NCBI GenBank assembly: GCA_024405265.1
Contig: JAKSOZ010000003.1
Location: 17,498-81,497 of the forward strand
Length of the DNA stretch: 64,000 nucleotides
Origin: Kiritimatiellia bacterium
GTDB lineage: Bacteria; Verrucomicrobiota; Kiritimatiellia; RFP12; UBA1067
Direction: 5' to 3'
Shown: positions 1 through 64,000 of the stretch, in pieces
How the letters are laid out: every line of letters starts with the position of its first letter
Numbering within the stretch: position 1 is the stretch's first letter
Notes under the pieces: generated by a model
Seen by the model: the letters and a program-made list of their open reading frames with translations, nothing else
What the model was told of the DNA's origin: nothing
Databases searched by the model: none
Made by a program: the position numbers and the translations under genes

Positions 1-3000
1 ATGAACTGAACACGGGCAAGCGAAAGCACCATACGAATATCTTCTTCGTGTCCATTGACCTTCGAAAGATCGCAGGCCTTCTTGATCGATTCTTCGGCTT
101 CGTCAAGATTGCGCTTCGCGTCCATCAACACCGAACCGAGCGTCTCCCAAGCGACATAAAGCTTAGGATTGGTCTTAACCGCCATACGCGCATAGCGCTC
201 GGCCTCATCAAAATTCTTTTTGCGACGATAGACTTCGGCGAGGTCGTTCATCGCCAATACCACCGGGCGCGTCGCATCCGCGCTACGGCGAAGGAACGCT
301 TCCGCTTCATCATAATTGCCGCGACGCAAGGCCAACGATCCCATCACGTAGTTCGCAAGCGGAGCGCGACGATTCTTGCGAAGAATATCTTTCGCATGCG
401 CTTCTGCGCTTTCGACATCATCGAGCGAGATATCAAGTCCGAGAACAAGATCCTGCGTCGCCGTGATATCGGGGCGAGATTTCGCAGCCGCGATAAACGC
501 GTCACGCGCTTCGCGGCGCTTCTCTTCGCCCTTACGCATAAGGAGGAACGCTTTCGTCGTCTGAACATAGTAATCGTAAGCATCGCGAGACTGCCCCTCC
601 ATCGCAGGAAGAATCGAGTTCTCAAGCTCCTTCTCCAGCGCCGTCTTGGCGGCTTTATCCTTCGCGCTATCACACTGCTGCATCGTAACCGCGGCAAGAA
701 GGCTCCACGCCTGCATATCCTGAGGATTTTCGCGAGTCACTTCGCTAAGAATACGCTTGGCTTCGTCAAGCTGGTTCTTCATCAAGGCAACCATCGAAAG
801 TTCGATCTTCGCGCGAGCACCTTCTCCGACCTTCGCGGCACGCTCTAGATATTGAAGCGCTTTCTGACTGTCACCTTCAATAAGCTCAAGGCGCATAAGG
901 CCGATCAAGGCGTCGTGGTCGTCGGCGTTATTCGCCAAAACCTGTTCGTAAACCTGACGCGACTTACGAGTATTGTCGTCGTTGGCATACAACGCAGCCA
1001 TCATATTCATAATCGCGCCACGACGATCCGAGGGGACGAATTCGATCGCGCGACGAATTTGCGACAGCGCGTCACCGGGGCGCCCGGAACGAGCCCAAGT
1101 AAAACCGAGGCGAATGAAAATCTCAGGGGAACGAATATACCCGTAATAGTTGCCGAGGCGATAAACGTAATAGCGGCGATCCTTGTCGGCGATAATACCC
1201 TTAAGCTCCTTTTCCAACTGCTGACGCTTCGCCGCGGCCTCGGAATAACCGACGCGCGCCATTTCGAATTCGTTGAAGAGCGCGCAGACGTTATCGGCGT
1301 CAATCTCGTTCATTACAAGCTCATAAAACTTGAAAGCGTTCACGTTGTCGGCCTTATCCTGAAGATATACGCCGCGATTGTTGGCGACGAATCCGAGGTG
1401 GCGACGAATGTTAAGACGCATGCGGTCCACGGGGTTCTTGACGCGGTGGAGACGATAGCTTCCCCAGCCCTTCGGAGCTTTTAAGATCGTATCGAACTCC
1501 TTCCAACAACTCCAATCGCACTGAATAGTTTCTTTCGCGCCGAAGAACGCGAACTCAGGAACGGACTTGAAACCGGCCGAATACCAAAGATCCGGAGCTC
1601 CGTAAATAGCCACATGGTCAGCGACATTGGGATCCGCGGCGAACCAATCTTGAACAAACGGCAACACACCGAGCGAGAGCGATAAAACCAGCTCCTCATT
1701 CTTCGATCCTCCGAGATTCTTCGCCTTAACAAGTTCGGATAGATGCTTCAAATAAAGGTCATCAAGGTCGCGATTAAGGCAAATGAGATTAAGTTCCTTG
1801 CCGCGAGATTTCGCTTTTAGGCGAAGATGGTCATCAAGAGTTCCATCGGAAACGAACCACGTTCTATCGCCGAGATCGTCAAGAATCTTGTCGGCCATTT
1901 TATCGGCGAAATCGCCCTTCGCGCCATCAAAGGAGAAAAGCTGAATTATTAGCGTAATCGTTATCACAACGGCATAAACGCCTCCGGAAACCATCGCGAC
2001 GAGCTTACCCTTAGTAGCAACCGAAACCGTATCCTGACTTTCGTTTTTACGCGTCGGCGCGACATACAAAAGCGCCCAATAAGAAGCTACATAGCCCGCG
2101 ACAAAAGCGGCGAACGCACTCGTTACGACCGGGAGAACACCGAAGGGCTCAAGATAAGCGCTGGGAGCAAAAGGAGTCGAAATGGCGACGATCGAAAGAA
2201 TCGTCATGCAGATATGGAAGAACCACTGCGTGAACTTGCTCTCCTCGTTATACGCGTTATAGCTCGAGAAAAGCGCCACCACGAACGGAAGCGTCGAAAC
2301 GACGGCAACGGCGAGCCAACCTTCGGAAGTGAAGTAGCCCTTGAATTCCTTCGCTATATCACGGGCGAAAACGAGGAAATCTCCGACGTTATTCCCGGCG
2401 AAAATCGAAAACGCCAGCAAATAAGACATTATGAACAGGAAGATATCAAGATAGGGTTTCTTACCGCGCTTCAAATCAACTACGGCGACAGCAACGATAT
2501 AAAGCGGAATAAGCGCAATGAACAGCGCGGAATCGGCAAGGCCGAGGCCCGAGAGAGCACCGATCAAAAGCGCGAATAGCGGCGTGAACTTCTTCGACAA
2601 ACGAGAAGCCGGAATCATGAGCGAAGCGATGACGAGAGCCCAAGCCGCGTCGAACATTCTCGCGGAAAGATGAGTCGCAGCTCCGCGAACCGCTGGCGTC
2701 AACATGAAGACCACTGCCGCGACGACACCGGCGAATCGGCTGGCCGGGACTGACCACTTTTCAACCATTTCTCCGCCGATACGCTCTCTTACGAAGAACG
2801 AAACGAGGTGATAGAGCGTAATGACCGCAACGACACCGATAACAGGCGAGATAATATCGAAGCCCAAGAAACGAGTGAAGATTTCCATTAGCGGGCTCGG
2901 ATTCACATTCGCGATATCGAGCTTGGACCAAAGAACTTGAAGCCTCGCAGCCTCGCCGGGGAAAACGTAATTCGCCATCGACGCGAAATAAAGAATCGCA

Positions 3001-3071
3001 GCCAAGACTCCAAGTCCTGCCGCGATAATCCAATCGGTCGATCTTCCAACGACTTTTTTGAACTTCTTCAT
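1..3071 (-). CDS. Multi-pass membrane protein with C-terminal TPR repeats (DUF2723/PMT-like, tentative); 3-prime end runs off the window
   Basis: Absent from the ORF track because it has no stop in the window. Manual translation from ATG 3071..3069 (MKKFKKVVGRSTDWIIAAGLGVLAAILYF...) stays open to position 1. N-terminal half is hydrophobic helices and the C-terminal half is TPR-like. GGGAGAG SD lies upstream. Confidence 0.75.
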   Translation of the reverse strand, partial: MKKFKKVVGRSTDWIIAAGLGVLAAILYFASMANYVFPGEAARLQVLWSKLDIANVNPSPLMEIFTRFLGFDIISPVIGVVAVITLYHLVSFFVRERIGGEMVEKWSVPASRFAGVVAAVVFMLTPAVRGAATHLSARMFDAAWALVIASLMIPASRLSKKFTPLFALLIGALSGLGLADSALFIALIPLYIVAVAVVDLKRGKKPYLDIFLFIMSYLLAFSIFAGNNVGDFLVFARDIAKEFKGYFTSEGWLAVAVVSTLPFVVALFSSYNAYNEESKFTQWFFHICMTILSIVAISTPFAPSAYLEPFGVLPVVTSAFAAFVAGYVASYWALLYVAPTRKNESQDTVSVATKGKLVAMVSGGVYAVVITITLIIQLFSFDGAKGDFADKMADKILDDLGDRTWFVSDGTLDDHLRLKAKSRGKELNLICLNRDLDDLYLKHLSELVKAKNLGGSKNEELVLSLSLGVLPFVQDWFAADPNVADHVAIYGAPDLWYSAGFKSVPEFAFFGAKETIQCDWSCWKEFDTILKAPKGWGSYRLHRVKNPVDRMRLNIRRHLGFVANNRGVYLQDKADNVNAFKFYELVMNEIDADNVCALFNEFEMARVGYSEAAAKRQQLEKELKGIIADKDRRYYVYRLGNYYGYIRSPEIFIRLGFTWARSGRPGDALSQIRRAIEFVPSDRRGAIMNMMAALYANDDNTRKSRQVYEQVLANNADDHDALIGLMRLELIEGDSQKALQYLERAAKVGEGARAKIELSMVALMKNQLDEAKRILSEVTRENPQDMQAWSLLAAVTMQQCDSAKDKAAKTALEKELENSILPAMEGQSRDAYDYYVQTTKAFLLMRKGEEKRREARDAFIAAAKSRPDITATQDLVLGLDISLDDVESAEAHAKDILRKNRRAPLANYVMGSLALRRGNYDEAEAFLRRSADATRPVVLAMNDLAEVYRRKKNFDEAERYARMAVKTNPKLYVAWETLGSVLMDAKRNLDEAEESIKKACDLSKVNGHEEDIRMVLSLARVQF

Positions 3072-3092
3072 ATCTTCTCTCCCTATGTCACT

Positions 3093-3839
3093 TTAAATGC
3101 TGCGAATTTCCGGAGCCGGAGGCTTGTTATAAACTCGAGAATTCGGCGGAACCGATTCCATCAACCAAACGTTTCCGCCGATTTCACTTCCCTTGCCGAT
3201 CGTCGTCTCGCCTCCGAGGATCGTGGCCCCGGAGTAAATCACGACATTATCTTCGACATTCGGATGGCGCTTTATACCTTTGATAAGCGCTCCGGTTTCG
3301 GGATCTTTAACGAAGCTCTTGGCACCGAGGGTAACGCCTTGATATAGCTTAACATTCTTTCCTATCACACAAGTCTCGCCGATGACGACACCGGTTCCGT
3401 GGTCAATGAAGAAATGTTCTCCGATAGCCGCGCCGGGATGAATATCGATACCTGTCTTGGAATGCGCGAGCTCGCTCATTATGCGAGGTATGATCGGCAC
3501 CTTCAAGAGATAGAGTTCATGAGCGATTCGATGAATCGTTACCGCCAAAAGGCCGGGATAGGCCATAACGATCTCCATGCGACTCGTCGCCGCGGGGTCT
3601 CCCTCGTAGGCCGCATCGATATCGGTTTCCACGAGACGTCGAATGTTCGCGAAGGATTTGACGAATTCCGTTTTCGCCGCCTTCGCCTTTTCAGCCCCGA
3701 TCAAAAACGCGATATCTTTTTCCAAATCTTCGACGATCTTTCCCAGACTGTCTTTCGAGCCGAGCTCCCCGTAAGCGCAAGGATGCAATAATGCAAGAAA
3801 ACGCTTGATCACGGTTCTTATACGTTCGGGAAGCGTCAT
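3093..3839 (-). CDS. cysE: Serine O-acetyltransferase
   Basis: 248 aa. Hexapeptide core [41 protein letters not shown] is typical of serine acetyltransferase. ATGA start/stop overlap with metX. Confidence 0.9.
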
Positions 3840-4840
3840 TTTAGAAATTCTCCAATGTATCTCGCGAGATCTTCAGGATGAGTCAAGAACTGATCGTGCC
3901 CGGAGCCGGTCGAAACGTGGTGATATTCAACGTCCTTCCCGCTCGCTCTCAAAGCTTCGTAAATCGCTTTCGACTGTTCTTCCGTAAAAAGGACGTCCTC
4001 ATCAAGCGAGAACACGCGCACTTTCGCCGCCACATTCGCCATCGCTTTTTCAAGCGAACCGAATTCCTTCGCAACATCGAAACGGTCCATCGCGTCGACT
4101 ATGTGAAGATAGCTGTTCGCGTCAAAGCGACCCACAAACTTCTTGCCCTGATACTGAAAATAGCTCTCGACTTGATAATCTTCACCGAAGGGAAGCGGAT
4201 TTACCCAGTTTTCCTGTTTCTCGCGATGGAATTTGTTCTCCAAATAATCGCGCGAAAGATAGGTGATATGAGCGATCTGCCGCGCAACGGAAAGGCCTTC
4301 CTTCGGCCCCTTCCCGTCCCCGATTTCGTAGTAATCGCCTCCATGATACTCCGGGTCGTTGACGATAACGCGCTTCTGCAGCGCATCATAGGCGAGAGCC
4401 TGAGTATTCATCGACGCCGAGGCTCCGATTATCACCGCGCGTTCCATCTCGTTCGGATAGCGGCACATCCACTCGACGACCTGCATACCTCCGTAGCTCC
4501 CGCCAACGAGCGCGTAAAGCTTGCCTACTCCGATCGTCTTCAGAAAAAGCCGGAAAACGTCGACCGCATCCGACATCGCATACTTCGGAAACTTAGAGCC
4601 ATAAGGTTTACCGGTATCGGGATTGATAGACGCAGGACCGGTCGTCCCCATGCAGCCGCCTAGCACGTTCGCACAAACGATATGAAAACGATTCAAATCG
4701 AAAGTCTTCCCCTCGCCTACCATCTTCGGCCACCACTCAGCGACTTTTGAGTCACCCGTAAGCGCATGGCAGATATAGATGACATTATCGCCAGTATTTT
4801 CGGCGCCGTATTCGTTATACGCGACCGTAATCTCCTTCAA
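3836..4840 (-). CDS. metX: Homoserine O-acetyltransferase (MetX family); start uncertain
   Basis: Alpha/beta hydrolase with [14 protein letters not shown] and nucleophile elbow [12 protein letters not shown]. The ORF-track start (4990) reads straight through tRNA-Leu. The first canonical start after the tRNA is TTG at 4840. The conserved N-terminal strand VSLPLPEGG begins right at the tRNA 3-prime end. Confidence 0.8.
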
Positions 4841-4893
4841 GACTCCACCCCATACCTTGAGGCCGCCCTCCGGAAGCGGAAGCGAAACGTACT

Positions 4894-4977
4894 TGGTGCA
4901 TCCGGTGGGACTCGAACCCACATGCCTTTCGGCACCGGAACCTAAATCCGGCGTGTCTGCCATTTCACCACGGATGC
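4894..4977 (-). tRNA. tRNA-Leu (anticodon UAG), CCA encoded
   Basis: Hand-folded 84-nt cloverleaf. Acceptor GCATCCG/CGGATGC; D stem GTG/CAC; anticodon stem CCGGA/TCCGG with loop TTTAGGT; long variable arm TGCC-GAAA-GGCA; T arm GTGGG-TTCGAGT-CCCAC; discriminator A plus CCA. Confidence 0.93.
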
Positions 4978-4986
4978 ATGAATCGC

Positions 4987-6180
4987 TCATTTACCAAGCT
5001 TTTCCTTATGCGAGAAGAAGACTTTGGTCTTGCGCGCGAAATCTTCCTGTTCGGGGAACGTCCCGCCCTTAACGGAGGAGGCGAATTCCTCCAAAATCTT
5101 AATTTGCTTCTTGTCAAGATTCGTAGGAACCTCGAAAACGATACGAGCGTCGAGATCACCGGCAACTCCGCCACGAAGCGAAGTCACACCCTTGCCGCGA
5201 AGACGGAATACCTTTCCGTTAGCGGTTCCGGCGGGGATTTTCAAAGTCGCTTCTCCCTGCGGTGTAGGGATCGAAACCGAGCCTCCGAGCGCGGCGGTTA
5301 TAGGCGAAATCGGAACATCGACGCCCAAATCGAGCCCGTCACGTTCGAAAATCTCGCTTTCCTTAACGCCGAGAATGACGTACAAATCGCCGTTCTCGCC
5401 GCCGCGGACACCTCCGCCGCCCTTCCCGGCCAAGCGAAGTCTCGAACCCGTGTCGACACCAGCGGGAATCTTGAGCTTGATTTTCTGATCCTTGGCGACC
5501 TGCCCGGAACCGTGGCACTTTCTACATGGTTTATCGATCTTCGTGCCTTCGCCTCCGCAGTGGGGGCAAGTCTGCCGAACTTGGAAGAAACCGGAGCCGC
5601 CGATAACCACGCCAGAGCCCCCGCAGGTTTTGCAGGTAACGCGTTGAGCTCCCGGCGCGAGTCCCGTCCCCTTGCACTCATCGCACTGAGACGGAAGCGT
5701 AAGTTCGATATCGCGCTCACTACCGAAAATGGCTTCATCGAAATCGATATCAAGACGAAACGTCATGTCCTCGCCGCGCTTGGGCGCGTTCGGATCGACT
5801 CGACGCTGACGACGCGCGCCTCCGAAGAAATCTCCGAAGCCGCCGAAGCTTCCACCTCCGCCACCTCCGAAGATAGAGCCTAAGATATCGCCTAAATCGA
5901 CGTCTTGGAAATGCGAGAAATCACGTCCGAAATCGAAGCCGCCGGGCCCGAAATTGACACCTTGATGACCGAACTGGTCATAGCGCTGACGCTTCTCCGC
6001 GTTAGAGAGGACTTCATACGCCTCGGAAATCTCGCTGAACTTCTCCTTCGCCTCGGGATTGTCGGGGTTACGGTCAGGATGGTACTTCATCGCGAGCTTA
6101 CGATAAGCGGACTTGATTTGATCCGCCGTCGCTGAACGCTCCACGCCGAGCACTTCGTAATAATCTCTCTTCTCTGCCAT
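4987..6180 (-). CDS. dnaJ: Molecular chaperone DnaJ
   Basis: J domain [35 protein letters not shown]-rich linker, and four CxxCxGxG zinc-finger motifs. Confidence 0.97.
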
Positions 6181-6209
6181 AACTTTACTTGAACCTTAAA
6201 CTTTTTCTC

Positions 6210-6737
6210 TTACGCGCTTTTACCGGCCGAAACGACGACCTGCGCGGCTCTAAGGACCTTGCCCTTCAGCGTCCAGCCCTTCTTGGACTCGATCGAAACC
6301 TTGCCCTCTTCCACTTCCTCCGAAGGAAGCGTAGCGATAGCTTCCATCTTTTCCGTATCGAGCTCGAGCCCGACCGAATCGAACGGCTTCGCATCATGGC
6401 CTTCAAGCGCTTTAAGAAGATTATCGTAGACGAGCTTAACGCCCTGAACGAATTTATCTTCTTTATCCTCGGCCTTCTCAAGCGCGAGACCTAAGTTATC
6501 AACCGTCGGAAGAATATCCTTCAAGATGTCGCTTTCGGCATAACGATAGACGTCCTCGCGATCACGCGCCGCGCGCTTCTTATAGTTATCGAAGTCAGCG
6601 AGCGTAATAGCATACAAGGTCTTCCAATCCGGGTCGGTCGGCTTTTCCGGTTCAGCGGCCTTTTCAGGTTCCTGAGCCGTCGACTCTTGACCTTCAACCT
6701 TAACCTCGGTCTCTTCTTTCTTCTCTTCTTCTGCCAT
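6210..6737 (-). CDS. grpE: Nucleotide exchange factor GrpE
   Basis: Acidic N-terminus MAEEEKKEETE... followed by GrpE-like DFDNYKKRAARDRED. Start moved to the internal ATG at 6737 because the track start (6863) overlaps argG by 92 nt. Confidence 0.88.
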   Translation of the reverse strand: MAEEEKKEETEVKVEGQESTAQEPEKAAEPEKPTDPDWKTLYAITLADFDNYKKRAARDREDVYRYAESDILKDILPTVDNLGLALEKAEDKEDKFVQGVKLVYDNLLKALEGHDAKPFDSVGLELDTEKMEAIATLPSEEVEEGKVSIESKKGWTLKGKVLRAAQVVVSAGKSA

Positions 6738-6771
6738 CTTTCTACACCTACAACCTACACCTTCACCTGAA

Positions 6772-8004
6772 TCAGGCCTTGATTTGGCCTGCCTTGGCGA
6801 GCATTTTCGCTTCAACCGACTGAATTTCGGCAAAGCCCTGAGAGCTATGCGGATTAAGTCCATTCGACGCCTCCATCGAGCTATCGGCTTCGTTGTAAAT
6901 GGTCGCCTTAAGACCAGTCATCAATTCGAAGAAGATATTGCCCTTGTAGAGCCCGAGCGTCACTTCCGCCGTCGCCTTATCAGCCCAAACCTGAATCGCG
7001 GCGCGAGCGGCCTGAGTCGCAGGATCGAACCAACGGCCATCATAAATCTGGTCGGAGACGAGCTGGGAAAGTTCCTTGAAGAGCTTCGTCGAGCGGCGAT
7101 CCATAAGACCTTCGTAGATATATTTAAGGCCCCACGAAAGGACTTCCATACCGGGAGCTTCATAAACGCCGCGGCTCTTCGTACCGATGATGCGGTTTTC
7201 GAGCGCGTGCTTCATGCCGATACCATTGCGACCACCGATCTTGTTGGCTTCGAGCATCACTTCATAGGGTGTCAGCTTCTTGCCGTTAATCGCGACGCAG
7301 CGGCCCTTCTCGAACTTGAGCGTGATCTTCTCAACCTTTGCAGGCGCCTTCTCTGGCCAAACACCCATCGTGGGCTTCACGATACGCATCGAAGTCTCCA
7401 TCGACTCGAGATCTTCCGCTTCATGCGAGAGGCCCGCGAGGTTCGCATCGGTCGAATATTTCTTCTTGGTGCCGACGAAAGCGACAATGCCGCGCTCGGC
7501 GAGGAAGTCGACCATCTGCGTGCGGCCGGGGAACTTCTTGAGAAGATCCGCGTCGCGCCAGGGCGCATAAACGCCGAACTTGGGATCGATGACGTTCGTA
7601 TAGCGTTCGAAGCGCATCTGGTCATTGCCACGGCCCGTCGCGCCATGAACAAGAACGGTGCAGCCCGCCTTCTTCATCGCAGGAAGGAGCTTCTGGACGG
7701 TAACCGCGCGAGCAATACCCGTCGAATTCCAATATCCTCCGTCATACATCGCTTGGCACTTAACGGTCTCGAAGCAGATTTCGGCCATTTCCTTCGTGAC
7801 GTCGACAATGGTCGTCTCGACGCCGGTCGGAGCCATCTTCTTCGCGATATCATTGATATCCTTTTCATCGGGCTGGCCGACATTCGCGGAGAACGCCTTT
7901 ACCTTAACGCCCGCGTCCTTCAAAACGCAGCAAATCGTCTTCGAGTCAAGACCGCCCGAAACGCAAACGCCAACGGTCTTACCCTGCAAATCTTCAAGTT
8001 TCAT
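6772..8004 (-). CDS. argG: Argininosuccinate synthase
   Basis: 410 aa. N-terminal ATP-PPase motif VGVCVSGGLDSKT and length fit ArgG. GGGAGG SD upstream. Confidence 0.93.
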   Translation of the reverse strand: MKLEDLQGKTVGVCVSGGLDSKTICCVLKDAGVKVKAFSANVGQPDEKDINDIAKKMAPTGVETTIVDVTKEMAEICFETVKCQAMYDGGYWNSTGIARAVTVQKLLPAMKKAGCTVLVHGATGRGNDQMRFERYTNVIDPKFGVYAPWRDADLLKKFPGRTQMVDFLAERGIVAFVGTKKKYSTDANLAGLSHEAEDLESMETSMRIVKPTMGVWPEKAPAKVEKITLKFEKGRCVAINGKKLTPYEVMLEANKIGGRNGIGMKHALENRIIGTKSRGVYEAPGMEVLSWGLKYIYEGLMDRRSTKLFKELSQLVSDQIYDGRWFDPATQAARAAIQVWADKATAEVTLGLYKGNIFFELMTGLKATIYNEADSSMEASNGLNPHSSQGFAEIQSVEAKMLAKAGQIKA

Positions 8005-8040
8005 AAGACTATAACCTCCCTATTCTGAAATTGTTGAGAT

Positions 8041-8049
8041 ATTATATCA
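8041..8049 (-). promoter_or_regulatory. Putative extended -10 promoter (TGATATAAT) for argG
   Basis: Minus-strand TGATATAAT in the 62-nt gap upstream of argG. TTGAGT lies about 18 nt upstream as a possible -35. Predicted leader is about 30 nt and contains the SD. Confidence 0.5.
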
Positions 8050-8066
8050 TATTTCCCCGTATTAAC

Positions 8067-9449
8067 TCAATATGCGCCCTTCATGAACAAAACCGAGGAA
8101 ACCGTACGGACCATTACCCAGATATCCATCCAAGGCGACCAATTGAGGATATAATAAACGTCGAGCGCGACGCGACTCGTATAGCTCGTATTCGATCTTC
8201 CCGAACATTGCCAAAGTCCGGTGATGCCCGGTCGAACACGCGAGAAGACTTCATAATCCTCACCATAATACTTCTTTTCTTCTTCGACGATTGGACGCGG
8301 CCCGATCAGCGACATCTCGCCGCAGAAAACGTTGAAAAGCTGAGGAATCTCGTCCAACGAGGTCTTTCTCATGAACCGTCCAAGCGGTGTCACGCGAGGA
8401 TCGTTCTTGATTTTGAAGCGAGCATTCCACTGGGCTCTCATCTTCGGATCTTGCTCTATCAAGGTTTTAAGACGCTCTTCGGCGTCCGCATACATCGTAC
8501 GGAATTTAAGGACCTTGAAAGGACGTCCGCTCTTACCTAAACGATCGGCGCGATAGAAAACGGGGCCTTTACTCGTGAGCTTGATTAAAAGCGGCAGAAT
8601 CAAGAAAAGCGGTGACGAAAGAATCAGCGCAATCGAGGAAAAGAGAAAATCGAGCAACTTCTTCTCCCACCTGAGCGCACGCATGCGTCCCTGATTCATC
8701 ATCTCCAAGCCTCCGATACCGTCGAGCGAAATCGCATGCGAGCCGATAATCGGGAAAACTTCAAGGCGCGGCAAATATTCGATGTAGTCGAACCAAGCCG
8801 AGAATTCGCGAAGCTGCGCCCTGAAAAAGCGCTCATCCTGACAGGCGAGCAATATCTTAATCCCCTGCTTCTGCGAGGAAGGGACGACTTCTCTTAAATG
8901 CGCATGATCGAATTTACGAACAATATCGAAACCGATATACGCGTTCCTACCTAAAATCGCTTCGACGCGACGCGCCGTCTCGCCTTCGCCCGCCAACGCC
9001 ACAGGGATTTGGCAAAGATTGAACCTGAAGAGAATTTGACGAACGAGATTTCTGAGCGACTGCGCAAGAAAGCCGACCGCGAGACCGGAAACGACGATTA
9101 CCAACCGCGAATAATCGGTATTGTGCCGCGCGAAACCCAAAAACGCCATCAAGAGAACATGCGAAAAAATCGCCGAGGCGATCAACCGCCTGAACTCCTC
9201 GACCGGCGAAAGCGGCATCGCGGGATACATGAAGTTCCCCTGATACGTTCTGGTAACGACGTTGAAGCCGAGATAAATCGGCAGGAGCGGCCAAAGATTC
9301 CAGTAATCCGACGCACCATAGCCTTCGAAGCCGAAAAACCGAGAATAAATCGCAACTATTACCGCCCAGATAGACACGAGCGCAATCGCATCGACAATCA
9401 TCAACGCGAGGACGCGGCAATTTCCGGAAACTCTCTTGAAAATCGTCAT
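8067..9449 (-). CDS. Polyprenyl-phosphate sugar phosphotransferase (WbaP/bacterial sugar transferase family)
   Basis: 460 aa. N-terminal TM helices. C-terminal domain KVLKFRTMYADAEERL...PRVTPLGRFMRKTSLDEIPQLFNVFCGEMSLIGPRP is the bacterial sugar transferase signature. Confidence 0.9.
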   Translation of the reverse strand: MTIFKRVSGNCRVLALMIVDAIALVSIWAVIVAIYSRFFGFEGYGASDYWNLWPLLPIYLGFNVVTRTYQGNFMYPAMPLSPVEEFRRLIASAIFSHVLLMAFLGFARHNTDYSRLVIVVSGLAVGFLAQSLRNLVRQILFRFNLCQIPVALAGEGETARRVEAILGRNAYIGFDIVRKFDHAHLREVVPSSQKQGIKILLACQDERFFRAQLREFSAWFDYIEYLPRLEVFPIIGSHAISLDGIGGLEMMNQGRMRALRWEKKLLDFLFSSIALILSSPLFLILPLLIKLTSKGPVFYRADRLGKSGRPFKVLKFRTMYADAEERLKTLIEQDPKMRAQWNARFKIKNDPRVTPLGRFMRKTSLDEIPQLFNVFCGEMSLIGPRPIVEEEKKYYGEDYEVFSRVRPGITGLWQCSGRSNTSYTSRVALDVYYILNWSPWMDIWVMVRTVSSVLFMKGAY

Positions 9450-10897
9450 TTACCGGTCTGCAGCACCTTAAATCCGAGCCCTTTGAGCGCAGCGGAGTCG
9501 AGACAATTGCGAGTGTCGAAGACGAGCGCGGGCTTGCGCATGGAGGCGTAGAGGCGCGCCCAATCGAGCGTCGGATAGTGGCACCAGTCGGTCATGACGA
9601 CGATGGCGTCAGCGTCACGTGCGGCGGCGTATTCATCCTCGGTGAATTCGATCGGCGCTTGCTTGAAGATGCGCGAGTCGCTACCGCCGGTCGAAATGTC
9701 CTCTTCGATCAAATCAGCGAGATCCTTCTTCGCATTTGCGAGCGCCTTCGGATCGGTGATTGCGAGGCGGACGTGCTCGTCGTGGAGAAGGCGGACGACG
9801 GTTCCGGCGGGAGTTTCGCGCGTGTCGCCGGTATCCGCCTTGAAGGCGAAGCCGAAGATCGCGATTTTCTTGTTCGCAAGGGTGTTGAACATCGCCTTGA
9901 AGAGGCGCGAGACGATGCGCTCTTGCTGGTGGTCGTTCATCTTGATGACCTCATGCCAATATTCCGCGGCAGTGTGAAGTCCGAACGATTCGCAGAGGTA
10001 GACGAGATTGAGGACGTCCTTCTTGAAGCAGCTGCCGCCGAAGCCGGGACCCGCCTTGAGGAACTTAGGTCCGATGCGATGATCTGCGCCCATCACCTTC
10101 GCGACCTCATCGACGTCCGCACCCGTCGCTTCGCAGAGCCCCGCAATCGCATTGATCGAGCTGACGCGCTGCGCGAGGAAAGCGTTGGCGGCAAGCTTGG
10201 TGAGCTCGGCGGACCAGACGTTGGTCGTCAGGATCTTCTCCCTGGGAACCCAGTTCTTCGCCGCGCCTTCGTAAATCTCAACCACGGCATCGACCGCCGC
10301 TTGGCCTTGGGCGTCTTGCGGACCGCCGATAAGCACGCGGTCGGGATTCATGAGATCCTTAATCGCCGTACCTTCGGCAAGAAATTCAGGATTCGAGAGG
10401 ACTGTAAAATTCCTTTGTTGACCTTGACCTTCAACCTTGACCTCAGAACGAGCATCCTGCGCGTTCAGTATCGCCTCCATTGCCGCGGCAGTTCTTACCG
10501 GAAGCGTCGACTTTTCGACGACAATCTTGGGTCCATTCGCCCACGCCTTGATGTTGCGTGCGGTCGATTCCCAATACTGGAGGTCGGATGCGCGTCCCGC
10601 TCCTTTGCCGAACATTTTGGTCGGGGTATTGACGCCGACGAAGATGATGTCGCACTCTTTCACCGCCGCTTCGATATCGGTTGAGAAGAAGAGATTTTTT
10701 CCACGTACTTCCCTCACGACATCCACGAGCCCGGGCTCGTAGATCGGGAGATCAAAGTCCGCGGAGTTCCACGCGGCGATGCGCTTTTCGTTGATGTCGA
10801 CGACGATGACTTTGCGGTCGGGATTCATCTTGGCAATCACCGCCATCGTCGGTCCGCCAATGTATCCCGCACCTATGCAAACGATATCTTTGTTCAT
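9446..10897 (-). CDS. ugd: UDP-glucose 6-dehydrogenase (long, eukaryote-like form)
   Basis: 483 aa. N-terminal Rossmann motif VCIGAGYIGGPTMAVIA, catalytic region GFGGSCFKKD, ATGA overlap with the downstream transferase. Confidence 0.92.
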   Translation of the reverse strand: MNKDIVCIGAGYIGGPTMAVIAKMNPDRKVIVVDINEKRIAAWNSADFDLPIYEPGLVDVVREVRGKNLFFSTDIEAAVKECDIIFVGVNTPTKMFGKGAGRASDLQYWESTARNIKAWANGPKIVVEKSTLPVRTAAAMEAILNAQDARSEVKVEGQGQQRNFTVLSNPEFLAEGTAIKDLMNPDRVLIGGPQDAQGQAAVDAVVEIYEGAAKNWVPREKILTTNVWSAELTKLAANAFLAQRVSSINAIAGLCEATGADVDEVAKVMGADHRIGPKFLKAGPGFGGSCFKKDVLNLVYLCESFGLHTAAEYWHEVIKMNDHQQERIVSRLFKAMFNTLANKKIAIFGFAFKADTGDTRETPAGTVVRLLHDEHVRLAITDPKALANAKKDLADLIEEDISTGGSDSRIFKQAPIEFTEDEYAAARDADAIVVMTDWCHYPTLDWARLYASMRKPALVFDTRNCLDSAALKGLGFKVLQTGK

Positions 10898-10904
10898 AAG
10901 GGTA

Positions 10905-10913
10905 ATTATACCA
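10905..10913 (-). promoter_or_regulatory. Putative extended -10 promoter (TGGTATAAT), leaderless ugd transcript
   Basis: Minus strand reads TTTGGTATAAT-TACCCTT-ATG. Only 7 nt separate the hexamer from the ugd ATG (10897) and there is no SD. Confidence 0.5.
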
Positions 10914-10936
10914 AATCACCGCCGTCTTTTCCACCG

Positions 10937-10970
10937 CAAAAAGAAAGACCCCGCTCCTTGGAGCGAGGCC
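10937..10970 (-). terminator. Rho-independent terminator after the 10996 gene
   Basis: Minus-strand RNA GGCCUCGCUCC-AA-GGAGCGGGGUC followed by UUUCUUUUUG, about 25 nt after the stop at 10996. Confidence 0.6.
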
Positions 10971-10995
10971 TTATCTCAAGCGTTCGACTTAGGAA

Positions 10996-11595
10996 TTATT
11001 CCTTTTCGCCGAAGAGCCAGGGACCATTGACGAACGGGAAGACCGGAACCTTCGAGTTGTCGCAGAAGTTGACGAGACCGATCTGGATACCCTTGCGCGA
11101 GTCAGCCTTCTTCGTGTGGGTGACGATACCGACCTGAACGCCCTTCGACTCGTCCGCGTCAACCGCGTAACCGGCCTGGCAACCGTTCTGAAGCGTCTTG
11201 CAACGAGCGGCGGCAGCGGCCTGGAAGCCCATAACCTTACCATCGACGCGGCTGGCACCAACCGCTCCGCAAGCGCCGATTACGCTGCCGTCGATCTTCG
11301 ACATGACGATCGTGCCCTGAGCACCGATGAGCGAACCTTCGATGCGAGTCTGGCCGAGGCCGATATTGACGCCGTGAACGGTCTTTGAAACGCCGCGGAT
11401 AGCGTCGGCGCGGAACTGCTGGACGCAGTTGTCAGTCGACTTGTCCTGCATATCAGGGCTGTTGAAGCACCAGAGGACCTTGACGCACTTGTTGTAATCG
11501 AGCTGCATGTTGCCGGCTTCACCGGGGAGTTCAACCTTAGCAGCCATAGCGGAAAGACCGGCAACGGCGGCGAGAGCGAAAACGAGTTTCTTCAT
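10996..11595 (-). CDS. Secreted repeat protein (LA_2272-like GxQxGxxN surface repeats, tentative)
   Basis: Start set at MKKLVFALAAVAGLSAMAA (signal peptide, AAGGA SD). Repeats GVNIGLG, GVQVGIV, GIQIGLVN and a C-terminal PVFPFVNGPW tail resemble the Leptospira LA_2272 repeat family as I remember it. Confidence 0.55.
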   Translation of the reverse strand: MKKLVFALAAVAGLSAMAAKVELPGEAGNMQLDYNKCVKVLWCFNSPDMQDKSTDNCVQQFRADAIRGVSKTVHGVNIGLGQTRIEGSLIGAQGTIVMSKIDGSVIGACGAVGASRVDGKVMGFQAAAAARCKTLQNGCQAGYAVDADESKGVQVGIVTHTKKADSRKGIQIGLVNFCDNSKVPVFPFVNGPWLFGEKE

Positions 11596-11653
11596 TTCTA
11601 TTGTATCCTTATCTTTTATTCGACCTCGGACCACCCGAAATCAATATGATGTT

Positions 11654-11662
11654 ATTATACCA
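11654..11662 (-). promoter_or_regulatory. Putative extended -10 promoter (TGGTATAAT)
   Basis: Minus-strand TTTGGTATAAT in the 116-nt gap upstream of the 11595 start. Predicted leader about 50 nt. Confidence 0.5.
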
Positions 11663-11711
11663 AATTCGACCGCCTCTTCGCAACCCCGAAACCGCATCAT
11701 CCCTCAACGAA

Positions 11712-12623
11712 TCAAGACCTCAAGGCATCAGCTATAGTGCGCTTGAGTTTCCACAAGCGGAATTTGGCCTTTAAAGGGAGCATTCGAGCAAGCTCGGGAT
11801 GTGCGCCCAGAAGTTTCATGAGCCTAAGCAGAAAGACTTTGGTAAGCGAAGGATCCCTCGTTTTCGTCACCTTACCGACGAGAGTCGCGAGGCCCTTTAC
11901 CACCTGACGGACGGGGATATCGCCGGCATAAGGAGAGTCTATCATAAGAATGGAATCGATACCGGAAAAAAGCCCCTTCATTCGCTTACTCGAGAATTTC
12001 GAACGAACGATGGTTTCGGTCCCGTTATTGATGTAAACGTACATCGGCTCTTCCACCGCGGCGAAATATTCGACATCGCAGAAAACGGAAGTCGTAACGG
12101 GATAGTCTTCATGAAGAGTCGCGGGGAAACGACGATCCTTGAAAAGGCTCGAGACATAGAGTTTATTGCACGCGGAATACTCTACTTTTTTACCGACTAT
12201 CCAAGCGTTTTTGCGCTTTGTCCACTTCACGCGAGCTTCGCGCTTCTCGGGAACGCTTCGTAAGAAATCCATCGACACCACAAGGGGCAAGGACGACTCT
12301 TCGGCGACTTGAGTGAGCTTAGCGATAGCGTCCTCGGGAATAACGTCATCCGAATCGACGAACATCACGTAATCGCCGGTCATGGCATCAAGACCCGTAT
12401 TGCGCGCCGGTCCAAGACCTTGATTTTCTTGGGTAATGACTTTAACGCGATCGGAATAACGCTCGAGAATCTCCGCGCAGTTATCGGGCGAACCGTCATT
12501 AACGCAAATGATCTCGACCTCAACCGATTTCGCCTTATCCTTCGCCGCCAAAATCGAGTCGAGGCAACGCTCGAGATATTTCTCGACGTTGTAAACGGGA
12601 ACGATAACCGAGACCTTCTTCAT
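11712..12623 (-). CDS. Glycosyltransferase family 2
   Basis: Start set at MKKVSVIVPVYNVEKYLERCLDSI (classic GT2 N-terminus), then CVNDGSPD and a DSDD motif. The track start 12743 overlaps glyA. Confidence 0.88.
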   Translation of the reverse strand: MKKVSVIVPVYNVEKYLERCLDSILAAKDKAKSVEVEIICVNDGSPDNCAEILERYSDRVKVITQENQGLGPARNTGLDAMTGDYVMFVDSDDVIPEDAIAKLTQVAEESSLPLVVSMDFLRSVPEKREARVKWTKRKNAWIVGKKVEYSACNKLYVSSLFKDRRFPATLHEDYPVTTSVFCDVEYFAAVEEPMYVYINNGTETIVRSKFSSKRMKGLFSGIDSILMIDSPYAGDIPVRQVVKGLATLVGKVTKTRDPSLTKVFLLRLMKLLGAHPELARMLPLKAKFRLWKLKRTIADALRS

Positions 12624-12648
12624 CGCCGAATCTTCCCCTTTCTCTTCT

Positions 12649-14325
12649 TTACGGAACGGGGAAGGCGCTGACGAGCGCTTTCGCTTCGGCCTTGACGCGA
12701 GCGATGATCTTATCATCAGCGATACAATCGAGGACATCCGCAATCATCGTACCGATTTTAATCATCTCGCCCTCTTTCATGCCACGCGTCGTGACCGAAG
12801 CCGTGCCGATACGGATACCGGAGGTCTTGAACGGACTTTCGGTGTCGTAGGGAATGGCGTTTTTATTGACGACGATACCCGCCGCATCGAGCGCGGCAGC
12901 AGCGTCCTTACCGGTCAAGCCCTTCTCCTTTACGTCGACTAGGAAGAGATGATTATCGGTTCCGCCGGAAACGATACGATAGCCTCGAGCCTTGATCGTC
13001 TCGCAAAGAACGCGGCAATTCTTGACGACCTGCGCGGCATAAGCTTTGAAATCATCCGACATCGCTTCCTTGAAGCAAATCGCTTTCGCCGCGATGATGT
13101 TCTCGAGAGGGCCGCCCTGCATACCCGGGAAGACGGCGCTATCGAGAGCCTTCGCCCATTTCTCCTTGCAGAGAACGAGGCCGCCGCGCGGACCGCGAAG
13201 CGTCTTATGGGTCGTGGTAGTAACGAAATCGGCGTAGGGAACGGGGCTTTCATGAGCACCGCCCGCGACCAAACCCGCGATATGCGCCATGTCGACCATC
13301 ATAATCGCGCCGACCTTATCGCAGATTTCACGAATACGCTTGAAATCGATCGCTCTCGGATAAGCGGAAGCGCCGGAAAGAAGAATCTTAGGCTTGATTT
13401 CGAGCGCCTTCTTCTCGAGCTCATCGTAATCGAGCGTTTCCGTCTTTTTATCGACGAAGTAAGGCACGATATTGTAAAGCTTACCGGAGAAATTGACCGA
13501 AGAACCGTGAGAAAGATGACCGCCCTGATCGAGCGACAAGGAAAGTATCGTCTCGCCCGGTTTGAGGCAAGCGAAATAAACCGCCATATTCGCCGCGCTA
13601 CCGCAGTGAGGCTGAACATTCGCGTGCTCGGCGCCGAAAAGCGCCTTCGCGCGTTCGATCGCGAGCGACTCCACTTTATCGACGGGGCCGCAGCCCGAAT
13701 ACCAACGCTTCGCGGGATAACCTTCGGCGTACTTGTTCATCAAGACCGAGCCCGCCGCCTCGCGGCAAGCGCGCGAAGAAAAATTCTCGGAAGCTATAAG
13801 ATTGATTTCTTCGTCTTCCTGGGTCGTTTGATCGACGATCGCCTCGTAGATTTCGCTATCGTACGCGGCTAGGCCCGAGCAATCGGAAAGACGAGCGGCG
13901 CGTTCCAACTTCGCGCGACGACGAGCATGGCGCTGATCGGCGTCAACCGGAGTCGAGATGAACGTCTTCGCGATTTCGACCGCGTATTCGCTCGAGACTA
14001 TATCCGCGCCGAGGCAGAGAACATTCGAGCCGTTGTGTTGACGAGTAAGAACCGCCGTTTCGGTCGTATGGCAAAGGCCCGCGCGCACATTCTGGAAACG
14101 ATTCGCCGCAATCGACATACCGATACCCGTGCGGCAAATGAGAATACCGAAATCGACTTCTCCCGACGAAACCTTACGCGCGACGGCGCCGGCGAAGTCC
14201 GGATAATCGCAGCTCTTCTTCTCGTTCGGGCCCATATCGATAACCGTCGCTATCGAAGAAAGCGCTTCGATCAAAATCGCTTTAAGCTCAAGTCCACCAT
14301 GGTCCGTTCCGATCGCAATTTTCAT
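12649..14325 (-). CDS. glyA: Fusion protein: ribose-5-phosphate isomerase B (N-terminal) and serine hydroxymethyltransferase (C-terminal)
   Basis: Residues 1-145 are RpiB/LacAB-like ([11 protein letters not shown]..., [14 protein letters not shown]). After a roughly 10-aa linker comes full-length SHMT (LIASENFSS..., [28 protein letters not shown] with the PLP lysine). Confidence 0.9.
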
Positions 14326-15530
14326 ATCTTCTCCTTTTTCGGTATATTATATAATTTGGCGCGGTACTTGGCAACCGTTCGACGCGCCATTTTGACGCCG
14401 CGCTTCTGAAGCTCCTCGGAAATCACGCGATCTCCCGGATAGTTTCCGCTCTCGGCGTACTCTTTCAAAATTTTCTTAAGCTCTTCGACCTCGGTCTTTT
14501 CGCCTTTAACGAAGAACGCTCTTAAAGGAACGACGCCGAAGGGAGTTCGGACGTACTTTCGAGCCGCCGCGCGAGAAACCGTCGCGACGTGACACTTAGC
14601 TTCTTTCGCAACATCGACCATCGTCTGGCGCTTGAGCGCGATTTTGCCGCGCTTCAAATATTCCTCCTGCCCGGCAATGGCGAGCGTCGCTATTTTCATG
14701 AGCGTCTGCTGACGACGAACGAGCGCCGCGCGGAATTCTCTCGCGTGATTCACCCTTTCCGCGGCATATTTGCGCGTCTCGGGCTCGATCGTCTTGTCCT
14801 TCGCCATCTGCAAATATTTAGGCGAGATATTGATCTCTGGGATATCTTTCGTTTCGATTTCCACGTTACCCGAGCGGTCGACTTTAATATCGGCATTAAC
14901 GAACTGAGGCTTCGTATGATCGAAGAGCTTACCGGGGAAAGGATCGAGTTTTTTCAATATCCTGATCGCCGCGGGGCTTAACTTCCCGCTCATAAGCGAA
15001 TCAAGCTCCTTATCCAAAACCGCCCTTTCGCCCTCGGAAAGCGTCTTCAACTGCGCGCGGAAACACTCCACGAGATCTTTCGCTCCGCAACCGAGCGGAT
15101 CAAGGCTCATCACGAACGCGCGCGAACGCTCAAGCGACTCTTCACTCGCGCCGGTAATCATCACCAGATCCGGCATCGAACCGACAAAACGTCCGTTCTC
15201 ATCAAGATTCTCGATTATCTTCGCACAAAGTTCTTTCGCGTCCGCAGGGATATCGCTCATTTCAAGCTCGCTCAAAAGATGCTCTTCGAGGCTCTCGGAG
15301 TCTTCCGCCGCCAGATTGTCGGTCAAAGCGGAAGAGGCGGCAATAAGCGAGCGATCGGTCACGAAAGTCGGGGAAAACTCAACGTCTTCAATAGCGGGGT
15401 TCGATTCCACTTCCTTTTTGACCGCGTCTCTAAGCTCTCCGATCGGAAGCTGCAAGAGATTGAGCCCCATCCACATCGCCGGGGTCATCGCTTGCTTTTG
15501 GACTTGGCTCGGACGTTGAGTAAGCTGCAT
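14322..15530 (-). CDS. rpoN: RNA polymerase sigma-54 factor (short form, 402 aa)
   Basis: Region I Q-rich N-terminus [24 protein letters not shown], and C-terminal RpoN box ARRTVAKYR. Confidence 0.9.
14346..14351 (-). promoter_or_regulatory. Possible internal -10 (TATAAT) upstream of rpiB-glyA
   Basis: Minus strand reads TATAAT-ATACC-GAAAAAGGAGAAGAT-ATG inside the rpoN 3-prime end. No TG extension, so this is weak. Confidence 0.3.
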
Positions 15531-17503
15531 TATTTAAGCATTTCCATTAGCTCGGCTTCGCCGATTACCGTCGTACCGAGAGCGCGCGCTTTCGACGTTT
15601 TCGATTCCCCGACGTTAGCGCCCGCAATCAAATACTTCGTTTTCGACGTTACCGAACTTTGTATGACGCCACCGGCGAGTTCAATGAGTTTCGCGTATTC
15701 ACCGCGAGGCCTCGATAAAGTCCCCGTGATCACGCACCCCATCCCGACGAGCGGCCCCGAAGTTTTGATCTCCGATTTCGCTTCACTCTTCGGATTGAGA
15801 TCAAGAGCTTTCATGGTGGAGACGAACTTTTGCCCGTAGTCGGAAGCGAAAAAGTCGATAATCGCCTTCGCGACGACTCGCTTATCCTCTTTCAAAACGG
15901 AAGAATCGACAAGATCGAAGAACGTTTCGTGTTTCGCGGCGATTTCTTTCGCGATCGTCTCACCGACGCCGGGAATTCCGATCGCGAAAAGCCAGCGGTG
16001 GAGCGGAAGCTTCTTCGCTTCATCTAGCGCGTCCAAAAGCTTTTCGCCGTTCTTTCCGAAGTAGCCGATCACCATAAGCTCATTCATCGTGAACAAGTCG
16101 AGAATATCTTCCGCGAGCTTCATTTCGACGATCGTATCGGCAACCTTCTCTCCGAGACACTTGATATCAAGAGCATTACGCGAAGCGAAGTGCTCGATTC
16201 TACGCTTGAGTTTCGCTCCGCAAGCCGGGTTAGCGCACCGAAGCGCGACTTCGCCCTCGTTTTTCACGATTTCGCCGCCGCAGACCGGGCAGACGCTCGG
16301 CATTTCAAAGACTTTTTCTTCACCGGTACGCTTCTCGGTAATCACGCTTTCGATCGCAGGAATAACGTCTCCCGCCTTCACGATATAAACGTGATCCAAG
16401 ACTCTCACGTCCTGACGCGCGATTTGATCGGCATTATGCAAAGTAGCGCGGGAGATCACACTGCCGGCGAGCTCGATAGGCTTAAGCTCCGCTACCGGCG
16501 TCAAAATCCCCGTGCGACCGACCTGAACCGTAATAGCTTCGACGATCGTTTCCGCGCGTTCAGGAGCGTACTTGTAGGCCCGCGCCCACCTAGGGCCGTG
16601 GGCCGTAGCGCCGAGGACATCATGAAACTTACGCTCGTCGATCTTGATTACCGCGCCGTCGATTTCAAAGCGGAAAGAATGCCTTAAACGCTGAAGTTCG
16701 TCGATCGCATCGAAAACTTCGCTCATCGTCGAGGCGCTCTTGAACCACGGCGCGATCGGGAAACCCCACCGCTTGAACGCGGCGACCATCTCGGAGTGAG
16801 AATTGAAACCGTCGCAACCGATTCCACCCGCGTTATAAATAACGATATCAAGCGGACGAGAAGCGACCACCTTCGGATCCAACTGCTTCAACGAGCCCGC
16901 GCAGGCATTTCGCGGATTCGCGAAAGGTTCCAAGCCCTCTTCCTCGGCGCGCTCGTTAAGCTTAACGAAGCCGTCGCGCGTCATATACACTTCGCCGCGC
17001 ACTTCAAGCGTCTCGGGCGCGTCTTCAGGGAGCGAAAGCGGAACCGATTTGATCGTGCGGATATGATTCGTGACGGCGTCGCCGACGAGAGCGTTACCAC
17101 GCGTCGCCGCACGAGCCAGAAGTCGATTTTCGTACCTTAACGAAAGCGAAACGCCGTCGACTTTCGGCTCGACGACATACGTGAAACCGCTCACTTCCTT
17201 ACGGATGAACCGATCGAAATCCTCAAGCTCTGACTTGGAGTGAGTCTTATCGAGGGATTGCATCGGCGGATCATGACGAACCGCGGCGAAAGCCGAAATC
17301 GGCTCACCCGAGACGCGTTGAGTCGGCGAATCGGCACGAACGAGCTCGGGATAGGCTTTCTCAAGCGAAACGAGCTCTTTTTCGAGCAAATCGTAGTCTC
17401 GATCTCCGATTATCGGGCGAGCTTCGACATAATAAAGGCGGTCGTGTTTTTTGATCTCGTCGATCAAGTGGGCGATACGCGACTGAGCCTCTTCTCTTTT
17501 CAT
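15530..17503 (-). CDS. ligA: NAD-dependent DNA ligase
   Basis: 657 aa. Adenylation motif VEPKVDGVS, Zn finger CPVCGGEIV...CANPAC, HhH region and C-terminal BRCT domain. Confidence 0.96.
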   Translation of the reverse strand: MKREEAQSRIAHLIDEIKKHDRLYYVEARPIIGDRDYDLLEKELVSLEKAYPELVRADSPTQRVSGEPISAFAAVRHDPPMQSLDKTHSKSELEDFDRFIRKEVSGFTYVVEPKVDGVSLSLRYENRLLARAATRGNALVGDAVTNHIRTIKSVPLSLPEDAPETLEVRGEVYMTRDGFVKLNERAEEEGLEPFANPRNACAGSLKQLDPKVVASRPLDIVIYNAGGIGCDGFNSHSEMVAAFKRWGFPIAPWFKSASTMSEVFDAIDELQRLRHSFRFEIDGAVIKIDERKFHDVLGATAHGPRWARAYKYAPERAETIVEAITVQVGRTGILTPVAELKPIELAGSVISRATLHNADQIARQDVRVLDHVYIVKAGDVIPAIESVITEKRTGEEKVFEMPSVCPVCGGEIVKNEGEVALRCANPACGAKLKRRIEHFASRNALDIKCLGEKVADTIVEMKLAEDILDLFTMNELMVIGYFGKNGEKLLDALDEAKKLPLHRWLFAIGIPGVGETIAKEIAAKHETFFDLVDSSVLKEDKRVVAKAIIDFFASDYGQKFVSTMKALDLNPKSEAKSEIKTSGPLVGMGCVITGTLSRPRGEYAKLIELAGGVIQSSVTSKTKYLIAGANVGESKTSKARALGTTVIGEAELMEMLK

Positions 17504-17940
17504 CGATTGGCCTTTTTATAACGAATCTGTTTCGGCTTCTTTTTCTCGCTCGCTTCTCCCGTAGAAACGGAGACGTTTTTGGATTCGACCTTACGATTGG
17601 CTTCGACTTCGGCATGACGCTTCGTCACGAGAACGGGCCGAGAATAACCGGCTTTCGCGAGATAGCCCATAAGCGTACGCGAAGTCTGAAGCTCCTGCAA
17701 ATCATCGTCAACCAGAATATGTATGACGCGGGACTTCGGAATATCGTTCTCCAGAAGCATTTGCGGCACTTCTTCGATCTCGACGAAGTTCTCATCGATT
17801 TTGACGCCGAGACGCGTGACATGAATCGAGGGGTCGTTCTTGTCGAGCGAGACGATTCTTTGAGACGCGCAGCCACAAAGAATCATAATCGTCATGCAAG
17901 CGATAACGCCGCCGATCGTAAGTAAAGACTTATCTTGCAA
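17500..17940 (-). CDS. Hypothetical lipoprotein
   Basis: 146 aa. Signal peptide with lipobox ILCGC. K-rich C-terminal tail. No family recognised. Confidence 0.6.
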   Translation of the reverse strand: MQDKSLLTIGGVIACMTIMILCGCASQRIVSLDKNDPSIHVTRLGVKIDENFVEIEEVPQMLLENDIPKSRVIHILVDDDLQELQTSRTLMGYLAKAGYSRPVLVTKRHAEVEANRKVESKNVSVSTGEASEKKKPKQIRYKKANR

Positions 17941-18670
17941 GAAGAATCTTCTCCACGCGAACGGCGTCTTCGGGAGTATCGACGCCGACGCCTTCGTCGT
18001 TCGTCTTCACGACCGCAATCTTCGCGCCCATATAGAGCGCACGAAGCTGTTCGAGCTTCTCGGTCTTCTCAAGCGCGCACGGCGGCTCTTTTATGTAGCG
18101 CTTAAGGAAAGCGCCGCGATAAGCGTAAATTCCGAGATGGCGAACGTAAAGACCGCCGGAAATGTCCGGCTCATTATCACGATCGCAAGGAATCGGACTA
18201 CGAGAGAAATACAAAGCTCCGTCATCACCATCAAGAACGACCTTAACGACCGTCTTCGCCATCAAATCTTCCTTCGACTTGATCGGAGTAACGGCGGTAG
18301 CCATTTCGTACTTATCGGAAGCGGTAAGCTTTTTGACGAGTTCGTCGATAAGACCGGGGTCGATCAACGGCTCATCACCTTGAATATTAACGAGGATATC
18401 ATCGTCGGCGAAATCGTCCGCGGCGACCGCGATGCGATCCGTGCCGCTGGGAAGCTCCGAGGGCGTCATGACGGCCTTGCCGCCGTGAGCTTCAACCGCC
18501 TGAACGATACGCTCGTCATCGGTAGCAACTAGAACCTCGTCGAGGCTTTTCGCTTTCTTGACTGCCTCGACGACCCAGGCGACGAGCGGCTTACCGGCAA
18601 GAATAGCGAGAGGCTTACCCGGGAAACGGGAAGAGCCGAAACGACTAGGAATCACTCCGTATATCTTCAT
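17930..18670 (-). CDS. kdsB: 3-deoxy-manno-octulosonate cytidylyltransferase (CMP-Kdo synthetase)
   Basis: 246 aa. N-terminus GVIPSRFGSSRFPGKPL and later IQGDEPL are KdsB signatures. Confidence 0.92.
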   Translation of the reverse strand: MKIYGVIPSRFGSSRFPGKPLAILAGKPLVAWVVEAVKKAKSLDEVLVATDDERIVQAVEAHGGKAVMTPSELPSGTDRIAVAADDFADDDILVNIQGDEPLIDPGLIDELVKKLTASDKYEMATAVTPIKSKEDLMAKTVVKVVLDGDDGALYFSRSPIPCDRDNEPDISGGLYVRHLGIYAYRGAFLKRYIKEPPCALEKTEKLEQLRALYMGAKIAVVKTNDEGVGVDTPEDAVRVEKILLAR

Positions 18671-20732
18671 TTTCGATTATCTCCACTTTTTTAAAGAACA
18701 TCTTTCGCAATAGCGCGAGACGGCGCTCCTGGCGCTCCAAACTCCACATCGCGAAGCGCCACTTTTCTTCGAAGCCGTAGTTCTTCGGAAGCGATGGCTT
18801 GAAGGACTCGAACTTATCGCGCATAACCGCGAGCTCCCAGGCCATCGCATGAGTACGATATTCGAAGCCATCCATGAATTTAGCCGCGACATCCCGCATC
18901 GGCACTCGGTGTTTCTTCTGATACTCCTTCAGCGCATGAGCGTAATGAAGAAGATAGAAGTTCGCGATATGAGTCAGATTTTCATCGGTATACTCGAGGT
19001 TCGGCCAAGCGAGACTGCCGCGGATCGAGCAAGTCGAAACTTTCTTCGGAATGATTTTGCGCGAAATGATATCGTATTCGAATTCGTATATCTCTTTGCC
19101 GATGCCGAAGCGCGGGCTGTGGCTCTCGGGATCGTACTTCTTCATCGCCATATTCTGAGCCGCCGCGTCGCCCATCAGCGCCGCAAGCGCGAGCACGACC
19201 GAACTCTCTTCGCGAGAAGAATCGTCGACATCGGAGAAGTAATTAGCGGGAATCGAACCGATCGGCTCGCCTTCACAACGACGACGAATGAAATAATCGA
19301 TGCGCTTTTTGCCTTTTAGCGAGTGACGTCGCAAGAGCCGATAATCGCTGAGCGCGATACCTAGCGCCTTGAACGATTCGACACGCGTAAGCATGTAGGA
19401 ACCATAATCCTTCAAAGACTTGGAGAGTCGTTTTTCAATAAAACTATGTTCAATAGGGCAACGATTCGTCTTGTAAACGATTTCGCGAGTAGAGCCCTTA
19501 CCGAGCGGGACATCACCGGTGACGCCTCTAAGCTCGTATACGTTCGCATACTCGATAACTTCGTCCTTAGAAGTCATCGCGCGAAGATTCGACAACAACA
19601 ACTCGCTACGATCGTCAGTTCCAAGATGGTAAATCGGCCGACCTTCTACAAAAGTCGCACCGGGAAGCGCTGTTCTTCGATCATCAAACGCGATCGTCGA
19701 ACCGTCGCCTATCACCGAATAAACTTCGCCGGTGATATGCATATAAAGCGTTTCGACGAAAGCTTTCGCCCCCTCATCAATAAATTCCGAATTAGTCAAT
19801 AGAGCTTCATAATGAGCGAGGATCGCAGCGGTCTTTTCAACGAGTCCTAACTGACCTATTCTCTCCAACGTAATATCCTCAAGCAAAGCCTCAATTTCGG
19901 GGATAATCGTCTCTAGCGCCTGCCCGCGTTTAATGCCGAAAAACTCGATCTCATGATGACCACGATACTTCGGCATACGTGTAAATGAAAAACGATTACC
20001 TTCAAAGACCGAGGCTAGCTCTTTTATACCCTGAATGAATATATCAGGCTCGCTACCAGCATATTCCGAAAAACGCTTGAACTCCGGGAAGGTCAAGAAA
20101 TGAACGCCCTTCGCGGAATGATAGTACGAAAGTTTGGAGCCGATTTTCTTCTTCGAAGCGCGCAGAGCAACGCGCATCTCGTTTTCTGTCCAAGCAAGAG
20201 GCTTGACGCGCCACTCCTGACCGAGGTGGCGAAAATATTCCAGCGTCGCGTCATTCCGCTCAGCCATAACCACTTCGTATAACTGGAGCGCCGCAACGGA
20301 TCTAAGCCATTCATCATAAATAACGAGATCGCGAGTCGTAATCTCGCGTTGAGAAAACTCAATCGTCCGCTTAACTACATTAGCACAAAGAATTTTCGAC
20401 ATCAACACATCGCCACGACGTTGAGCTGGGACATTTGACAAATGCCAGAAACGTCCGTCGAGCAACGGGAACGCAGCAACCGAGTGATTCCCGGTAGATA
20501 GCGTGAATATCTTACCTTTAGCGCGCGGCTTCAAATCGGATTTGTTCACAATCAAGACACTTGGACGAAGTTCAAGAGCGCGTTCTACCCCGCGCTCGAT
20601 AATGAAGGTGTCTTGGTTCAAATCATAAGCGGTGAAAACGCGCTCTTTACCCATCGACAAAGTCTTAACGCACGTCGAGCGTTTCTTACCCGAACGTTTA
20701 AGCCGTTGAAGAAATTGTTTGATGGAATTCAT
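18645..20732 (-). CDS. Uncharacterised 695-aa protein; C-terminal part has an atypical protein-kinase-like (AceK-like) signature (tentative)
   Basis: No family recognised overall. Residues about 405-560 contain PLGKGSTREIVYK (Gly-rich loop plus Lys), GDAAAQN (a D-x4-N catalytic-loop pattern) and EIYEFEYD. Overlaps kdsB by 26 nt and is ATGA-coupled to the upstream gene. Confidence 0.6.
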   Translation of the reverse strand: MNSIKQFLQRLKRSGKKRSTCVKTLSMGKERVFTAYDLNQDTFIIERGVERALELRPSVLIVNKSDLKPRAKGKIFTLSTGNHSVAAFPLLDGRFWHLSNVPAQRRGDVLMSKILCANVVKRTIEFSQREITTRDLVIYDEWLRSVAALQLYEVVMAERNDATLEYFRHLGQEWRVKPLAWTENEMRVALRASKKKIGSKLSYYHSAKGVHFLTFPEFKRFSEYAGSEPDIFIQGIKELASVFEGNRFSFTRMPKYRGHHEIEFFGIKRGQALETIIPEIEALLEDITLERIGQLGLVEKTAAILAHYEALLTNSEFIDEGAKAFVETLYMHITGEVYSVIGDGSTIAFDDRRTALPGATFVEGRPIYHLGTDDRSELLLSNLRAMTSKDEVIEYANVYELRGVTGDVPLGKGSTREIVYKTNRCPIEHSFIEKRLSKSLKDYGSYMLTRVESFKALGIALSDYRLLRRHSLKGKKRIDYFIRRRCEGEPIGSIPANYFSDVDDSSREESSVVLALAALMGDAAAQNMAMKKYDPESHSPRFGIGKEIYEFEYDIISRKIIPKKVSTCSIRGSLAWPNLEYTDENLTHIANFYLLHYAHALKEYQKKHRVPMRDVAAKFMDGFEYRTHAMAWELAVMRDKFESFKPSLPKNYGFEEKWRFAMWSLERQERRLALLRKMFFKKVEIIENEDIRSDS

Positions 20733-22279
20733 GCGTTAAGCAAATCCTCTGCCAACGTCGAAATCGCCTCCAGATTCGCTGAGTCAGCAACTTCCAGGAG
20801 GTTTTCCAGGGCCGGCTTCACGAACTTATCGAACTCCGTCTTGCCGACACTAACCAATCTTCCATAGGCGCCAAGGCACTGGATTAACCGCTCAACCGCA
20901 GCGAACGGAAGAATATCGATAATTTCTTTTCGCCCGACACGTTCGGCATAGAGTCCAATTAATGCACGACGTTGATCTTTCGAAAGCTTGACGTAAGGGT
21001 CATAGACCAGCGACGCAAGATCATAAACTGCCGGACCCGATCTCATACCCTGAAAATCGATAAAGGAAAGCTTATCGCCCTTCCAAAGCACGTTCGTGGA
21101 TTGGAAATCACGATGAACGAGCGCCTTCGGCTCTTTCTCGAGAATCTCGGCGACTTTTTCGAGCTCGAGAAGAACTTCGGTAGGCAGCTCACGATTAAAG
21201 CGTCCTTTAAGACAATGCTCGACGAAAAGTTCGCGTTCCCACTTCCACATCTTTTCATCCATCGGAGGCTCGAGGTCGAGCGACGGAGCATCAAGCGAAT
21301 TGAACTTCACCAATTCCTCAATAACTCGCACGTATCTTTCAAAAGACACGTTCTCTTTGCCCACGTCTTCCATCAGGAAGGACTTGAACGATTTATCTTC
21401 CTTATAAATCGCGGGAACACCGATTCCGTTCTCTTTCAGGAAGGCGGCATGAGAAACGAATTTGGCGTTTTCCTTACGCGCGGCATCATCGTAAATACAA
21501 ACTATACCCTCATTCGCTTTGAAAAACATACGCTCGCTGCCACGATGACAAAGGAACTTAAGTCCTGTCGCGCCCAAGGCCTTGATGTGCGGGATTTCTC
21601 CAAAGGCGTTATCTTCGCCGTCTTCGTTAAGCGAGATATAAGAATCGATCGTACCCGCGTCGCTCCAAAGCAAATCGAAATTCTTGACCGCGCGAATGAA
21701 CTTACCGTCCATCATCGCCTTTTCATAAACGGAAATAAGCGAGAACGACCCCTCCTGAGGAAAATACTCAAGGATTTCGTTTTTAAGAAGCGCGAGTCCG
21801 GCGTAAGTAGCGTTATCATACCAACCTGGATCAGGAGAGTGCCAACAAGTTACGAAGCTCGACTCGGGTTCGATCTCAATCGTTTTCGGCCCCTCGTCGG
21901 TGACAAGCGCCGCTCCGATCTCATCACCTCTGAATTCAAGCGGCATCACCCCCTCTAGAACGATATCACTGTTAACGACATAAAAATCGTCGCTACCGAT
22001 CCACGAACGAAGCGGATTCACGAAGCCGCCGGTACCGAGAATTTCGTTCTCGACGCTTACGCGGCAATCGTTTTCTTCGCACCACTTAACGATTTGATCG
22101 GAGAGATAATGCGCGTTGACCGCAATTTCTTCTACGCCCCAATCTCTTAGCATGGTGACGATGCGATCGATCATTCGCTCACCCCAAACGGTCATCAAAG
22201 GCTTCGGGACCGACGCGGTAAGAGGACGAAGTCTCGTCCCCATTCCGGCAGCAAGAACAATGGCTTTCTTGACTTTCAT
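20729..22279 (-). CDS. Fusion: sugar-1-phosphate nucleotidyltransferase (MurU-like) and anomeric sugar kinase (AmgK/APH-like)
   Basis: N-terminal AIVLAAGMGTRLRPLTASVPKPL is an NTP-transferase motif. C-terminal LVHRDFQSTNVLW...IDFQGMRSGPAVYDLASLVYDPY is an APH/AmgK-type kinase motif. Confidence 0.8.
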   Translation of the reverse strand: MKVKKAIVLAAGMGTRLRPLTASVPKPLMTVWGERMIDRIVTMLRDWGVEEIAVNAHYLSDQIVKWCEENDCRVSVENEILGTGGFVNPLRSWIGSDDFYVVNSDIVLEGVMPLEFRGDEIGAALVTDEGPKTIEIEPESSFVTCWHSPDPGWYDNATYAGLALLKNEILEYFPQEGSFSLISVYEKAMMDGKFIRAVKNFDLLWSDAGTIDSYISLNEDGEDNAFGEIPHIKALGATGLKFLCHRGSERMFFKANEGIVCIYDDAARKENAKFVSHAAFLKENGIGVPAIYKEDKSFKSFLMEDVGKENVSFERYVRVIEELVKFNSLDAPSLDLEPPMDEKMWKWERELFVEHCLKGRFNRELPTEVLLELEKVAEILEKEPKALVHRDFQSTNVLWKGDKLSFIDFQGMRSGPAVYDLASLVYDPYVKLSKDQRRALIGLYAERVGRKEIIDILPFAAVERLIQCLGAYGRLVSVGKTEFDKFVKPALENLLEVADSANLEAISTLAEDLLNA

Positions 22280-23085
22280 CGATAAACGCGGACCTGACGC
22301 TGAGCTCTGATTTTAGGCTCCTCAAGATAGAGAGAGTACCACTGATCCCCGACGCCGGAATTCGAGAAATGCGCAACGCGATTGTTCATAAGCTCGGTAT
22401 GATTGCGCTTAAGAGTTTCATTGTCGCTCGACTTAAGCGCCTGTGTAAGCGTCTTGAACGCGGCATCGACATCGCCACGCTTGACCTCGATCCAGCTCAT
22501 AGTCGCGGCCAGAAGCACGTTCTGGTTATATCTTAAACGACGCGACGACTTATCGAAAATCTTTTTGATCTCCTCTGTAGTCGCGCCGGTCATGTAAAGT
22601 CGCGCCATCTTCATCGCGCACATCGTCGGATCGATAAGCATGATTTTAGGCATGAGTTTGTCGACGACCTTGAACTCTTTGATCATCCAATTGAGCTGAA
22701 ACTGAGCGCTCGCGAGCTGACGATCGATCATCGGCACGAAAAGACGGAACTTCTTGAGTTCCTCGGTCGCGATAAGCGCCTCCTTGACGAATACCTTGGT
22801 ATCAGCGGCGATTTCTTTCTGAGCGGCCTGTATCGAGCTCGGCGGACGCATCTGCCAACGCTGAGTCTTCTGCTGAAGCTTCTTCTGCCCCTCGGTAAGA
22901 ATCATCTGAACCTTATCCATCACGCGTTTCACTTTACGCTGCACGAGATATCCGAGCCCTGCCTGGAAGATCGCGTACGAAATCGCTGCGAAAGTAAGAC
23001 TCCAACCATTTCCCATTTCAAAAAAGTTTCGCCCTATGAAGAAAATTCCCAACGAGGCGATAAGCGCCGTGATGATCGTTAACAT
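22276..23085 (-). CDS. Hypothetical membrane protein (2 N-terminal TM helices plus a helical cytoplasmic domain)
   Basis: 269 aa. MLTIITALIASLGIFFIG and LTFAAISYAIFQAGLGYLV are the hydrophobic segments. Tightly coupled to neighbours. No family recognised. Confidence 0.6.
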   Translation of the reverse strand: MLTIITALIASLGIFFIGRNFFEMGNGWSLTFAAISYAIFQAGLGYLVQRKVKRVMDKVQMILTEGQKKLQQKTQRWQMRPPSSIQAAQKEIAADTKVFVKEALIATEELKKFRLFVPMIDRQLASAQFQLNWMIKEFKVVDKLMPKIMLIDPTMCAMKMARLYMTGATTEEIKKIFDKSSRRLRYNQNVLLAATMSWIEVKRGDVDAAFKTLTQALKSSDNETLKRNHTELMNNRVAHFSNSGVGDQWYSLYLEEPKIRAQRQVRVYR

Positions 23086-23100
23086 TCTTCTTTCTCCTTA

Positions 23101-24237
23101 TTATTTCCCGGTGAATTGCCCGGCCACAATCAAAGCATCATGTTTCGCGCTGTATACGAAATACAAGAAAGAGCGATTGAAAAGCATCTTTTTGGTTTTC
23201 TGATCGACTTTTACCTCTTCATCCGAATTCTTCTTTTCTATCGCCGTACCAACGCCATTTTCATCCAAACGGAATCGAGTCGTCTGAATAATCGACGAGC
23301 TCGCCAAGTTATCACCCAACTCTTTGATATTACCGGTCTGAAACTTGAAACTGCGCATAACCGAAGTAAGATCAAACGAAGAAGTCAAATCGAACTTAGG
23401 GATCACGATAGCGACAGGGCCGCTAGTCACTCCTTGTTCGGTAACGCTGCGCATGATTGAAAGAACGATCGATATACGATCTGACGTAAGTTCTTTCTTC
23501 ACATCTTCAATCGTAGCTTTCCCGCGAGGTTTAAGCAAATACAAATCACAGCCATCCGCCATCGGAAGCTTCAAAACCGACATCCGAGAATTTTCCCACG
23601 TCGTAGCGATTCGGCTATCGCAAATCATGGGGAGCTTCAGCTTTTGTCCATCAATGGATTCGAAGACACGTTCTTTTGTGTTTTCACGCGGAAAAGGTTC
23701 TGCCCATGCAAGACAAATCGAAACCAAGTCGTAATATGCAAAACGATTTCTTACAGCAACGGATTCGGATATCGCAAAATCTTCCATATCTCCATCCATC
23801 ATCGCCCTAAACCAACATTCCGCACCTTCTTTAGGAAAGATCGGCAAAACATTCGAAGAATAGTCATCTTGCAAGCGCTGACGAAAAGAAGGCGCCACCA
23901 AACGAGGTTCCGGAACGCAAAAAGCCCGAGCGGAAACGAATGAACAGCCGTCGGTAATCGTATTATCATTCAAATCACGATAAATCGGAATATATGTCGC
24001 CGCCAAATCATTCAGAACGCCCATGGTCTCCGCCATATTCGCACGAGTAATCGTATCGGCGGCATTCGCGAACTGAACGGCATCAATTTCAAAAGAAATT
24101 GGAGAAAATGCCGCGCTCTTATCATAGCCGGACATCAATCGCGTGAATGCATCAGCCCCGAAGCCAACCGAACGACCGGCATAAGCGCAATATGCACTTG
24201 AAACCACAGCGAATGCCATTGCCAGCCTTCTGATCAC
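23101..24237 (-). CDS. Serpin-family protein (divergent, probably non-inhibitory hinge)
   Basis: 378 aa. Signal peptide, then FSPISFEIDAVQFANAA near the N-terminus and LFNRSFLYFVYSAKHDALIVAGQFTGK at the C-terminus match serpin framework motifs. The hinge is GVGTAIEKK instead of GTEAAAAT. Confidence 0.65.
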   Translation of the reverse strand: MIRRLAMAFAVVSSAYCAYAGRSVGFGADAFTRLMSGYDKSAAFSPISFEIDAVQFANAADTITRANMAETMGVLNDLAATYIPIYRDLNDNTITDGCSFVSARAFCVPEPRLVAPSFRQRLQDDYSSNVLPIFPKEGAECWFRAMMDGDMEDFAISESVAVRNRFAYYDLVSICLAWAEPFPRENTKERVFESIDGQKLKLPMICDSRIATTWENSRMSVLKLPMADGCDLYLLKPRGKATIEDVKKELTSDRISIVLSIMRSVTEQGVTSGPVAIVIPKFDLTSSFDLTSVMRSFKFQTGNIKELGDNLASSSIIQTTRFRLDENGVGTAIEKKNSDEEVKVDQKTKKMLFNRSFLYFVYSAKHDALIVAGQFTGK

Positions 24238-24968
24238 TCCCCGACCTCCAATCTCATAGCTAACCGCTCCGGCAAGCCGGCCATGCGGATTCGTTCCTGC
24301 GCGGATGCGACATCATAGTCTACCCGTCTATAGGTCACCATGCGTTCTTTCACATTATAAATGACATACGCGGCTCTAGGATCTCCATCGCGAGGCTGAC
24401 CAACGCTTCCGACATTAACGAAATATTTCCTACCGAATGGTAATTTGAAATCTTGAGGATCTATGCGATAAACCCCGGAAAGCTGCTTTTCGAATATCAT
24501 CGGTACGTGTGTATGACCGTGAAAGCAAATCGGGGTTATTTGCTTGATAAAATGAGCTTCCGCCTGAAGATGATCGAAGACGTAGCCGAAATTTTCGGGA
24601 TAATCCATCGTAGAATGCACAAGAGTCATCCCCATCGACGTGTAAACGAATGGCAAATCTCGTAAATACGTCATTTCTTCGTAGGACAACTGTTCACGCG
24701 TCCATTCAACAACCGCCGCCGCATGCGGATTGAAGTCAGAAAGATCTTGTACCGAGGCTACGTAATGATCATGATTCCCTTTCACGACCGGACAACCGAG
24801 TTCTCGAATGATTTTCAAGCACTCGGACGGACAAGCATTGTACCCGACAACGTCACCCGTGCAAAAGAAATCGGTCACACTCTGCGCACGACAGTCATCC
24901 AGAACCGCATTTAACGCCTCTAGATTCGCGTGAATATCGCCGATAATCGCTATCTTCCTATCCATCAC
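24234..24968 (-). CDS. Metallophosphoesterase family protein
   Basis: IAIIGDIHAN, GDVVGYNACP, KGNHDHY and HGHTH are calcineurin-like phosphoesterase motifs. Confidence 0.85.
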   Translation of the reverse strand: MMDRKIAIIGDIHANLEALNAVLDDCRAQSVTDFFCTGDVVGYNACPSECLKIIRELGCPVVKGNHDHYVASVQDLSDFNPHAAAVVEWTREQLSYEEMTYLRDLPFVYTSMGMTLVHSTMDYPENFGYVFDHLQAEAHFIKQITPICFHGHTHVPMIFEKQLSGVYRIDPQDFKLPFGRKYFVNVGSVGQPRDGDPRAAYVIYNVKERMVTYRRVDYDVASAQERIRMAGLPERLAMRLEVGE

Positions 24969-25630
24969 TTCATTATCTTACTGACAAGCTCAAAGTCTTC
25001 AATGGTGGTGATCTTGAAATTAGGCTTAAGCGACTGCACGATTTTAACGGTACCACCATTATCCTCAATCGCCTTGCAATCATCCGTAATTTCTCCGTCA
25101 ACATTCTTGTAAGCCGCTCTCAAATCCTTCAAGAGGAATGCCTGAGGAGTTTGCACAAGCCAAAGCTTATCACGGTCAACGGTTTCGGATACGATTGCCG
25201 CTTTAGCGCATTTCTTAACCGTATCGATCATCGGACGGCCAACTGTGACCGCGCCTGACTTTTTAACAGCCGCTACCACCTCGCTGATCAATTCAGGAGT
25301 TACCAGCGGTCGCGCACCGTCATGAATAACGATATGCTTCGTATCCAAATCACAGGCCGCGATACCGGCCAAAACGGAATCTTGGCGACGAGTTCCGCCT
25401 TGAACTATTGCTTGAATCTTGGAAATGCCGAACATCTTGACAACCGCCTTCGAAGCGTCAAGCTGATCCTTGCGAACAACAAGAACTATCTTATCAATTT
25501 CCGGGGTACGTTCAAAAGCCATAAGGCTCCACGCCACAACAGGCTTACCGATCAAACTCAAGAAAGCCTTATCGGCTTTAGCGCCCATGCGCGTCGATTT
25601 ACCGGCAGCCAAAATAATCGCAGTTGTCAT
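24965..25630 (-). CDS. ispD: 2-C-methyl-D-erythritol 4-phosphate cytidylyltransferase
   Basis: [16 protein letters not shown]...DKAFL is the IspD N-terminus. Start set at ATG 25630 (ATGA overlap with the secA stop) rather than the track start 25651. Confidence 0.9.
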
Positions 25631-28578
25631 ACCAAGGTCCTCCCACAACATTTTTTATATTTTTTACCCGAACCGCAAGGACACGGATCGTTACGCCCAG
25701 TTTCTCCGCTTGAAGGCTGCGCGGACTGTCCGCGCTGAACCATCATCTCCGCGAAGGAGTCTTTCTTATCGCCTTTCATTGACGACTTATTCTCCTTAAG
25801 CTCTTCGACGATCGATGTTGCGGCGGGATGTTGAGGCGCACGGCGCAAAAGGCCTTGAAGGCGACGCGCGGTAGCGGCGCGAAATTCGGAAGAGACAACC
25901 TTCGATTTTATCGTGGTCATCAACGTCTCGAACATCGAGAAAGCTTCTTTCTTATACTCGATCAATGGATCGCGCTGACCATAAGCGCGAAGATTCACGC
26001 CCTGGCGAAGATCGTCCATAGCTCTCAGATAATCCTGCCATTCACGATCGATAACGTTCAAGAATACACCGCGCTCCATAAACGGAAGCACTTCCGGGTC
26101 TTCACCTGCGCACTTCGTCTCGTAAGCTTCTTCGACGCGCTTCATCACAAGCTCGCCCGCCGCTTCAGGAGTACCCATCAAGGGACGAAGCTCTTCTTCG
26201 GAAACCATAATCGGGAACGAAACCGATAGCCACGCCATGAATTCTTCAAGATTCCCGTCTTTCGCATTGAAAAGATAGCGATCTGCCTGCGTCATGACGA
26301 GATCATTCATCACATCGAGGATGAGATTATGAACGCTGTCCTTATCACCGGTCAGAACTTTCCCACGCAAACCATAAACGACAGTACGTTGCTTGTTCAT
26401 CACATCATCGTACTCAAGCGTGCGCTTACGAATGGCGAAATGCTGCTGTTCGACACGACGTTGAGCGGTCTCGACGGAGCGATTGAGCCATTTGTGCTCC
26501 ATCACTTCGCCTTCTTTCATTCCGAGACGCTGCATAATGCCGGAAATCTTCTGCGACCCGAAAAGACGCATAAGCTGATCTTCGAGCGAAATGAAGAACT
26601 GGCTGGAACCGGGATCGCCCTGGCGAGAACAACGACCACGAAGCTGTCGATCGATACGACGCGATTCATGACGCTCCGAACCGATCACGTGAAGGCCGCC
26701 GAGTTCGGTTACGCCGGGCCCGAGCTTGATATCGGTTCCTCGACCGGCCATATTCGTAGCGATGGTAACCGCGCCCGGCATACCGGCAAGCGAGACGATC
26801 TCCGCCTCGCGAGCATGATTCTTCGCATTCAAGACTTCGTGAGGAATATGCGCGATCTTAAGCATTCGAGAGAGGACCTCGGACGTATCTACCGTAACCG
26901 TTCCCAACAGGATCGGTTGACCTTTGGCATGACGCTTCTCGACATCGGCAATAATCGCTTTAAACTTCTCTCGCTGAGTGCGATAAATCTGATCGTTCGA
27001 ATCCACCCGATTAACCGGCTTATTAGTCGGAATCGATACGACATCAAGCTTATAAATCGACTTGAACTCACTCGCTTCAGTCTCGGCCGTACCGGTCATA
27101 CCGGCGAGTTTCGTATAGAGACGGAAGTAATTCTGAATCGTGATCGTCGCAAGAGTCTGAGACTCCTTCTCGATCTCAACTCCTTCCTTGGCCTCGACCG
27201 CCTGATGAAGGCCATCCGACCAGCGACGACCGGGAAGAACACGCCCCGTAAACTCGTCAACGATATAAACGTGATTATCCTGAACGACATAATCGACGTC
27301 TTTTTCATAAAGGCAGTAGGCCCTCAAAAGTTGGTCAACGACATGGACGCGATCGCTCTTTTCCATAAACGTCGACTGAACCGCGCGACGACGCTCAACG
27401 CGCTCAGCATCGTCAATCGAGGCGTCGCCGTCAATCGCCGACATCTGCGCGGCAAGATCCGGAAGCACAAAGAGCTCGGGATCCTGAGGACTGATTTTCT
27501 CGCAACCTTTATCGGTAAGAGAAACTTCACGCGTGCGCTCATCTATCGTAAAATAAAGTTCGTCCTTAAGCTCGCCGGCATGAGCTTTGTACATCTCGGA
27601 GAGCATCTGCATTTCAACATCTTCGTGGAGCTTACGTATATCCGCGTTCTCCAACAGATGCATAAGTTGCTTATGTTTCGGCATCGAATGATAAACCTGA
27701 TAAAGCTTATCTTTAACCGCCAAAACATCTCCGGACTCATACGCTTTCTTGGCTTGAGCAATAAGATCATTGCACATCGCCGTCTGAACGCGAACAATCG
27801 AAGAAACCATGGGATTGACATCTTGATAGATGTGACTCGTGGAAATCGTCGCAGGGCCGGAGATAATGAGCGGCGTACGAGCCTCATCGATCAAAATGGA
27901 GTCCACTTCGTCGACAATCGCAAAATGGTGCCCTCTCTGAACGATTTGCTCAGGAACTTGCGCCATGCCGTTATCGCGCAGATAGTCGAAACCGAACTCG
28001 GAATTGGTTCCATAAGTGATATCGCAGGCATACTGTTCACGGCGCTGCGCCGAATCCATGTGATTCTGTATACAGCCGACAGTAAGACCAAGATACTTGA
28101 AAAGATGGCCCATCCAAGTCGCGTCACGCAAGGCAAGATAATCGTTAACCGTAACAAGCTGAACGTTCTTACCCGCAAGAGCATTTAAATAAAGCGGCAA
28201 AGTAGCGACCAAGGTCTTGCCTTCGCCGGTTTGCATTTCGGAAATCTTGCCTTGATGCAAGACGATACCGCCGATAAGCTGAACATCGAACGGAATCATA
28301 TTCCAAGTAAGAGTGTGACCGCAGACCTCTTCAGTCGTCCCAACTAAATGACGGCAAGCATTCTTAACGAGCGCGAAAGCCTCGGGAAGAAGCTTGTCCA
28401 GGTTTTCACCCTTTTGATAGCGATCCTTGAGTTCCTGCGTGAATTTAGGGAAGTCCTCATCGGTCAGATTTTTCGCCTGAAGCGCAGCTTCAAGTTCGTT
28501 GATCTTATGAACGATGGGCCAAAGCTTCTTGAGCTCGCGATCGTTCTTCGTGCCTAGGATTAACTTTAACAGATTCAT
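25627..28578 (-). CDS. secA: Preprotein translocase ATPase SecA
   Basis: 983 aa. [14 protein letters not shown] Walker [20 protein letters not shown], and C-terminal zinc motif [14 protein letters not shown]. Confidence 0.98.
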
Positions 28579-28587
28579 ACTATTGAA

Positions 28588-28596
28588 ATTATACCA
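28588..28596 (-). promoter_or_regulatory. Putative extended -10 promoter (TGGTATAAT), near-leaderless secA
   Basis: Minus strand reads ATATGGTATAAT-TTCAATAGT-ATG. Nine nt separate the hexamer from the ATG (28578) and there is no SD. Confidence 0.5.
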
Positions 28597-28602
28597 TATT
28601 TC

Positions 28603-29091
28603 TCAAAAGGTTGCACGCGTCATTGCGATTTCAGGGCAAGTATAGGGATCCGTATGCTTCGTGCAATTCATGCATCCGGTATACAGTTTGTGCATTATCT
28701 TGGTTTTAGGAACCTCATGAAAGCCTAGCTTTTCGAAGAATTCCGGTGTAAAAGTCAAAACGACAATCTCTCTTGGCTTGAAACATTTGACTTTGGAAGC
28801 AATCGTTTCTACAAGCGCTCTACCGATTCCTCGAGTTCTGAAAGCCGATTTGACCGCCAAGGACTGAATCTCTACCGTCGCGTTTTCAGGCGCTCCGATT
28901 TCTGGGTGGATCTGAAAGGTCGCGATACCGACCATTTCACCATCGGATTGAGCGACGATGAAACGATCGATATTGCTTACGATATTACCCATTGAACGCG
29001 GCACCAAAAGATCGTCATTCAGATCGATCATCGCGAAGATTTTCTCCGCGTCATCAAGCGTCGCGCCTCGAATAATCGTCTCGGAGTTCAT
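28603..29091 (-). CDS. GNAT family N-acetyltransferase
   Basis: 162 aa. Acetyl-CoA binding motif LAVKSAFRTRGIGRALV. Cys-rich C-terminal tail CMNCTKHTDPYTCP. Confidence 0.85.
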   Translation of the reverse strand: MNSETIIRGATLDDAEKIFAMIDLNDDLLVPRSMGNIVSNIDRFIVAQSDGEMVGIATFQIHPEIGAPENATVEIQSLAVKSAFRTRGIGRALVETIASKVKCFKPREIVVLTFTPEFFEKLGFHEVPKTKIMHKLYTGCMNCTKHTDPYTCPEIAMTRATF

Positions 29092-30282
29092 TCAGATCAA
29101 ATGCCCCATTTTTTCTTTCTTAGTCGAAAGATATCTGTGATCGTGTACATTCGCAGGGATCACAATCGGTACTCGTTCGGTGATTTCGATACCATAACCG
29201 TCAAGACCTGCGATCTTGCAAGGATTGTTCGTCATAAGGCGAACCTTTTTGATTCCTAGATCAACGAGCATCTGAGCGCCTTCACCATAGTCGCGGAGAT
29301 CGGGAGCGAAACCCAAGGCAACATTTGCTTCAACCGTATCGAGACCTTCTTCCTGCTTGCGATAAGCGTGAAGCTTATTCGCAAGTCCTATACCTCGACC
29401 TTCCTGACGCATGTAGAGTACCGCGCCACGACCTTCTTTCTCGATCATCTCCATTGCCGTATGAAGTTGCGGACCGCAGTCACAACGCTCGGATCCCAAA
29501 ACGTCTCCTGTGAAGCATTCTGAATGAACGCGTACGAGTACGCTTTCTCCGTCATCAACATTACCTTTGATAAGCGCAAGATGTTCGAGACCCGTCACGC
29601 GACTACGATACATCTTAAGGCGAAAATGTCCATGATCAGTCGGAAGATCAACTTCCTCGACTGCTTCGACGAGTTTATCATTCTTACGACGATACGCGAT
29701 CAAGTCCGCAATCGACATAAGCTTAAGACCATGCTTCTTCTTGAACTCGACGACATCATCAAGGCGCGCCATATTGCCGTCATCCTTCATGATTTCGCAA
29801 CAAAGCCCGACTTCCTTGAGCCCCGCGAGGCGGCAAAGGTCAACCGTCGCTTCGGTGTGACCGGCACGCTTAAGAACGCCGCCTTCACGCGCCTCCAAGG
29901 GGAACATGTGCCCTGGACGACGGAAGTCGTCCGGCTTAACGTTTTCTTCGACCGTCTTCAACGCCGTCATCGAACGTTCAGCGGCGGAAATGCCGGTAGT
30001 CGTATTAATGCCATCGATCGATACCGTGAATGCCGTCTGATGATTATCTGTATTCTGATGAACCATCTGAGGGAGGTCGAGCTTACGGCAATATTCACGC
30101 GACATAGGCATACAAATCAGCCCCCTCGCATACGTCGCCATGAAGTTCACATTCGCGGTGGTAGCGAATTCCGCCGCGCAGATGCAATCACCTTCGTTTT
30201 CGCGGTCTTCATCGTCAGTAACGAGAATCACCTCGCCCCGACGAAGCGCCGACAAGCAATCTTCTACTGAATCGAAAATCAT
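29092..30282 (-). CDS. ribBA: Bifunctional 3,4-dihydroxy-2-butanone-4-phosphate synthase / GTP cyclohydrolase II
   Basis: Start set at MIFDSVEDCLSALRRGEVILVTDDEDRENEGD (RibB). The C-terminal half carries VHSECFTGDVLGSERCDCGPQL (RibA). The track start 30450 overlaps pyrE. Confidence 0.93.
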   Translation of the reverse strand: MIFDSVEDCLSALRRGEVILVTDDEDRENEGDCICAAEFATTANVNFMATYARGLICMPMSREYCRKLDLPQMVHQNTDNHQTAFTVSIDGINTTTGISAAERSMTALKTVEENVKPDDFRRPGHMFPLEAREGGVLKRAGHTEATVDLCRLAGLKEVGLCCEIMKDDGNMARLDDVVEFKKKHGLKLMSIADLIAYRRKNDKLVEAVEEVDLPTDHGHFRLKMYRSRVTGLEHLALIKGNVDDGESVLVRVHSECFTGDVLGSERCDCGPQLHTAMEMIEKEGRGAVLYMRQEGRGIGLANKLHAYRKQEEGLDTVEANVALGFAPDLRDYGEGAQMLVDLGIKKVRLMTNNPCKIAGLDGYGIEITERVPIVIPANVHDHRYLSTKKEKMGHLI

Positions 30283-30284
30283 AA

Positions 30285-30896
30285 TTACGAACCGGGATGG
30301 ACGGGATGTCCGCCAGCCTTGCACATCGGGCACTCTTCTGCAGTCCAAGTTTCGGGCGTCATCTGCATAAGCGAGAACATCGGGATATCGCCAAATGTGA
30401 CCTTGCCGGACGAACGGTCGACGAGAAGAACGACTGCCGCGACTTCGCATCCCGCCGCCTTGACGAGGTCAATCGTTTCCTGAACACGGCCACCCTTCGT
30501 GACGACGTCTTCAGCGACTACATAACGTTCTCCGGGATTAAGTTTGAAACGGCGCATCGCGAGAACGGTATTGGGTTTACCCGTCGCGTCAACGCCATCA
30601 CCCTGAACCTTTTCGGCGAAAACACACTTCGTATCAAGCGCACGAGCGACTTCATGTCCGACAAGGATGCCGCCGACTGCGGGAGAAATGACTCCGTCGA
30701 TTCTGCCGATATCACATCCCGCCTTCATTTTTTCCACAACCGCGTCGCAAAGCTTCGCGGCAATACGCGGATAACGAAGGACATTCGCGCACTGGAAATA
30801 GCGATTCGAGTGAAGCTTCGAGCGGAGTTCGAAGTGCCCCTCCAAAAGAGCGTCAGTATCCTTGAAAGCCTGCAATACTTCTTCTTGCGTCATCAT
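30285..30896 (-). CDS. pyrE: Orotate phosphoribosyltransferase
   Basis: 203 aa. GHFELRSKLHSNRYFQ and PRPP-binding loop YVVAEDVVTKGG. Confidence 0.9.
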   Translation of the reverse strand: MMTQEEVLQAFKDTDALLEGHFELRSKLHSNRYFQCANVLRYPRIAAKLCDAVVEKMKAGCDIGRIDGVISPAVGGILVGHEVARALDTKCVFAEKVQGDGVDATGKPNTVLAMRRFKLNPGERYVVAEDVVTKGGRVQETIDLVKAAGCEVAAVVLLVDRSSGKVTFGDIPMFSLMQMTPETWTAEECPMCKAGGHPVHPGS

Positions 30897-30907
30897 ATTA
30901 ACTTTCC

Positions 30908-31369
30908 TTATTTGAGTTTCAATAAACCATCTTTTTCGAAAACATCAGTTCGCTCTCTCGCTCGCAGTTCAATTTTCTTGACCGGTTTCGCCGCTAGCGA
31001 AGGCGGTATCAAAGAGACTTTCCCCATATCTTTCGACTGTCGATCGAGCACATGAATAATGGGCAAATCAACTACACTTTTAGAATCCAATTCCGGAAGC
31101 CACTCAATCGTCATATCGATATTAAGCGAGTTTTCATCTCGCTGCCACGCATTACGCGATCGCGCTATCAAATCAGATTCTTCCTCTAAAGTAAGGAACA
31201 CGATCGAAGCCTTAGGAGTAAGTTCCGCTTCGCTACCGGAACTTTCGAATCCGATCGCACCATAAGGAAATACGAGCGCAAGCAACAAGGGGGTAATCAT
31301 AACCGCCATAAGCGAAAGGATTTCACTTTGCAAGCTGCGTTGAGCACCATATTTCACAGGCGAACTCAT
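30908..31369 (-). CDS. Hypothetical membrane-anchored protein (possible TonB/TolA-like partner of ExbBD)
   Basis: 153 aa with one TM helix (LSLMAVMITPLLLALVF). Start overlaps the exbD stop by 4 nt. No family recognised. Confidence 0.5.
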   Translation of the reverse strand: MSSPVKYGAQRSLQSEILSLMAVMITPLLLALVFPYGAIGFESSGSEAELTPKASIVFLTLEEESDLIARSRNAWQRDENSLNIDMTIEWLPELDSKSVVDLPIIHVLDRQSKDMGKVSLIPPSLAAKPVKKIELRARERTDVFEKDGLLKLK

Positions 31370-31779
31370 TCGTTGATATTCTCCGCCTTACGTTCCGCAA
31401 TCAATATTCGCACTATTCCGGCTCGTTTAGCCACAGAAGCGAGCTTCATCAATTCATCGGTAGGGACGCGCTTATCTACCATCAATATTAATGAACGATT
31501 CGCCTGTCTTGAGGCCACTTCTCTTAAATGACTCTCAAAACGCTCCAGCGAACTCTCGTCGTCAATCTGATAACGCGCATCATCGACAAATACGAGCGTT
31601 TCCCGAGCCGAAGGGAATACCACCGCAACTAACGCGGAGCTATCGCCTTCATTCGCACCGTACGCAGGCAAATCAAAAAGCACGCCCTTCGCGGAAGTGA
31701 ACGTTCCTCCTATCATCCAAATCATAACCAGAAGGAATACGACCGACAACCAGGCGGATATTATCGAAAGATTCTTCAC
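31366..31779 (-). CDS. exbD: Biopolymer transporter ExbD/TolR
   Basis: 137 aa. N-terminal TM helix followed by the periplasmic domain LILMVDKRVPTDELMKLASVAKRAGIVRILIA, typical of ExbD/TolR. Confidence 0.85.
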   Translation of the reverse strand: MKNLSIISAWLSVVFLLVMIWMIGGTFTSAKGVLFDLPAYGANEGDSSALVAVVFPSARETLVFVDDARYQIDDESSLERFESHLREVASRQANRSLILMVDKRVPTDELMKLASVAKRAGIVRILIAERKAENINE

Positions 31780-32396
31780 TTGGCTTCTCCCGAATGCAAG
31801 CTAGAGATGAATCCTACGATTTGACTGGCCGCCGCGTCCAAATCACTTACGATGCGATTCATTCTGTTTCGCAGATTGGTAGCCATGACGACGACAGGAA
31901 TCATTACCATCAGTCCAAGCGCCGCCGCTACCATAGCCTCCATGGCAGAATTCATAAGATCCGCGCGAGCCACAAGAGCTTCTGCATCCATCAGAAGAAT
32001 TGTTTTGATAAAACCGATAATCGTGCCTAAAAGTCCTAGAAGCGGGGCTATTTCGCCAATGACCGAAAGCACTGAGAGCCTACGTACCAGACGAGAGGCG
32101 TCAGCTCGTTTCTGAGAGTCAACGGCTTCTCGTAAAGAGCGTTCTCCCGCGTCACGATTGCGGATCGCCACAGCAACGACATTAGCCACCGGAACCATCG
32201 TATCTTCGCATATCGCGAGAGCTTCTTCTACGTTGCCTTGCTTTAGAATATTCTTCGCGCCGTTAACGAAGTCTTGCCAATCTATCTGACAACGGCGCAA
32301 CTCTATCAAGCGTTCGAAGTATACGACAATTGCCGCAACAGCCAAAATCAGTAGCAACCAAAATACGGGGCCTCCGGTAATCGTAAAGGACGTCAT
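31776..32396 (-). CDS. exbB: MotA/TolQ/ExbB proton channel protein
   Basis: 206 aa, three TM helices. Conserved LSVIGEIAPLLGLLGTIIGFI segment. Confidence 0.88.
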   Translation of the reverse strand: MTSFTITGGPVFWLLLILAVAAIVVYFERLIELRRCQIDWQDFVNGAKNILKQGNVEEALAICEDTMVPVANVVAVAIRNRDAGERSLREAVDSQKRADASRLVRRLSVLSVIGEIAPLLGLLGTIIGFIKTILLMDAEALVARADLMNSAMEAMVAAALGLMVMIPVVVMATNLRNRMNRIVSDLDAAASQIVGFISSLHSGEAK

Positions 32397-34399
32397 AAGA
32401 ATTTACCTTTCGCTTCTATGCGCTCGATTTGCTTTTCGGCTTCGAATTGAGCATTTACGCCGCTTGTTAAAATCAGCGTCAGGACTTTAATCGCTTGGAA
32501 GTCCCGGCCTCGGCTTTCGTATTCATTGGCAAGACGGAAGCCGGCCTTTGAAAACGATCCTCTTGCCTCATCATCATAGATTACACCTTTCTCGGCGCCA
32601 TCATGAAAAGCGAGAACGACATTCGAATAATATCGATCAATCGCTTCTTCAAGTCGTTTAAGTTTTTCCAAAGTACGAGCAATCTTGTATTCGACTACAA
32701 TTTTATCCGAGTCGGAAATAAGCGCATCGTCTCTTATATCGCGGTAAAGATTAAGTGCGTCTTCGTATCGCTTGGAATTATCCGCACCCAAAGCAAACAA
32801 CGCGTCAGCTCTTAGCGTCCTGGCCTTTAGATTCAAGCTTTCACTTACATCCCCCAGCATTACCACTCGTTCAAGCACAAGTATCGCCTCATCAAAACGC
32901 GCGAGTTGAATAAGAGCTTCGCCTTGAACGATAAGCGCCGCAGCAACAGCAGTCGACTCCGGATAATTTGCCGCGAGACTGGTAGCTAGCGAAATCGCTT
33001 TCGAAAAATCGCCGGCTGAAAAAGCTGCTCTCGCCGCCCACAATAAAGCATAAGGTGCTTCTCCGGCAAGAGGAATTTCCCTGACGTAGCGCGAGAATAG
33101 GCTCTCCGCCTCATCCCAATCTCCGCGATTATAAGCAACCTTCGCCAACCACAAAATGGAGTCCGTTCTAACCTTCTCGTCTCGCTTTTCTTCGGCGAGC
33201 TTTTTTGCCAGAGCCTCCGCCTCCGCATCACGCCCCTGTCCATAAAGACACAGCACCTTGAAGTATGACATTTTAAGCGTAAGATCATTATCCGCTTCCG
33301 CTATCTTATCGAACGCCTCTGCCGCGTCGGCAAAACGATACTCGTGAAACGCATCTCGGCCGATAACCTCAAGTTCTCTGAGCTTCAGATAGTTTCTAAG
33401 ACGCTTAGCGGCAACCGTATCCGGAAATTTATCCCGGATCACGTGGTATTGATTCATCGCCTCGCTACCTCTTCCTGATGCCGAAAGCGCGTCCGCAAGT
33501 TTAAGGAGCGCGAGTGACTTGGTTTCTTTATCATCGGAAAGATTATCAACTTGAGTGAAATCGGAAATAGCCTCTTCATATTTTCCGAGCTTCAAATTGG
33601 CCCACCCGCGTCCTTCCAGAAATTCAGTATCGGCAATCAGGTTAGGCCAAATTCCAAGCGCTTCCTCATATACGGCGATAGCCGAACTCCAAGCTCCCTC
33701 GTCAAGGTGCATCTTCGCGAGTTCCAAGTATGACGAAACCGCGCCATACGAATCCGGCGCGTCCTTAACGACTTCTTTTATCGTCTTCACCGCAACTTCG
33801 CGTTTTTCAGGATTTTTAAGGTCACTGATCGCGACTTTCAACGATGCGACTCGTTTGACGATTGCCGGCACTGTCGATGAAACGGCCAGTGTCTTATAAA
33901 TATCAAGCGCCGCATTCGCTTTATCCAATTTCGAAAGCAGTGATGCTTTGATCAATAAAGATCCCCAATCTTCTGCCTTTGATTCTTCCAAAAAAGCGAA
34001 TGCCTTATCATATTGAGCTTTGGTGATTTCGATTTCGCTCTTGATTCGCGCGGCGAAACGAGCATTAGCTTCTTCTGCGAAGTTCAAATCTCGCAACTGT
34101 TCCTCCGCGTTTATAATATCTCCGGTTCGTAGAAGCGCCGCGCTTTGATAAAGACGATACAACTCCCCCTCGGGATAATTCCAAGCCTCTAGGTTATCCA
34201 AGACTTTATGCCAATCGCCCTCCATGGCAAAAGACTCAAGGATAACCAACTTGGAGTTTTCGCCCTCGGATTTTTCGGCATGGTAACGAGCCAAGTCCCA
34301 CAGGCCATCTCTGAGTGCTGCCTGAGCGATTTCAAACTCATCGGCAAAGACGATAAGTGAAAATAGCGCGACAATCAAAAGAGAAACCGACTTTCTCAA
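32393..34399 (-). CDS. Secreted tetratricopeptide-repeat protein
   Basis: TPR-like repeats throughout. Start proposed at TTG 34399 (RKSVSLLIVALFSLIVFA signal peptide), which overlaps the era stop as TTGA. The track start 34453 would overlap era by 58 nt. Confidence 0.75.
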   Translation of the reverse strand: MRKSVSLLIVALFSLIVFADEFEIAQAALRDGLWDLARYHAEKSEGENSKLVILESFAMEGDWHKVLDNLEAWNYPEGELYRLYQSAALLRTGDIINAEEQLRDLNFAEEANARFAARIKSEIEITKAQYDKAFAFLEESKAEDWGSLLIKASLLSKLDKANAALDIYKTLAVSSTVPAIVKRVASLKVAISDLKNPEKREVAVKTIKEVVKDAPDSYGAVSSYLELAKMHLDEGAWSSAIAVYEEALGIWPNLIADTEFLEGRGWANLKLGKYEEAISDFTQVDNLSDDKETKSLALLKLADALSASGRGSEAMNQYHVIRDKFPDTVAAKRLRNYLKLRELEVIGRDAFHEYRFADAAEAFDKIAEADNDLTLKMSYFKVLCLYGQGRDAEAEALAKKLAEEKRDEKVRTDSILWLAKVAYNRGDWDEAESLFSRYVREIPLAGEAPYALLWAARAAFSAGDFSKAISLATSLAANYPESTAVAAALIVQGEALIQLARFDEAILVLERVVMLGDVSESLNLKARTLRADALFALGADNSKRYEDALNLYRDIRDDALISDSDKIVVEYKIARTLEKLKRLEEAIDRYYSNVVLAFHDGAEKGVIYDDEARGSFSKAGFRLANEYESRGRDFQAIKVLTLILTSGVNAQFEAEKQIERIEAKGKFL

Positions 34400-35334
34400 A
34401 TCTCGCCTCCCATATATCCCATATCGGTTAAAAGCCGCTTGTTCTTCATCCAATTAGGGATCACTTCAACCCAGAGCTCAAGCGCGATCTTCACTCCGAA
34501 AATATCTTTGAGCTCTCGCTCGGCGCACTTTCTGACATATTTGATCGTTTCCGCGCCCTTACCGATTACGATCGGTTTTTGGCTAGCGCGATTGACAATA
34601 ATCGATACCGTCACGTCCCAACGATTCGAATCTTCCTTAATGTCTTTAACCAGAATGCCCATTTCATGCGGAACTTCCTGATGCATCTTGGCAAGATACT
34701 TCTCGCGAATCGAGTCGGCAATCGTCATCTTCCTCGGATAGTCGGTTACGATATCTTCGTCGAAGAGCAATTCGCCTTCTTCCGCAAAATCGAAAAGCGT
34801 ATCAAGAACCTGATTTCCTCCGCCCTCGGTAGTGGAAATCGCCTTTACCCAAATGGGCTCAACGATCTTCACTTCACCTTCACCTTGGCTCTTCACCTGC
34901 AAAGCTTCATGCTTTGCTTCTTCCCACGCATCGCGAAACATCGACTCGAAGAACGGCGCCTTATCGGCCTTATTAAGGACAAAAACGACCTTCTCGCTAC
35001 GCTCCTTGGCAACGCGAGTCATCCACCCCATATCTTCCATTTGCGGCGCGGAAGCGGCATCGAAAACGACACAGAGGATATCGGTTCCCGCAGCGGACCT
35101 ACGCGCCATACGATTCAATATCTTACCGAGTTCGCCGACCGCTTTATGGAGTCCCGGAGTATCGAGCAAAACTAGCTGACCACGCTCGTCTGCCACAATA
35201 CCGCGAATCGTATTACGCGTCGTTTGCTCGACGGGAGAAACGATCGAGACCTTCTCGCCTACGAGACGGTTCATTAGAGTCGACTTACCTGCGTTAGTGC
35301 GCCCGACAATGCCTACTATAGCGACTTTCTTCAT
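34396..35334 (-). CDS. era: GTPase Era
   Basis: G1 GRTNAGKST, G3 DTPG, G4 NKAD, and a C-terminal KH domain. Confidence 0.95.
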   Translation of the reverse strand: MKKVAIVGIVGRTNAGKSTLMNRLVGEKVSIVSPVEQTTRNTIRGIVADERGQLVLLDTPGLHKAVGELGKILNRMARRSAAGTDILCVVFDAASAPQMEDMGWMTRVAKERSEKVVFVLNKADKAPFFESMFRDAWEEAKHEALQVKSQGEGEVKIVEPIWVKAISTTEGGGNQVLDTLFDFAEEGELLFDEDIVTDYPRKMTIADSIREKYLAKMHQEVPHEMGILVKDIKEDSNRWDVTVSIIVNRASQKPIVIGKGAETIKYVRKCAERELKDIFGVKIALELWVEVIPNWMKNKRLLTDMGYMGGEI

Positions 35335-35338
35335 AAAA

Positions 35339-35905
35339 TCACTTAGCGGAAATTACAAGCGATCGATTGGCGACATGAAAATGTTCGCTCTCCGGAGGCA
35401 AAGCGATACCCTCATAGGTGTCGCCGACCGAAGACGGAATCATAATCACTTTCCCGGCCCCTTTAACGACAATAGTCGGATTATTATCTCCGGCAATAAG
35501 GCGCGAAAGTATAATCGTATGATCGGTGTTGATTGTCAAAGTTCCATTAATTTTAATCTTCGAAGTATTGTAATATTTGAATGTACTATTGCTATCGCTA
35601 CCAAGACCGCCTACTTTCATATACTGAGCCCAATTGGCCGTCGACCCAAGCGTACAATTTTCCAATGTCAGCTCTGATTGGGCTGTGCGAACACGAATAC
35701 CCTTATCGCCTAACGACCAAGTGCCGCCGCTCAAGGTGACATAAACTGCAGTCTTATCAGTATACTCGATTCCGTCGTATGTTCCACCCGAGGTAATCGT
35801 CTGTCCGTTTTTACCATTCAGTGAAAGCACTTGCGCCTGCGCGACGAACATCGCCACAAACGCAATCGTAGCGCACAAACTTACCTTATAAAAACTATTT
35901 CTCAT
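35339..35905 (-). CDS. Hypothetical secreted protein (beta-rich)
   Basis: 188 aa. Signal peptide SLCATIAFVAMFVAQAQ. T/G/S-rich beta-strand-like body. No family recognised. Confidence 0.6.
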   Translation of the reverse strand: MRNSFYKVSLCATIAFVAMFVAQAQVLSLNGKNGQTITSGGTYDGIEYTDKTAVYVTLSGGTWSLGDKGIRVRTAQSELTLENCTLGSTANWAQYMKVGGLGSDSNSTFKYYNTSKIKINGTLTINTDHTIILSRLIAGDNNPTIVVKGAGKVIMIPSSVGDTYEGIALPPESEHFHVANRSLVISAK

Positions 35906-35914
35906 ATAGAGTGA

Positions 35915-35923
35915 ATTATATCA
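35915..35923 (-). promoter_or_regulatory. Putative extended -10 promoter (TGATATAAT), near-leaderless
   Basis: Minus strand reads TGATATAAT-TCACTCTAT-ATG (ATG at 35905). The element overlaps the rdgB stop codon. Confidence 0.45.
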
Positions 35924-36484
35924 TTTTTGTATGAGTGCGCGCAACTTCTCAAGCGCCCTTCCTCGATGAGAGATCGCATTCTTTTCATCCGCCGTCAAAT
36001 CGGCGAAGCTTACGTCGTAGCCATCAGGAATAAACAAGGGATCATAGCCGAAACCGGAAGCGCCCGAAGGCACATCGGCAATTACCCCGGGGCATAACCC
36101 TTCGACGATATGTTCTTTACCTTCTGGATCAACAATGGCACAAACGCAAGTAAACCTTGCGCGGCGATTCGTAACTCCCATCATATTCTTAAGTAACAGC
36201 GCATTGTTGGCGGGCGTCGACGAGGGCTCTCCTGCATAACGAGCGGAGTGAACGCCTGGCGCGCCGCCGAGAGCTTCGACTTCAAGTCCCGAATCGTCAG
36301 CCATTGCCCACGAGCCCTTATGCTTCGCGGAAATCGCGCGCACCTTGATAAGCGCATTTCCCGCGAAATCGGGAGCGTTTTCCTCAACCCCTTCGGGATC
36401 ATCCGGAATAATAGTGAAATTCGGGAGAATCTCAGAGATCTCCCGAATTTTGTGTGCGTTATGAGTCGCTACGTAGAGGTTCAT
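35921..36484 (-). CDS. rdgB: dITP/XTP pyrophosphatase (RdgB/HAM1 family)
   Basis: 187 aa. VATHNAHKIREI, GAPGVHSARYAG and FGYDPLFIP are HAM1 motifs. Confidence 0.92.
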   Translation of the reverse strand: MNLYVATHNAHKIREISEILPNFTIIPDDPEGVEENAPDFAGNALIKVRAISAKHKGSWAMADDSGLEVEALGGAPGVHSARYAGEPSSTPANNALLLKNMMGVTNRRARFTCVCAIVDPEGKEHIVEGLCPGVIADVPSGASGFGYDPLFIPDGYDVSFADLTADEKNAISHRGRALEKLRALIQK

Positions 36485-36490
36485 ATCTTA

Positions 36491-37768
36491 TCAGATATTG
36501 ATGCGGAGCGTCGTTTCACGCGCAGGACCGACCGAAAGGACGCCGAGCTTGCCGCCGACGAGGTCGAGAATGCGGTTGATGTACTTCTTCGCGTTCTCAG
36601 GGAGCGCCGCGTAATCGGTGATGTGCGAGGTTTCGCATTCCCAACCGGGCATCTCTTCGTAGACGGGCGTGCAATCCTTAAGAACATCGAGATCTGCGGG
36701 GAAGGTCTGATAGACGAACCCATCGGAGCGCTTGTAGCCCGTGCAAATCTTGACGACCTTGAACGTATCGAGAACGTCGAGCTTCGTCATCGCCCAGAAG
36801 TCAATACCGTTGACGCGCTGAGCATAGCGGGCAACGACGGCATCGAACCAACCGCAACGACGCGGACGACCGGTAGTAGCGCCGAATTCACCACCGCGCG
36901 AACGCAAGGTTTCGCCGTCTTCGTCGAAAAGTTCCGTGGGGAACGGGCCTTCGCCGACGCGAGTCGTGTAGAGCTTAAGTACGCCGATGACACGGTCGAT
37001 CGAGCGCGGCGAAACGCCGGAGCCCGTGCAAGCGCCACCCGCCGTCGGGTTCGAGCTCGTCACATAGGGGTAAGTTCCGAAGTCGATATCGAGCATCGTC
37101 GCCTGAGCGCCTTCGAAGAGGACCGACTTCTTCTGATCGAGATTCTCATGGAGGAACTGGATCGTGTCGGTAACATAAGGCATGAGCGCGGGAACCATCG
37201 GCGTATAGAGTTTGACCATCTCTTCCGCGTCGAGTTCCTGCGCGCCGAGGGTCTTCAAAGTGCGGTTAGCTTCAGCGACCTGATCGCGAATGAGATCGAG
37301 GAAGTTGGGCTTCAAGATATCGCCGACGCGCATACCATAGCGACCGACTTTCGCCGCGTAGGCGGGACCGATGCCGCGACCAGTCGTACCGATCTTCTTA
37401 CCCTCGGGACGAGCGGCCTCTTCGGCTTTATCGATCGCGCGGTGCCACTGCATAACCATCTGAGCACGCTCGGAGATGTGGAAGCGGCCCATAATGTCGA
37501 AGCCCCAGCTCTTCACTTCATCGAGTTCGCGCATAAGGTCGAACGGATCCATAACGACGCCGTTGCCGATAACGCAGTGCTTGCCGCCATGAAGAACGCC
37601 AGAAGGAACGAGGTGAAGGACATACTTCTTATCCCCGACGACGACCGTGTGACCGGCGTTCGAGCCGCCCTGGAAACGAACGACGACGTCCGCCTCTTCG
37701 GTCAAGAAGTCGATGACCTTACCCTTACCTTCATCACCCCACTGCGCACCGATAAGTACCGTATTCAT
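36491..37768 (-). CDS. purA: Adenylosuccinate synthase
   Basis: 425 aa. N-terminal GAQWGDEGKGKVID P-loop and GTTGRGIGPAY. Confidence 0.97.
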   Translation of the reverse strand: MNTVLIGAQWGDEGKGKVIDFLTEEADVVVRFQGGSNAGHTVVVGDKKYVLHLVPSGVLHGGKHCVIGNGVVMDPFDLMRELDEVKSWGFDIMGRFHISERAQMVMQWHRAIDKAEEAARPEGKKIGTTGRGIGPAYAAKVGRYGMRVGDILKPNFLDLIRDQVAEANRTLKTLGAQELDAEEMVKLYTPMVPALMPYVTDTIQFLHENLDQKKSVLFEGAQATMLDIDFGTYPYVTSSNPTAGGACTGSGVSPRSIDRVIGVLKLYTTRVGEGPFPTELFDEDGETLRSRGGEFGATTGRPRRCGWFDAVVARYAQRVNGIDFWAMTKLDVLDTFKVVKICTGYKRSDGFVYQTFPADLDVLKDCTPVYEEMPGWECETSHITDYAALPENAKKYINRILDLVGGKLGVLSVGPARETTLRINI

Positions 37769-37780
37769 TTTTACTTGTCC

Positions 37781-38026
37781 TTACATTTTACGGCTCGTCA
37801 CTTCAATGACGTTGACCTGATTTCTAAGTTGAAGAATGATTTGATTGACGACTTTCTGCGTCGCGAGAACGTCGATTTTCATGTGCGAGACAGTGCCGTC
37901 TTCGGTAGGTCCTACATGAAGTGCCTGAATATTGTAGCCTCGACCGGAGATAAGCCCGACCATACGCGCCAAGACGCCCGGCTTGTTTTCGACGTAACAG
38001 TTAAGACGATAGATTTCTTCGTTCAT
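37781..38026 (-). CDS. ilvN: Acetolactate synthase small (regulatory) subunit, short ACT-only form
   Basis: 81 aa. ACT domain VENKPGVLARMVGLISGRGYNIQAL. Immediately downstream of ilvB. Confidence 0.8.
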   Translation of the reverse strand: MNEEIYRLNCYVENKPGVLARMVGLISGRGYNIQALHVGPTEDGTVSHMKIDVLATQKVVNQIILQLRNQVNVIEVTSRKM

Positions 38027-38040
38027 AGTCGTTAAATCCT

Positions 38041-39771
38041 TTAGCCGAAGACCATGTCGGAAACGCTCTTGCCGGCGGGAATCATCGGATAGACGTTCGC
38101 ACGCGGCTCAACGATAACTTCGACGACGCAAGTCTTCTCGGAATCGATAGCTTCCTTCATCACAGCGTCGAGCTTCTTCGGGTCGATGACGCGATACGCC
38201 TTCGCACCATGCGCTTCGGCGAGCTTGCAGATATCGGGAAGATAGTCGTAATCGAGATCTTCGGGAATCTTCTCGTTTTTGCCGCGACCCTTCGGGGAAA
38301 GAATCGAGCCCGAATATTTCGCGTTATAGAAAAGTTCCTGCCACTGACGAACCATGCCGAGGCAGTTGTTGTTGATGACGACGAAAGTTACGGGGAGCTT
38401 ATGCTCGACCGCGACGATCACTTCTTCGAACGTCATCTGAGCGCCTCCGTCTCCACAGACCGCGACAACATCGAGATCGGGGCGACCGAACTGCGCACCG
38501 ATAGCAGCGGGGATACCGAAGCCCATCGTGCCCATACCGCCCGAAGAGAGGAAACGACGCGCGTGATTATGACGGAAATACTGAGCAGCCCACATCTGAT
38601 TCTGTCCGACGTCGGTAACGATTACCGCGTCACCATTCGAGGCCTTATCAATCGCTTCAATGACCTGCTGAGGCATGATGACGCCCTTGTGCATGATCGG
38701 GAACGTCATCGGCTGCTCTTTCTTCCAAGTTGCGATCTTTTCAACCCACTCCTTGTGCTCCGCGCGCTTGATGCGCGAATTGACGGTCGTGAGGACATCC
38801 TTCACATCGGCACAAATACCGAGATGCGCGACGACGTTCTTATCGATCGACGCGGGATCGAGATCGACATGGATGATCTTCGCGTTCGGCGCGTACTTCG
38901 CGACTTCGCCGATTACGCGGTCGGAGAAGCGAACACCTAGAGCGATTAAGACATCACACTCGTTAATCGCCCAGTTCGCGGCAGCAGAGCCGTGCATACC
39001 GGACATACCGAGCGAGAGCGGCGACTTTTCATCGAAGCTGCCTAAGCCCATAAGCGTCGTCGCAACGGGAATCTCGGCCTTCGCGGCGAGAGACGCGACA
39101 TCCTTCGCAGCGCCCGCAGCTATAACGCCGCCACCCGCGTAGATAACGGGCTTCTTCGCCTCGTTGATGAGCTTCGCCATCTTATTGAGCTCGCTCGTTC
39201 TCGCGGCCTGTTCGGGGTGATACGCGCGGAGAGAGACGCGCTCGGGATATTGAGCGTCGGTAAGCTCCTGCTGAACGTTCTTCGGGATATCGATAACGAC
39301 GGGACCGGGTTTACCATGAGTCGCGATGTAGAACGCCTGCGCAACGGTTTCCGGGATTTCCGCGGCGGATTTGACGAGGAAGCTGTGCTTCGTCACCGCG
39401 CGGCAGATTCCGCTCATGTCCGCTTCCTGGAAAGCGTCGGTACCGATCGCGGAGAGGGAAACCTGACCCGAGATAAGAACCATCGGGACGCCGTCCATGT
39501 TCGCGGTAGCGAGACCCGTAATCGTGTTCGTCGCGCCGGGACCCGAGGTAACGAGGCACACGCCGGGCTTACCGGTCGCGCGAGCATAACCGTCGGCCAT
39601 GTGCGCCGAACCCTGCTCATGACGACCTAAAACGAACTGGAACTTCGCCGTATCGAGCTCATTGAAAATATCGATAACCGTACCGCCCGGGTACCCGAAG
39701 AGCACCTCGACGCCGGCCTTTTCCAAACTTTCCACCAGGGCTTTCGCGCCCTTTCTCATCTGCCTTTTCAT
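38041..39771 (-). CDS. ilvB: Acetolactate synthase large subunit (biosynthetic type)
   Basis: 576 aa ThDP enzyme. VLFGYPGG, HEQGSAHMADGYAR, and ThDP-binding GDGGAQMTFEE...NN. Confidence 0.93.
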   Translation of the reverse strand: MKRQMRKGAKALVESLEKAGVEVLFGYPGGTVIDIFNELDTAKFQFVLGRHEQGSAHMADGYARATGKPGVCLVTSGPGATNTITGLATANMDGVPMVLISGQVSLSAIGTDAFQEADMSGICRAVTKHSFLVKSAAEIPETVAQAFYIATHGKPGPVVIDIPKNVQQELTDAQYPERVSLRAYHPEQAARTSELNKMAKLINEAKKPVIYAGGGVIAAGAAKDVASLAAKAEIPVATTLMGLGSFDEKSPLSLGMSGMHGSAAANWAINECDVLIALGVRFSDRVIGEVAKYAPNAKIIHVDLDPASIDKNVVAHLGICADVKDVLTTVNSRIKRAEHKEWVEKIATWKKEQPMTFPIMHKGVIMPQQVIEAIDKASNGDAVIVTDVGQNQMWAAQYFRHNHARRFLSSGGMGTMGFGIPAAIGAQFGRPDLDVVAVCGDGGAQMTFEEVIVAVEHKLPVTFVVINNNCLGMVRQWQELFYNAKYSGSILSPKGRGKNEKIPEDLDYDYLPDICKLAEAHGAKAYRVIDPKKLDAVMKEAIDSEKTCVVEVIVEPRANVYPMIPAGKSVSDMVFG

Positions 39772-39789
39772 TTTTGAATCTTTCTACCC

Positions 39790-41874
39790 TTAATAAATGA
39801 ACAGCATCTCGCGATATTTCGGGAGCGGCCAACGAGCATCATCGACCAAGTATTCGAGCTTGTCGACCGTCTTGCGCAAATCGCGCATCGCTTCGATCTG
39901 CTCCGCGTAGCTGCCCTTATCGAGAGCTTTTTCCATCTTCTCGCACTTTACGTGCAAATCGTCAAGACCCGCACCGAGCTTCAAGGAGAGCGCGGTAAGA
40001 CCACGAATGCCGACCTTAAGCCCGTCCTTCTTCGCCTGACCGATAGCGGTCGCAAGCCGCGAGAACTCGTCGGCGACTACCGGGCGAATCATCGAACGCG
40101 CAATCTCGAGCGTGATCGAGCCCTCAATACGAATGCGGCGCTCGTAATCTTCCATGCCGATCTCGTACCTCGCGTCCATTTCGGTTTCGGAAAGTACGCC
40201 GTACTTGACGAAGAGCGCCTTATTCGCCGCGTTCTTAAGCGGCTTAAGAGCTTCAATAGTATTCGCGAGATTCGGAAGTTTACGTTTCTTCGCTTCTTTC
40301 GGCCAGTCGGCGGAATATCCGTCACCCGAGAAGATGACGCGCTTGTGGGCCTTGATAAGACGCTGGAGAAGCGCTTGGAGATTCGTATTGAAGTCACCTT
40401 CCATCGCCTCCAACTTATCGCAAATCGCATCGATCGATTCGGCGACGATGGTGTTAAGAACCATCTGCGACTGCGCGCAGTTCTGCGAAGAGCCGGGCGC
40501 ACGGAACTCGAACTTATTACCCGTGAAAGCGAAAGGCGACGTGCGGTTACGATCGGTCGTATCGCGCGGCAAAACGGGAAGCGTATCGACGCCGATTTGC
40601 ATGCCCTTCCCACCTTCGCGCTTTTCGGCCTTGCCGGTTTCGATTTCCTTCATGACCGAGTTAAGCTCGTCACCGAGGAAGATCGAAATGATCGCGGGCG
40701 GCGCTTCGTTCGCGCCGAGACGATGATCGTTACCGGCCCCTGCCGTCGTCATGCGAAGAAGATCGGCGTGGAGATCGACGGCGCGGATAATCGCCGAGAG
40801 GAAGGTCAAAAAGAGCGCGTTCTCACGAGGATTGTTACCGGGCGAGAAGAGATTTTTGTCGCCATACGCGATCGACCAGTTGCAGTGCTTACCCGAGCCG
40901 TTGACGCCCTGGAACGGCTTTTCATGAAGAAGGCAAACTAGCCCGTTCTTCTCCGCCGTTTGGCGAAGAACTTCCATGATCAGCATATTGTGGTCAACGG
41001 CGAGATTAAGATCCTCGAACATCGGCGCAAGCTCGAACTGAGCGGGCGCGACTTCGTTGTGACGCGTCTTCGCGGGGATGCCGAGACGCCAGAGATTATC
41101 CTCGACCTCGGTCATGAACTTCAGAATGCGCGGACGAATCGAGCCGTAGTAGTGGTCGTCGAGCTGCTGATGCTTCGCAGGCGCGGCACCGAAAACCGTG
41201 CGACCGGTCTGAAGAAGATCGGGACGCTTCAAATAGAACGACTTGTCGATAAGGAAATATTCCTGCTCCGCGCCGAGCGTAATCGAGACATGTGCAGGCG
41301 GGACGCCGAACTTCTTCATGAGACGCTCGGTCGCTTTGGTGACGACCTGAATAGAGCGAAGAAGCGGAGTCTTCATATCGAGAGCGTCGCCGAGATACGA
41401 GCAGAACGCCGTCGGAATGCAAAGCGTCGCGCCGTTTTCGTGACGCTTGATGAAAGCGGGAGAGGTCGGATCCCAAGCGGTGTAGCCACGCGCTTCGAAA
41501 GTCGAGCGAAGACCGCCCGAGGGGAAGCTCGAAGCGTCCGCTTCGCCACCGATAAGATTCTTGCCCGAAAACTTGTAAATCGCCTCGGCGATACCGGCGG
41601 GCTCGAGGAACGCGTCGTGCTTTTCGGCCGTTCCGCCCGTAAGCGGCTGGAACCAGTGAGTGAAGTGCGTAGCGCCCTTCGCAAGCGCCCAGTTTTTAAG
41701 TCCTTCGGCGACCTTACCGGCAATCGAGGGATCGAGCGGCTTACCTTCGCGCATCGTCGCGAGAAGCTTCGTCGCTACCGTCTTCGGAAGATATTCCTTA
41801 ATCGCCTTTTCGGAAAAGACGTCTTCGCCGTACGAAGTTAAATCAGAGCTAATCATGTTGACGGAGGATTTCAT
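39790..41874 (-). CDS. glnN: Glutamine synthetase type III
   Basis: About 695 aa. THFTHWFQPLTGGTAEKHDAF and NGSGKHCNWS are GSIII signatures. Start ambiguous: ATG at 41874 or 41856. The track start 41943 overlaps rlmB by 95 nt. Confidence 0.88.
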   Translation of the reverse strand: MKSSVNMISSDLTSYGEDVFSEKAIKEYLPKTVATKLLATMREGKPLDPSIAGKVAEGLKNWALAKGATHFTHWFQPLTGGTAEKHDAFLEPAGIAEAIYKFSGKNLIGGEADASSFPSGGLRSTFEARGYTAWDPTSPAFIKRHENGATLCIPTAFCSYLGDALDMKTPLLRSIQVVTKATERLMKKFGVPPAHVSITLGAEQEYFLIDKSFYLKRPDLLQTGRTVFGAAPAKHQQLDDHYYGSIRPRILKFMTEVEDNLWRLGIPAKTRHNEVAPAQFELAPMFEDLNLAVDHNMLIMEVLRQTAEKNGLVCLLHEKPFQGVNGSGKHCNWSIAYGDKNLFSPGNNPRENALFLTFLSAIIRAVDLHADLLRMTTAGAGNDHRLGANEAPPAIISIFLGDELNSVMKEIETGKAEKREGGKGMQIGVDTLPVLPRDTTDRNRTSPFAFTGNKFEFRAPGSSQNCAQSQMVLNTIVAESIDAICDKLEAMEGDFNTNLQALLQRLIKAHKRVIFSGDGYSADWPKEAKKRKLPNLANTIEALKPLKNAANKALFVKYGVLSETEMDARYEIGMEDYERRIRIEGSITLEIARSMIRPVVADEFSRLATAIGQAKKDGLKVGIRGLTALSLKLGAGLDDLHVKCEKMEKALDKGSYAEQIEAMRDLRKTVDKLEYLVDDARWPLPKYREMLFIY

Positions 41875-42622
41875 ACATCGTGACCGCGGCAGCGACACCG
41901 GCATTAAGCGACTCGAAGCCGCCCGGCATCGGGAGTTCCGCAATAAAATCGCAGTTCCCGCGCACTAAACGCGAGATGCCGCTTCCTTCGGCGCCGACGA
42001 CGAGGCCGACGCGACCTTTAAAATCGATTTCGGTATACTTCTTCGCGTCCTTGCCCCAATCGAGGCCGGTCATCCAAAGTCCCGCTTCCTTGAGTTCTTC
42101 GATGGCACGAACGAGGTTGACGACATGAGCGACTTTGATATGCTCCGCGCCGCCCGCAGAAGCGCGAACTGCCGCGGGAGTAATACCGCAGGCACGATCT
42201 TCAGGGATGATTACGCCCTTCGCACCGATAGCGCAAGCCGTACGGAGAATCGAACCGACATTCTGAGGATCTTCGAGGTGATCGAGAATGATAACTATCG
42301 AGTTCTCATCTTCCTCGACATCGGCAATGATATCCTCGATTCCAACGTAAGGATAGCCGGTCGTTTTAAGTGCGACGCCCTGATGATGGCCGAAGCGAGT
42401 GAGCTTATCGAGTTGGTCGCGCTCCATCGTGCGAATGACAAGTCGACGAGCGCGCGCTTCGTCGCGAAGACGCTGAATCTGATCGTCTTCCTCGGGCATA
42501 TACGCGGGAAGGACGATTTCACTAGCCGTGCGACGACCCGCCGCGAGAGCTTCTTCGACGGGATTACGCCCGTAAATCCACTCGCCGCCGGTGACGAGTT
42601 CTCTAGGACCCTTACCGCGCAT
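41849..42622 (-). CDS. rlmB: 23S rRNA 2-prime-O-ribose methyltransferase (SpoU/TrmH group 3, RlmB-like)
   Basis: 257 aa. IYGRNPVEEAL substrate-binding N-domain, then LDHLEDPQNVGSILRTA and SLNAGVAAAV SPOUT motifs. Confidence 0.85.
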   Translation of the reverse strand: MRGKGPRELVTGGEWIYGRNPVEEALAAGRRTASEIVLPAYMPEEDDQIQRLRDEARARRLVIRTMERDQLDKLTRFGHHQGVALKTTGYPYVGIEDIIADVEEDENSIVIILDHLEDPQNVGSILRTACAIGAKGVIIPEDRACGITPAAVRASAGGAEHIKVAHVVNLVRAIEELKEAGLWMTGLDWGKDAKKYTEIDFKGRVGLVVGAEGSGISRLVRGNCDFIAELPMPGGFESLNAGVAAAVTMYEILRQHD

Positions 42623-43131
42623 TACATTCCACCTATACCGGGAATAACCCCTTTAGCACCCTTCGCCGGAGCTTCGATTTCCGCCTGAACGACCTCGACC
42701 TGCTCCTGATCTATCCAAAATTTGATCTTTTCGCCGCGAACCATTTGTGTCCCGTCGGACTTCTCGTCGCGAACTTCGGCCTTTATGTCATCACCGGAAT
42801 AAATGACCACGAGACCGTTATCCTTGTAATAAGAAACCTTGCCGCCGTAAGCGCGTCGAGTATCGTTTGTAAGCGCAACATGGCCTATCGCCACGATTCG
42901 ACTTAAGTCATTCGTTCCCTGAAGGAAGACATAGGCCTTATCGGCATGCATCTGATATTGCTCATCATCGACATGAACGTTTCCGGTAAGCTGAATGACG
43001 CCTTCCTTACGATCATAAAAGGTCGAATCCGAAGTGATTTTAGCGTTACGAACGACTTTCCCCGTCTCTTCGGCAGCGAATGCCACCAAGACGGAAAAAA
43101 GAGCGGAAATGACGAGTGTAGACTTTCTCAT
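42622..43131 (-). CDS. lptA: OstA-like periplasmic LPS transport protein (LptA-like)
   Basis: 169 aa. Signal peptide, then an OstA_N-like pattern ITSDSTFYDRKEGVIQLTGNVHVDDEQYQMHADKAYVF. Confidence 0.6.
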   Translation of the reverse strand: MRKSTLVISALFSVLVAFAAEETGKVVRNAKITSDSTFYDRKEGVIQLTGNVHVDDEQYQMHADKAYVFLQGTNDLSRIVAIGHVALTNDTRRAYGGKVSYYKDNGLVVIYSGDDIKAEVRDEKSDGTQMVRGEKIKFWIDQEQVEVVQAEIEAPAKGAKGVIPGIGGM

Positions 43132-43137
43132 ACGGTA

Positions 43138-43146
43138 ATTATATCA
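43138..43146 (-). promoter_or_regulatory. Putative extended -10 promoter (TGATATAAT) with -35 TTGAGC, leaderless lptA-like transcript
   Basis: Minus strand reads TTGAGC-17 nt-TATAAT-TACCGT-ATG. The A of the ATG (43131) is the 7th nt after the hexamer. Confidence 0.55.
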
Positions 43147-44268
43147 TATTTGTACTTTACGCTCAACCCTCGAGCCTAACGAACATATGATATCGTAGGC
43201 GTGAGTACCCTTGAATTGAGCCCAATCATCGGGAGTAATCGAATCATTCCCGAACTTACCGAAACAAATGACTTCATCACCCGGCTTCACGTCTTCGACA
43301 TCCGAGACGTCGACCGTCGTGTAATCCATCGAGATTCTTCCGATTATTTTACAACGCTTTCCGCCGATTACCACCTGTCCTCGATTAGTAAGCGCCAACG
43401 GCAGGCCATCAGCATAGCCGGCAGAAATCGTTGCTACCTTAGTCGGCGCGTTCAAGCACCAGGTACGTCCATAGCCGAGCGTTGTACCTGCCGGCAGCAT
43501 ACGGACCTGCGCAACGCGAGTCTTGAGCGTCAATGTCGGCTCGACTTCGAGTGCTTTAAGACCATAAGGATCGAAACTTCCATGAAGATTGATGCCGGTT
43601 CTGACCATATTGAAGGGCGCGGAAAACGCCTCCGGGAAATTATTGATCGCATCGGAAGCGGCGATATGTATCTTCTTGAAAATACAACCTCTTGCGTTGG
43701 CCTCCTCAACGATTGATTTGAAACGCGCTATTTGTTTGGCGGTAAAAGGATCTTTCGGATCGTAAGCCATCGGGCAATGCGAGAAGATTCCTTCTGTTTC
43801 AAGGTTACTCAACTTGCGAACCTTTTCAATCGTCTCAAGAGCTTCATCCGCTAGAATCCCAAGTCTTCCCATCCCGGTATCGAGTTTGAAATGGACCCGC
43901 GCTTTCTTTCCCAGTTTCTCTGCAGCTTGTGAAATCAACTGCGCGCTCGGTAGGTCTATTATCGGCAGTATTATATCCGCCTCTACCATCTCTTCGATTT
44001 CGTCGGGAAGTATACTGGAGAGAATCTGGATATTGGCGTTCTGATTCAAGACTTTCTTGAGTTCAAGCGCCTCGAACGGTTCCGCGACTCCGAAATCCCG
44101 CGCGCCCGCTTCATAAAGCGCTTTCGCATAAGGAGCGACTCCGAGTCCATAGGCATTCGCCTTAAGAACGACCAAGACTTTCAAGGGTTCGACGTGGGCT
44201 GCGATCTTTCGATAATTACGAACAAGCGCCTCCAAGTCGATAACGACTTCAACACGATGTTTCATCAA
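43144..44268 (-). CDS. alr: Alanine racemase
   Basis: 374 aa. PLP site VVLKANAYGLG plus C-terminal beta domain. Confidence 0.92.
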   Translation of the reverse strand: MMKHRVEVVIDLEALVRNYRKIAAHVEPLKVLVVLKANAYGLGVAPYAKALYEAGARDFGVAEPFEALELKKVLNQNANIQILSSILPDEIEEMVEADIILPIIDLPSAQLISQAAEKLGKKARVHFKLDTGMGRLGILADEALETIEKVRKLSNLETEGIFSHCPMAYDPKDPFTAKQIARFKSIVEEANARGCIFKKIHIAASDAINNFPEAFSAPFNMVRTGINLHGSFDPYGLKALEVEPTLTLKTRVAQVRMLPAGTTLGYGRTWCLNAPTKVATISAGYADGLPLALTNRGQVVIGGKRCKIIGRISMDYTTVDVSDVEDVKPGDEVICFGKFGNDSITPDDWAQFKGTHAYDIICSLGSRVERKVQI

Positions 44269-44865
44269 TCAAATCCTAACCGCCGCTATCGCGCGGCGAA
44301 AACGAATTTTAGCGGCCTCAGGATCTTTCTCGACCCCAAGACGCATGCGGAACGCGGCGGATTCCATTATCGAATAAAGAACGTCCGCCGTATTCTCGGG
44401 ATCAAGCGAACTCTTACACTCTTTATTCTCGATCGCTTCACGAATAAGTTCGGCGAAGACAACTCGCAACTTGCCGGTGAAGAGCTCTATACGCTCGCTC
44501 ATATCATGCCCCGCGTTAACCATTGAGAACACGTAATCGCAGACCGCAGCAAAAAACTCTTTGCGCTCATGGAAGGTCTCGGCGACGAGCGTGCAAACTT
44601 TATCGATTCTTTCGGTAGCCGGGATCCGCTGTTCGCATATAACACGGATATTGTCGCCTAGTCCCTGCGTAAGCTCGCTTATCGCCGCGTCGAAAATATC
44701 ACGTTTTGTAGTGAAGTACCTATAGAGCACGGTTCTGGCGACGCCGGTAGCTTCGGCGATCTCGCGAAACGAAACCTTGGAAAAACCGATTTGAGCGAAT
44801 AGGCGCATTGCCTTCATCACCACCATCCGCTTTCTTTCGGAATGGTCGATAGTCGTCTTAGCCAT
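44269..44865 (-). CDS. TetR/AcrR family transcriptional regulator
   Basis: 198 aa. N-terminal HTH FSKVSFREIAEATGVARTVLYRYFTTKRDIF. Confidence 0.9.
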   Translation of the reverse strand: MAKTTIDHSERKRMVVMKAMRLFAQIGFSKVSFREIAEATGVARTVLYRYFTTKRDIFDAAISELTQGLGDNIRVICEQRIPATERIDKVCTLVAETFHERKEFFAAVCDYVFSMVNAGHDMSERIELFTGKLRVVFAELIREAIENKECKSSLDPENTADVLYSIMESAAFRMRLGVEKDPEAAKIRFRRAIAAVRI

Positions 44866-45289
44866 GATTCACCGAGTATTCCATAGCTTCCGAGTAGGAC
44901 TGGAATTTCTTACCCGAAAAAGTCTTTTCGGCAACCATACCGACATAAGAGACGCGACGAAAATCTTCGCGCTCCTTCGGCTCGGTCAAGTGAACTTCAA
45001 TGACCCGCGCCTTAACCGCCTTGATCGCGTCAAGAATCGCGACCGACGTGTGAGTATAAGCGGCAGCATTCAGAATTATGGCATCGAAAACACCACGGGA
45101 CTGCTGAATCCAATCTACAAGCACTCCCTCATGATTCGTTTGTCTGCACTCGACCTCGCATCCTAGTCGCGAAGCGGTTTCGACAAGGAACCTTTTCAAA
45201 TCTTCGTATGTCTCTTTTCCGTAAAGTTCGGGCTCCCTCAATCCCAAGAGATTGAGGTTAGGCCCATTCAACACCAATATTTTTTTCAT
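44858..45289 (-). CDS. aroQ: Type II 3-dehydroquinate dehydratase
   Basis: 143 aa. ILVLNGPNLNLLGLREPELYG and QTNHEG. Confidence 0.95.
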   Translation of the reverse strand: MKKILVLNGPNLNLLGLREPELYGKETYEDLKRFLVETASRLGCEVECRQTNHEGVLVDWIQQSRGVFDAIILNAAAYTHTSVAILDAIKAVKARVIEVHLTEPKEREDFRRVSYVGMVAEKTFSGKKFQSYSEAMEYSVNHG

Positions 45290-45290
45290 T

Positions 45291-46634
45291 TCAGTAGACC
45301 GAGAGCCAAACGCCCATCTTCACGAGTTCCTCGGCATCAAGCGCATAAACCGGATCGATTTCGAGCGGTACGCCTTCCTTGACCGAAACTCCGGCCTTCT
45401 CCATCCACTTCGCCCACTTGGCGATCATATCGGCCTTGCAGGTCGCAGGAGAGTCGTTTCCTTCCGCGTTCTTGACGGGCGAGAACTCCTCTTTCTGGTC
45501 GAAGGCGAGAAACGCCGCGCGCTTCGCGTTCGGGAGGATATCGAAAATGAACTTCTCGAACTTATAACCGTTCGGCGCGTCGGGCTTGACGACCTTTCCG
45601 TCGACGACGGTCGGGATTTTCTTGAACGCGAGATGAAGCGGCATGTTCTTGGAAGCTTCGCGTTCGAGGAACGCGCGATCGAAAACGTGAATCGCTGGAG
45701 ACCCGTATAGGAAGTAGAGCTTACCCGACTTGTCCTTACGATTGCACTGCTCGTCGCTCATCTCGGTATATTCGACCATGCGATATTCGCCCGAGGGGAA
45801 CTTCATTGGCATACCGACCTTCTCGTAGGGATCGCGCTTCGCGCAGAGCTTGAGCGAATATTCCGACTTCTCCATGACGTGATAGCCGATAAACGCGGGG
45901 TCGGCGATCTCGACCAAAGGATTATCGACCTGAAAGAAGAACACGGACGAAATGCCGCGCTTCTTCATATCGGCGAGAGCGCCGGAGCGCTTGAGCGCGG
46001 CGAGAAGTCCGCCGTGCCCGTCGGGGCTCATGAAGACGTGACCGGGCTCGTCGAGGATGATCTTACCCTCGGCGGTCATTCCGGGCCACATTCCCTGCGT
46101 GAAGAAAAAGACGTCCTTCGGATCGAGCCCGAAGTAGTCGTTCTCCTCAAAGCACTTCACCGTCGCCGCGTTGTTCGCTTCCGAGGTCATCACGTAGAAC
46201 GGGATCGGCTTACCGTAACGAATCGAACGCGCGAGAATCTTGCGAGCATGGAAATAGAAAAGCGGCTCGCCGGTTATCGGTCCGATCGAATAGCAGCCCT
46301 TGGGGCCGTCATAGCCGAGACGCGAGCCCTGTCCGCCCGCGACGAGAAGCGCGGCGACCTTACCAGCTTTAAGTTCTTTCTCGCCCGCTTCGATCGCCTT
46401 CTTCAAAGCCGCGCCCTTCAGAACCGCGACTTTCGGAGCCTTACCCTTCGAGCTATCGATCTTATCTCCGCCCTTCTTGAGAGCCTCGGCGCAATACTTG
46501 ACGTTCTTGGGCTCGATAGTGGAAACCTGTTTCAACAGCTCACCCTGCGCCTTCTTGGAAAGCTTCTTATAGTAAGCGAGGACATGCTCCTGTCCGCAGC
46601 TCTTAAGCATTTTCTCAGCTTCTAAGTACGTCAT
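45291..46634 (-). CDS. UDP-sugar (UDP-N-acetylhexosamine-type) pyrophosphorylase, UDPGP type 1 family
   Basis: 447 aa. LLVAGGQGSRLGYDGPKGCY and SPDGHGG are eukaryote-type UAP/UGP motifs. Confidence 0.8.
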   Translation of the reverse strand: MTYLEAEKMLKSCGQEHVLAYYKKLSKKAQGELLKQVSTIEPKNVKYCAEALKKGGDKIDSSKGKAPKVAVLKGAALKKAIEAGEKELKAGKVAALLVAGGQGSRLGYDGPKGCYSIGPITGEPLFYFHARKILARSIRYGKPIPFYVMTSEANNAATVKCFEENDYFGLDPKDVFFFTQGMWPGMTAEGKIILDEPGHVFMSPDGHGGLLAALKRSGALADMKKRGISSVFFFQVDNPLVEIADPAFIGYHVMEKSEYSLKLCAKRDPYEKVGMPMKFPSGEYRMVEYTEMSDEQCNRKDKSGKLYFLYGSPAIHVFDRAFLEREASKNMPLHLAFKKIPTVVDGKVVKPDAPNGYKFEKFIFDILPNAKRAAFLAFDQKEEFSPVKNAEGNDSPATCKADMIAKWAKWMEKAGVSVKEGVPLEIDPVYALDAEELVKMGVWLSVY

Positions 46635-46638
46635 GTTT

Positions 46639-47526
46639 TTACTCCTTTACAGGTTCGAGAATCCAGCGTTTATTATACCAAAACCAATCTTCAGGACGCT
46701 TCTTGATTTCGCTGTCCAAGAGCGAGAGCGTTTCTTTCATAAGTTCTTCAGCCGTCTTACCTTCGGGTCTCAACGTCGCGAGATGATTGAAAACGTGCTT
46801 ATCGCCTTCGCGAGACATAATCGCGACCACGATAGGACACGAACACTTGATCGCGAACATCGCGCCCGCTCTACTCACGTTCGCCTTACCGTTCAGAAAA
46901 TCGACTTCGACATCTTTCTTCATCACGCGCAAATCCGGCAGAATCGCGAACGCGCGTCCGCTTTGAAGATTACGCTTGATCTTAACGAGCGTATCTCTTT
47001 CGTCGCGCTCCAAGACCTCGATATCGAGATACATTTTATTCATCCACGCGGTGATCTTCGGGTTACGCTGCTTAGCCGCGATAGCGAAAAGCGGCAGCCC
47101 GTATTTGGCCATCGACCACGCCGCCATATACCAGTTACCGGAATGAGGAACCATAATGACGACGCCGCGACCTTCATCGACATAACTTTGAAGTTTTTTC
47201 TTATACTCGAGGCCGTCCTTAACGTGTTTATCCATCCACTCCCGAGTAAGTTTCGGCGCTCTTATCATCTCGATGATGTTTTTCAAGAGATTCACGAGGC
47301 TACCGATAGCGATACGGCGGACTTCCGCGTCCGACTTCTCCGGAAAGACCGAACGGATACGCGCTTCGGTACGTTTGCGATGAAGCCCCACGCGATTTAC
47401 CAGGAACGCTCCGAGCCACTCGGCGATTCTCATGGCCTTCGAATAAGGAATCGCGTTCACGACCATGCACATGAAGCGCAAGGCGAAATACTCGACATTA
47501 ATCGTTAATTTTGATTTAGTTGCCAA
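46639..47526 (-). CDS. Lipid A late acyltransferase / lysophospholipid acyltransferase (LpxL/HtrB family)
   Basis: 295 aa. PHSGNWYMAAW (HxGNW acyltransferase motif). TTG start at 47526 with AAGGGAA SD. Confidence 0.72.
   Translation of the reverse strand: MATKSKLTINVEYFALRFMCMVVNAIPYSKAMRIAEWLGAFLVNRVGLHRKRTEARIRSVFPEKSDAEVRRIAIGSLVNLLKNIIEMIRAPKLTREWMDKHVKDGLEYKKKLQSYVDEGRGVVIMVPHSGNWYMAAWSMAKYGLPLFAIAAKQRNPKITAWMNKMYLDIEVLERDERDTLVKIKRNLQSGRAFAILPDLRVMKKDVEVDFLNGKANVSRAGAMFAIKCSCPIVVAIMSREGDKHVFNHLATLRPEGKTAEELMKETLSLLDSEIKKRPEDWFWYNKRWILEPVKE
46672..46680 (-). promoter_or_regulatory. Putative internal extended -10 promoter (TGGTATAAT) for the pyrophosphorylase gene
   Basis: Minus-strand TTTTGGTATAAT inside the 3-prime end of the acyltransferase gene, about 38 nt upstream of ATG 46634. 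The AAGGAG SD lies in the predicted leader. Confidence 0.4.
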
Positions 47527-47553
47527 TCTGAATCATTCCCTTAATCTACGTAT

Positions 47554-47562
47554 ATTATACCA
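47554..47562 (-). promoter_or_regulatory. Putative extended -10 promoter (TGGTATAAT) for the acyltransferase gene
   Basis: Minus-strand TTTGGTATAAT overlapping the dapF stop codon. Predicted leader about 21 nt containing the SD. Confidence 0.45.
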
Positions 47563-48364
47563 AATCCGATTCCATAAGAGAATCACAATCTATCTCGCCC
47601 TCGTAAACTTTTTTCACCGGTCCGGTCAAAGTAAGGTTATGAATCTTGTCTTGTTCGACTTCAGCATTGACGATAAGCTCATATCCCTGAATCGTGGTTA
47701 CGCGCACCGGGAACTCAAGTCCGTAATCCATGACTCCGATTACCGCCGAGGCGACCGCTCCGGTTCCGCAGGCTCCGGTTTCCGCTTCGACGCCCCGCTC
47801 GTAAGTGCGAATGGATACGCGCGAAGGCGCTCTGAACGAGACGAAATCGACGTTGGTACCTTCGGGCGCAAACTGCGGTGAGAGCCGAATACGCCGGCCT
47901 TCGCCTTCCACGTCCGTCTTGGCAAGGTTCTCCACGACCACGATCTTATGAGGAACTCCGACAACACAGAAATCGTCCGCCTTGTTTTGAGGATCCGGCA
48001 TCTTGACTCTGACGAGCTCTGCGGAGAGTATTTCCGCCTCGATAACTCCGGCTATCGTCTCAAAGCGCATCTTGTCTTGTTTGGCCGCGCCGATCGAGCG
48101 CGCGAACGCCGCGACGCACCTCGCGCCGTTTCCGCATAGCGCAACCTCGGAGCCATCAGGATTGAAGAAACGCATCTTGAAATCGGCGCTTTCGCTTTTT
48201 TGAACGAGGATGACTCCTTCCGAGCCGATTCCGATTCGTCTGGTGGCCATCGCTGCGATTTTGCGCCCTTCTTCGGGGAATTCGAGCGCTCGGTCATCGA
48301 CCAAAATGAAGTCGTTGCCGGCGCCATGCATTTTTACGAAATGAATCTTCTTCACATCCACCAC
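47555..48364 (-). CDS. dapF: Diaminopimelate epimerase
   Basis: 269 aa. KMHGAGNDFILVD, plus catalytic cysteines in LCGNGARC and ACGTGA. Confidence 0.95.
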   Translation of the reverse strand: MVDVKKIHFVKMHGAGNDFILVDDRALEFPEEGRKIAAMATRRIGIGSEGVILVQKSESADFKMRFFNPDGSEVALCGNGARCVAAFARSIGAAKQDKMRFETIAGVIEAEILSAELVRVKMPDPQNKADDFCVVGVPHKIVVVENLAKTDVEGEGRRIRLSPQFAPEGTNVDFVSFRAPSRVSIRTYERGVEAETGACGTGAVASAVIGVMDYGLEFPVRVTTIQGYELIVNAEVEQDKIHNLTLTGPVKKVYEGEIDCDSLMESDLV

Positions 48365-50394
48365 CCTCTCATAATCGGCATCTCGGAGCCTTTGCTTAGA
48401 CGAATCATATCCGAAAGTATCTTGAACGCTTCGTCTAAAACGACGTCATCTTTCTTACGCTGATTACGATGCAGCTTGGAGCTCTTCTTGCTTTCGCTAT
48501 CGTCCTCGTCATCCTCGTCATCAAGTTCTCGCAATTCACGATCTCTTAACTGCATCCGATAACGCTCCTTCCAGCTCAACGGAGCCGACTCTCTTTCCGA
48601 GAGTTCCAACATTCCGGCGACGTTCTCCAAATGTTTCAAATATCGTTCATCTTTCTCGAGTCGCGCAGCGGAAAGCTTCTTGAGTTCCGAGATATAATTA
48701 TGCGCGTCCCACGCGAGCGAATAGTCCGCTGCGAGAATACGGGTAAACGGCAGCGCGTTCGGAAGTTTATCCTCGCCGATATCAAGCGAATCAAGAAGCG
48801 AGGGTAAGTGGATGTCCGGTTTTACGCCGGCGACCTGTGTGGACCTACCGTCGATTCGATAGAATCTCGCGGTCGTGACCTTCATGGAACCGTACTTTTC
48901 CGGCCCTAACCCCATAACCGTTTGAACCGTGCCCTTACCGTGCGACTTCGAGTCTCCGACGATTATCGCGCGCCCGGTATCTTGAAGATGCGCGGCTACG
49001 ATCTCGGAAGCCGAAGCTGAAAGTCTATCGATCATCACGACGAGCGGCTTGCGGAAAGCTACGGGATTTCCGGGCGGAATCGGAAGCGGCGCGACCGTGC
49101 GAGAATCGCGGATTTGCACTACCGGACCTTGCGCGACGAAAAGCGCCGAAAGCATCACCGCTTCGCGAAGCGATCCGCCACCGTTTCCTCTCAGATCCAA
49201 AACGATTCCTTTCACCGCTTCGGAATTGAAATCGGCGATATACTTGGCGACGTCCATGGCCGCCGAACGATAGCCCTTCTGACCGGGACGTTTATCCATC
49301 GAACCATAGAATGCCGGAAGATAAATATAGCCGAGCTTGGTCGTCGTATTTCCGATCGTCACTCTCTCGACGCGTCCGGTAGCGGCTTGATCTTCGAGAT
49401 CGATTTCATCGCGAGTGAGCTCGTATAGCTTGCGAGTCATGCCGCTCGGATCGCTGCGAGGAATGATTTCCAAAGTGACCTTGCTGCCTTTCGGTCCGCG
49501 AATCTTACGAACCGATTTCTTCATCGGCTGCCACATGATATCTTCAAGTTCTCCATTACCCTCTTTCACGGCGGAGATCTTATCGCCTTCTTTGATTCTC
49601 CCGTCCTTGGCGAGGGGACTGCCGGGCATGATTTCCTCGATCTTAAGCGCTCCGTCATCCATTTGCAACACCGCGCCGATGCCGCAAAGTTTCAGATTCA
49701 TGTCCATATCGAAGTCTTCTTTCGACGCGGGCGAGAAATAGTCAGTATGCGGATCGTAAGTATGGGTAATGGCGCTCAAATACGCCTGAAGGACTTCCTC
49801 TTCATCTCCTTCGGTCATTGCGATCGCGAATTGACGATACTTCTTCACTAAGTTCTCGGCTACATCCACTTCATTTGTGGACTTGTCGATCTCACGATTG
49901 ATTTTCGCGACCAACAGTTCGTTCTTGATGCGCTTACGCCAGAGATCCTCGGCTTCCTCCTTCGTTTCGGGCCACGGCGCTTCCTTACGCTTGAGCCCGA
50001 TCGACTCCTCCACGTTGAAATCCCATACGGCATTAACCAAGAGATTGGTCGCGAAATCGATTCGTTCCTGCAGACGCTTCACATAAAGGTCGCGAACTTC
50101 ATACCCGAAATTCACGTTCCCTGCCAACACTTCATCGTCTATCGTTTTCAAGTGTTTCGAAAGTTCGTCGAGATCGCTCTTGAGGAAGACGCTTCTATCG
50201 AAATCATAATAGGAAACGAGGTTCGTCCAGGCCTTGGCAGAGGCGATATCGTCGAGCGGGGATTGAAGGACATGCGTCAGCGGAATATTCTCCGCCACGC
50301 GCTTGGCGATCTTGCCGTAATAAGGTTTGGGTTTGACTTCCGCCGACAACAGCGACGCTATCAAGCAGAGCGTAAAAGCGAATAATGTTCTCAT
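48352..50394 (-). CDS. Carboxy-terminal processing (tail-specific) protease, S41 family
   Basis: 680 aa. Signal peptide, PDZ domain (IMPGSPLAKDGRIKEGDKI), DLRGNGGGSL, catalytic SASASEI and GKGTVQ. Confidence 0.9.
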   Translation of the reverse strand: MRTLFAFTLCLIASLLSAEVKPKPYYGKIAKRVAENIPLTHVLQSPLDDIASAKAWTNLVSYYDFDRSVFLKSDLDELSKHLKTIDDEVLAGNVNFGYEVRDLYVKRLQERIDFATNLLVNAVWDFNVEESIGLKRKEAPWPETKEEAEDLWRKRIKNELLVAKINREIDKSTNEVDVAENLVKKYRQFAIAMTEGDEEEVLQAYLSAITHTYDPHTDYFSPASKEDFDMDMNLKLCGIGAVLQMDDGALKIEEIMPGSPLAKDGRIKEGDKISAVKEGNGELEDIMWQPMKKSVRKIRGPKGSKVTLEIIPRSDPSGMTRKLYELTRDEIDLEDQAATGRVERVTIGNTTTKLGYIYLPAFYGSMDKRPGQKGYRSAAMDVAKYIADFNSEAVKGIVLDLRGNGGGSLREAVMLSALFVAQGPVVQIRDSRTVAPLPIPPGNPVAFRKPLVVMIDRLSASASEIVAAHLQDTGRAIIVGDSKSHGKGTVQTVMGLGPEKYGSMKVTTARFYRIDGRSTQVAGVKPDIHLPSLLDSLDIGEDKLPNALPFTRILAADYSLAWDAHNYISELKKLSAARLEKDERYLKHLENVAGMLELSERESAPLSWKERYRMQLRDRELRELDDEDDEDDSESKKSSKLHRNQRKKDDVVLDEAFKILSDMIRLSKGSEMPIMRGWWM

Positions 50395-50395
50395 A

Positions 50396-51073
50396 TCAAC
50401 CTCTCAATTCGATTATCCTGACGAGACGTTCTTTTTCATCTTCGGGGAGGATGATGCGCTCGGATGAAAACGCAGACTTGATTTCACAAGAATTAAGCAC
50501 TACCGCTCCTTGAATCTCGGCGATCTTCGCGTTGAACGTATCGGAAGCGAAGACGAGAACCGGCGTGACATCGCCTTTCCAACCCTCCTTCAAGAGGGCG
50601 CTTTTGACATACTCGGCTTCGCGTTTCACTTGCGCGAGCGGAGAACGATCGGGGAGCTTGCCGTTTACGAGAACGAACCCGTCTTCGATCGTTACCTTCC
50701 CGGCCCAACATTTGGTCTCGACGGCGAAGACGCCCGAAGGACCTACGACGACGTGGTCGACATGCTTCCTACCGACGACGAAGTCATTGAATATATGATA
50801 GCTGTCGGGTAGCTTCATTAAAAGTCCGGAAACTCGTTCTTCACCTCTCGCGCCGATAAAGAAGCGCTCGACCTGCTTAAAGCCCCTCGACCAACTCCAA
50901 ATCGCAAATACAAAGGAAATCGCGAGCAGCAATAGCCCCGCTTCGACATTCTTCAAAACGATCGTGGCGATCGAGAATCCGCCTGCCGCGACAGCGAGAA
51001 AGAGCGGCCACAGACCTACCACCACTCCATAAACTCTTGCCCACTCTCCGGCTACTCCATGTACCTTAGCCAT
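50396..51073 (-). CDS. Membrane-anchored NERD (nuclease-related) domain protein
   Basis: 225 aa. Two N-terminal TM helices, then FNDFVVGRKHVDHVVVGPSGVFAVETKCWAGKV, the NERD core pattern. Confidence 0.75.
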   Translation of the reverse strand: MAKVHGVAGEWARVYGVVVGLWPLFLAVAAGGFSIATIVLKNVEAGLLLLAISFVFAIWSWSRGFKQVERFFIGARGEERVSGLLMKLPDSYHIFNDFVVGRKHVDHVVVGPSGVFAVETKCWAGKVTIEDGFVLVNGKLPDRSPLAQVKREAEYVKSALLKEGWKGDVTPVLVFASDTFNAKIAEIQGAVVLNSCEIKSAFSSERIILPEDEKERLVRIIELRG

Positions 51074-52772
51074 TTCTCAGCTCCTCCGTTATTTGTTCGG
51101 CCGAAAAAGAATATTTGATTTCCAGTTCCGCCTGCGAACCGTGAGGTATGTATTCGTCGGGCCATCCGAAACGCTTATCCGCTCCGATCAACTCGCCGAA
51201 GCCTCCGATTATCGAACCGTTTTCGATCGAGACGATGGTTTTACCGGCTTTACGTTGCGCGGCCAATCGCTCGGCATCGAAAGGCTTGATCGTACGCGCG
51301 AACACCACTCCGGCCTTGATCGACGCGGCGATTTCATTAGCCTTTGGAATTTGGTCTCCCGTAGCCCAAATCTGAAGTTTCGCGTTTTCGTCCTCATGCA
51401 CTTCGATCGTTTCGAGCGGAACTTTGCCGCGCGGGTAACGGATTACGGTAGGCCCTTCATAACGAAGCGCCTCTTTTATAAGCGCTCTTAAATCTTCCTT
51501 GTCCTTCGGCTGAACTATCTTGACGTTCGGCAAACACTTCAGCATGGCAATATCATAAAGCCCCTGATGAGTTTTACCGTCATTACCGACGACTCCCGCG
51601 CGATCGACTGCGATCACGACGGGAACGCGCGCTATCGCGAGGTCATGCATAACTTGATCGACGGCGCGTTGAAGGAAGGTCGAATATATCGCGACTACCG
51701 GTTTAAGGCCGCCTTGCGCGAGCCCCGCGGCGAACGCTACCATGTGCCCTTCGGCGATGCCGACGTCAAAGAAACGCTCCGGAAACTCCTTGGCGAAATC
51801 GACGAGCCCGGTTCCGTCCTTCATGGCAGCGGTCAAGGCGACGATACGTTTATCCTGCCGCGCTTCTTCGCTTATGATTTCACCGAACGCCGCCGACCAA
51901 TCTTCCGTCTTCGCCCCCTTGACCGCCTTTTGCTCGGGATCGAACGCGCCTACTCCGTGCCACTTCGTAGGATTCATTTCGGCCGGTTTATAGCCGTAGC
52001 CTTTCTTGGTAACGACATGCACGAGGACACTGCGCTTATCCTCTTTCGCGACCGTGAACGCTTCCTTCAAAGCTTCGAGATCATGACCGTCCACCGGCCC
52101 GATATATCTTAGACCGAAACGTTCGAAGAAGGACGAGCCCAAAAACAGCGACTTCACCCTACTTTCCCAACGATGATAAATATCTCTCAGGAAAGTAAGC
52201 TTGAGCTTGTGCCCGGCGTTTTCCGCGGCGGTTTTGATGCGATTGTACTTAACGCCCGTGATTAAGCGCCCGAGGAACTTGGAGATCGCTCCGGTAGGCT
52301 TGGAGATCGACATCTCGTTATCATTCAGCACGAGAATCACCTTGCGCTTTTCACTGTCACAGAAATTGAGCGCTTCGAAGCTCGTCCCGTTCACGATCGA
52401 ACTATCGCCGATAACCGCGACGACGTGCTCTTTCGTTCCCTTCAGGTCACGGGCAGCCGCGTAACCCTCGGCAATCGAAAGCGCCACGCCGGCGTGTCCG
52501 GCGATCGCGGCGTCCGCCTTCGATTCGAGCGGATTCGAAAACGGAGAAACTCCGCCTAGGGAACGAATCGTATCGAACTTCTCGGCACGATCGGTCAATA
52601 TCTTCCACGCATAAGCTTGATGACCGACGTCCCAAATTATTCTGTCGACATAAGGATCGAAGACTTCGCTTAAAGCCTTGGCGATCTCGACGGCTCCGAG
52701 CGATGAAGCGAGATGACCGCCGTTTTTAGCTACGGCTCCAATGATGATCTTTCTGATTTCTTCTGCGGTCAT
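51066..52772 (-). CDS. dxs: 1-deoxy-D-xylulose-5-phosphate synthase (short N-terminus)
   Basis: Start set at ATG 52772 (ATGA overlap with the upstream stop). GGHLASSLGAVE, GDSSIVNG and NDNEMSI are DXS motifs. About 25 aa shorter at the N-terminus than typical DXS. Confidence 0.9.
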   Translation of the reverse strand: MTAEEIRKIIIGAVAKNGGHLASSLGAVEIAKALSEVFDPYVDRIIWDVGHQAYAWKILTDRAEKFDTIRSLGGVSPFSNPLESKADAAIAGHAGVALSIAEGYAAARDLKGTKEHVVAVIGDSSIVNGTSFEALNFCDSEKRKVILVLNDNEMSISKPTGAISKFLGRLITGVKYNRIKTAAENAGHKLKLTFLRDIYHRWESRVKSLFLGSSFFERFGLRYIGPVDGHDLEALKEAFTVAKEDKRSVLVHVVTKKGYGYKPAEMNPTKWHGVGAFDPEQKAVKGAKTEDWSAAFGEIISEEARQDKRIVALTAAMKDGTGLVDFAKEFPERFFDVGIAEGHMVAFAAGLAQGGLKPVVAIYSTFLQRAVDQVMHDLAIARVPVVIAVDRAGVVGNDGKTHQGLYDIAMLKCLPNVKIVQPKDKEDLRALIKEALRYEGPTVIRYPRGKVPLETIEVHEDENAKLQIWATGDQIPKANEIAASIKAGVVFARTIKPFDAERLAAQRKAGKTIVSIENGSIIGGFGELIGADKRFGWPDEYIPHGSQAELEIKYSFSAEQITEELRNG

Positions 52773-54148
52773 TCTTTTTTCTTCAAAATGAGTAGCGTGG
52801 TGGAGTTCTGCCCGAAGCGTTCCTTCGTCGAGGCGAGAACATAACGATCTTTGACCAACTCCCAAGTTGCGAGTTGCTCTTCGAGCGAACGTTCATTCCC
52901 CTTCGGAACTTCGATCGCGAAAGCGTAACCGCTGAAAGCGGCCACTTTCGCCGTCTCTCCCTCCAGAAGTTCTTTCCAATACAGCAAATCGACATCGGAG
53001 AACGGTCCCATCGCGAGTCTTCTCGGTACATGGCGATTGGTCTCGACGGCGAGATAAGTATCCTCCGTCAAGAGTTCCGTTCCTTCCGGATCCAGAGCTT
53101 CGATTTCACGTGCCGCTTCTCGCAACATCGCGAGCTCACTCTTCGGCTTCATGATCGTCCAGAAGCGATCCTGCCCGTCGCTTGTCCACTTCTCCAAGAG
53201 CGGAGAGCCGAACGAAATCGCGAGCGCTAGGCCTAGCGTCATAAGCTCGGCGCGATCCGTTTTGATATTGATCGCGGCGAAAACGGCGAGTAGCGACATT
53301 ATCGGAACTTGATAATCTTCATACGGATGAGGAGCGAAAAGATGAATGAGGAAGACGACGGCGAACGCGAGCGCCAGGAAACGCGAGCGCTTGAAGTCTC
53401 CGAGCCCGAGAACTATGAAAATCGGAAGATAAAATCTCACGAGGCGACTCAAAGAGCCGACGATCATCACGGGGCTGAAACCCTCGCGCGCGGCATGATA
53501 ACCGATCGCCTTAAGTAGCCCCGGCTCAGCGGTGAAGTCGGTCATGAACCAGCCGAAAACCGCGCCCAGAGTAATGATCGCGCCGATAATGAACGCGTTG
53601 AATGACTCGATTCGGCGATGAATGAACAGGTAGATGGCGATTACGACGAGCAGCGCCGCGAGCGAAAATCTCGTCGCTCCCGCGAGTGCGAGCATAACGC
53701 CGGAAAGGAAATGGAATTTCTCGAACGTAAGAAGATAAAATCCCACGGCGATGAAAAGCGACGCGAGCGCGTAGGTCTTCGGGATCGTAAGATAATACAC
53801 GTGATAGAGATTTACCGCGAGCAACAAGAACGTAATCGAGAACGCGGATTTCTTTTGCCCTTCGTCCGCCAAACGACGCGCCGTCAAGGCCGAAAACATG
53901 ATACCGAGAGCTCCTAACGAGAGCGTGACGACGCGAGCTCCGAGAAGCCCGAAGTTCTTCCAAGCCGATGAAAACGCCGCGTAGACGTAAGGCATAATCG
54001 GACCCTGCGTGAAATCGAAATCCACGAACGGGACGAGCCCCTCGGATACGAGATTCGCCGCGTAAAGATACCACCCCTCGTCCTGGTTAAGTCCTCCGAA
54101 CCAGATAGCGGCCGCGCCGAGTATAAGGAAGGCAACGATTCCGATCAC
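52769..54148 (-). CDS. GT-C type membrane glycosyltransferase (ArnT/PMT_2-like, tentative)
   Basis: 459 aa, about 10 TM helices. N-terminal loop motif NQDEGWYLYAA is typical of ArnT/PMT-like enzymes. Soluble C-terminal domain. Confidence 0.55.
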   Translation of the reverse strand: MIGIVAFLILGAAAIWFGGLNQDEGWYLYAANLVSEGLVPFVDFDFTQGPIMPYVYAAFSSAWKNFGLLGARVVTLSLGALGIMFSALTARRLADEGQKKSAFSITFLLLAVNLYHVYYLTIPKTYALASLFIAVGFYLLTFEKFHFLSGVMLALAGATRFSLAALLVVIAIYLFIHRRIESFNAFIIGAIITLGAVFGWFMTDFTAEPGLLKAIGYHAAREGFSPVMIVGSLSRLVRFYLPIFIVLGLGDFKRSRFLALAFAVVFLIHLFAPHPYEDYQVPIMSLLAVFAAINIKTDRAELMTLGLALAISFGSPLLEKWTSDGQDRFWTIMKPKSELAMLREAAREIEALDPEGTELLTEDTYLAVETNRHVPRRLAMGPFSDVDLLYWKELLEGETAKVAAFSGYAFAIEVPKGNERSLEEQLATWELVKDRYVLASTKERFGQNSTTLLILKKKE

Positions 54149-55203
54149 TCGCCGACCTCCAAGCTGGGGTTCACGTCGATAGAGAACGCGCCTTCGACTT
54201 TATTTCGACGATAGTATCCTAAAGCCGCGATCATCGCGCCGTTGTCTCCGCAATACTTCGGCTTCGCCATCAAGATCGGAATTTTCGCTTTCGCGGCGAC
54301 CTCGGAAAGGACTTCGCGAAGACGCGAATTGAGCGAAACGCCCCCTCCGATCAAAAACGCTTTATAATCGCGAAGCTTCAGCGCGTTACGCGTACGGTCC
54401 GCAACCGCCTGAACGATCGCCTCTTGGTAAGAAGCGACGATTCGAGGAATTTCTCCCTCGTCAGTAAGCTTTTCCACGCCTCCGTTTTGTTGGACATAGC
54501 GCAAGAGCGCGGTCTTAAGGCCGGAGAAGCTGACGCAAAGCTCGGCTCTAAGCCCCGAAAGCGCGCTCACGCCTTCACGCGGGCGTCCCTTCGGGAACGG
54601 AATCATCTCCTTATCGCTATGATTTTCACGCCACTCTTTCGCGATTTTATCGACTTTCGGTCCGCCGGGATAGCCGAGTCCTAAGAGCTTAGCGGCTTTA
54701 TCGAAAGCTTCTCCCGCCGCGTCGTCCAAGGTCTGCCCGATAATTTCATATTTTCCGTAGCTCGGAATATCGATCCAGTTCGTATGCCCGCCGGAGATCG
54801 CGAGGCCTAAAATCGGGGTCATCGTCTCAGGCTCGATTTCCGCATCGAGAAACGGAGTATGCAAATGCGCTTCGATATGATTGATCGGAATTAGCGGAAC
54901 GCTCAAAGCTTTGGCGAGACCTTTCGCCGCGTTCAATCCGACGATCAAGGCAGGAGAGAGTCCCGGCCCGTAAGTTACCGCTACCGCGTCGATCTTCTTC
55001 TCACTCGACGATTCGATCGCCGCGCTTACGACTTCTCGAATCTTCTCGACATGCGCGCGAGAAGCCAGCTCCGGCACGACTCCTCCATAAGGAATATGAA
55101 GCGGGATTTGCGTGTAGACGATATTCGAGAGTACCAGATGACCGTCTTTAACGATCGCGGCCGCTGTCTCGTCACAGCTCGTCTCTATACCTAAGATATT
55201 CAT
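54145..55203 (-). CDS. tsaD: tRNA N6-adenosine threonylcarbamoyltransferase
   Basis: 352 aa. ILGIETSCDETAAA, HIEAH metal site and GGVSLN. Confidence 0.95.
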   Translation of the reverse strand: MNILGIETSCDETAAAIVKDGHLVLSNIVYTQIPLHIPYGGVVPELASRAHVEKIREVVSAAIESSSEKKIDAVAVTYGPGLSPALIVGLNAAKGLAKALSVPLIPINHIEAHLHTPFLDAEIEPETMTPILGLAISGGHTNWIDIPSYGKYEIIGQTLDDAAGEAFDKAAKLLGLGYPGGPKVDKIAKEWRENHSDKEMIPFPKGRPREGVSALSGLRAELCVSFSGLKTALLRYVQQNGGVEKLTDEGEIPRIVASYQEAIVQAVADRTRNALKLRDYKAFLIGGGVSLNSRLREVLSEVAAKAKIPILMAKPKYCGDNGAMIAALGYYRRNKVEGAFSIDVNPSLEVGE

Positions 55204-56027
55204 TACCAGAATTTATACCAAGGATTCTTCTTGGGGGCGACCGACTTTTCCTTGTAGAGCTCCCTGACTCTTTGAGTGCCGGCCGTCTCCGGATCTTGAA
55301 CGGCAGTACGCGTTCTGAACATAAGCTGATCGGGGATCGACCAGAATTCGCTACGAACGAACTGATCGGCGTTAAGACGATGAAGAATAATGACTTCGCC
55401 CGTTTTCAAGACGGAGATCGTCGGCTTGTCGATTCTTAAAATCGGTCCTAAATCGCGAGTCGCCCAGGCGCGGTCACTATCGCCCGAATCCTGCGCCCCA
55501 AGGAAGAGATGTTCCTGTCCGCAGCGCATCCAGTGATAAAGCGTAAGATCACGTCTCAAATTCGGGCGATTGGCAAAAAGTTGAGTAGCTTGGGCGACCT
55601 TGATTCCCTTAACGAGATCGAACGCGCGGAACATACCCTCGTAGCGAATGCCGCGGTGAACGAGAACCGGGCGAGCGAGATACTTGCTTTCATGTTTAAG
55701 CGCGTAGTGATCGGCGAGGAACGTCTCGAGCTTCTGTCCTTCTCCGCTTTCAAGCGAGAAGTCGGCGACGAAGACACGCTTCGAAATCGAATCCATCAAA
55801 TACATATCGCTCGCGCGGTACACTTCGATAAAGAAGCGATCGGTTTTGCTCGTCTTGCTGACGTCGATTTTATCGGAGGAGTAATTGGCGATATCGACGA
55901 CGCCGCGAATTCTTTCGCCGATAAGGAAATCGGTCGAATCGAGTCTTAAATCGACTTTGATTTCGCTCTCTTGTGCCATGACTGAGAGCGCGGCGAAAAG
56001 TGCGGCGAAAAGAATCTTGATTTTCAT
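55203..56027 (-). CDS. Hypothetical secreted protein
   Basis: Start set at MKIKILFAALFAALSVMAQE (signal peptide, ATGA overlap with the upstream stop). No family recognised. Confidence 0.6.
   Translation of the reverse strand: MKIKILFAALFAALSVMAQESEIKVDLRLDSTDFLIGERIRGVVDIANYSSDKIDVSKTSKTDRFFIEVYRASDMYLMDSISKRVFVADFSLESGEGQKLETFLADHYALKHESKYLARPVLVHRGIRYEGMFRAFDLVKGIKVAQATQLFANRPNLRRDLTLYHWMRCGQEHLFLGAQDSGDSDRAWATRDLGPILRIDKPTISVLKTGEVIILHRLNADQFVRSEFWSIPDQLMFRTRTAVQDPETAGTQRVRELYKEKSVAPKKNPWYKFW
55212..55220 (-). promoter_or_regulatory. Putative extended -10 promoter (TGGTATAAA), near-leaderless tsaD
   Basis: Minus strand reads TGGTATAAA-TTCTGGTA-ATG (ATG 55203). It lies inside the last codons of the upstream gene. 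Confidence 0.4.
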
Positions 56028-56785
56028 AATTCGATCTCCAATCCGTCGTATGCGGGCTCGACGCCCTCGGGTAATACCTTGAGCCACTCGGCGTGAGAGA
56101 CGTCGTGGCACATGTGAATCAAATACGCTTTCTTCGGCGCGATCTTTTCCAAATACTCAAGCGCCGCGTCCTTGTTGAGGTGAGTCGGATGAGGGCGAAA
56201 TCTGAGGCAATTGAGAATCATCACCTCGACGCCCTTGAAAGCTTCGATCGCCTCGTCCGACAATTCATGGCAATCCGAAACATAGCCGAGTTTCTCGTCG
56301 ATCACGTACCCGCTGCAAGGGAAATTATGCTCGACTTTCACGCGCTTGAGCGTCATATCGCCGATCTTGAACTCATCATCGGCGACGAAATTGATCATAG
56401 GCCTGAAGAGCCCCATCGTGTTTTGCTTATCGGAAATATACGGAAAGATACGATGCATCTGTTCGACCGTCTCTTCCGCAGCGAAACACCTCATCGCCGC
56501 GCCCCCGTTCAATGTATTGAACCGCCTCACGTCATCGAAGCCCGCGACGTGATCCATGTGGGCATGAGTAAGGACTACCGCGTCCACTTTATCGATACCG
56601 TATTCGAGCGCGGCGACGCGCATTTCGGGGGGAGTATCGAGCAAAAACGCAGCCGCGTCAGAACGCACGTAAGCGCCGCATCTGCGGCGCTTATCGCGCG
56701 GGTCGGTCGAGGTGCAAACGGGGCAGTCGCAACCGATTTGCGGGACCCCGACCGATGTTCCCGTTCCTAGGAACTTAAAGGTCAC
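56024..56785 (-). CDS. MBL-fold metallo-hydrolase (PhnP-like)
   Basis: 253 aa, GTG start. FLGTGTSVGVPQIGCDCPVC and LTHAHMDH (HxHxDH). Confidence 0.82.
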   Translation of the reverse strand: MTFKFLGTGTSVGVPQIGCDCPVCTSTDPRDKRRRCGAYVRSDAAAFLLDTPPEMRVAALEYGIDKVDAVVLTHAHMDHVAGFDDVRRFNTLNGGAAMRCFAAEETVEQMHRIFPYISDKQNTMGLFRPMINFVADDEFKIGDMTLKRVKVEHNFPCSGYVIDEKLGYVSDCHELSDEAIEAFKGVEVMILNCLRFRPHPTHLNKDAALEYLEKIAPKKAYLIHMCHDVSHAEWLKVLPEGVEPAYDGLEIEL

Positions 56786-56786
56786 T

Positions 56787-58190
56787 TTACTTTACCAACT
56801 CCTTGGCAGGTTCTTCCTTTTCTTCTTCCTTCGCCGCTTCCTTCGCTTTTTCCTTCGCATTCGAAGAGAAGAAAGCTTCGATTTCCTCGAGCGTCTTACC
56901 CTTCGTCTCCGGCATGAAGAAGGTCGCCGTGACGAAGTAGATCACCGTGAAGAACGCGAGCGTGAAGAAGACCCAAGCGTAACCGACGGCATTGACCCAA
57001 GGGTAGAAGACCGACGCGATGGTCGTGGAAACACCCTGGTTGATGAGAAGCGCGATCGCCATACCGTTCGCACGAATACGCGCGGGCATAAGTTCCGACA
57101 AGGCGAGCCAGACGCAAACGCCGGGGCCCGAAGCGAAGAAGCCGATGAAGACCATGAACGAAATCGCGGTCGCCCAGCCGGTTACCTGACTCGCGGCGCA
57201 AATACCGTGCTCAATTGCGAAGAACGAGCCGCCGACGCCCAAAAGACCGACGATAATGCCGAGAGTACCCATCTTAAGGAGGAACTTACGGCCCTTCATA
57301 TCGACGAGCGAAACGGCGACGATAGTCATAACGAGGTTGACGATCTTGATCGCGGTATCGGCATAGTTCGCGACGATGCCGGGAAGACCCGACTTATTGA
57401 AGATATCGACCGAGTAGTTGAGAACCGAGTTGATACCGGTAGCCTGCGTGCAAGCGAGAACGACAACCGCGAGGCAGAACGGCCAAATGTACTTCTTCTG
57501 GAAGAGGCTGTCCTTGGGTCCTTCAACTTTCGTTTCTTCACCCTCACCTTCAATCTTCACCCCGGCCTTCTTGGCGAGCCAAGTCGGAGATTCCTTGAGG
57601 CCGAAGATACCGGCGAGGAAGATGACGCCAGGAATCGCGGAGAGCCAGAAGACGGTCTTCCACGCGGTAACCTTGGTCGCGGCGGAAACGGTTTCAGCAT
57701 CCGCGGCGCCGAAGAACTTGGTGACGCCGACGCCCACGAGAGCCATGAAAACGAGACCGATCGTCAAAAAGAGTTGAAAGAGACCCGTGCCCTTGCCGCG
57801 CTGATCAGCGGGGAGACATTCCGCGAGGTACATCGGGATAACGACGCCGAGAAGACCCGCCGAAGCGCCCTGAACGAAGCGGCCGGCGACCATCACGCCG
57901 TAGTTACCGTCCGAGAAAACGATCATCGGAATCGAAGAAAGAAACACGATCGAGCCGATAAGAATCGTTTTCTTGCGACCTAACCAATCGGCAAAAACAC
58001 CGGCAGGAAGCGAACCGATAACCGAGCCGAAGAGAACCGCGCCGACGACCGTAGAAAGCGCCGCTTCGGAGAAGTAGTTAAGAGCTTTGATGTACGGAAG
58101 CGCGGAAGCGATCGCTCCGACGTCGATACCGTAAAGAAGACCACCGAGGCCAGCCATGCTCATCAAATAAATGATGTAACGCTTGTTCAT
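56787..58190 (-). CDS. MFS sugar porter family transporter
   Basis: 467 aa, 12 TM helices. DWLGRKK, PMYLAECLPADQRGKG and PETKGKTLEEIE are sugar-porter signatures. K/E-rich C-terminal tail. Confidence 0.9.
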   Translation of the reverse strand: MNKRYIIYLMSMAGLGGLLYGIDVGAIASALPYIKALNYFSEAALSTVVGAVLFGSVIGSLPAGVFADWLGRKKTILIGSIVFLSSIPMIVFSDGNYGVMVAGRFVQGASAGLLGVVIPMYLAECLPADQRGKGTGLFQLFLTIGLVFMALVGVGVTKFFGAADAETVSAATKVTAWKTVFWLSAIPGVIFLAGIFGLKESPTWLAKKAGVKIEGEGEETKVEGPKDSLFQKKYIWPFCLAVVVLACTQATGINSVLNYSVDIFNKSGLPGIVANYADTAIKIVNLVMTIVAVSLVDMKGRKFLLKMGTLGIIVGLLGVGGSFFAIEHGICAASQVTGWATAISFMVFIGFFASGPGVCVWLALSELMPARIRANGMAIALLINQGVSTTIASVFYPWVNAVGYAWVFFTLAFFTVIYFVTATFFMPETKGKTLEEIEAFFSSNAKEKAKEAAKEEEKEEPAKELVK

Positions 58191-58231
58191 TTTATGTTCG
58201 TTCCTTATTTTGGGATGAATATTTATTTTAT

Positions 58232-58240
58232 ATTATATCA
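58232..58240 (-). promoter_or_regulatory. Putative extended -10 promoter (TGATATAAT) for the MFS transporter
   Basis: Minus-strand TTTGATATAAT in an AT-rich gap. Predicted leader about 35 nt with AAGGAA SD. Confidence 0.5.
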
Positions 58241-58269
58241 AATTTTCGCGTTCTCGCCTATCCCCTTCG

Positions 58270-58593
58270 GTGGGCAATACGAAGATAGACCTATCCGGCC
58301 CGAACGAGGTACGTTCAGTCTATGCCGACCGGGAAGTCGAGAACATTCTTCAAGCTGAAGGTTCACCGCATTTACTGCCATACTTGCGGCAAGGAGTATC
58401 ACGAATCTTTTCCATTCCGGTCCTCAATGTGCATCTCGGATATCTCGCGTCTCTATTCAAAGAATGGATTTCCTTGGCTTCGGAGATTCCTGAGGTGATA
58501 GCAGCCGGGCAGATGGTCGAGAGACATCTCACGGGCATTCTCGGGTACTGGGAAGTTCAAGCGCTCGTCAAGTGCCTCAATAGAAGGATCTAA
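58270..58593 (+). pseudogene. ISL3-family transposase remnant (C-terminal fragment, decayed)
   Basis: The only plus-strand coding signal. ...KEWISLASEIPEVIAAGQMVERHLTGILGYWE...LVKCLN resembles the ISL3 C-terminus (...W.....I..F......R....GIL.YF...TN...EG.N.K). The downstream shifted frame reads GKVRWLMKQAY, like the KIK..KR.AYG tail. There is no N-terminal or DDE part. Confidence 0.5.
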
Positions 58594-58636
58594 CGGGAAA
58601 GTAAGATGGCTAATGAAGCAGGCCTATAGCTAAGCC

Positions 58637-58797
58637 TTACCTTAGGCAACCTCTACAACTCGCCTTAGGCGACACCTCCAAGTTGCCTTAGGCGACTTCA
58701 CAACTTCGCCTAAGGCGACTTCATCACTTCGCCTAAGGCGACATCGACAACTCGCCTAAGGCGACATTATAAACTCGACTAAGGCGACTTTCAGCCA
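58637..58797. repeat. Tandem array of 7 x 23 bp with palindromic core TCGCC-TWA-GGCGAC
   Basis: The CCTWAGG core recurs at 58640, 58663, 58686, 58709, 58732, 58755 and 58778, an exact 23-bp phase. Each unit has a 14-bp conserved core and a 9-bp semi-variable tail ending AAC(T). Non-coding. Confidence 0.9.
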
Positions 58798-58879
58798 CGT
58801 ACCGGCGCACACCGTCGTCTTACCCGCGAGACAGTCCCCAATAGTAATTATCATCTAGGACGCTGCCCTAGCTTCACAA

Positions 58880-59947
58880 TCAAAGTTGTTCTACTTTAAG
58901 TTTTCCTCTCTCATCAACCTTAAAGTATAGCGCGTAACAATTACGCTCGCAATGCTCGGGCATACACGAAGAAGCTTCCCGCTGATCGCGATGCTCGAGC
59001 GTAGGCGAAGGTTCTGGCGACTGATCGCGATGCTCGGGCAGTGCCCGAGCAATCTTAACGATCTCGTCATTAAGCTCCAAACACGCCCCCCGCGAGAAAT
59101 CGACCTCCTCATTACCCTCCGCTATCTCTAAATACCGATTCTCGAGGAACGCGTCGATATAGACGCTCTCTGGTTTATAATCTATCGGCATCCTATTAGG
59201 CAGTATTCTGATGAATTTCGCGCTCGAACTTTTCGCGAGCATATCTCTCACCGCTCGCTCTCCAGGGCTGATAAAACCACTTATTATGACAAAACCCTGT
59301 TCGACCGCGTTCTCCATTCGCGTGACAATCTCGTCAATCATCTTAGCCGTACATTTTCGCGATATTCTTAACGAAACGAACTTTTCTTCGTTCAACAGCG
59401 CCAGATTTCCCACCCCTTTCCAATAATCATCCCGATCCAAGCGGAATGAATCGATTGGTTCTTTGATCCGAAGCGCTTCCGGGCGATTATGCATTAGCTC
59501 ATACTTGGCCGGATTATACGCGATATATCGCGCAGTTGCTTCGATTTTCTTTCTCTTTAAGCAAAGATGATCGTGGTATCCCTGCTGCCATTTGAGCGGC
59601 GGATTTGCCGCGATATCTTTGGAATAGCGAATAAGATGGTTTTTGAAGCCCGCAATCGCCTTACCGAGGTTTTTCAACGGCTCCGGCAAGTTCGGGAGTA
59701 TTCGTATATTGAAATGGACGTGATCCGGCATGACGACTCGTTCAAATAGCTGCAAGCCATCCGTTTTTATCGGAAGTTGCGCTAGAGTACGCTCAACTTC
59801 TCGTCCAAGCTCGTTCAGAATCACCTTACCATCGACGATCTTTCCGAAATATTCGCCTCTTGGATTTGTGGTGATTGTAACGAAAAGCATCGCACCATTC
59901 GAATAATCCCACTTCTTAAATCGTCGATAGAAATGTATCTCGGCCAT
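58880..59947 (-). CDS. IS200/RAYT-like HUH (Y1) nuclease fused to a C-terminal DprA/SLOG-like domain (tentative); tail encoded by 39-bp repeats
   Basis: N-terminal LFVTITTNPR..., VVMPDHVHFNI (HUH), WQQGYHDHLCL and ARYIAYNP are COG1943-type transposase motifs. Residues about 185-300 (RISRKCT..., GFVIISGFISPGERAVRDML, FIRILPNRMPIDYKPES, LEIAE) resemble the DprA Rossmann core. Residues 303-340 are 13-aa repeats (EHRDQ...). Confidence 0.75.
   Translation of the reverse strand: MAEIHFYRRFKKWDYSNGAMLFVTITTNPRGEYFGKIVDGKVILNELGREVERTLAQLPIKTDGLQLFERVVMPDHVHFNIRILPNLPEPLKNLGKAIAGFKNHLIRYSKDIAANPPLKWQQGYHDHLCLKRKKIEATARYIAYNPAKYELMHNRPEALRIKEPIDSFRLDRDDYWKGVGNLALLNEEKFVSLRISRKCTAKMIDEIVTRMENAVEQGFVIISGFISPGERAVRDMLAKSSSAKFIRILPNRMPIDYKPESVYIDAFLENRYLEIAEGNEEVDFSRGACLELNDEIVKIARALPEHRDQSPEPSPTLEHRDQREASSCMPEHCERNCYALYFKVDERGKLKVEQL
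58943..59055 (+). repeat. 3 x 39-bp tandem REP-like repeat ending in a perfect hairpin (59032-59050)
   Basis: The GCTCGGGCA-type motif occurs at 58954, 58993 and 59032. The last unit, CTGATCGCGATGCTCGGGCA-G-TGCCCGAGC, is a 9-bp-stem palindrome. The array lies inside the 3-prime end of the HUH gene, in frame (13 codons per unit). Confidence 0.85.
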
Positions 59948-59956
59948 ATGTTAGAA

Positions 59957-59965
59957 ATTATATCA
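59957..59965 (-). promoter_or_regulatory. Putative extended -10 promoter (TGATATAAT), near-leaderless HUH gene
   Basis: Minus strand reads TGATATAAT-TTCTAACAT-ATG (ATG 59947). Confidence 0.45.
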
Positions 59966-60030
59966 TAAGCTCACACTTCCCGCAAACGAAACCTCTCGAG
60001 ACTCGCGGCTCGCAGACAGAGCTCATACCG

Positions 60031-60180
60031 CAGATTGCGATACTCGGTCGTACGCGAATGAGCTACCCTCAGATCGCGCTACTCGGGCGAAGCGTTAGTC
60101 TCGCCTCCCTGATCGCGCTGCTCGGGCGAAGCGTTAGTCCCCTCGCTCTGATCGTGATGCTCGGGCAATGCCCGAGCTAA
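60031..60180 (+). repeat. 4 x 39-bp tandem REP-like repeat ending in a perfect hairpin (60159-60177)
   Basis: Motif at 60042, 60081, 60120 and 60159, an exact 39-bp phase. The last unit, CTGATCGTGATGCTCGGGCA-A-TGCCCGAGC, has the same stem as the copy at 59032. Same orientation as the left array. Confidence 0.85.
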
Positions 60181-60209
60181 CAACAAGCGCCGCGGAGTGC
60201 GCGGCGCTT
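60178..60209 (-). terminator. Stem-loop terminator downstream of the giant surface-protein gene (possibly bidirectional)
   Basis: AAGCGCCGCG-GAGTG-CGCGGCGCTT is a perfect 10-bp GC-rich stem, 38 nt after the stop at 60247. The minus-strand tail is GUUGUUA. The plus-strand tail GUGUUGGUUUUGUU is more U-rich. Confidence 0.5.
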
Positions 60210-60246
60210 GTGTTGGTTTTGTTAGATTTCAGCCATTGACATTGAG

Positions 60247-63200
60247 TTACTTAGTCGCCTTGACGCTGACCTTGTAGTACTTCACCTTATTGTCTCCGGT
60301 GAAGGTCATCGGGATCGAGACCGTCTTCGCCTCGCCGCTCGTCGCCTGATCGCCAGAGCCGGTCGCGCTTTCAAACGTACCATCAGGCGTATCGCACGAC
60401 GAAACCGCGTAGAAGAGACCCGGAATCGGGTTCGTGATCGTGAACTGAACCTTATCCGTCGATTCCTCAGTCGGCGCGGCCATTGTCGTAACCGCCGGTT
60501 GGGTCGTCTGATCATCCTTCAGCGTCGTCGTGATCGTGCCATCTGCGGTCGTAACCGTGCAATAGTCCGTCACATCGTACGCCGAACCGCTTCCGGTCGC
60601 GCTCGGGATCTTGACGGTAATCGTTGTCGGCGCAGTGCCCGTATAGGTTGCTTCCTGTCCGGGAACGAGGGAAACCTCCGTCGTACCCTGCGGGATGACA
60701 ATCTCCGGCGGCACACCGCCGTTCTGCATCAGCTCATAGACCTTAGCCAAGCCAACCTCATTGTAAACGACGCTGTAGCCATCAACTGTGGTCGTAACCG
60801 TGCCAGTGGCAGATGCAACCGTTGCTTTCGACGCTGTAGCCGTCAGAACAAGATTACCAGCGATCGTACCCGAACCTGTAATCGTACCGGCGACTTCAAC
60901 GCCACCGACCGACGTCCAGATCTTGCCCGAGCCGATTGTAACCGTCTTGCCGCTATTAACGACAATCTTACCATCGTTCGCGGCAGTTCCGGAATCGCCG
61001 ATCGTAACGCGAAGATTCGCGGCATCGATATTACCAGTGAAGCCCTCGACACTCTTAAGGAGGATGTTCGCCGTAGAACCGGCACGCGAATTAACCTTGA
61101 GCGTACCCGAGCCGGTAACCTTGAGGCCATAGTTGTAGCCGTTGGAACTATCGCCGATCCATAGAGCCGGTTCATCATTGGCATCAACGAGTTCAACCGT
61201 CGGGCCGAAATCGCCGCCGTTAGCAAGCCAACCGACGTTGCCGGTAGTAATCACTGTCGAGCTGGCATTGCCGTAAGCATTAATGTTGAAGTTCGGGCAA
61301 GTATAGCCACCTGTCGCGCTTTCGCTGTCAGTCTTTCTGAAGGACTTCTTCAAATAAACGCTTCCGTTCCATGTATTCGCCTGGAGGCTCGTCTGAACAG
61401 CGTCAGAAGGAACGCGCTGATCATAAATGAGCTTACCATTACCCGTCAGCTTGGCCGTACCGCCAATTGTTCCTTCGATGCGAATACCTCCGGTCTTCTC
61501 GGCCTGTCCCCAGGTGCCTTCACCATTAAGAGTCAGATCGCCAAGAATGGCATTATCATGATGATCGTTATTCCAAAAGCCGAAGAGGACACGCGCACCG
61601 GAATCGATTGTAATCATCGATCCGTTCGGCATATTCTTGTTTCCGTTCGACTCCCAATCATCATGACCGAAAGTCACCGTCGCATTGTTCGTGACCTTAA
61701 TCTTTAAGGGATCAGCAGGAGCATAGTCCTTCGAGACATAAACCGCTGTTGTCTCGTTGAAAACAACAGTATCATCCGCCGTACGCGTCGTTGCGGCAGT
61801 CTTTGCCTCGTCGGCATAGAACGTCACATTAGCATCCCACGTGTTATTATTCGTGCCGGTACCTTCCTTCCAATAGATTTCGGTTGTATTGCGCTTCGCA
61901 CGGAAGTAATAGCTACCGCCCTCGTAAACAAGACCACCGGTAATATAAGACGGATAATCGGGCTTCAGAAGTTGAATCTTCTCATTGTTCGACGCAATAA
62001 CACCCGTCAACTGGAGATCGACCGGCTGATTCAAAATCAGCGCACCAGTCAGCGACGAGAAGTCAAAAATGATCTTACCATTATCACCAAGCTCCGTCGG
62101 ACCACCGGTAAAGTCAAGCGCTCCATGCTCAATCTTGACCGTCGTATTAACTTCGATCTGTCCAGCCTTGATCATATTGGCCGTCGTCTCGGCAACATCT
62201 GCTGTGAAGGTAACCGTACCCGTACCGTTAATCGTGAGCTTTTCGTACGAAGCGGGAGCCGTAAGGTTATTCGCAACCGTTACGTTCCCTTCGGTCGTCA
62301 ACACCACTGTCTGATTTTCATTCGGCTTGTCGGCCTGCGTCACCGTACCATCCTTCGATGTCAGCGTCCACGCATCCGTCTTGACCCAGTCATCATCCTC
62401 GGTAATCGTGCGCGTTGCCGTGCCATTCAGAGAGGTATACGGGAATTCATCCGCAAACGCCTTAATCGCCTTCTCGCTCAACTGGCAATCAAAGATACGA
62501 ACCGCCGAGATTGTCGAATTTGCCGCCGTCGTATCCGTCGGCTTCACAAGGCCCGTCGAGCCGACACCGCCATGCACCGAACCAACCTGCAAGCTCGAAC
62601 CGAACGACACATTCGAAACCGCCTGCTCGGCCCAATACTTGCCATCGAGATAAACGATAATCGATGTGGCAGTCTTCACAAAGCCATAAGTATGACGTGT
62701 CTCACGCGCATTCGTCACCGTCATCGGATTACCGATGACCGAATAAGCGCTGTTACCCGTCGTACGGACAAGAATAACCTCATTCGGTGAGGTGCCGGCT
62801 GCAAGGCCGATAAGTCCTCCATCTCTCGTACCAAAGGCAATCAATACGCCCTTATTCACATTCGGTACGACGCCGGCGACCAAGCAGGTCCAGGTTGTCG
62901 GATACGAGACCGTAAAGTCTGAATACGGCGTTGCCGGCGTCTTAATCGCCAAGTGATTGTCCGTAAAGCCATTGGATTGCGAGTAACCGGTATCCCAATG
63001 AAGACTATTCGTATTCTTACCCGTGCTCGCCAGATTGCGATCATAAAGGAACGTCCAATCGTAAAGCGCAGCCGTATTCTTAACAACGGGAGTAATCGGA
63101 GTCGTTCCGTTTCCGACCTGAATTTCCGTACCATCAGGCATCACGACAGGTATCTTCACATCGTCGCCAAGTCCCTGGATCGTAATCGAGCCCTGAATCA

Positions 63201-64000
63201 GGTTCTCATTATCGGTAATGGCCGTCTTCACATCACCCTCCTCAACCGTCAACTTGGAGAAGTCGCGGAGATTATGAATGACAAGCGTGCCGGCACCGGT
63301 CTTCTTAAGCGTGCCTGTACCGGTAAACGTCGCATTAAGTGTCATCGTCTTACCGGAAGCAACGTCAAGAGTCGTCTCCGTACCATCCTTCAACGTAATC
63401 GGATTGGCTGTGTCGATAATGAGGTTATTTTCGATGGAACGCACAGTACCGCCGGCCAAGGTCAGAGTCTTACCATCCTTGAAATAAAGGCCCCACTTAC
63501 CAAGTTCAAGGACACCATTTTCAAGTACCTTCAGGGACGAGGCATGGACGCGATTATTGTAGCTGATGCCCATCGCCTTGAAAGTCGCGGTAGCCGAACC
63601 GCCGCCAATCGTCATATCAACGCTGGAGTCGCGTCCGAAGCCGACAGTACCCGTATGCGCATCAATTTCACCACCGACGAAATTGTAGGTCGTCTTGGCA
63701 TTCGGCCAGTGCGCGAAAAGGACAGGCCCTTCCTGGTTATCCATTGTCGAAGGATCCCGATCAAGTTCCTTGGACAGCGTAATCGTTCCGCTCTTCTGAG
63801 TAATCGTCTGCACAGCGCCATTCGAGTTGCCCGTAAGAAGACGTGTAGCGGAGAAATTGCCTTCGAAAATATAATTCGCCTTCTTCTGAGACATACCGAT
63901 GACACCTGTCGCTGTCACCGGACGCGCAACTTCAACAGTTCCCTTCACCTCCGTTGTCTCATACGGAAGAGCCGAGAGCGCCGTCGTGCCTTCAAAGCGA
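60247..64000 (-). CDS. Giant surface protein with autotransporter-associated beta-strand repeats and a LamG/concanavalin-like domain; 5-prime end outside the window
   Basis: More than 1250 aa. The frame stays open upstream of the track start (GTG 63948) to position 64000. TGTGTLKKTGAGTLVIHNL-type repeats. Residues about 296-515 look like a LamG domain (...ILVRTTGNSAYSV...IVYLDGKYWAEQ...RIFDCQLSEKAIKAF). T/G/N-rich beta-helix-like remainder. Confidence 0.8.
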   Translation of the reverse strand, partial: RFEGTTALSALPYETTEVKGTVEVARPVTATGVIGMSQKKANYIFEGNFSATRLLTGNSNGAVQTITQKSGTITLSKELDRDPSTMDNQEGPVLFAHWPNAKTTYNFVGGEIDAHTGTVGFGRDSSVDMTIGGGSATATFKAMGISYNNRVHASSLKVLENGVLELGKWGLYFKDGKTLTLAGGTVRSIENNLIIDTANPITLKDGTETTLDVASGKTMTLNATFTGTGTLKKTGAGTLVIHNLRDFSKLTVEEGDVKTAITDNENLIQGSITIQGLGDDVKIPVVMPDGTEIQVGNGTTPITPVVKNTAALYDWTFLYDRNLASTGKNTNSLHWDTGYSQSNGFTDNHLAIKTPATPYSDFTVSYPTTWTCLVAGVVPNVNKGVLIAFGTRDGGLIGLAAGTSPNEVILVRTTGNSAYSVIGNPMTVTNARETRHTYGFVKTATSIIVYLDGKYWAEQAVSNVSFGSSLQVGSVHGGVGSTGLVKPTDTTAANSTISAVRIFDCQLSEKAIKAFADEFPYTSLNGTATRTITEDDDWVKTDAWTLTSKDGTVTQADKPNENQTVVLTTEGNVTVANNLTAPASYEKLTINGTGTVTFTADVAETTANMIKAGQIEVNTTVKIEHGALDFTGGPTELGDNGKIIFDFSSLTGALILNQPVDLQLTGVIASNNEKIQLLKPDYPSYITGGLVYEGGSYYFRAKRNTTEIYWKEGTGTNNNTWDANVTFYADEAKTAATTRTADDTVVFNETTAVYVSKDYAPADPLKIKVTNNATVTFGHDDWESNGNKNMPNGSMITIDSGARVLFGFWNNDHHDNAILGDLTLNGEGTWGQAEKTGGIRIEGTIGGTAKLTGNGKLIYDQRVPSDAVQTSLQANTWNGSVYLKKSFRKTDSESATGGYTCPNFNINAYGNASSTVITTGNVGWLANGGDFGPTVELVDANDEPALWIGDSSNGYNYGLKVTGSGTLKVNSRAGSTANILLKSVEGFTGNIDAANLRVTIGDSGTAANDGKIVVNSGKTVTIGSGKIWTSVGGVEVAGTITGSGTIAGNLVLTATASKATVASATGTVTTTVDGYSVVYNEVGLAKVYELMQNGGVPPEIVIPQGTTEVSLVPGQEATYTGTAPTTITVKIPSATGSGSAYDVTDYCTVTTADGTITTTLKDDQTTQPAVTTMAAPTEESTDKVQFTITNPIPGLFYAVSSCDTPDGTFESATGSGDQATSGEAKTVSIPMTFTGDNKVKYYKVSVKATK

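Follow-up and report, generated by a model that had tools for sequence, protein, structure and literature searches.

Between the genes of an MFS sugar transporter and a giant surface protein, the window (the whole 64,000-nucleotide stretch of DNA analysed here) contains an islet of about 2 kb (58191−60246), in which a gene for an HUH nuclease lies among several kinds of short repeats. The question raised by this locus is whether the enzyme and the repeats belong together and, if so, which of the known systems they represent. The first-pass annotation considered the islet to be accessory, and the comparison with relatives is in line with this view: homology with every available relative ends at 58245−58252, and five relatives have five different neighbours upstream. 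The left edge of the islet is the promoter and 5′ leader of the transporter gene (58191−58252, minus strand), which includes TTGATATAAT and is conserved in L101 and L232−L234. Near the right edge, the strong stem-loop noticed previously is indeed present (60183−60211, minus strand; 12-bp stem, −17.8 kcal/mol, z = −5.3), but on the simplest reading it is probably just the intrinsic terminator of the giant surface-protein gene, whose stop is at 60247. In L099 and L100, similar terminator hairpins are found ahead of the HUH gene promoter. The islet is surrounded by chromosomal housekeeping genes, with no plasmid or phage genes nearby, and does not itself contain a tnpB-like ORF. Rfam searches of the 57.5−61 kb region at E ≤ 1 gave chance-level matches only.

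The HUH gene had also been described as AT-rich. Its GC content (46−47%) is lower than that of the adjoining regions (54−58%), but the gene is not an outlier across the window (mean 52.2%, sd 3.1), because GC content is equally low or lower at 19−35 kb. On the plus strand, positions 58322−58630 probably represent a heavily deleted and frame-shifted remnant of an ISL3-type transposase. A 58-aa ORF (58322−58498) matches positions 35−66 of NCBIfam transpos_ISL3, its N-terminal zinc-finger part (E = 0.018), and a stitched peptide (approximately 58430−58630) matches positions 169−222 of Pfam DDE_Tnp_ISL3, its C-terminal part (E = 0.015). The two matches are colinear, but both are below threshold (E about 0.02 each) and support the proposed ISL3-like fragment weakly. 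A tblastn search with the ORF against plasmids returned nothing, and no inverted repeats were identified.

A Y1 nuclease fused to a DprA-like domain

The HUH/Y1-DprA-like fusion gene occupies positions 58880−59947 of the minus strand, as had been recognised from the sequence alone, and encodes a protein of 355 aa (MCQ2367640.1) annotated at NCBI as 'hypothetical protein'. The AF2 model of the whole protein has a pLDDT of 86. Curated models remain sub-threshold: REP_Tyr_transpos, the best NCBIfam model, scores 48.3 bits against a cut-off of 80, and Pfam Y1_Tnp scores 22 bits against a cut-off of 23. Since the best NCBIfam match nevertheless falls below its cut-off, the protein is a divergent relative and not an equivalog.

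Foldseek, profiles and motifs define the N-terminal domain (aa 1−154; 59486−59947, minus strand) as a Y1 HUH nuclease. In Foldseek searches it matched E. coli TnpA_REP (4er8, E = 7e−5) and also TnpA of IS608 and ISDra2, while profile searches against the PDB ranked ISDra2 TnpA best (E = 8e−6) and returned TnpA_REP 4er8 with E = 1.3e−4. The HUH motif, H76/H78 (59714−59722), lies within PDHVH (aa 74−78) and is followed by WQQGYHD (aa 120−126) and RYIAYNP, the latter containing the candidate catalytic tyrosine Y141 (59525−59527) in the arrangement Y141-x3-NP. All three motifs are invariant in 36 homologues, and align with PEHMH, WQPRFWEH and DYIYINP of 4er8, respectively. The tyrosine of WQQGYHD was considered as the catalytic residue and rejected, because Y141 is the one that aligns with Y132 of ISDra2 in the profile comparison and with TnpA_REP. 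The N-terminal domain is a class-2 (RAYT/TnpA_REP-type) Y1 nuclease with HUH, WQ and Y-x3-NP motifs.

The C-terminal half had been noted as unusual, but its DprA-like Rossmann fold (SLOG-type; aa 155−301; 59045−59485, minus strand) went unrecognised. Foldseek matched this domain to DprA of four species (4ljr, 4ljk, 5mll, 3maj and 3uqz; probability 1.0, E-values from 2e−5 to 3e−4) and to ShosA (8zva), the best match. The domain contains an invariant SGFxSxGE motif, and by eye SGxxxxGE resembles SGxAxGxD of DprA. No Pfam or NCBIfam model, DNA_processg_A included, matched the domain. A phmmer search of 1.84 billion representatives with it retrieved no more than 192 clusters, almost all of which are HUH fusions, and a description of RAYT, IS200 or HUH proteins fused to DprA or SLOG domains was not found in the literature searched. 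The domain probably binds single-stranded DNA (ssDNA). SLOG-type domains can be ligand sensors instead of ssDNA binders.

A putative extended −10 promoter element, TGATATAAT (59957−59965, minus strand), can be read from the sequence 9 nt ahead of the ATG. It is kept at the equivalent place in L098, L099 and L100, and the mRNA probably starts with no leader or with a very short one.

A search retrieved 768 homologues of the protein. It belongs to a rare family of Kiritimatiellia, Lentisphaerae, Verrucomicrobiota and Bacteroidales, mostly gut or rumen PVC bacteria and Bacteroidales, where the gene often lies beside giant surface proteins or glycan gene clusters. In a scan of GTDB species representatives the best match was 54% identical, the window's own species not being among the matches listed. 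Comparison with L098 (dS 0.33) gave a dN/dS of 0.055 (0.044 for the N-terminal and 0.068 for the C-terminal domain), as low as in the neighbouring transporter gene. Judging from these substitutions, the HUH gene is functional and under strong purifying selection. An HUH gene without conservation, amounting to inert IS debris, had been considered initially; the strong purifying selection excludes inert debris. Paralogues in the same genome share 57% and 34% identity, and their flanks are unrelated. One orthologue occupies a single locus in 10 assemblies from different samples, where it is operon-packed with overlapping stop and start codons. Searches of PADLOC and PHROGs gave nothing significant, and viral contigs yielded a single distant full-length relative.

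Repeats at the gene and across the family

Two 39-bp arrays lie on the plus strand, each closing with the hairpin GCTCGGGCA-N2-GCCCGAGC. Array A (58943−59050) has three units and ends in hairpin H1 (59032−59050), and array B (60031−60177) has four units, ends in hairpin H3 (60159−60177) and is located upstream of the promoter, untranslated. The idea that the two arrays bracket the HUH gene is correct as to their common strand and terminal hairpins, but array A is positioned in frame inside the ORF. The unit consists of a 19-nt core, CTGATCGCGATGCTCGGGC, and a 20-nt spacer. The core has seven matches compared with 0.74 expected (0 of 100 shuffles), and cores share on average 81% identity, compared with 45% for the spacers. 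The distal units of arrays A and B are homologous in register, with a spacer identity of 70%. Neither the 39-bp unit nor the hairpin occurs in the remaining 62 kb of the window. Metagenome matches to GATGCTCGGGCNNNGCCCGAGC turned out to be another widespread palindromic element of high-GC soil bacteria (GTGGATGCTCGGGCCAAGCCCGAGCATGACG) and were dismissed; none of the 80 metagenome loci among the matches listed encodes a homologue, so that they are uninformative about dispersal in the window's genome.

Within the protein, the repeats form an in-frame insertion of about 35 codons (aa 302−336; 58940−59044, minus strand) in the loop before the terminal β-hairpin (aa 337−355; 58883−58939). The alignment of the family core resumes past the insertion at CYALYFKV, and pLDDT rises from below 50 inside the insertion to above 90 beyond it. 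P0001/L098 lacks exactly one 39-bp unit, having two where the window has three; array B is degenerate in L098 and absent in L099 and L100. The two orientations of one unit encode different peptides, EHSSAIKS and DGQTxFGQ. A further, decayed hairpin, H2 (GCTAGGGCAGCGTCCTAG; 58855−58872, minus strand), is found 8 nt past the stop codon and is intact in L098 (GCTCGGGCAGCGCCCGAG), L099 (GCTCGGGCAGTGCCCGAG) and L100 (GCTTGGGCCGTGCCCAAGC), its stem showing a compensatory double change in the window and another in L100. Together with the better conserved cores and the orientation-dependent peptides, these changes indicate that the repeats are constrained as DNA. The gene is thus flanked by hairpins, H3 with array B upstream and H1 with array A, then H2, at the 3′ end. 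An inverted orientation of H2 relative to H1/H3, suggested by a TGAT/TGAA tag, was not adopted because the tag runs into the context of the stop codon and, in some relatives, lies 6 nt away.

The association of hairpins with the nuclease, suspected from this locus, proved to be common across the family. Nearly all full-length homologues in all four groups have their own lineage-specific short hairpin-bearing repeats, situated upstream, downstream, in the αC:β4 loop or in a C-terminal loop. Often, as in L011, L015, L017, L044 and the window, directly oriented copies of one unit are present up- and downstream of the gene; in L017 the flanking 176-nt repeats each contain an inverted hairpin pair and are REPIN-like. 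Hairpins with an ATCA(A/G) tail behind them recur in different lineages. Occasional extragenic copies were detected 2.5−3.5 kb away in L027 and L036. The flanks of 27 homologous loci, about 240 kb of sequence, contained only two copies that are likely to be dispersed. Dispersed 116-nt repeats of L013 were initially taken for REPINs, but were dropped upon finding that they correspond to the PEP-CTERM tail and terminator of neighbouring genes.

The islet also contains a 7 × 23-bp array (58637−58797), with units at 58637, 58660, 58683, 58706, 58729, 58752 and 58775; the perfect phasing reported for it is exact. Its unit is composed of a 13−14-nt palindromic core, TCGCCT(A/T)AGGCGA, and a spacer of about 9 nt. 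The core has 13 matches against 0.79 expected, a number reached in 0 of 100 shuffles, and within the window it is nearly confined to the array. As ssDNA, the array has folding z-scores of −8.5 and −10.3 for the two strands. L099 has an array of equal 23-bp period and layout upstream of the homologous gene.

Possible explanations of the locus

In the canonical REPtron, a RAYT gene is surrounded by REP or REPIN repeats of its own. We consider it moderately probable that the islet has at its core a REPtron-like unit, that is, a vertically maintained low-copy RAYT-type nuclease together with its cognate REP-like hairpin repeats, which are probably the target of the enzyme. The 23-bp array and the ISL3 remnant fall outside this model. 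The statement that the islet matches no canonical layout was too strong, in view of the REPtron layout and of the REP insertions within the gene documented for TnpA_REP subclass 2.4 (PMC6006769). Among the analogies offered initially, REP/RAYT is the one retained, while IS200/IS605 elements and rolling-circle replicons are disfavoured, the former because of the Y-x3-NP instead of Y-x3-Q motif, the missing tnpB, few diverged copies and stable synteny, and the latter because there is no plasmid or phage context.

The domain identities, the conserved catalytic motifs, the purifying selection, the family-wide presence of lineage-specific hairpin repeats, the copy-number difference between relatives and the low dispersal of the repeats are observations, from which we infer both the action of the protein on the repeats and the role of the DprA-like domain. 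In such a scenario, the N-terminal domain would recognise the 8−9-bp hairpin GCTCGGGC-N3-GCCCGAGC and the conserved tail (ATCGCGATCAG on the gene strand; on the opposite strand, a CTGATCGCGAT tag preceding the hairpin on its 5′ side) on transiently single-stranded DNA, and would cut and rejoin it via Y141, with the metal held by H76 and H78. The DprA-like domain would hold the adjoining ssDNA or possibly recruit RecA. Successive rounds of cutting and rejoining, along with slippage from one 19-nt core to another, might copy units locally and in one orientation and make the arrays expand and contract, and units landing in the gene would survive only in frame and only in permissive loops. Several observations count against the REPtron-like reading. 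Many dispersed extragenic copies, the defining property of REPs, are not seen within the window; the curated RAYT and Y1_Tnp models stay below their cut-offs; H3 and H1 are in direct orientation, whereas the flanking REPs of canonical REPtrons are inverted; and replication slippage alone could grow the arrays. In addition, the possibility that the SLOG-type domain is a ligand sensor can be held against its ssDNA role.

Alternatively, the gene could be the transposase of an autonomous IS200/IS605-like element moving via an ssDNA circle, with H3 and H1/H2 as its left and right subterminal ends. The same-strand hairpins up- and downstream of the gene, an arrangement also known from IS608, the non-syntenic and locally AT-richer islet, the adjoining ISL3 remnant and the occurrence of most homologues on very short contigs, like repeated elements, would be explained in this way. 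We nonetheless regard such an element as unlikely. The class-2 tyrosine motif, the lack of tnpB and the 34−57% identity of same-genome copies with unrelated flanks speak against it, as do the operon-packed orthologue found at one site in 10 assemblies from different samples and the dN/dS of the HUH gene, which is as low as that of the transporter gene. Moreover, because H1 lies inside the ORF, excision there would remove the conserved C-terminal β-hairpin. Equally, the repeats might be ordinary slippage-prone minisatellites or low-complexity linkers tolerated at this place, the enzyme having another cellular substrate. An indel of exactly one unit, such as separates the window from L098, is the expected product of slippage, many periods are divisible by three and keep the frame, and the repeats are barely dispersed. 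What makes this account improbable is that sequence-unrelated repeats recur at one gene family in four phyla; if the two had no functional link, this would be difficult to account for. Furthermore, the units carry hairpins with compensatory changes and a conserved tail, conservation of their cores far exceeds that of the spacers, even where they encode a disordered loop, both orientations are found, and the same units are present in non-coding flanks.

The top Foldseek match to ShosA (8zva), a weak PADLOC match to PsyrA (E = 0.039) and the variable region in which the gene resides raise the question of whether the protein serves a defence or conflict system as a nuclease that senses ssDNA or a ligand, in analogy to the DprA-like ShosA/PsyrA antitoxins, with the repeats being regulatory. 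This is very unlikely, given that the whole protein has no significant PADLOC match, no partner toxin gene is present, the neighbours vary and viral contigs gave only one distant relative. Still less likely are two further readings of the islet, as what is left of the origin of a phage or rolling-circle plasmid or as inert decayed IS debris. The layout, in which an iteron-like 23-bp array is combined with a hairpin and an HUH protein, does resemble an origin, with the protein as Rep, the array as iterons and the hairpin as the double-strand origin, but the fold and motifs are those of Y1 transposases and RAYTs rather than of a Rep family, no plasmid or phage genes are nearby and the family is chromosomal with stable synteny; decayed debris is at odds with the selection on the gene. 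Finally, there is a rather small chance that the HUH-DprA enzyme and the tagged hairpin arrays make up a self-contained, cis-acting ssDNA recombination device. Such a device would perform strand-specific copying and pasting, remodelling its own coding sequence and adjacent variable surface-protein or glycan loci, with the DprA-like domain channelling cut ssDNA to RecA and the 23-bp palindrome arrays, found next to two subclade members, serving as a second class of sites; it would be a means of programmed local diversification and not a genome-wide disperser of REPs.

The family offers three ways to approach the still open questions of how REPs are acted on by RAYTs and why RAYTs are retained by their hosts. 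A domain related to the RecA-loading, ssDNA-binding DprA points to a testable link from hairpin cleavage to ssDNA handling or recombination. Since the repeats remain at the gene, a single locus suffices to read enzyme and substrate side by side, and the in-frame arrays are a built-in record of repeat gain and loss, in a family now annotated as 'hypothetical protein'. Should the link between enzyme and repeats be mere evolutionary baggage, the family would simply be a new RAYT subclass.

Comparison with known systems

A system of the RAYT/REP kind and, for one subclass, REP insertions within the gene are known, whereas the literature searched contained no account of the DprA-like fusion. The closest comparison is with REP/RAYT systems, represented by E. 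coli TnpA_REP (4ER8), class-2 TnpA_Y1 of Quentin et al. 2018 (PMC6006769) and the RAYT groups of Bertels et al. 2017 (PMC5581495). The family shares with them the Y1 HUH fold with HUH, WQ and Y-x3-NP motifs, a gene of low copy number whose paralogues have diverged and whose synteny is stable, lineage-specific flanking hairpin repeats with a conserved tag beside the stem and, in some members, REPIN-like inverted pairs. It differs in the additional conserved DprA-like domain of about 150 aa, reported for none of the 12 described subclasses, in repeats that are clustered at the gene and barely dispersed, in tandem arrays of 'core plus spacer' units and, in the window, in the direct orientation of the flanking copies. 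In TnpA_REP subclass 2.4 (Bertels group 4), known from Cyanobacteria and Bacteroidetes, REPs are inserted within tnpA_REP genes (PMC6006769), and, as here, a REP inside the coding sequence results in a loop of variable length and repetitive content. However, the insertion site in that subclass is β3:αC rather than αC:β4 and the C-terminal-domain loop, its motifs are NH[IFV]H and YIxNNP rather than DH[VIL]H and YIxYNP, and its proteins have a median length of 194 aa and no C-terminal domain.

With TnpA of IS200/IS605 elements (IS608, ISDra2), the protein has in common the catalytic fold, ISDra2 being the best PDB sequence match, as well as one-strand hairpins on both sides of the gene, and by analogy similar ssDNA chemistry may be expected. 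It is set apart by its tyrosine motif, its length (355 aa compared with about 150), the missing tnpB, the lack of identical multi-copy insertions among the family loci and the location of one hairpin inside the ORF. Compared with DprA/Smf and SLOG proteins (H. pylori DprA, 4LJR; ShosA, 8ZVA), the C-terminal domain has the same Rossmann-like fold (TM about 0.5, rmsd 4 Å over ~148 residues), but it does not match Pfam DNA_processg_A, lacks the SAM and winged-helix domains and is fused to a nuclease.

A TnpA_REP-like nuclease with a DprA-like C-terminal domain

The minus-strand ORF at 58880-59947, within the islet at 58191-60246, encodes a 355-aa protein (MCQ2367640.1, from a MAG of Kiritimatiellae) labelled by NCBI as a 'hypothetical protein'. 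Its best family matches, Pfam Y1_Tnp and NCBIfam REP_Tyr_transpos, both lie below the curated cut-offs. An alignment of 36 homologues delineated a conserved core composed of residues 1-301 and the final 19 residues, and the AlphaFold2 model built from this alignment (pLDDT 86, pTM 0.80) splits into two domains in Foldseek comparison with the PDB. The N-domain matches E. coli TnpA_REP with a bound REP hairpin (4er8) as well as the IS608, ISDra2 and IS200 transposases. Its profile also retrieved ISDra2 TnpA (E=8e-6) and 4er8 (E=1.3e-4) from the PDB; the profile alignments equate PDHVH with the HUH motif, WQQGYHD with WQPRFWEH, and RY141IAYNP with DYIYINP, and place Y141 at the catalytic Y132 of ISDra2. 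The Y---NP signature marks class-2 (TnpA_REP) proteins (Quentin et al. 2018, PMC6006769). Fold and motifs bear out the initial assignment of this gene as HUH/Y1. Its C-terminal half, called unusual in the first-pass annotation, can now be described as DprA-like, because its Foldseek matches are ShosA, itself DprA-like, and the Rossmann-like domains of DprA proteins from four species. No sequence link between this domain and canonical DprA was found. Searched alone among 1.84 billion representatives, the C-domain yielded only 192 clusters, nearly all of them C-terminal parts of 300-430-aa proteins, several of which score for Y1_Tnp.

A search among 5.8 billion proteins returned 768 homologues, nearly all unannotated. 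Full-length homologues come from MAGs of Kiritimatiellia, Lentisphaerae and Verrucomicrobiota, most of them of gut or rumen origin, and, among the matches listed, Bacteroidales also hold homologues with 25-28% identity. Most homologue-bearing contigs are just 1-2.5 kb long, roughly the gene alone, a length suggesting that assembly breaks off in the flanking arrays or where the flanks vary between strains. At the loci inspected, HUH-DprA genes often lie within glycosyltransferase/polysaccharide clusters, and others adjoin very large secreted or surface proteins with CBM9, Beta_helix_3, Laminin_G_3 or PATR domains (L002, L004, L006, L088, L008, L010, L012, L015, L017 and L018, loci fetched from other genomes, and window 60247-63948).

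Compared with its closest relative, L098 (91% identity across the whole protein), the core of the HUH gene has dS=0.33 and dN=0.018, giving dN/dS of 0.055 (0.044 and 0.068 for the individual domains), the same ratio as for the adjacent transporter gene and its own relative. Judged by this substitution pattern, the gene is functional, which excludes inert decayed IS debris, the alternative raised in the first-pass annotation. Paralogues that share a genome are diverged (57% and 34% identity), and their flanks are unrelated. One orthologue keeps a constant position within a glycosyltransferase operon across 10 assemblies that come from different samples. Extended -10 elements (TGnTATAAT) lie very near the starts (window 59957-59965 and 58205-58215; L098-L101, L232-L234). 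Only 9 nt separate this element from the start codon of the HUH gene, suggesting a leaderless transcript or one with a very short leader. The leader of the transporter gene is longer and conserved.

Hairpin units beside and within the gene

Two plus-strand arrays of a 39-bp unit, array A (58943-59050, three copies) and array B (60031-60177, four copies), each close with the hairpin GCTCGGGCA(G/A)TGCCCGAGC (59032-59050 and 60159-60177). The 39-bp core has 7 matches versus 0.74 expected, a count reached in 0/100 shuffles, and none elsewhere in the 64-kb window. The two arrays had been described as bracketing the gene; they do share a strand and end in the hairpin, but array A lies inside the ORF. 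According to the alignment and the model, it is an in-frame insertion of residues 302-336 (pLDDT <50) in a loop ahead of the confident terminal beta-hairpin. The 19-nt cores of the window units have a mean identity of 81%, compared with only 45% for the 20-nt spacers, so that the core is the more conserved despite array A encoding a disordered loop. Homology in register between the distal units of A and B shows the arrays to be directly oriented copies of a single block.

The subclade of the window gene further includes L098, L099 and L100. The in-frame array of L098 has exactly one 39-bp unit fewer than that of the window. Hairpin H1, with its tail ATCGCGATCAG, in the C-terminal loop of the ORF, and hairpin H2, directly after the stop codon (window 58855-58872), are present in all four loci, and the H2 stem carries a compensatory double change in the window and, separately, in L100. 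Hairpin H3, which heads array B upstream of the promoter, is found in the window only, being degenerate in L098 and absent from L099 and L100. L100 also carries, at 1137-1162, a stretch of 26 nt that has 96% identity to the final codons of the giant surface-protein gene (window 60264-60289) and is followed by a promoter-like TGATATAAT. The HUH gene has this stretch on its downstream side in L100 and on its upstream side in the window, a placement that hints at rearrangement around the HUH and giant genes.

Translation and self-comparison of 27-30 homologous loci showed that nearly every one has its own short, lineage-specific repeats, usually hairpin-bearing. These occupy four sites: directly before the start, frequently in the reading frame of the gene; the loop joining helix alphaC to strand beta4; the C-terminal loop that also carries the window insertion (L013); and at or past the C-terminus. 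In several loci (L011, L015, L017, L044) directly oriented copies of one unit flank the gene on either side, and the flanks of L017 carry 176-nt repeats with an inverted hairpin pair in each. A hairpin followed by ATCA(A/G), on the other strand TGAT 5' of the stem, recurs across lineages, and the recurrent peptides EHSSAIKS and DGQTxFGQ result from translating one such unit in its two orientations. Nearly always, the repeats are local: in ~240 kb of flanks, likely dispersed copies were seen only for L027 (2.5 kb away, intergenic) and L036 (3.5 kb away).

The periods of upstream arrays are mostly multiples of three (36, 39, 48, 33, 21, 30 and 39, in L008, L011, L015, L018, L034, L045 and window 60031-60177). 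In several loci these arrays are free of stop codons, share the reading frame of the ORF and may be translated as N-terminal extensions; window array B is cut off from the ORF by stop codons and the promoter. Around the HUH gene of L013, a ~110-nt repeat occurs four times in 5 kb (1-125, 760-900, 3480-3600, 5000-5160) and corresponds to a PEP-CTERM-type C-terminal coding tail plus terminator of neighbouring genes. A palindromic element, (C)GTGGATGCTCGGGCCAAGCCCGAGCATGACG, is widespread in high-GC (57-72%) soil and sediment contigs (L106-L185) and has the GCTCGGGC/GCCCGAGC stem in common with the window hairpin; no homologue of the HUH gene was found beside it in the loci fetched.

Boundaries and other contents of the islet

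The islet lies between two minus-strand genes, for an MFS sugar transporter (56787-58190) and a giant surface protein (60247-63948). Alignment with relatives carrying transporter orthologues, as the first-pass annotation had proposed, showed that synteny is kept downstream of the transporter (Lactamase_B, a 274-aa protein, TsaD), whereas homology ends at 58245-58252. The region upstream of the transporter promoter is a synteny breakpoint (window 56787-58252 versus L101, L102-L104 and L231-L234), at which five relatives show five different neighbours: a beta-helix protein, LptD_N, FolD, a radical SAM protein and the islet. None of the relatives compared has an HUH gene at this locus. The transporter gene is ~89-90% identical at the nucleotide level to those of L232-L234, compared with only 73-77% for the adjacent downstream genes. 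The islet is lineage-specific; with relatives so distant (~73-77% nucleotide identity in flanking genes), the comparison does not show recent insertion.

The first-pass observations largely hold, with corrections. The HUH gene (GC 46-47%) is AT-richer than its neighbours (54-58%), as had been judged by eye, but not exceptional in the window (mean 52.2%, sd 3.1): several stretches of ~19000-35500 are as low or lower (minimum 0.44 near 23000), so the islet is not its sole compositionally deviant part. The proposed ISL3-like transposase fragment has two colinear matches (E=0.018 and E=0.015) and is only plausible, since both are sub-threshold; it looks like an unrelated passenger of the variable region. 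The strong stem-loop at 60183-60211 (12-bp stem, -17.8 kcal/mol, z=-5.3) was recovered as described. It begins 36 nt past the stop codon of the giant gene and is probably an ordinary terminator; comparable terminator hairpins precede the HUH promoter in relatives.

The phased 7 x 23-bp array (58637-58797) is likewise real, its core having 13 matches versus 0.79 expected (reached in 0/100 shuffles); the only other matches in the window, at 5888 and 40858, have two mismatches. Each unit consists of a 13-14-nt palindrome and a 9-nt spacer. The L099 homologue (74% identical) has, ~380 nt upstream of its start (L099:29-132, L099:178-253), both a 23-bp-period array, with 4.5 copies of a palindromic core GTGTTGGGCAACAC and 9-nt spacer, and a 21-bp array. 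The 23-bp arrays of L099 and the window agree in period and layout but are unrelated in sequence, and they stand on opposite sides of the gene. Both subclade loci with enough flank (window and L099) have such an array. The arrays may serve as sites for protein binding or as hairpin units of a second kind, or their presence may be a coincidence.

Relationship to REP/RAYT systems

The first-pass annotation had likened the islet to REP/RAYT systems, IS200/IS605 elements and rolling-circle origins. Its interpretation is supported in part, and the best-supported reading of the islet core is a REPtron-like unit, that is, a RAYT gene flanked by its own REPs. Under this reading, a domesticated RAYT-type HUH nuclease would have gained a DprA-like domain, with cognate REP-like hairpin units beside and within its gene. 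The units would be few, clustered at the gene and organized in arrays that grow and shrink, and insertions within the ORF would persist solely in permissive loops and in frame. We infer catalysis by the nuclease on the window hairpins, as we do the role of the C-domain. High genome-wide copy number, a defining feature of REPs, was not seen in the sequence examined (the window and ~240 kb of flanks).

Subclass 2.4 already offers a precedent for REPs inserted into tnpA_REP genes, at another loop and in shorter proteins (PMC6006769). No description of an HUH/RAYT-DprA fusion was found in the literature searched, and a DprA-like domain is not reported for any of the 12 described TnpA_Y1 subclasses.

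Follow-up and report, generated by a model that had tools for sequence, protein, structure and literature searches.

In a 64,000-nucleotide stretch of Kiritimatiellia DNA, here called the window, we found an intergenic array of seven phased 23-bp units in which the palindrome and the phasing are conserved and the linkers have drifted nearly to randomness. The array belongs to a geometric kind that is recurrent in Kiritimatiellae intergenic DNA. Our leading explanation, which we put forward tentatively, is that of a locus-specific palindrome array, amplified locally and evolving in concert, which would work at the DNA level in the way of REP/BIME elements. It fits best among the palindromic intergenic repeat arrays, as a new variant of them, with a function that is predicted only.

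Sequence, phasing and distribution of the array

The array and its two types of unit are as follows.

58637..58797, no strand assigned: whole array, a 23-bp unit repeated seven times head to tail; each unit consists of the 13-bp palindrome TCGCCTWAGGCGA and a 10-nt linker
58637..58705, no strand assigned: units 1-3, central T (TTA type)
58706..58797, no strand assigned: units 4-7, central A (TAA type)

The units start at 58637, 58660, 58683, 58706, 58729, 58752 and 58775, six successive steps of 23 bp with zero indels, and the perfect phasing described in the first-pass annotation is therefore borne out. Tandem Repeats Finder places the array at 58640-58788 (period 23, 6.5 copies, 77% matches, score 140). 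Across its 161 bp we counted 34 substitutions and no indel. The motif CCTWAGGCGAC, allowing one mismatch at most, has 14 matches in the 64-kb window against 1.55 +/- 1.26 expected, a count reached in 0 of 100 shuffles, and 12 of the 14 lie within the array.

What is conserved is an odd palindrome of 13 bp, TCGCCT-W-AGGCGA, made up of six pairs (T-A, C-G, C-G, G-C, C-G and T-A) around a central base. Units 1-3 have T at this base and units 4-7 have A; the switch of the central triplet from TTA to TAA had been read correctly from the start. The earlier division of the unit into a 14-bp near-palindrome and a 9-bp tail captured the conserved dyad core, but the unit is best written as the 13-bp odd palindrome followed by a 10-nt linker. 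Similarly, the AAC(T) ending attributed to the tail is found in units 1, 5 and 6, which AAC closes, but not in the rest, and the tail consensus is ATCAACAAC. On its left the core follows ..AAC, which runs into TCGCC, and on its right GGCGA runs into C(A/T)TC. The T/A pair beside the centre of the palindrome is invariant.

Mismatches to the consensus fall on 8 of 91 core positions and on 26 of 70 linker positions (Fisher p = 2.5e-5), a contrast that is also present under the 14+9 split (p = 8e-7). Compared in pairs, the units have a mean identity of 0.86 over the core but of 0.40 over the linker, against 0.25 expected at random. The end units, 1 and 7, are degenerate, and unit 1 carries one symmetric change from C-G to T-A together with one mismatch. 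The linkers are poor in G on the + strand (3 of 70 positions, p = 4e-5). The array is real and under constraint. Inspection by eye gave no support for a degenerate unit 0 or unit 8 beyond its ends (9 of 23 matches on the left, none on the right), and of inverted repeats such as those flanking the array of locus L096 we found only a weak and unconvincing match of ~10 nt, TGGCTnAnGAAG / CTTTCAGCCA.

The array is non-coding. As the first-pass annotation had stated, no ORF covers it; two ORFs on the - strand, of 25 and 32 aa, overlap only part of it, and with a period of 23 bp each reading frame hits a stop within about three units, as reasoned from the unit sequences. Predicted single-strand folding is strong on both strands (z about -9), and the predicted folds are dominated by pairing between the cores of different units, unit 3 with unit 4 and unit 2 with unit 5. 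Within one strand, the A-type cores are perfect pairing partners of the T-type cores, so that the whole array can be regarded as an imperfect inverted repeat centred at ~58706-58712. The switch of the centre between T and A helps the predicted 3-4 and 2-5 pairings. Taken singly, TCGCC-TWA-GGCGA would fold into a 5-bp stem with a 3-nt loop (six formal pairs).

The array might in principle be a structured RNA, either a multi-hairpin untranslated region or a small RNA. The highly favourable RNA folds and the G-poor + strand linkers are consistent with this reading, which we nevertheless consider highly improbable. The array matched no Rfam family, returning only two sub-threshold chance matches, and no convincing promoter-terminator pair surrounds it. 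In addition, the variant units show no consistent strand preference, and four sister arrays in related genomes lie upstream of promoters, in spacers that by their position look untranscribed.

The distribution of the core was examined with a search pattern of two adjacent cores at ~23-bp spacing. Among 185,579 species-representative genomes this gave two chance matches only, both of them coding Ala/Lys repeats with a 24-bp period; there was none in the JGI metagenomes, and the single match in IMG/VR was a coding 24-bp repeat. The 13-mer had zero copies outside the array in the 64-kb window and in ~1 Mb of fetched loci. So far, the core sequence is unique to this lineage. The first-pass annotation had proposed a genome- and metagenome-wide pattern search for genes that accompany such arrays, and had named a strain-unique array with no conserved neighbour as the outcome that would tell against it. 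That is largely the outcome obtained, since the core was found nowhere else and the neighbours are not conserved.

A lineage-specific block with an HUH gene and its own repeats

The array lies among the following features.

58245..60182, no strand assigned: lineage-specific block, from the conserved terminator of a 2135-aa gene to a conserved MFS promoter
58270..58636, + strand: ISL3-family transposase remnant, frameshifted and internally deleted
58855..58872, - strand: hairpin directly 3' of the HUH stop codon, CTAGGgcagcgtCCTAG, a compensated variant of GCTCGGGCAnnGCCCGAG
58880..59947, - strand: HUH/Y1 (RAYT-like) protein with a DprA-like domain, 355 aa, a candidate only for action on the array
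58943..59050, - strand: three 39-bp units at the 3' end of the HUH gene, in frame, with hairpin GCTCGGGCAGTGCCCGAGC at 59032-59050
60031..60177, - strand: three to four further 39-bp units of that family, located 5' of the HUH gene; hairpin at 60159-60177
60247 onwards, - strand: 3' end of the 2135-aa autotransporter-like gene, with its terminator at 60183-60211

The neighbouring genes are on the - strand, in the order 2135-aa gene, 39-bp repeats, HUH gene, hairpin, array, ISL3 remnant and MFS gene. The block of ~1.9 kb holds the array, the truncated ISL3 transposase, the HUH-DprA-like gene and the 39-bp repeats, and has a GC content of 45-50% against 54-58% in its flanks. The closest available relative is L087 (MFS protein 96% identical), whose alignment with the window covers 46751-58245 and breaks off there, and a 73%-identical homologue of the 2135-aa gene is followed by a similar terminator and then by unrelated genes. 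Because homology to both ends at the block edges, 58245-60182 is lineage-specific. No orthologous array was recovered when synteny was followed through the MFS gene or the 2135-aa gene, and in the closest relative no array is present upstream of the MFS gene.

The frame-corrected C-terminal piece of the ISL3 remnant matches DDE_Tnp_ISL3 at positions 183-228 of 240 (E = 1.5e-5), and the match stops at profile position 228 precisely where the array starts. Past the remnant come the promoter and the gene of an MFS sugar transporter, whose homologues place the organism in the Kiritimatiellae. The array sits in acquired or mobile DNA with a broken insertion sequence and a RAYT-like gene. Since the remnant is cut inside its DDE domain, we ruled out that the array forms the right end of this ISL3 element.

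The first-pass annotation had compared the array with iterons and centromeres. The geometry of seven ~22-bp direct repeats, like that of the R6K gamma origin, is the part of this comparison that stands, but a role as plasmid or phage iterons, as a partition centromere or as transposase sites at a transposon end is scarcely credible and has been largely refuted. The locus has chromosomal synteny with other Kiritimatiellae contigs and housekeeping neighbours (the MFS transporter, TsaD, Dxs and similar). In the ~16 kb annotated around the array there was no gene for Rep, ParA, ParB or ParR, blastn against 72,556 plasmids and 50,697 phages gave no match, and the sole viral match was the coding repeat in IMG/VR. 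As for a transposon end, the ISL3 remnant is cut before its own end and there is no second, inverted array.

The HUH gene raises a different possibility. Its stop codon (58880) is 82 bp from the array, the distance originally given. The motifs MPDHVHF (HUH) and RYIAYNP (Y---NP) of the protein are invariant in 32 homologues. Against NCBIfam NF047646 (REP_Tyr_transpos) it scores 48 bits (E = 1e-12), under the 80-bit cut-off, and we hence call the gene RAYT-like and not an equivalog. In the AlphaFold model (pLDDT 85), Foldseek assigns the N-terminal domain to the fold of E. coli TnpA-REP (4er8, TM 0.61) and the C-terminal domain to a DprA-like fold (4ljl and 5mll, TM 0.50); DprA is a single-strand-DNA binder. 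On this model the protein would fall into class 2 of the TnpA-Y1 proteins, in the terms of PMC6006769, with an additional domain of the DprA fold.

The family is large, with 768 matches that lie mostly on contigs of 1-2 kb, and its members typically sit inside their own tandem hairpin repeats, with a period of 18-45 bp and within 20-400 bp on either side (L004, L012-L015, L017, L020 and L096). The repeat unit is often also found in frame within the gene (L012-L015, L017, L020 and L096). In the window, 39-bp units with GCTCGGGCAnTGCCCGAGC lie on either side of the HUH gene and also within it, an arrangement conserved in L004-L006, and the upstream repeats (60031-60177) end in the hairpin GCTCGGGCAATGCCCGAGC. 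For the window and its three closest relatives, L004-L006 (74-91% identity), the cognate element is GCTCGGGCAnnGCCCGAG, in some cases together with ATCGCGATCAG. Conserved copies lie within the HUH gene and directly past its stop codon, with compensatory variants present, and the hairpin occupies the matching post-stop place in L004, L005 and L006. In all four loci the 13-mer of the array differs from this hairpin. The GGCGAC half-site that the first-pass annotation had located at 59016-59021 is indeed there. An HUH-DprA fusion with its own repeats in frame inside the gene is a candidate single-strand DNA processing enzyme.

The array could in principle be a substrate or product of this enzyme, its units being bound or cleaved as single-strand hairpins and the array being built through repeated insertion beside earlier units. 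The short distance of only 82 bp, the predicted RAYT fold (4er8, TM 0.61) with its DprA-like, single-strand-binding partner, and the general habit of the family of sitting among hairpin arrays are all in keeping with it, and the 74%-identical homologue in L004 likewise has a 23-bp palindrome array within 400 bp. We still judge this account very unlikely. The hairpin that is conserved in the window, L004, L005 and L006 is GCTCGGGCAnnGCCCGAG and not the array core, a finding that also speaks against the link to the HUH-fusion protein proposed in the first-pass annotation. The core of the L004 array is unrelated and lies on the opposite side of the gene, with a promoter-terminator unit in between; L006 is without an array; and no HUH gene accompanies the arrays of L092 and L096. 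Downstream of the HUH gene there is no array in L004 or L006, and L005 ends too early to tell. The nearby TetR regulator that had also been suggested as a binder is encoded 13.8 kb away, with no copy of the core near it, and this link was rejected.

Sister arrays and the origin of the array

Related Kiritimatiellae contigs carry arrays of like build, with about seven units of 22-23 bp in ~160 bp; the palindrome differs from array to array.

L004: at least 5 units of 23 bp, core GTGTTGSGCAACAC, situated 380 bp 5' of an HUH homologue with 74% identity
L092: 8 units of 22 bp, core AAGTCRTAGGCAYGACTT, immediately 5' of the nusB promoter
L088: 3 units of 22 bp and 3 of 23 bp, bounded by an IS481-like gene and the promoter that comes next
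L096-L105: 7 units of 22-23 bp, flanked by tsaD and an HU-like gene

They are placed 5' of promoters or in the gaps that separate divergent genes, and two adjoin IS or HUH genes. In L004 another promoter-terminator unit separates the array from the HUH homologue, and the 21-kb locus of L092 contains no HUH gene. Arrays of this kind occur at ~1 per 35 kb of the non-redundant Kiritimatiellae sequence read, and because they are so common in the spacers of the lineage, the placement of the window array beside an HUH gene is not statistically compelling. A conserved core with drifting linkers was also found in L004 (p = 2.8e-5) and L098 (p = 4.3e-6), and the L092 array displays compensatory R/Y variants. 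Some arm types recur: TCGCC..GGCGA is present both in the window and in L098, and L092 and L096 have AGTCA..TGACT in common.

The locus represented by L096 and L098 offers a view of how such arrays change. Here two array alleles occur in strains with 98-100% identical flanks, and all seven units differ between them, with identities of 56-68%. Three arm positions change together with their mirrors, GAGTCAGATATCTGACTC vs TCGCCACATATGTGGCGA. The alleles show concerted evolution with the two-fold symmetry kept. The HU-like DNA-binding domain encoded by the downstream gene also has two alleles (aa 51-123; Pfam HU-DNA_bdg 26-113), and the 230 bp between the array and this segment are identical in both haplotypes. 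This hints at co-evolution of protein and array, in what is a single event away from the locus of the window. No HU-like homologue was found in the window.

These observations bear on the idea that the array is an operator or iteron-like array private to its locus, in which seven phased two-fold sites are bound cooperatively, as duplex, by a putative dimeric protein with a chromosomal regulatory or architectural role and no part in replication or partition. The perfect 13-bp odd palindrome, including the invariant T/A next to its centre, would suit such a protein, as would a spacing of exactly 23 bp that has suffered no indel despite strong divergence of the linkers. The sister arrays just upstream of promoters, and the array alleles of L096/L098 that track the alleles of the HU-like domain across 230 identical bp, point the same way. 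We regard this as possible but doubtful. No gene for a duplex-DNA-binding protein lies beside the array, whose neighbours are an enzyme with a single-strand-DNA fold, a dead transposase and a transporter, nor does the window hold a homologue of the HU-like gene. A core of its own for each array would need many cognate proteins, and the co-variation in L096/L098, as a single event, could reflect linkage. What holds this reading back is that no candidate binder is nearby and that the array is absent from the nearest relative, where it is missing upstream of the MFS gene.

At the other extreme, the array may be a minisatellite without function, a product of tandem duplication in junk DNA whose cores are alike only through mutual pairing and homogenisation by repair or gene conversion. 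We consider this unlikely. The array is unique to the lineage and lies within a non-conserved block, its degenerate edge units are those expected under unequal exchange, and pairing between the cores of different units prevails in the predicted folds; the turnover of the whole array between the near-identical strains of L096/L098 means that concerted evolution does operate on such loci. However, a geometry of 22-23 bp, ~7 units and ~160 bp that recurs with unrelated cores is not readily accounted for in this way. The same is true of zero indels over 161 bp, of the depletion of G on one strand of the linkers (3 of 70, p = 4e-5) and of a palindromy that survives three compensatory pair changes in L096/L098.

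Less probable still is that the seven-unit arrays of ~160 bp constitute a distinct, undescribed class in Kiritimatiellae, made up of locus-specific recognition arrays for co-evolving proteins or for HUH-DprA single-strand enzymes. Each array would then carry a palindrome of its own, perhaps taken from a limited set of arm types. The arrays, the one in the window among them, would turn over as whole alleles between near-identical strains with the two-fold symmetry kept, and would co-vary with the DNA-binding domain encoded by a neighbouring gene.

We return to the explanation that we prefer, a locally amplified array resembling REP/BIME elements. The array would have originated by tandem duplication, and its uniformity would have been maintained through concerted evolution: palindromic cores can pair with each other on a single strand, and we infer that the cores were homogenised for this reason. 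The palindromes would be the working part, acting on DNA as REP/BIME elements do. On DNA that is single-stranded or supercoiled they may fold into hairpins or cruciforms, host proteins could bind them, and they could serve as landing sites for insertion sequences. In favour of this explanation, the core is under more constraint than the linkers, the non-coding array folds strongly on both strands with pairing between the cores of different units, it lies in a lower-GC block beside a broken insertion sequence and a RAYT-like gene, HUH homologues are commonly found in tandem hairpin repeats and the sister arrays are alike, and there are compensatory arm changes in L092 (R/Y) and in L096/L098. 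Against it, a hairpin with a 3-nt loop does not need an invariant T/A pair, and an exact phasing of 23 bp is more typical of sites that are read on duplex DNA.

If the arrays are only REP/BIME-like debris, they represent a modest addition to what is recorded of palindromic arrays, from a poorly studied gut and rumen phylum, and they show such arrays gathering around RAYT-like genes and dead insertion sequences. If the geometry, the allele turnover and the co-variation reflect function, the arrays offer a tractable natural example of concerted protein-DNA (or enzyme-hairpin) specificity in a multi-site array.

Comparison with known repeat systems

Among replication and partition elements, the R6K gamma origin has seven 22-bp iterons, the sopC centromere of F consists of 43-bp repeats with a palindrome in each, and parC of R1 is another repeat-type centromere. 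Iterons are likewise phased direct repeats, of ~17-22 bp at a spacing of ~22 bp, with a conserved core and variable spacers, to be set beside the 7 x 23 bp of the window array, and sopC shares with it an inverted repeat in each unit. However, the window array comes without a replicon, an initiator gene, an AT-rich or DnaA-box region or a partition operon. The only HUH protein has the Y1-transposase/RAYT fold, and the parA/parB or parM/parR genes that adjoin partition centromeres (parS, parC and sopC) are missing from 46.7 kb to 64 kb. Ends of the Tn7 or Mu type have inverted arrays of sites at both ends, whereas the window has a single array beside a truncated ISL3 element.

Bacterial minisatellites (VNTR loci) are locus-specific tandem arrays. 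The window array is locus-specific in the same manner, with degenerate edge units and signs of concerted evolution. It differs from them in its near-invariant palindrome set against near-random linkers, in a geometry that recurs across unrelated arrays and in a palindromy kept through compensatory changes. CRISPR, with repeats of at least 23 bp and unique spacers of comparable length, was also considered and rejected: the conserved core has only 13-14 bp, the linkers are 9-10 bp long and mutually related, and no cas genes were found in the ~16 kb annotated around the array.

The closest comparison is with REP/BIME elements, and passages in PMC2817692, PMC3116915, PMC3733652 and PMC6006769 describe REP/BIME and REPtron arrangements around RAYT (TnpA-REP) genes. 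The array departs from these in several respects. The tag GTAG or CGTC at the foot of REP hairpins is not present, and in a REPtron the palindrome flanks the RAYT gene, whereas the 13-mer is not among the repeats flanking the HUH gene. BIMEs alternate in orientation, whereas the units of the window array are all head to tail and the sole flip, from unit 3 to unit 4, is that of the central base; a passage in PMC3733652 describes the head-to-tail arrangement as rare for REPs. REPs are dispersed in many copies through the intergenic DNA of a genome; for the core, the part of its genome covered is the 64 kb of the window, where no copy lies outside the array. The HUH protein, for its part, has a DprA-like domain and scores 48 bits against the RAYT cut-off of 80. 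On the evidence available, the window array is not a member of any described REP family.

At the same time, the 5-bp stem of the array is at the short end of the range described for REPs (PMC3733652), and passages in PMC3733652, PMC3116915 and PMC2817692 document REPs with 5-bp stems, tandem REPs that include their flanks and REPs inside genes. Insertion of an insertion sequence into REP sequences is likewise reported in a passage of PMC8450116. The window array shares with REP/BIME elements short, GC-rich intergenic palindromes, the potential to form stem-loops and tandem reiteration together with the flanks, and adjacency to a Y1 HUH gene is common to both.

Shared arms and alleles of the arrays

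The arms of the palindromic arrays recur between loci. TCGCC..GGCGA is common to the window array, where it encloses a 3-nt centre (58660-58672), and to the units of the Kiritimatiellae locus L098, which have an 8-nt centre. Likewise, AGTCA-N6-TGACT is present in the array units of both L092, a further Kiritimatiellae locus, and L096. The arrays with matching arms belong to unrelated loci of different species, and their sharing of arms may be due to chance, which we roughly estimate at 1-15%, or to arms being drawn from a small set of types. L096 and L098 are two alleles of one locus:

L096 14158-14320 and L098 14162-14322: seven-unit array of 22-23 bp in the spacer between tsaD and an HU-like gene

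This array is bracketed by a 13-bp inverted repeat (GGGTCAGGGAAGG / CCTTCCCTGACCC), and its alleles, which come from strains with 98-100% identity elsewhere, display three compensatory arm changes. These two haplotypes also have different HU-like DNA-binding domains (aa 51-123).

Within the window array, a promoter-like site faces the ISL3 transposase remnant and the MFS gene:

58766-58794, minus strand: TATAAT arising in the unit 6 linker, preceded at a 17-nt spacing by CTGAAA as a weak -35

It lacks the TG extension present at the other promoter-like sites that were read by eye, namely those in L004, L087, L092 and L096 and those preceding the HUH gene and the MFS gene of the window. The first-pass annotation had also pointed to a nearby TetR regulator:

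44269-44865, minus strand: TetR-family regulator gene

The array is 13.8 kb away from this gene, and no copy of the array core occurs near the gene.

Other repeats in spacers of the lineage

The spacers of this lineage gather several unrelated hairpin repeats, as in L092; L004 has a second array of its own:

L092 2440-2740: nusB-dnaX spacer, with three copies of hairpin GGACGAGCTTCTGCTCGTCC and a run of CCCCGTT repeats in addition to the L092 array
L004 175-253 and 290-480: array of 21-bp units (palindrome TTCAAA-N6-TTTGAA) adjoining the 23-bp array, then a short unit made up of promoter, structured region and terminator

In L004, a contig with an HUH homologue, the 21-bp-unit array is followed by the promoter-to-terminator unit and then by the HUH gene.

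At its 3' end (window 60258-60290), the 2135-aa gene contains a 25-nt stretch, AAGGTGAAGTACTACAAGGYCAGCG, which encodes KVKYYKVS. The stretch also occurs in L006 (about 1146-1170), where it is non-coding and directly follows the HUH homologue. In the window's own sample, the Logan contig breaks off at this stretch, which suggests that it is repeated within the genome. Also downstream of the L006 homologue, positions 1200-1296 resemble, by eye, a TPP riboswitch (CTGAGA...ACCC...CTGATCAGGGTAATACCTGCG).

The HUH gene, its repeats and its relatives

The HUH family comprises more than 700 homologues, the majority on contigs of 1-2 kb. In this family, the repeat units flanking a gene recur in frame within that gene:

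Window 58880-59947, minus strand: HUH gene, RAYT-like Y1 domain with a fused DprA-like Rossmann domain
Window 58943-59050 and 60031-60177: repeat units in this gene and its flank
L012 379-452: repeat units, HUH family
L014 1355-1465: repeat units, HUH family
L096 19609-19636: repeat units, HUH family

In the window gene, the in-frame repeats form the ARALPEHRDQ... insertion, seen only in the four closest homologues. It appears that hairpin repeats belonging to the HUH-family genes have colonised these genes themselves. For the window gene, the structural matches are headed by ShosA, from the Shosta defence system, with H. pylori DprA next.

Follow-up and report, generated by a model that had tools for sequence, protein, structure and literature searches.

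The minus-strand gene at 58880..59947 of the window (the whole 64 kb stretch of DNA analysed here) encodes a 355-residue protein made of two parts. Residues 1-157 are a class-2 Y1 HUH nuclease domain like that of RAYT/TnpA_REP proteins, and residues 158-304 together with a terminal β-hairpin are a truncated DprA-like Rossmann fold. Both folds, the conserved catalytic residues, and the occurrence of the fusion across PVC bacteria, with distant relatives in Bacteroidales, are established by the data described below. We think it probable that this is a chromosomal, low-copy, domesticated-type nuclease gene of the RAYT/TnpA_REP kind, permanently fused to a cut-down DprA-like domain, and we propose that the protein cuts and rejoins hairpin DNA with the help of an extra grip on single-stranded DNA.

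The open reading frame is real: it starts with ATG, and the 355-residue product, with 768 homologs, is recorded as a 'hypothetical protein' (MCQ2367640.1) in the Kiritimatiellia MAG GCA_024500545.1. An earlier note on this DNA had named Lentisphaerota; the host is instead a member of Kiritimatiellia. That note had also read the two domains from peptides in the translation, all of which are indeed present (LFVTITT, VVMPDHVHFNI, WQQGYHDHLCL, ARYIAYNP, RISRKCT, and LEIAE, as well as GFVIISGFISPGERAVRDML, FIRILPNRMPIDYKPES, and FSRGACLELNDEIV). AF2 models the full-length protein as two domains with confidence (pTM 0.79, pLDDT 87). Given this model and the hundreds of full-length homologs, we rejected an artefact of sequencing or annotation as the source of the fusion. 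We also set aside an origin in a defence system or a phage, despite a structural match to the antitoxin ShosA, as the protein has no viral relatives in IMG/VR and no matches in PHROGs or PADLOC. The gene is present in one copy in the window.

The nuclease domain (59477..59947, minus strand) is identified by NCBIfam, Pfam, and Foldseek matches and by its invariant residues, in agreement with the earlier HUH/Y1 call. The protein matches NCBIfam REP_Tyr_transpos (NF047646) with E=9.5e-13 and 48.3 bits, below the curated cut-off of 80, and Pfam Y1_Tnp (PF01797) with E=1.9e-4 and 22.0 bits, below the cut-off of 23; there is also a weak match to NCBIfam transpos_IS200 (E=0.016). Y1_Tnp is matched at E<=1 by 28 of 45 homologs. 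In Foldseek, the TnpA_REP structure 4er8_A is matched with E=4.8e-6 and a TM score of 0.58 on the target over 146 columns, and the IS200/IS605 TnpA structures (IS608/ISDra2) are matched as well. The HUH motif, H76-V-H78 within MPDHVHF, lies at 59714-59722 and the catalytic tyrosine predicted by motif, Tyr141 in RYIAYNP, at 59525-59527, both on the minus strand. A lack of conservation at the HUH and Tyr residues had been named beforehand as grounds for abandoning the call; in an alignment of 45 homologs, H76, H78, W120, Y141, and N145 are invariant. The segments around them, R140-Y141-I-A-Y-N145-P and W120-Q-Q-G-Y-H (the start of the WQQGYHD motif at residues 120-126 of this minus-strand gene), are invariant or nearly so, and the HUH histidines and the tyrosine can still be made out in even the most distant relatives, apart from a single degenerate case (P0240). 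The Y---NP arrangement is the signature of class 2 of the TnpA-Y1 proteins as defined by Quentin et al, 2018 (PMC6006769).

The DprA-like (SLOG) domain (59036..59476, minus strand) is supported by AF2, Foldseek, hhalign, and residue mapping to HpDprA. It is modelled by AF2 with pLDDT 87-89. When the C-terminal domain was used alone in Foldseek, the best 14 matches were DprA from S. pneumoniae, H. pylori, and R. palustris together with ShosA, with E-values from 1.2e-5 to 1.4e-3 and TM scores of 0.63-0.72 normalised to the query. Alignment of a 95-sequence family profile with a DprA alignment in hhalign gave 90.8% probability (E=1.2e-6, 147 columns), reproducing almost column for column the DprA alignment that had earlier been made by eye. 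The DprA/SLOG call for residues ~158-304, which an absence of such matches would have overturned, is thus upheld by profile and structure searches alike. Significance in hhalign came only once the family profile was more diverse and the DprA side was an alignment of several species; with the shallow profile A2 and a single E. coli Smf sequence, the probability was 0.3%. The diverse DprA sequences were drawn from PDB alignments; in a homologue search with E. coli Smf, the matches listed were all DprA proteins of enterobacteria, at 68% identity or more. Pfam DNA_processg_A (PF02481) is matched only over profile positions 35-81, with E=0.061 and 12.9 bits against a cut-off of 29.6. Searches of PDB sequences, by phmmer with the whole protein and by hmmsearch with a 22-sequence C-domain profile, returned nothing useful; searches by sequence alone are too weak here.

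The family signatures in this domain are WKGVGN, LRvSR, SGFISPGE, YKPES, GN, and FxRxxCLxxN. In the hhalign mapping, S196-R197 correspond to T51-R52 of HpDprA, Y257 to Y108, the invariant R286 to K137, and N293 to N144, all residues that contact ssDNA in HpDprA (PMC3950713). At DprA motif 1, G-S/T/A-R (HpDprA G50-R52; PMC3950713), the aligned S196-R197 are kept in at least 90% of homologs, but Ile/Val stands in place of the Gly. The segment aligned with motif 2 (F/L/Y-x-x-R-N/D, HpDprA F140-N144), C289-L-E-L-N293, departs from it: the Asn is invariant, the Arg is lost (L292 stands in place of R143), and Phe140 is replaced by an invariant Cys. The ssDNA-binding pocket of DprA appears to be kept in part; because of the lost Arg and the Phe-to-Cys replacement, its ligand may not be ssDNA.

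The C-terminal end also differs from that of DprA. The β7/α7 region (the 'SGS' segment) is deleted and the polypeptide stops just past the strand equivalent to β8 of HpDprA, ~13 residues beyond the position of P183, with no equivalent of α8. In DprA, the dimer interface includes HpDprA P183, L196, and F205, and overlaps the RecA contacts in pneumococcal DprA (PMC3950713); with its conserved core mostly absent, this interface is probably missing here. The description of the module in the earlier note as RecA-loader-like is therefore not supported, since the protein ends where the dimerisation helix of DprA would start. The final ~17 residues, 339-355 (YALYFKVDERGKLKVEQL; 58883..58933, minus strand), align with the conserved C-terminal 'GLALYWKxxGP' of insertion-free homologs, are modelled confidently as a β-hairpin (AF2 strands 337-344 and 350-354, pLDDT 71-96), and are placed by hhalign on 'PLFVLP' (strand β8) of HpDprA. 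This hairpin appears to complete the Rossmann-like sheet. Given that the last 17 residues are conserved and confidently folded, the repeats that precede them interrupt a surface loop and do not form the terminus of the chain. The last ~50 residues had been taken to be repeat DNA read in frame; this holds for residues ~300-338 but not for the final ~17, which are conserved in repeat-free homologs.

The fusion is widespread. Most of the 768 matches to the 355-residue protein span residues 1-300, which bears out its conservation in PVC genomes; the hosts are Kiritimatiellia, Lentisphaerae, and Verrucomicrobiota, with proteins in the hundreds, and there are distant relatives in Bacteroidales. A profile search with the C-terminal domain found 383 clusters among 1.84 billion representatives, and nearly all of those of sufficient length carry the HUH N-terminus. 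Paralogs in other genomes are divergent. The combination of an HUH core with a DprA-like module is absent from Pfam, NCBIfam, and the 2018 TnpA-Y1 classification. We found no description of it among the 12 TnpA-Y1 subclasses (PMC6006769) or in the literature on RAYT/HUH proteins with DprA/SLOG (RAYT with DprA, HUH with SLOG, and RAYTs since 2018), in line with the statement of the earlier note that this is not a described family. Against the reading that we favour, glycan operons with overlapping start codons surround many homologs and hint at a host function unrelated to the spread of repeats.

Hairpin-bearing tandem repeats lie both at the gene and inside it. The in-frame insertion (58943..59051, minus strand) consists of three 39-bp units and begins on the coding strand with the hairpin GCTCGGGCACTGCCCGAGC (59032-59050, minus strand), followed by ATCGCGATCAG. 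Upstream of the gene, four 39-bp units in the same orientation form a second array (60033..60177, minus strand); it contains a full hairpin, GCTCGGGCATTGCCCGAGC, at 60158-60177 on the minus strand, and its units decay with distance from this hairpin. The repeats are real: their 17-mer core occurs seven times against 0.74 expected, a count reached in 0 of 100 shuffles. The number of in-gene units varies among orthologs, with three here, two in P0001/L212, and two with 36-bp spacing in P0003/L211, and the insertion is absent from homologs of less than 74% identity. Peptides encoded by repeats occur inside the gene in many homologs, including in the αC-β4 loop. Tandem arrays are found within 500 bp of the gene at 12 of 23 two-domain loci, 6 times the density in the far flanks, and the same enrichment holds for one-domain RAYT relatives. 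The earlier note had treated the repeats as incidental; we see them instead as essential to the picture and as likely substrates of the HUH nuclease.

Within the 64 kb window, the 39-bp unit occurs only at this locus, which weighs against the favoured reading. A metagenome scan for GATCGCGMTRCTCGGGC gave 120 single-copy matches and no locus with more than one, consistent with chance and without bearing on dispersal in the source genome, and the pattern CCGAGCAYAGYTCGG matched, across the retrieved homolog loci, only the source locus and its duplicate. A CRISPR-like array was considered and rejected: there are only two to four units, foreign spacers do not alternate with them, and one of the arrays falls within a coding sequence. 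A second type of repeat lies 90 bp downstream of the stop codon (58640..58790), with 6.5 tandem 23-bp units, each containing the 13-nt palindrome TCGCCTWAGGCGA (6 matches against 0.18 expected; z = -10.3); comparable arrays of 22-bp palindromes are found near homologs in L005 and L006. On the other side of the locus, a terminator-like site (60183..60211), a 12-bp GC-rich hairpin with T-rich tails, divides it from an upstream gene of 1233 residues. An extended -10 element, TGnTATAAT (59957..59965, minus strand), lies 9 nt upstream of the ATG and is kept in two orthologous contigs; a consensus promoter scan, which demands a -35 box, did not report it. Its placement suggests a leaderless or near-leaderless mRNA, with the upstream array outside the transcript.

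The activity that we consider most likely is hairpin-specific cutting and joining of ssDNA, aided by the extra ssDNA grip. The HUH domain would recognise the hairpin GCTCGGGCAyTGCCCGAGC and its 3' tail, ATCGCGATCAG, as ssDNA on the lagging-strand template, here the minus strand, which is also the coding one; by GC skew and the orientation of genes, the minus strand is the leading strand. Cutting and rejoining would proceed there through a 5'-phosphotyrosine on Tyr141. The DprA-like domain retains equivalents of HpDprA Arg52, Tyr108, Lys137, and Asn144 and would provide an additional ssDNA- or base-binding grip on the flanking or displaced strand. It would not load RecA, because the DprA dimerisation helix is absent and, in the pneumococcal protein, the contacts with RecA overlap the dimer interface. 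Repeated cut-and-join events, or slippage, beside the hairpin would create the polar arrays, in which the full hairpin is followed by units of right arm, tail, and 20-nt spacer; such units would also enter loops encoded by the gene, where an insertion survives only if its length is a multiple of 3 bp. We also entertain, as a long shot, a bolder version in which the protein is a 'tandem-array writer': the HUH domain nicks beside a founder hairpin, the DprA-like domain holds the freed strand, and units are gained or lost singly, giving programmed length variation in intergenic arrays and in coding loops (in multiples of three) at the surface and glycan loci of gut PVC bacteria and Bacteroidales. 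If true, HUH enzymes would have a new way of driving local hypervariation, one that differs from both REP/REPIN dispersal and transposition.

What the C-terminal domain binds could be read differently. It may be a ligand sensor that does not touch ssDNA, in which a nucleotide or nucleotide-derived small molecule switches the HUH nuclease, as in the SLOG domains of LOG and YpsA. YpsA comes next in the C-domain Foldseek list (E=0.023) and LOG structures appear further down (E~0.9 at best); the invariant loop SGFxSxGE and Cys289 are not DprA motifs, the Arg of motif 2 is gone, and a standalone version of the domain exists beside a HydF-like GTPase gene. We nevertheless think a sensor unlikely, given that DprA and ShosA account for all of the 14 best structural matches, at E-values three orders of magnitude better than that of YpsA, that the LOG nucleotide-binding signature PGGxGTxxE is absent (the family loop reads SGFISPGE), and that equivalents of the four HpDprA ssDNA contacts are kept. 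The homology to DprA in Foldseek and hhalign would also fit a recombination mediator, in which the domain loads RecA on the ssDNA from the HUH nick and couples cleavage to recombination; arrays that gain and lose units are compatible with this. Such a role is improbable for a chain that stops just past β8, has lost the β7/α7 'SGS' segment and most of the dimer core (HpDprA Pro183, Leu196, Phe205), and so lacks the interface that overlaps the RecA contacts in pneumococcal DprA (PMC3950713).

The locus as a whole could instead be an autonomous IS200/IS605-like insertion sequence, with the protein as its transposase, the hairpin at 59032-59050 as its right end, and that at 60158-60177 as its left end. 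Most of the gene falls between these hairpins, which share a strand like the two subterminal hairpins of IS608, and the two 30-nt hairpin-end sequences are 93% identical. This reading is very improbable: the conserved last 17 codons would fall outside the element, orthologs of 74-91% identity carry the in-gene hairpin at the same codon, the 64 kb contain a single copy and paralogs in other genomes are divergent, the motif is Y---NP and not the Y---Q of IS200 (PMC6006769), homologs hold the same fixed place in glycan operons across species, and tnpB is absent, with no room for it between the gene and its neighbours. The genomic context raises the further idea that the family has been recruited to serve the host at cell-surface loci. 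It might, for instance, rearrange repeats or change their copy number in a programmed way and so tune the expression of genes for glycans or giant surface proteins; the nearby arrays would then be local targets and not a spreading family of repeats. Five of the six homologs on long contigs are co-oriented within glycosyltransferase/nucleotide-sugar clusters, their start codons overlapping the upstream gene, although several of these contexts are syntenic and hence not independent; the sixth, like the gene in the window, adjoins giant surface-type ORFs, and the window holds no dispersed copies of the unit. However, surface-glycan loci may attract mobile DNA, the neighbours on the opposite side in the 64 kb window are housekeeping genes, and no invertible or phase-variable element was identified. 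We regard this function as doubtful, and continue to favour a domesticated nuclease that cuts and joins hairpin DNA.

RAYTs are the classic example of bacterial transposases that have been domesticated, and their cellular role is debated. The family described here adds a second recognisable nucleic-acid-binding module to the RAYT HUH core, and in it the DprA fold has been put to use again without the dimer/RecA surface. Its members, annotated as hypothetical, are common in little-studied lineages of the gut and rumen (Kiritimatiellia, Lentisphaerae, Verrucomicrobiota, Bacteroidales). With the protein and a candidate substrate, a 30-nt hairpin plus tail, at one locus, RAYT-substrate recognition becomes directly testable, and the in-frame invasion of the enzyme's own loops, together with the differences in unit number among orthologs, would be a natural record of its activity. 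The link to glycan operons, if it holds, would point to a role for the host. Small HUH domains with sequence specificity already serve as covalent tags between ssDNA and protein, and a version that brings its own ssDNA grip may be of practical use.

Compared with E. coli TnpA_REP/RAYT (4ER8, TnpA-Y1 class 2), the protein has the same Y1 HUH fold, the HUH, W, and Y---NP motifs, low copy number, and adjoining hairpin repeats, but carries ~190 extra residues that form the DprA-like domain; its score of 48 is also below the NCBIfam REP_Tyr_transpos cut-off of 80. Classical REPtrons have inverted REPs, whereas the arrays here are tandem and in the same, direct orientation. A dispersed REP/REPIN population is the hallmark of RAYT systems; here the 39-bp unit is confined, within the 64 kb window, to the locus. 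The IS200/IS605 TnpA proteins (IS608, ISDra2) share the Y1 HUH fold and the placement of both hairpins on one strand, the putative lagging-strand template. They belong to subclass 1.1, with ~150 residues, several near-identical copies, and frequent tnpB; in contrast, this protein has 355 residues, no Y---Q, no tnpB, one copy, and a gene that runs beyond the would-be end of the element.

The C-terminal domain shares its Rossmann-like fold with DprA/Smf (PF02481; 3UQZ, 4LJK/4LJR, 3MAJ) and with the DprA-like antitoxin ShosA (8ZVA), at TM scores of 0.63-0.72. VGSR of DprA becomes RvSR, SGxAxGxD becomes SGFISPGE, iYP becomes YKP, and the N of RN(R) is N293. It is shorter, however, at ~165 rather than ~205 residues, lacking β7/α7, anything after β8, and the dimer/RecA interface, as well as the Gly of motif 1, the Arg of motif 2, and the SAM or winged-helix accessory domains. 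Among the 12 published TnpA-Y1 subclasses (PMC6006769), none combines DHVH, WQ, and YIAYNP at this length. Subclasses 2.1 and 2.3 resemble it in carrying a large conserved extension C-terminal to a class-2 HUH core, HTH/DnaA_C-like in 2.1 and a 61-position domain of its own in 2.3, neither reported to be DprA-like; these proteins have NHVH/NHYH, WE, and Y[IV]xLNP motifs, come from Proteobacteria, and are reported without REPs. Subclass 2.4 (Bertels group 4; Cyanobacteria/Bacteroidetes) has proteins of ~194 residues with NH[IFV]H and YIxNNP motifs and, unlike here, no C-terminal domain, but REPs inside the transposase gene produce variable-length insertions in its core, as the repeats do here at residues ~300-338.

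The gene is a minus-strand ORF (58880..59947) whose 355-aa product is identical to NCBI entry MCQ2367640.1, a "hypothetical protein" from the Kiritimatiellia MAG GCA_024500545.1. The organism, a member of the Kiritimatiellia, is a PVC bacterium outside the Lentisphaerota. Every peptide quoted in the earlier note is found in the translation, and its reading of the protein as an HUH nuclease joined to a DprA-like domain is correct, as shown by Foldseek, an hhalign profile alignment and conserved motifs.

The N-terminal domain is matched by Pfam Y1_Tnp (E=1.9e-4, 22.0 bits; cut-off 23) and, over residues 15-153, by NCBIfam REP_Tyr_transpos (E=9.5e-13, 48 bits; cut-off 80). We built an AlphaFold2 model from 45 homologs (pLDDT 87, pTM 0.79); Foldseek searches with this model retrieve E. 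coli TnpA_REP with its REP hairpin (4er8, E=4.8e-6) and also the IS608, ISDra2 and IS200 transposases. The 45-sequence alignment shows no variation at H76 and H78 of the HUH motif, at W120-Q-Q-G-Y-H, or at R140-Y141-I-x-Y-N145, which includes the tyrosine. Y---NP marks TnpA-Y1 class 2, to which the RAYT/TnpA_REP proteins belong (Quentin et al, 2018; PMC6006769).

The C-domain (residues 158-304) is matched weakly by Pfam DNA_processg_A (E=0.061), and its profile has no match among PDB sequences. The model of the isolated domain (pLDDT 89) is nevertheless clear in its structural relatives: the first 14 places in Foldseek are all DprA (S. pneumoniae, H. pylori, R. palustris) or the DprA-like antitoxin ShosA, with E-values of 1.2e-5 to 1.4e-3 and TM scores of 0.63-0.72 on the query. 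Likewise, when 95 family sequences, collected from 1.84 billion representatives with an HMM, were made into a profile and compared with an alignment of DprA from several species, the two matched over 147 columns with 90.8% probability (E=1.2e-6).

In H. pylori DprA, ssDNA is contacted by R52, Y108, K137, F140, R143 and N144, and its two motifs have been proposed as signatures of the protein (PMC3950713). In our alignment S196-R197 corresponds to T51-R52 (the G-S/T/A-R motif), E230 to the Asp of SGxAxGxD, Y257 to Y108, R286 to K137, C289 to F140, L292 to R143, and N293 to N144; mapped in this way, four of the six pocket positions are still compatible. The Gly of motif 1 and the Arg of motif 2 are lost, and the beta7/alpha7 "SGS" segment of DprA is deleted. 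The polypeptide ends ~13 residues past the equivalent of HpDprA Pro183. The dimer core that DprA proteins conserve (Pro183, Leu196, Phe205), which overlaps the RecA-binding residues in pneumococcal DprA (PMC3950713), has practically no counterpart here. We conclude that the C-domain is a cut-down DprA-like module, putatively binding ssDNA or bases, and not a RecA loader.

A search of 5.8 billion clusters yielded 768 matches, mostly of 320-400 aa and spanning query residues 1-300, and the C-domain profile retrieved 383 clusters at 50% identity. Nearly all full-domain matches with at least 120 residues upstream carry the HUH and Y---N motifs, even below 30% identity; in one, P0240, the HUH is degenerate. 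The two-domain form occurs in genomes of Kiritimatiellia, Lentisphaerae and Verrucomicrobiota, and relatives of 24-28% identity are found in Muribaculaceae, Porphyromonadaceae and other Bacteroidales; many of these genomes are rumen or gut MAGs. No relatives were found in IMG/VR, PHROGs or PADLOC, and literature searches found no description of a RAYT-DprA or HUH-DprA protein. The fusion is a conserved family without earlier description, whose nearest known kind is the RAYT-like HUH nucleases.

Standalone versions of the C-domain are rare. P0215 (176 aa; L209, 3001-3531) lacks the HUH domain, and its gene runs over the stop codon of a gene for a HydF-like GTPase, with slyX next; further cases may include P0210 and several more short proteins (150-200 aa). 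The 1605-aa predicted protein P0135, with ~29 near-identical 53-aa units matching C-domain profile positions 37-71, has the look of a C-domain fragment multiplied by an assembly or tandem-duplication artefact.

The 39-bp repeats described in the earlier note are real: seven copies of their 17-nt core occur in 64 kb, all at this locus, against 0.74 expected. The upstream array (60033-60177) lies between a terminator-like hairpin (60183-60211) and a TGnTATAAT box before the gene, and the other (58943-59051, minus strand) lies inside the ORF. Written on the coding (minus) strand, each array opens with a perfect hairpin, GCTCGGGCA(c/t)TGCCCGAGC, and then ATC(G/A)CGATCAG; later 39-nt units comprise only the right arm, tail and a ~20-nt spacer, and decay farther from the hairpin. 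In homologs at or below 60% identity the sequence runs "...IATAGE-GLALYWK..." with no residues in between, so the repeats have been inserted after the last helix and before the conserved terminal beta-hairpin, which aligns with DprA strand beta8. The tail had been thought to be all repeat; it does contain repeat DNA read in frame, but the beta-hairpin is not repeat-encoded. In orthologs that are 91% and 74% identical the insertion occupies the same codon yet differs in size, with three units in the window, two at L212, and two at 36-bp spacing at L211, all multiples of three. We found no 39-bp units outside the locus in the 64-kb window, and matches in a metagenome scan are consistent with chance.

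Repeats also mark the relatives. The repeat-derived peptides EHSSG/EHSSAI, DGQTVFGQ and ASPDGRGLSG appear in other members, in the alphaC-beta4 loop and at the C-terminus; L207, for example, has 3.9 copies of a 21-bp unit, with the hairpin CCGAGCACAGCTCGG. Counting arrays with a period of at least 15 bp and no more than 500 bp from the gene, we found one in 12 of 23 two-domain loci (0.33 per kb, versus 0.05 per kb farther off), and arrays are enriched in the same way near the 50 one-domain RAYT relatives. Beyond the 39-bp arrays, the only sizeable tandem array in the window is a 23-bp array at 58640-58790, 90 bp downstream of the gene, whose 6.5 units each hold a 13-nt palindrome, TCGCCTWAGGCGA, with the central base changing from T to A partway along. 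Folded as ssDNA, it is much more stable than shuffled versions (z = -10.3), and similar 22-bp palindrome arrays are found close to the homologous genes at L005 (1761-1932) and L006 (2697-2847). At L006, a Kiritimatiellia MAG contig, nested inverted repeats surround the gene (81 nt, 95% complementarity, 2488-2568 / 4064-4144; 121 nt, 92%, 1066-1186 / 5425-5545) and could delimit a composite or invertible segment.

The TGnTATAAT box, an extended -10 at 59957-59965 (-), ends 9 nt before the ATG and is kept in the orthologous contigs L211 and L212; such closeness to the start codon suggests a transcript that is leaderless or nearly so. Throughout the plus strand the GC skew is below zero (-0.03 to -0.13), and nearly all genes and long ORFs are on the minus strand. 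This makes the minus strand the leading one and puts the entire window on a single replichore; the hairpin-plus-tail, given above in coding-strand sense, therefore sits on the lagging-strand template. IS608-type enzymes use the lagging-strand template, and by analogy the HUH domain here may do so too.

On one side, the gene adjoins a 1233-aa ORF (60247-63948, minus) rich in T, G, S and N, with no Pfam match at E<=0.01, which ends at the strong hairpin at 60183-60211 and whose large product is probably secreted or located at the cell surface. On the other are genes for a sugar transporter, an MBL-fold protein, TsaD and DXS; a 423-aa plus-strand ORF (56712-57983) antisense to the transporter gene is probably spurious. 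Short overlapping plus-strand ORFs in two frames at 58270-58620, with HRIYCHTCGKEY and IAAGQMVERHLTGILGYWE, resemble what is left of an ISL3-type transposase; their one support is a weak Pfam DDE_Tnp_ISL3 match (E=0.11, profile positions 168-206). On long contigs, five of six homologs (L203, L205, L207, L213, L215; gene at 6001 in each) lie inside glycosyltransferase or nucleotide-sugar clusters; they are co-oriented with the cluster, and their start codons overlap the gene before them by 4-11 nt. These clusters are an odd, partly syntenic home for a transposase-like gene. The sixth, L214, lies between giant surface-type proteins, much as the window gene adjoins a giant ORF.

Most likely, the HUH domain would bind the hairpin and tail in ssDNA, cutting and rejoining it via Tyr141, with the DprA-like domain supplying an extra ssDNA or base-binding grip. 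From a founder hairpin, repeated cut-and-join or slippage nearby could then give rise to polar tandem arrays and in-frame invasions of the gene. That the C-domain is instead a ligand-sensing SLOG domain is unlikely, if the likeliest of the alternatives; in the Foldseek list the SLOG protein YpsA comes next after the 14 leading matches (E=0.023), and proteins of the LOG type score about E~0.9. Slightly less probable again is that the family serves the host at surface loci. RecA loading, raised in the earlier note, is quite improbable, as the dimer core overlapping the RecA contacts is essentially missing. An autonomous IS is the least credible reading; the synteny of some of the homologs' contexts points to vertical inheritance at a fixed place, not mobility.

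The combination of HUH and DprA-like domains is unexpected to specialists, and the hairpin plus tail defines a candidate substrate for cutting and rejoining that can be tested. None of the 12 published TnpA-Y1 subclasses joins DHVH, WQ and YIAYNP with a tail of ~190 residues (PMC6006769). The family resembles subclass 2.4 of that scheme in one respect: REPs there insert in tnpA_REP itself, as the repeats here do in their own gene (PMC6006769).
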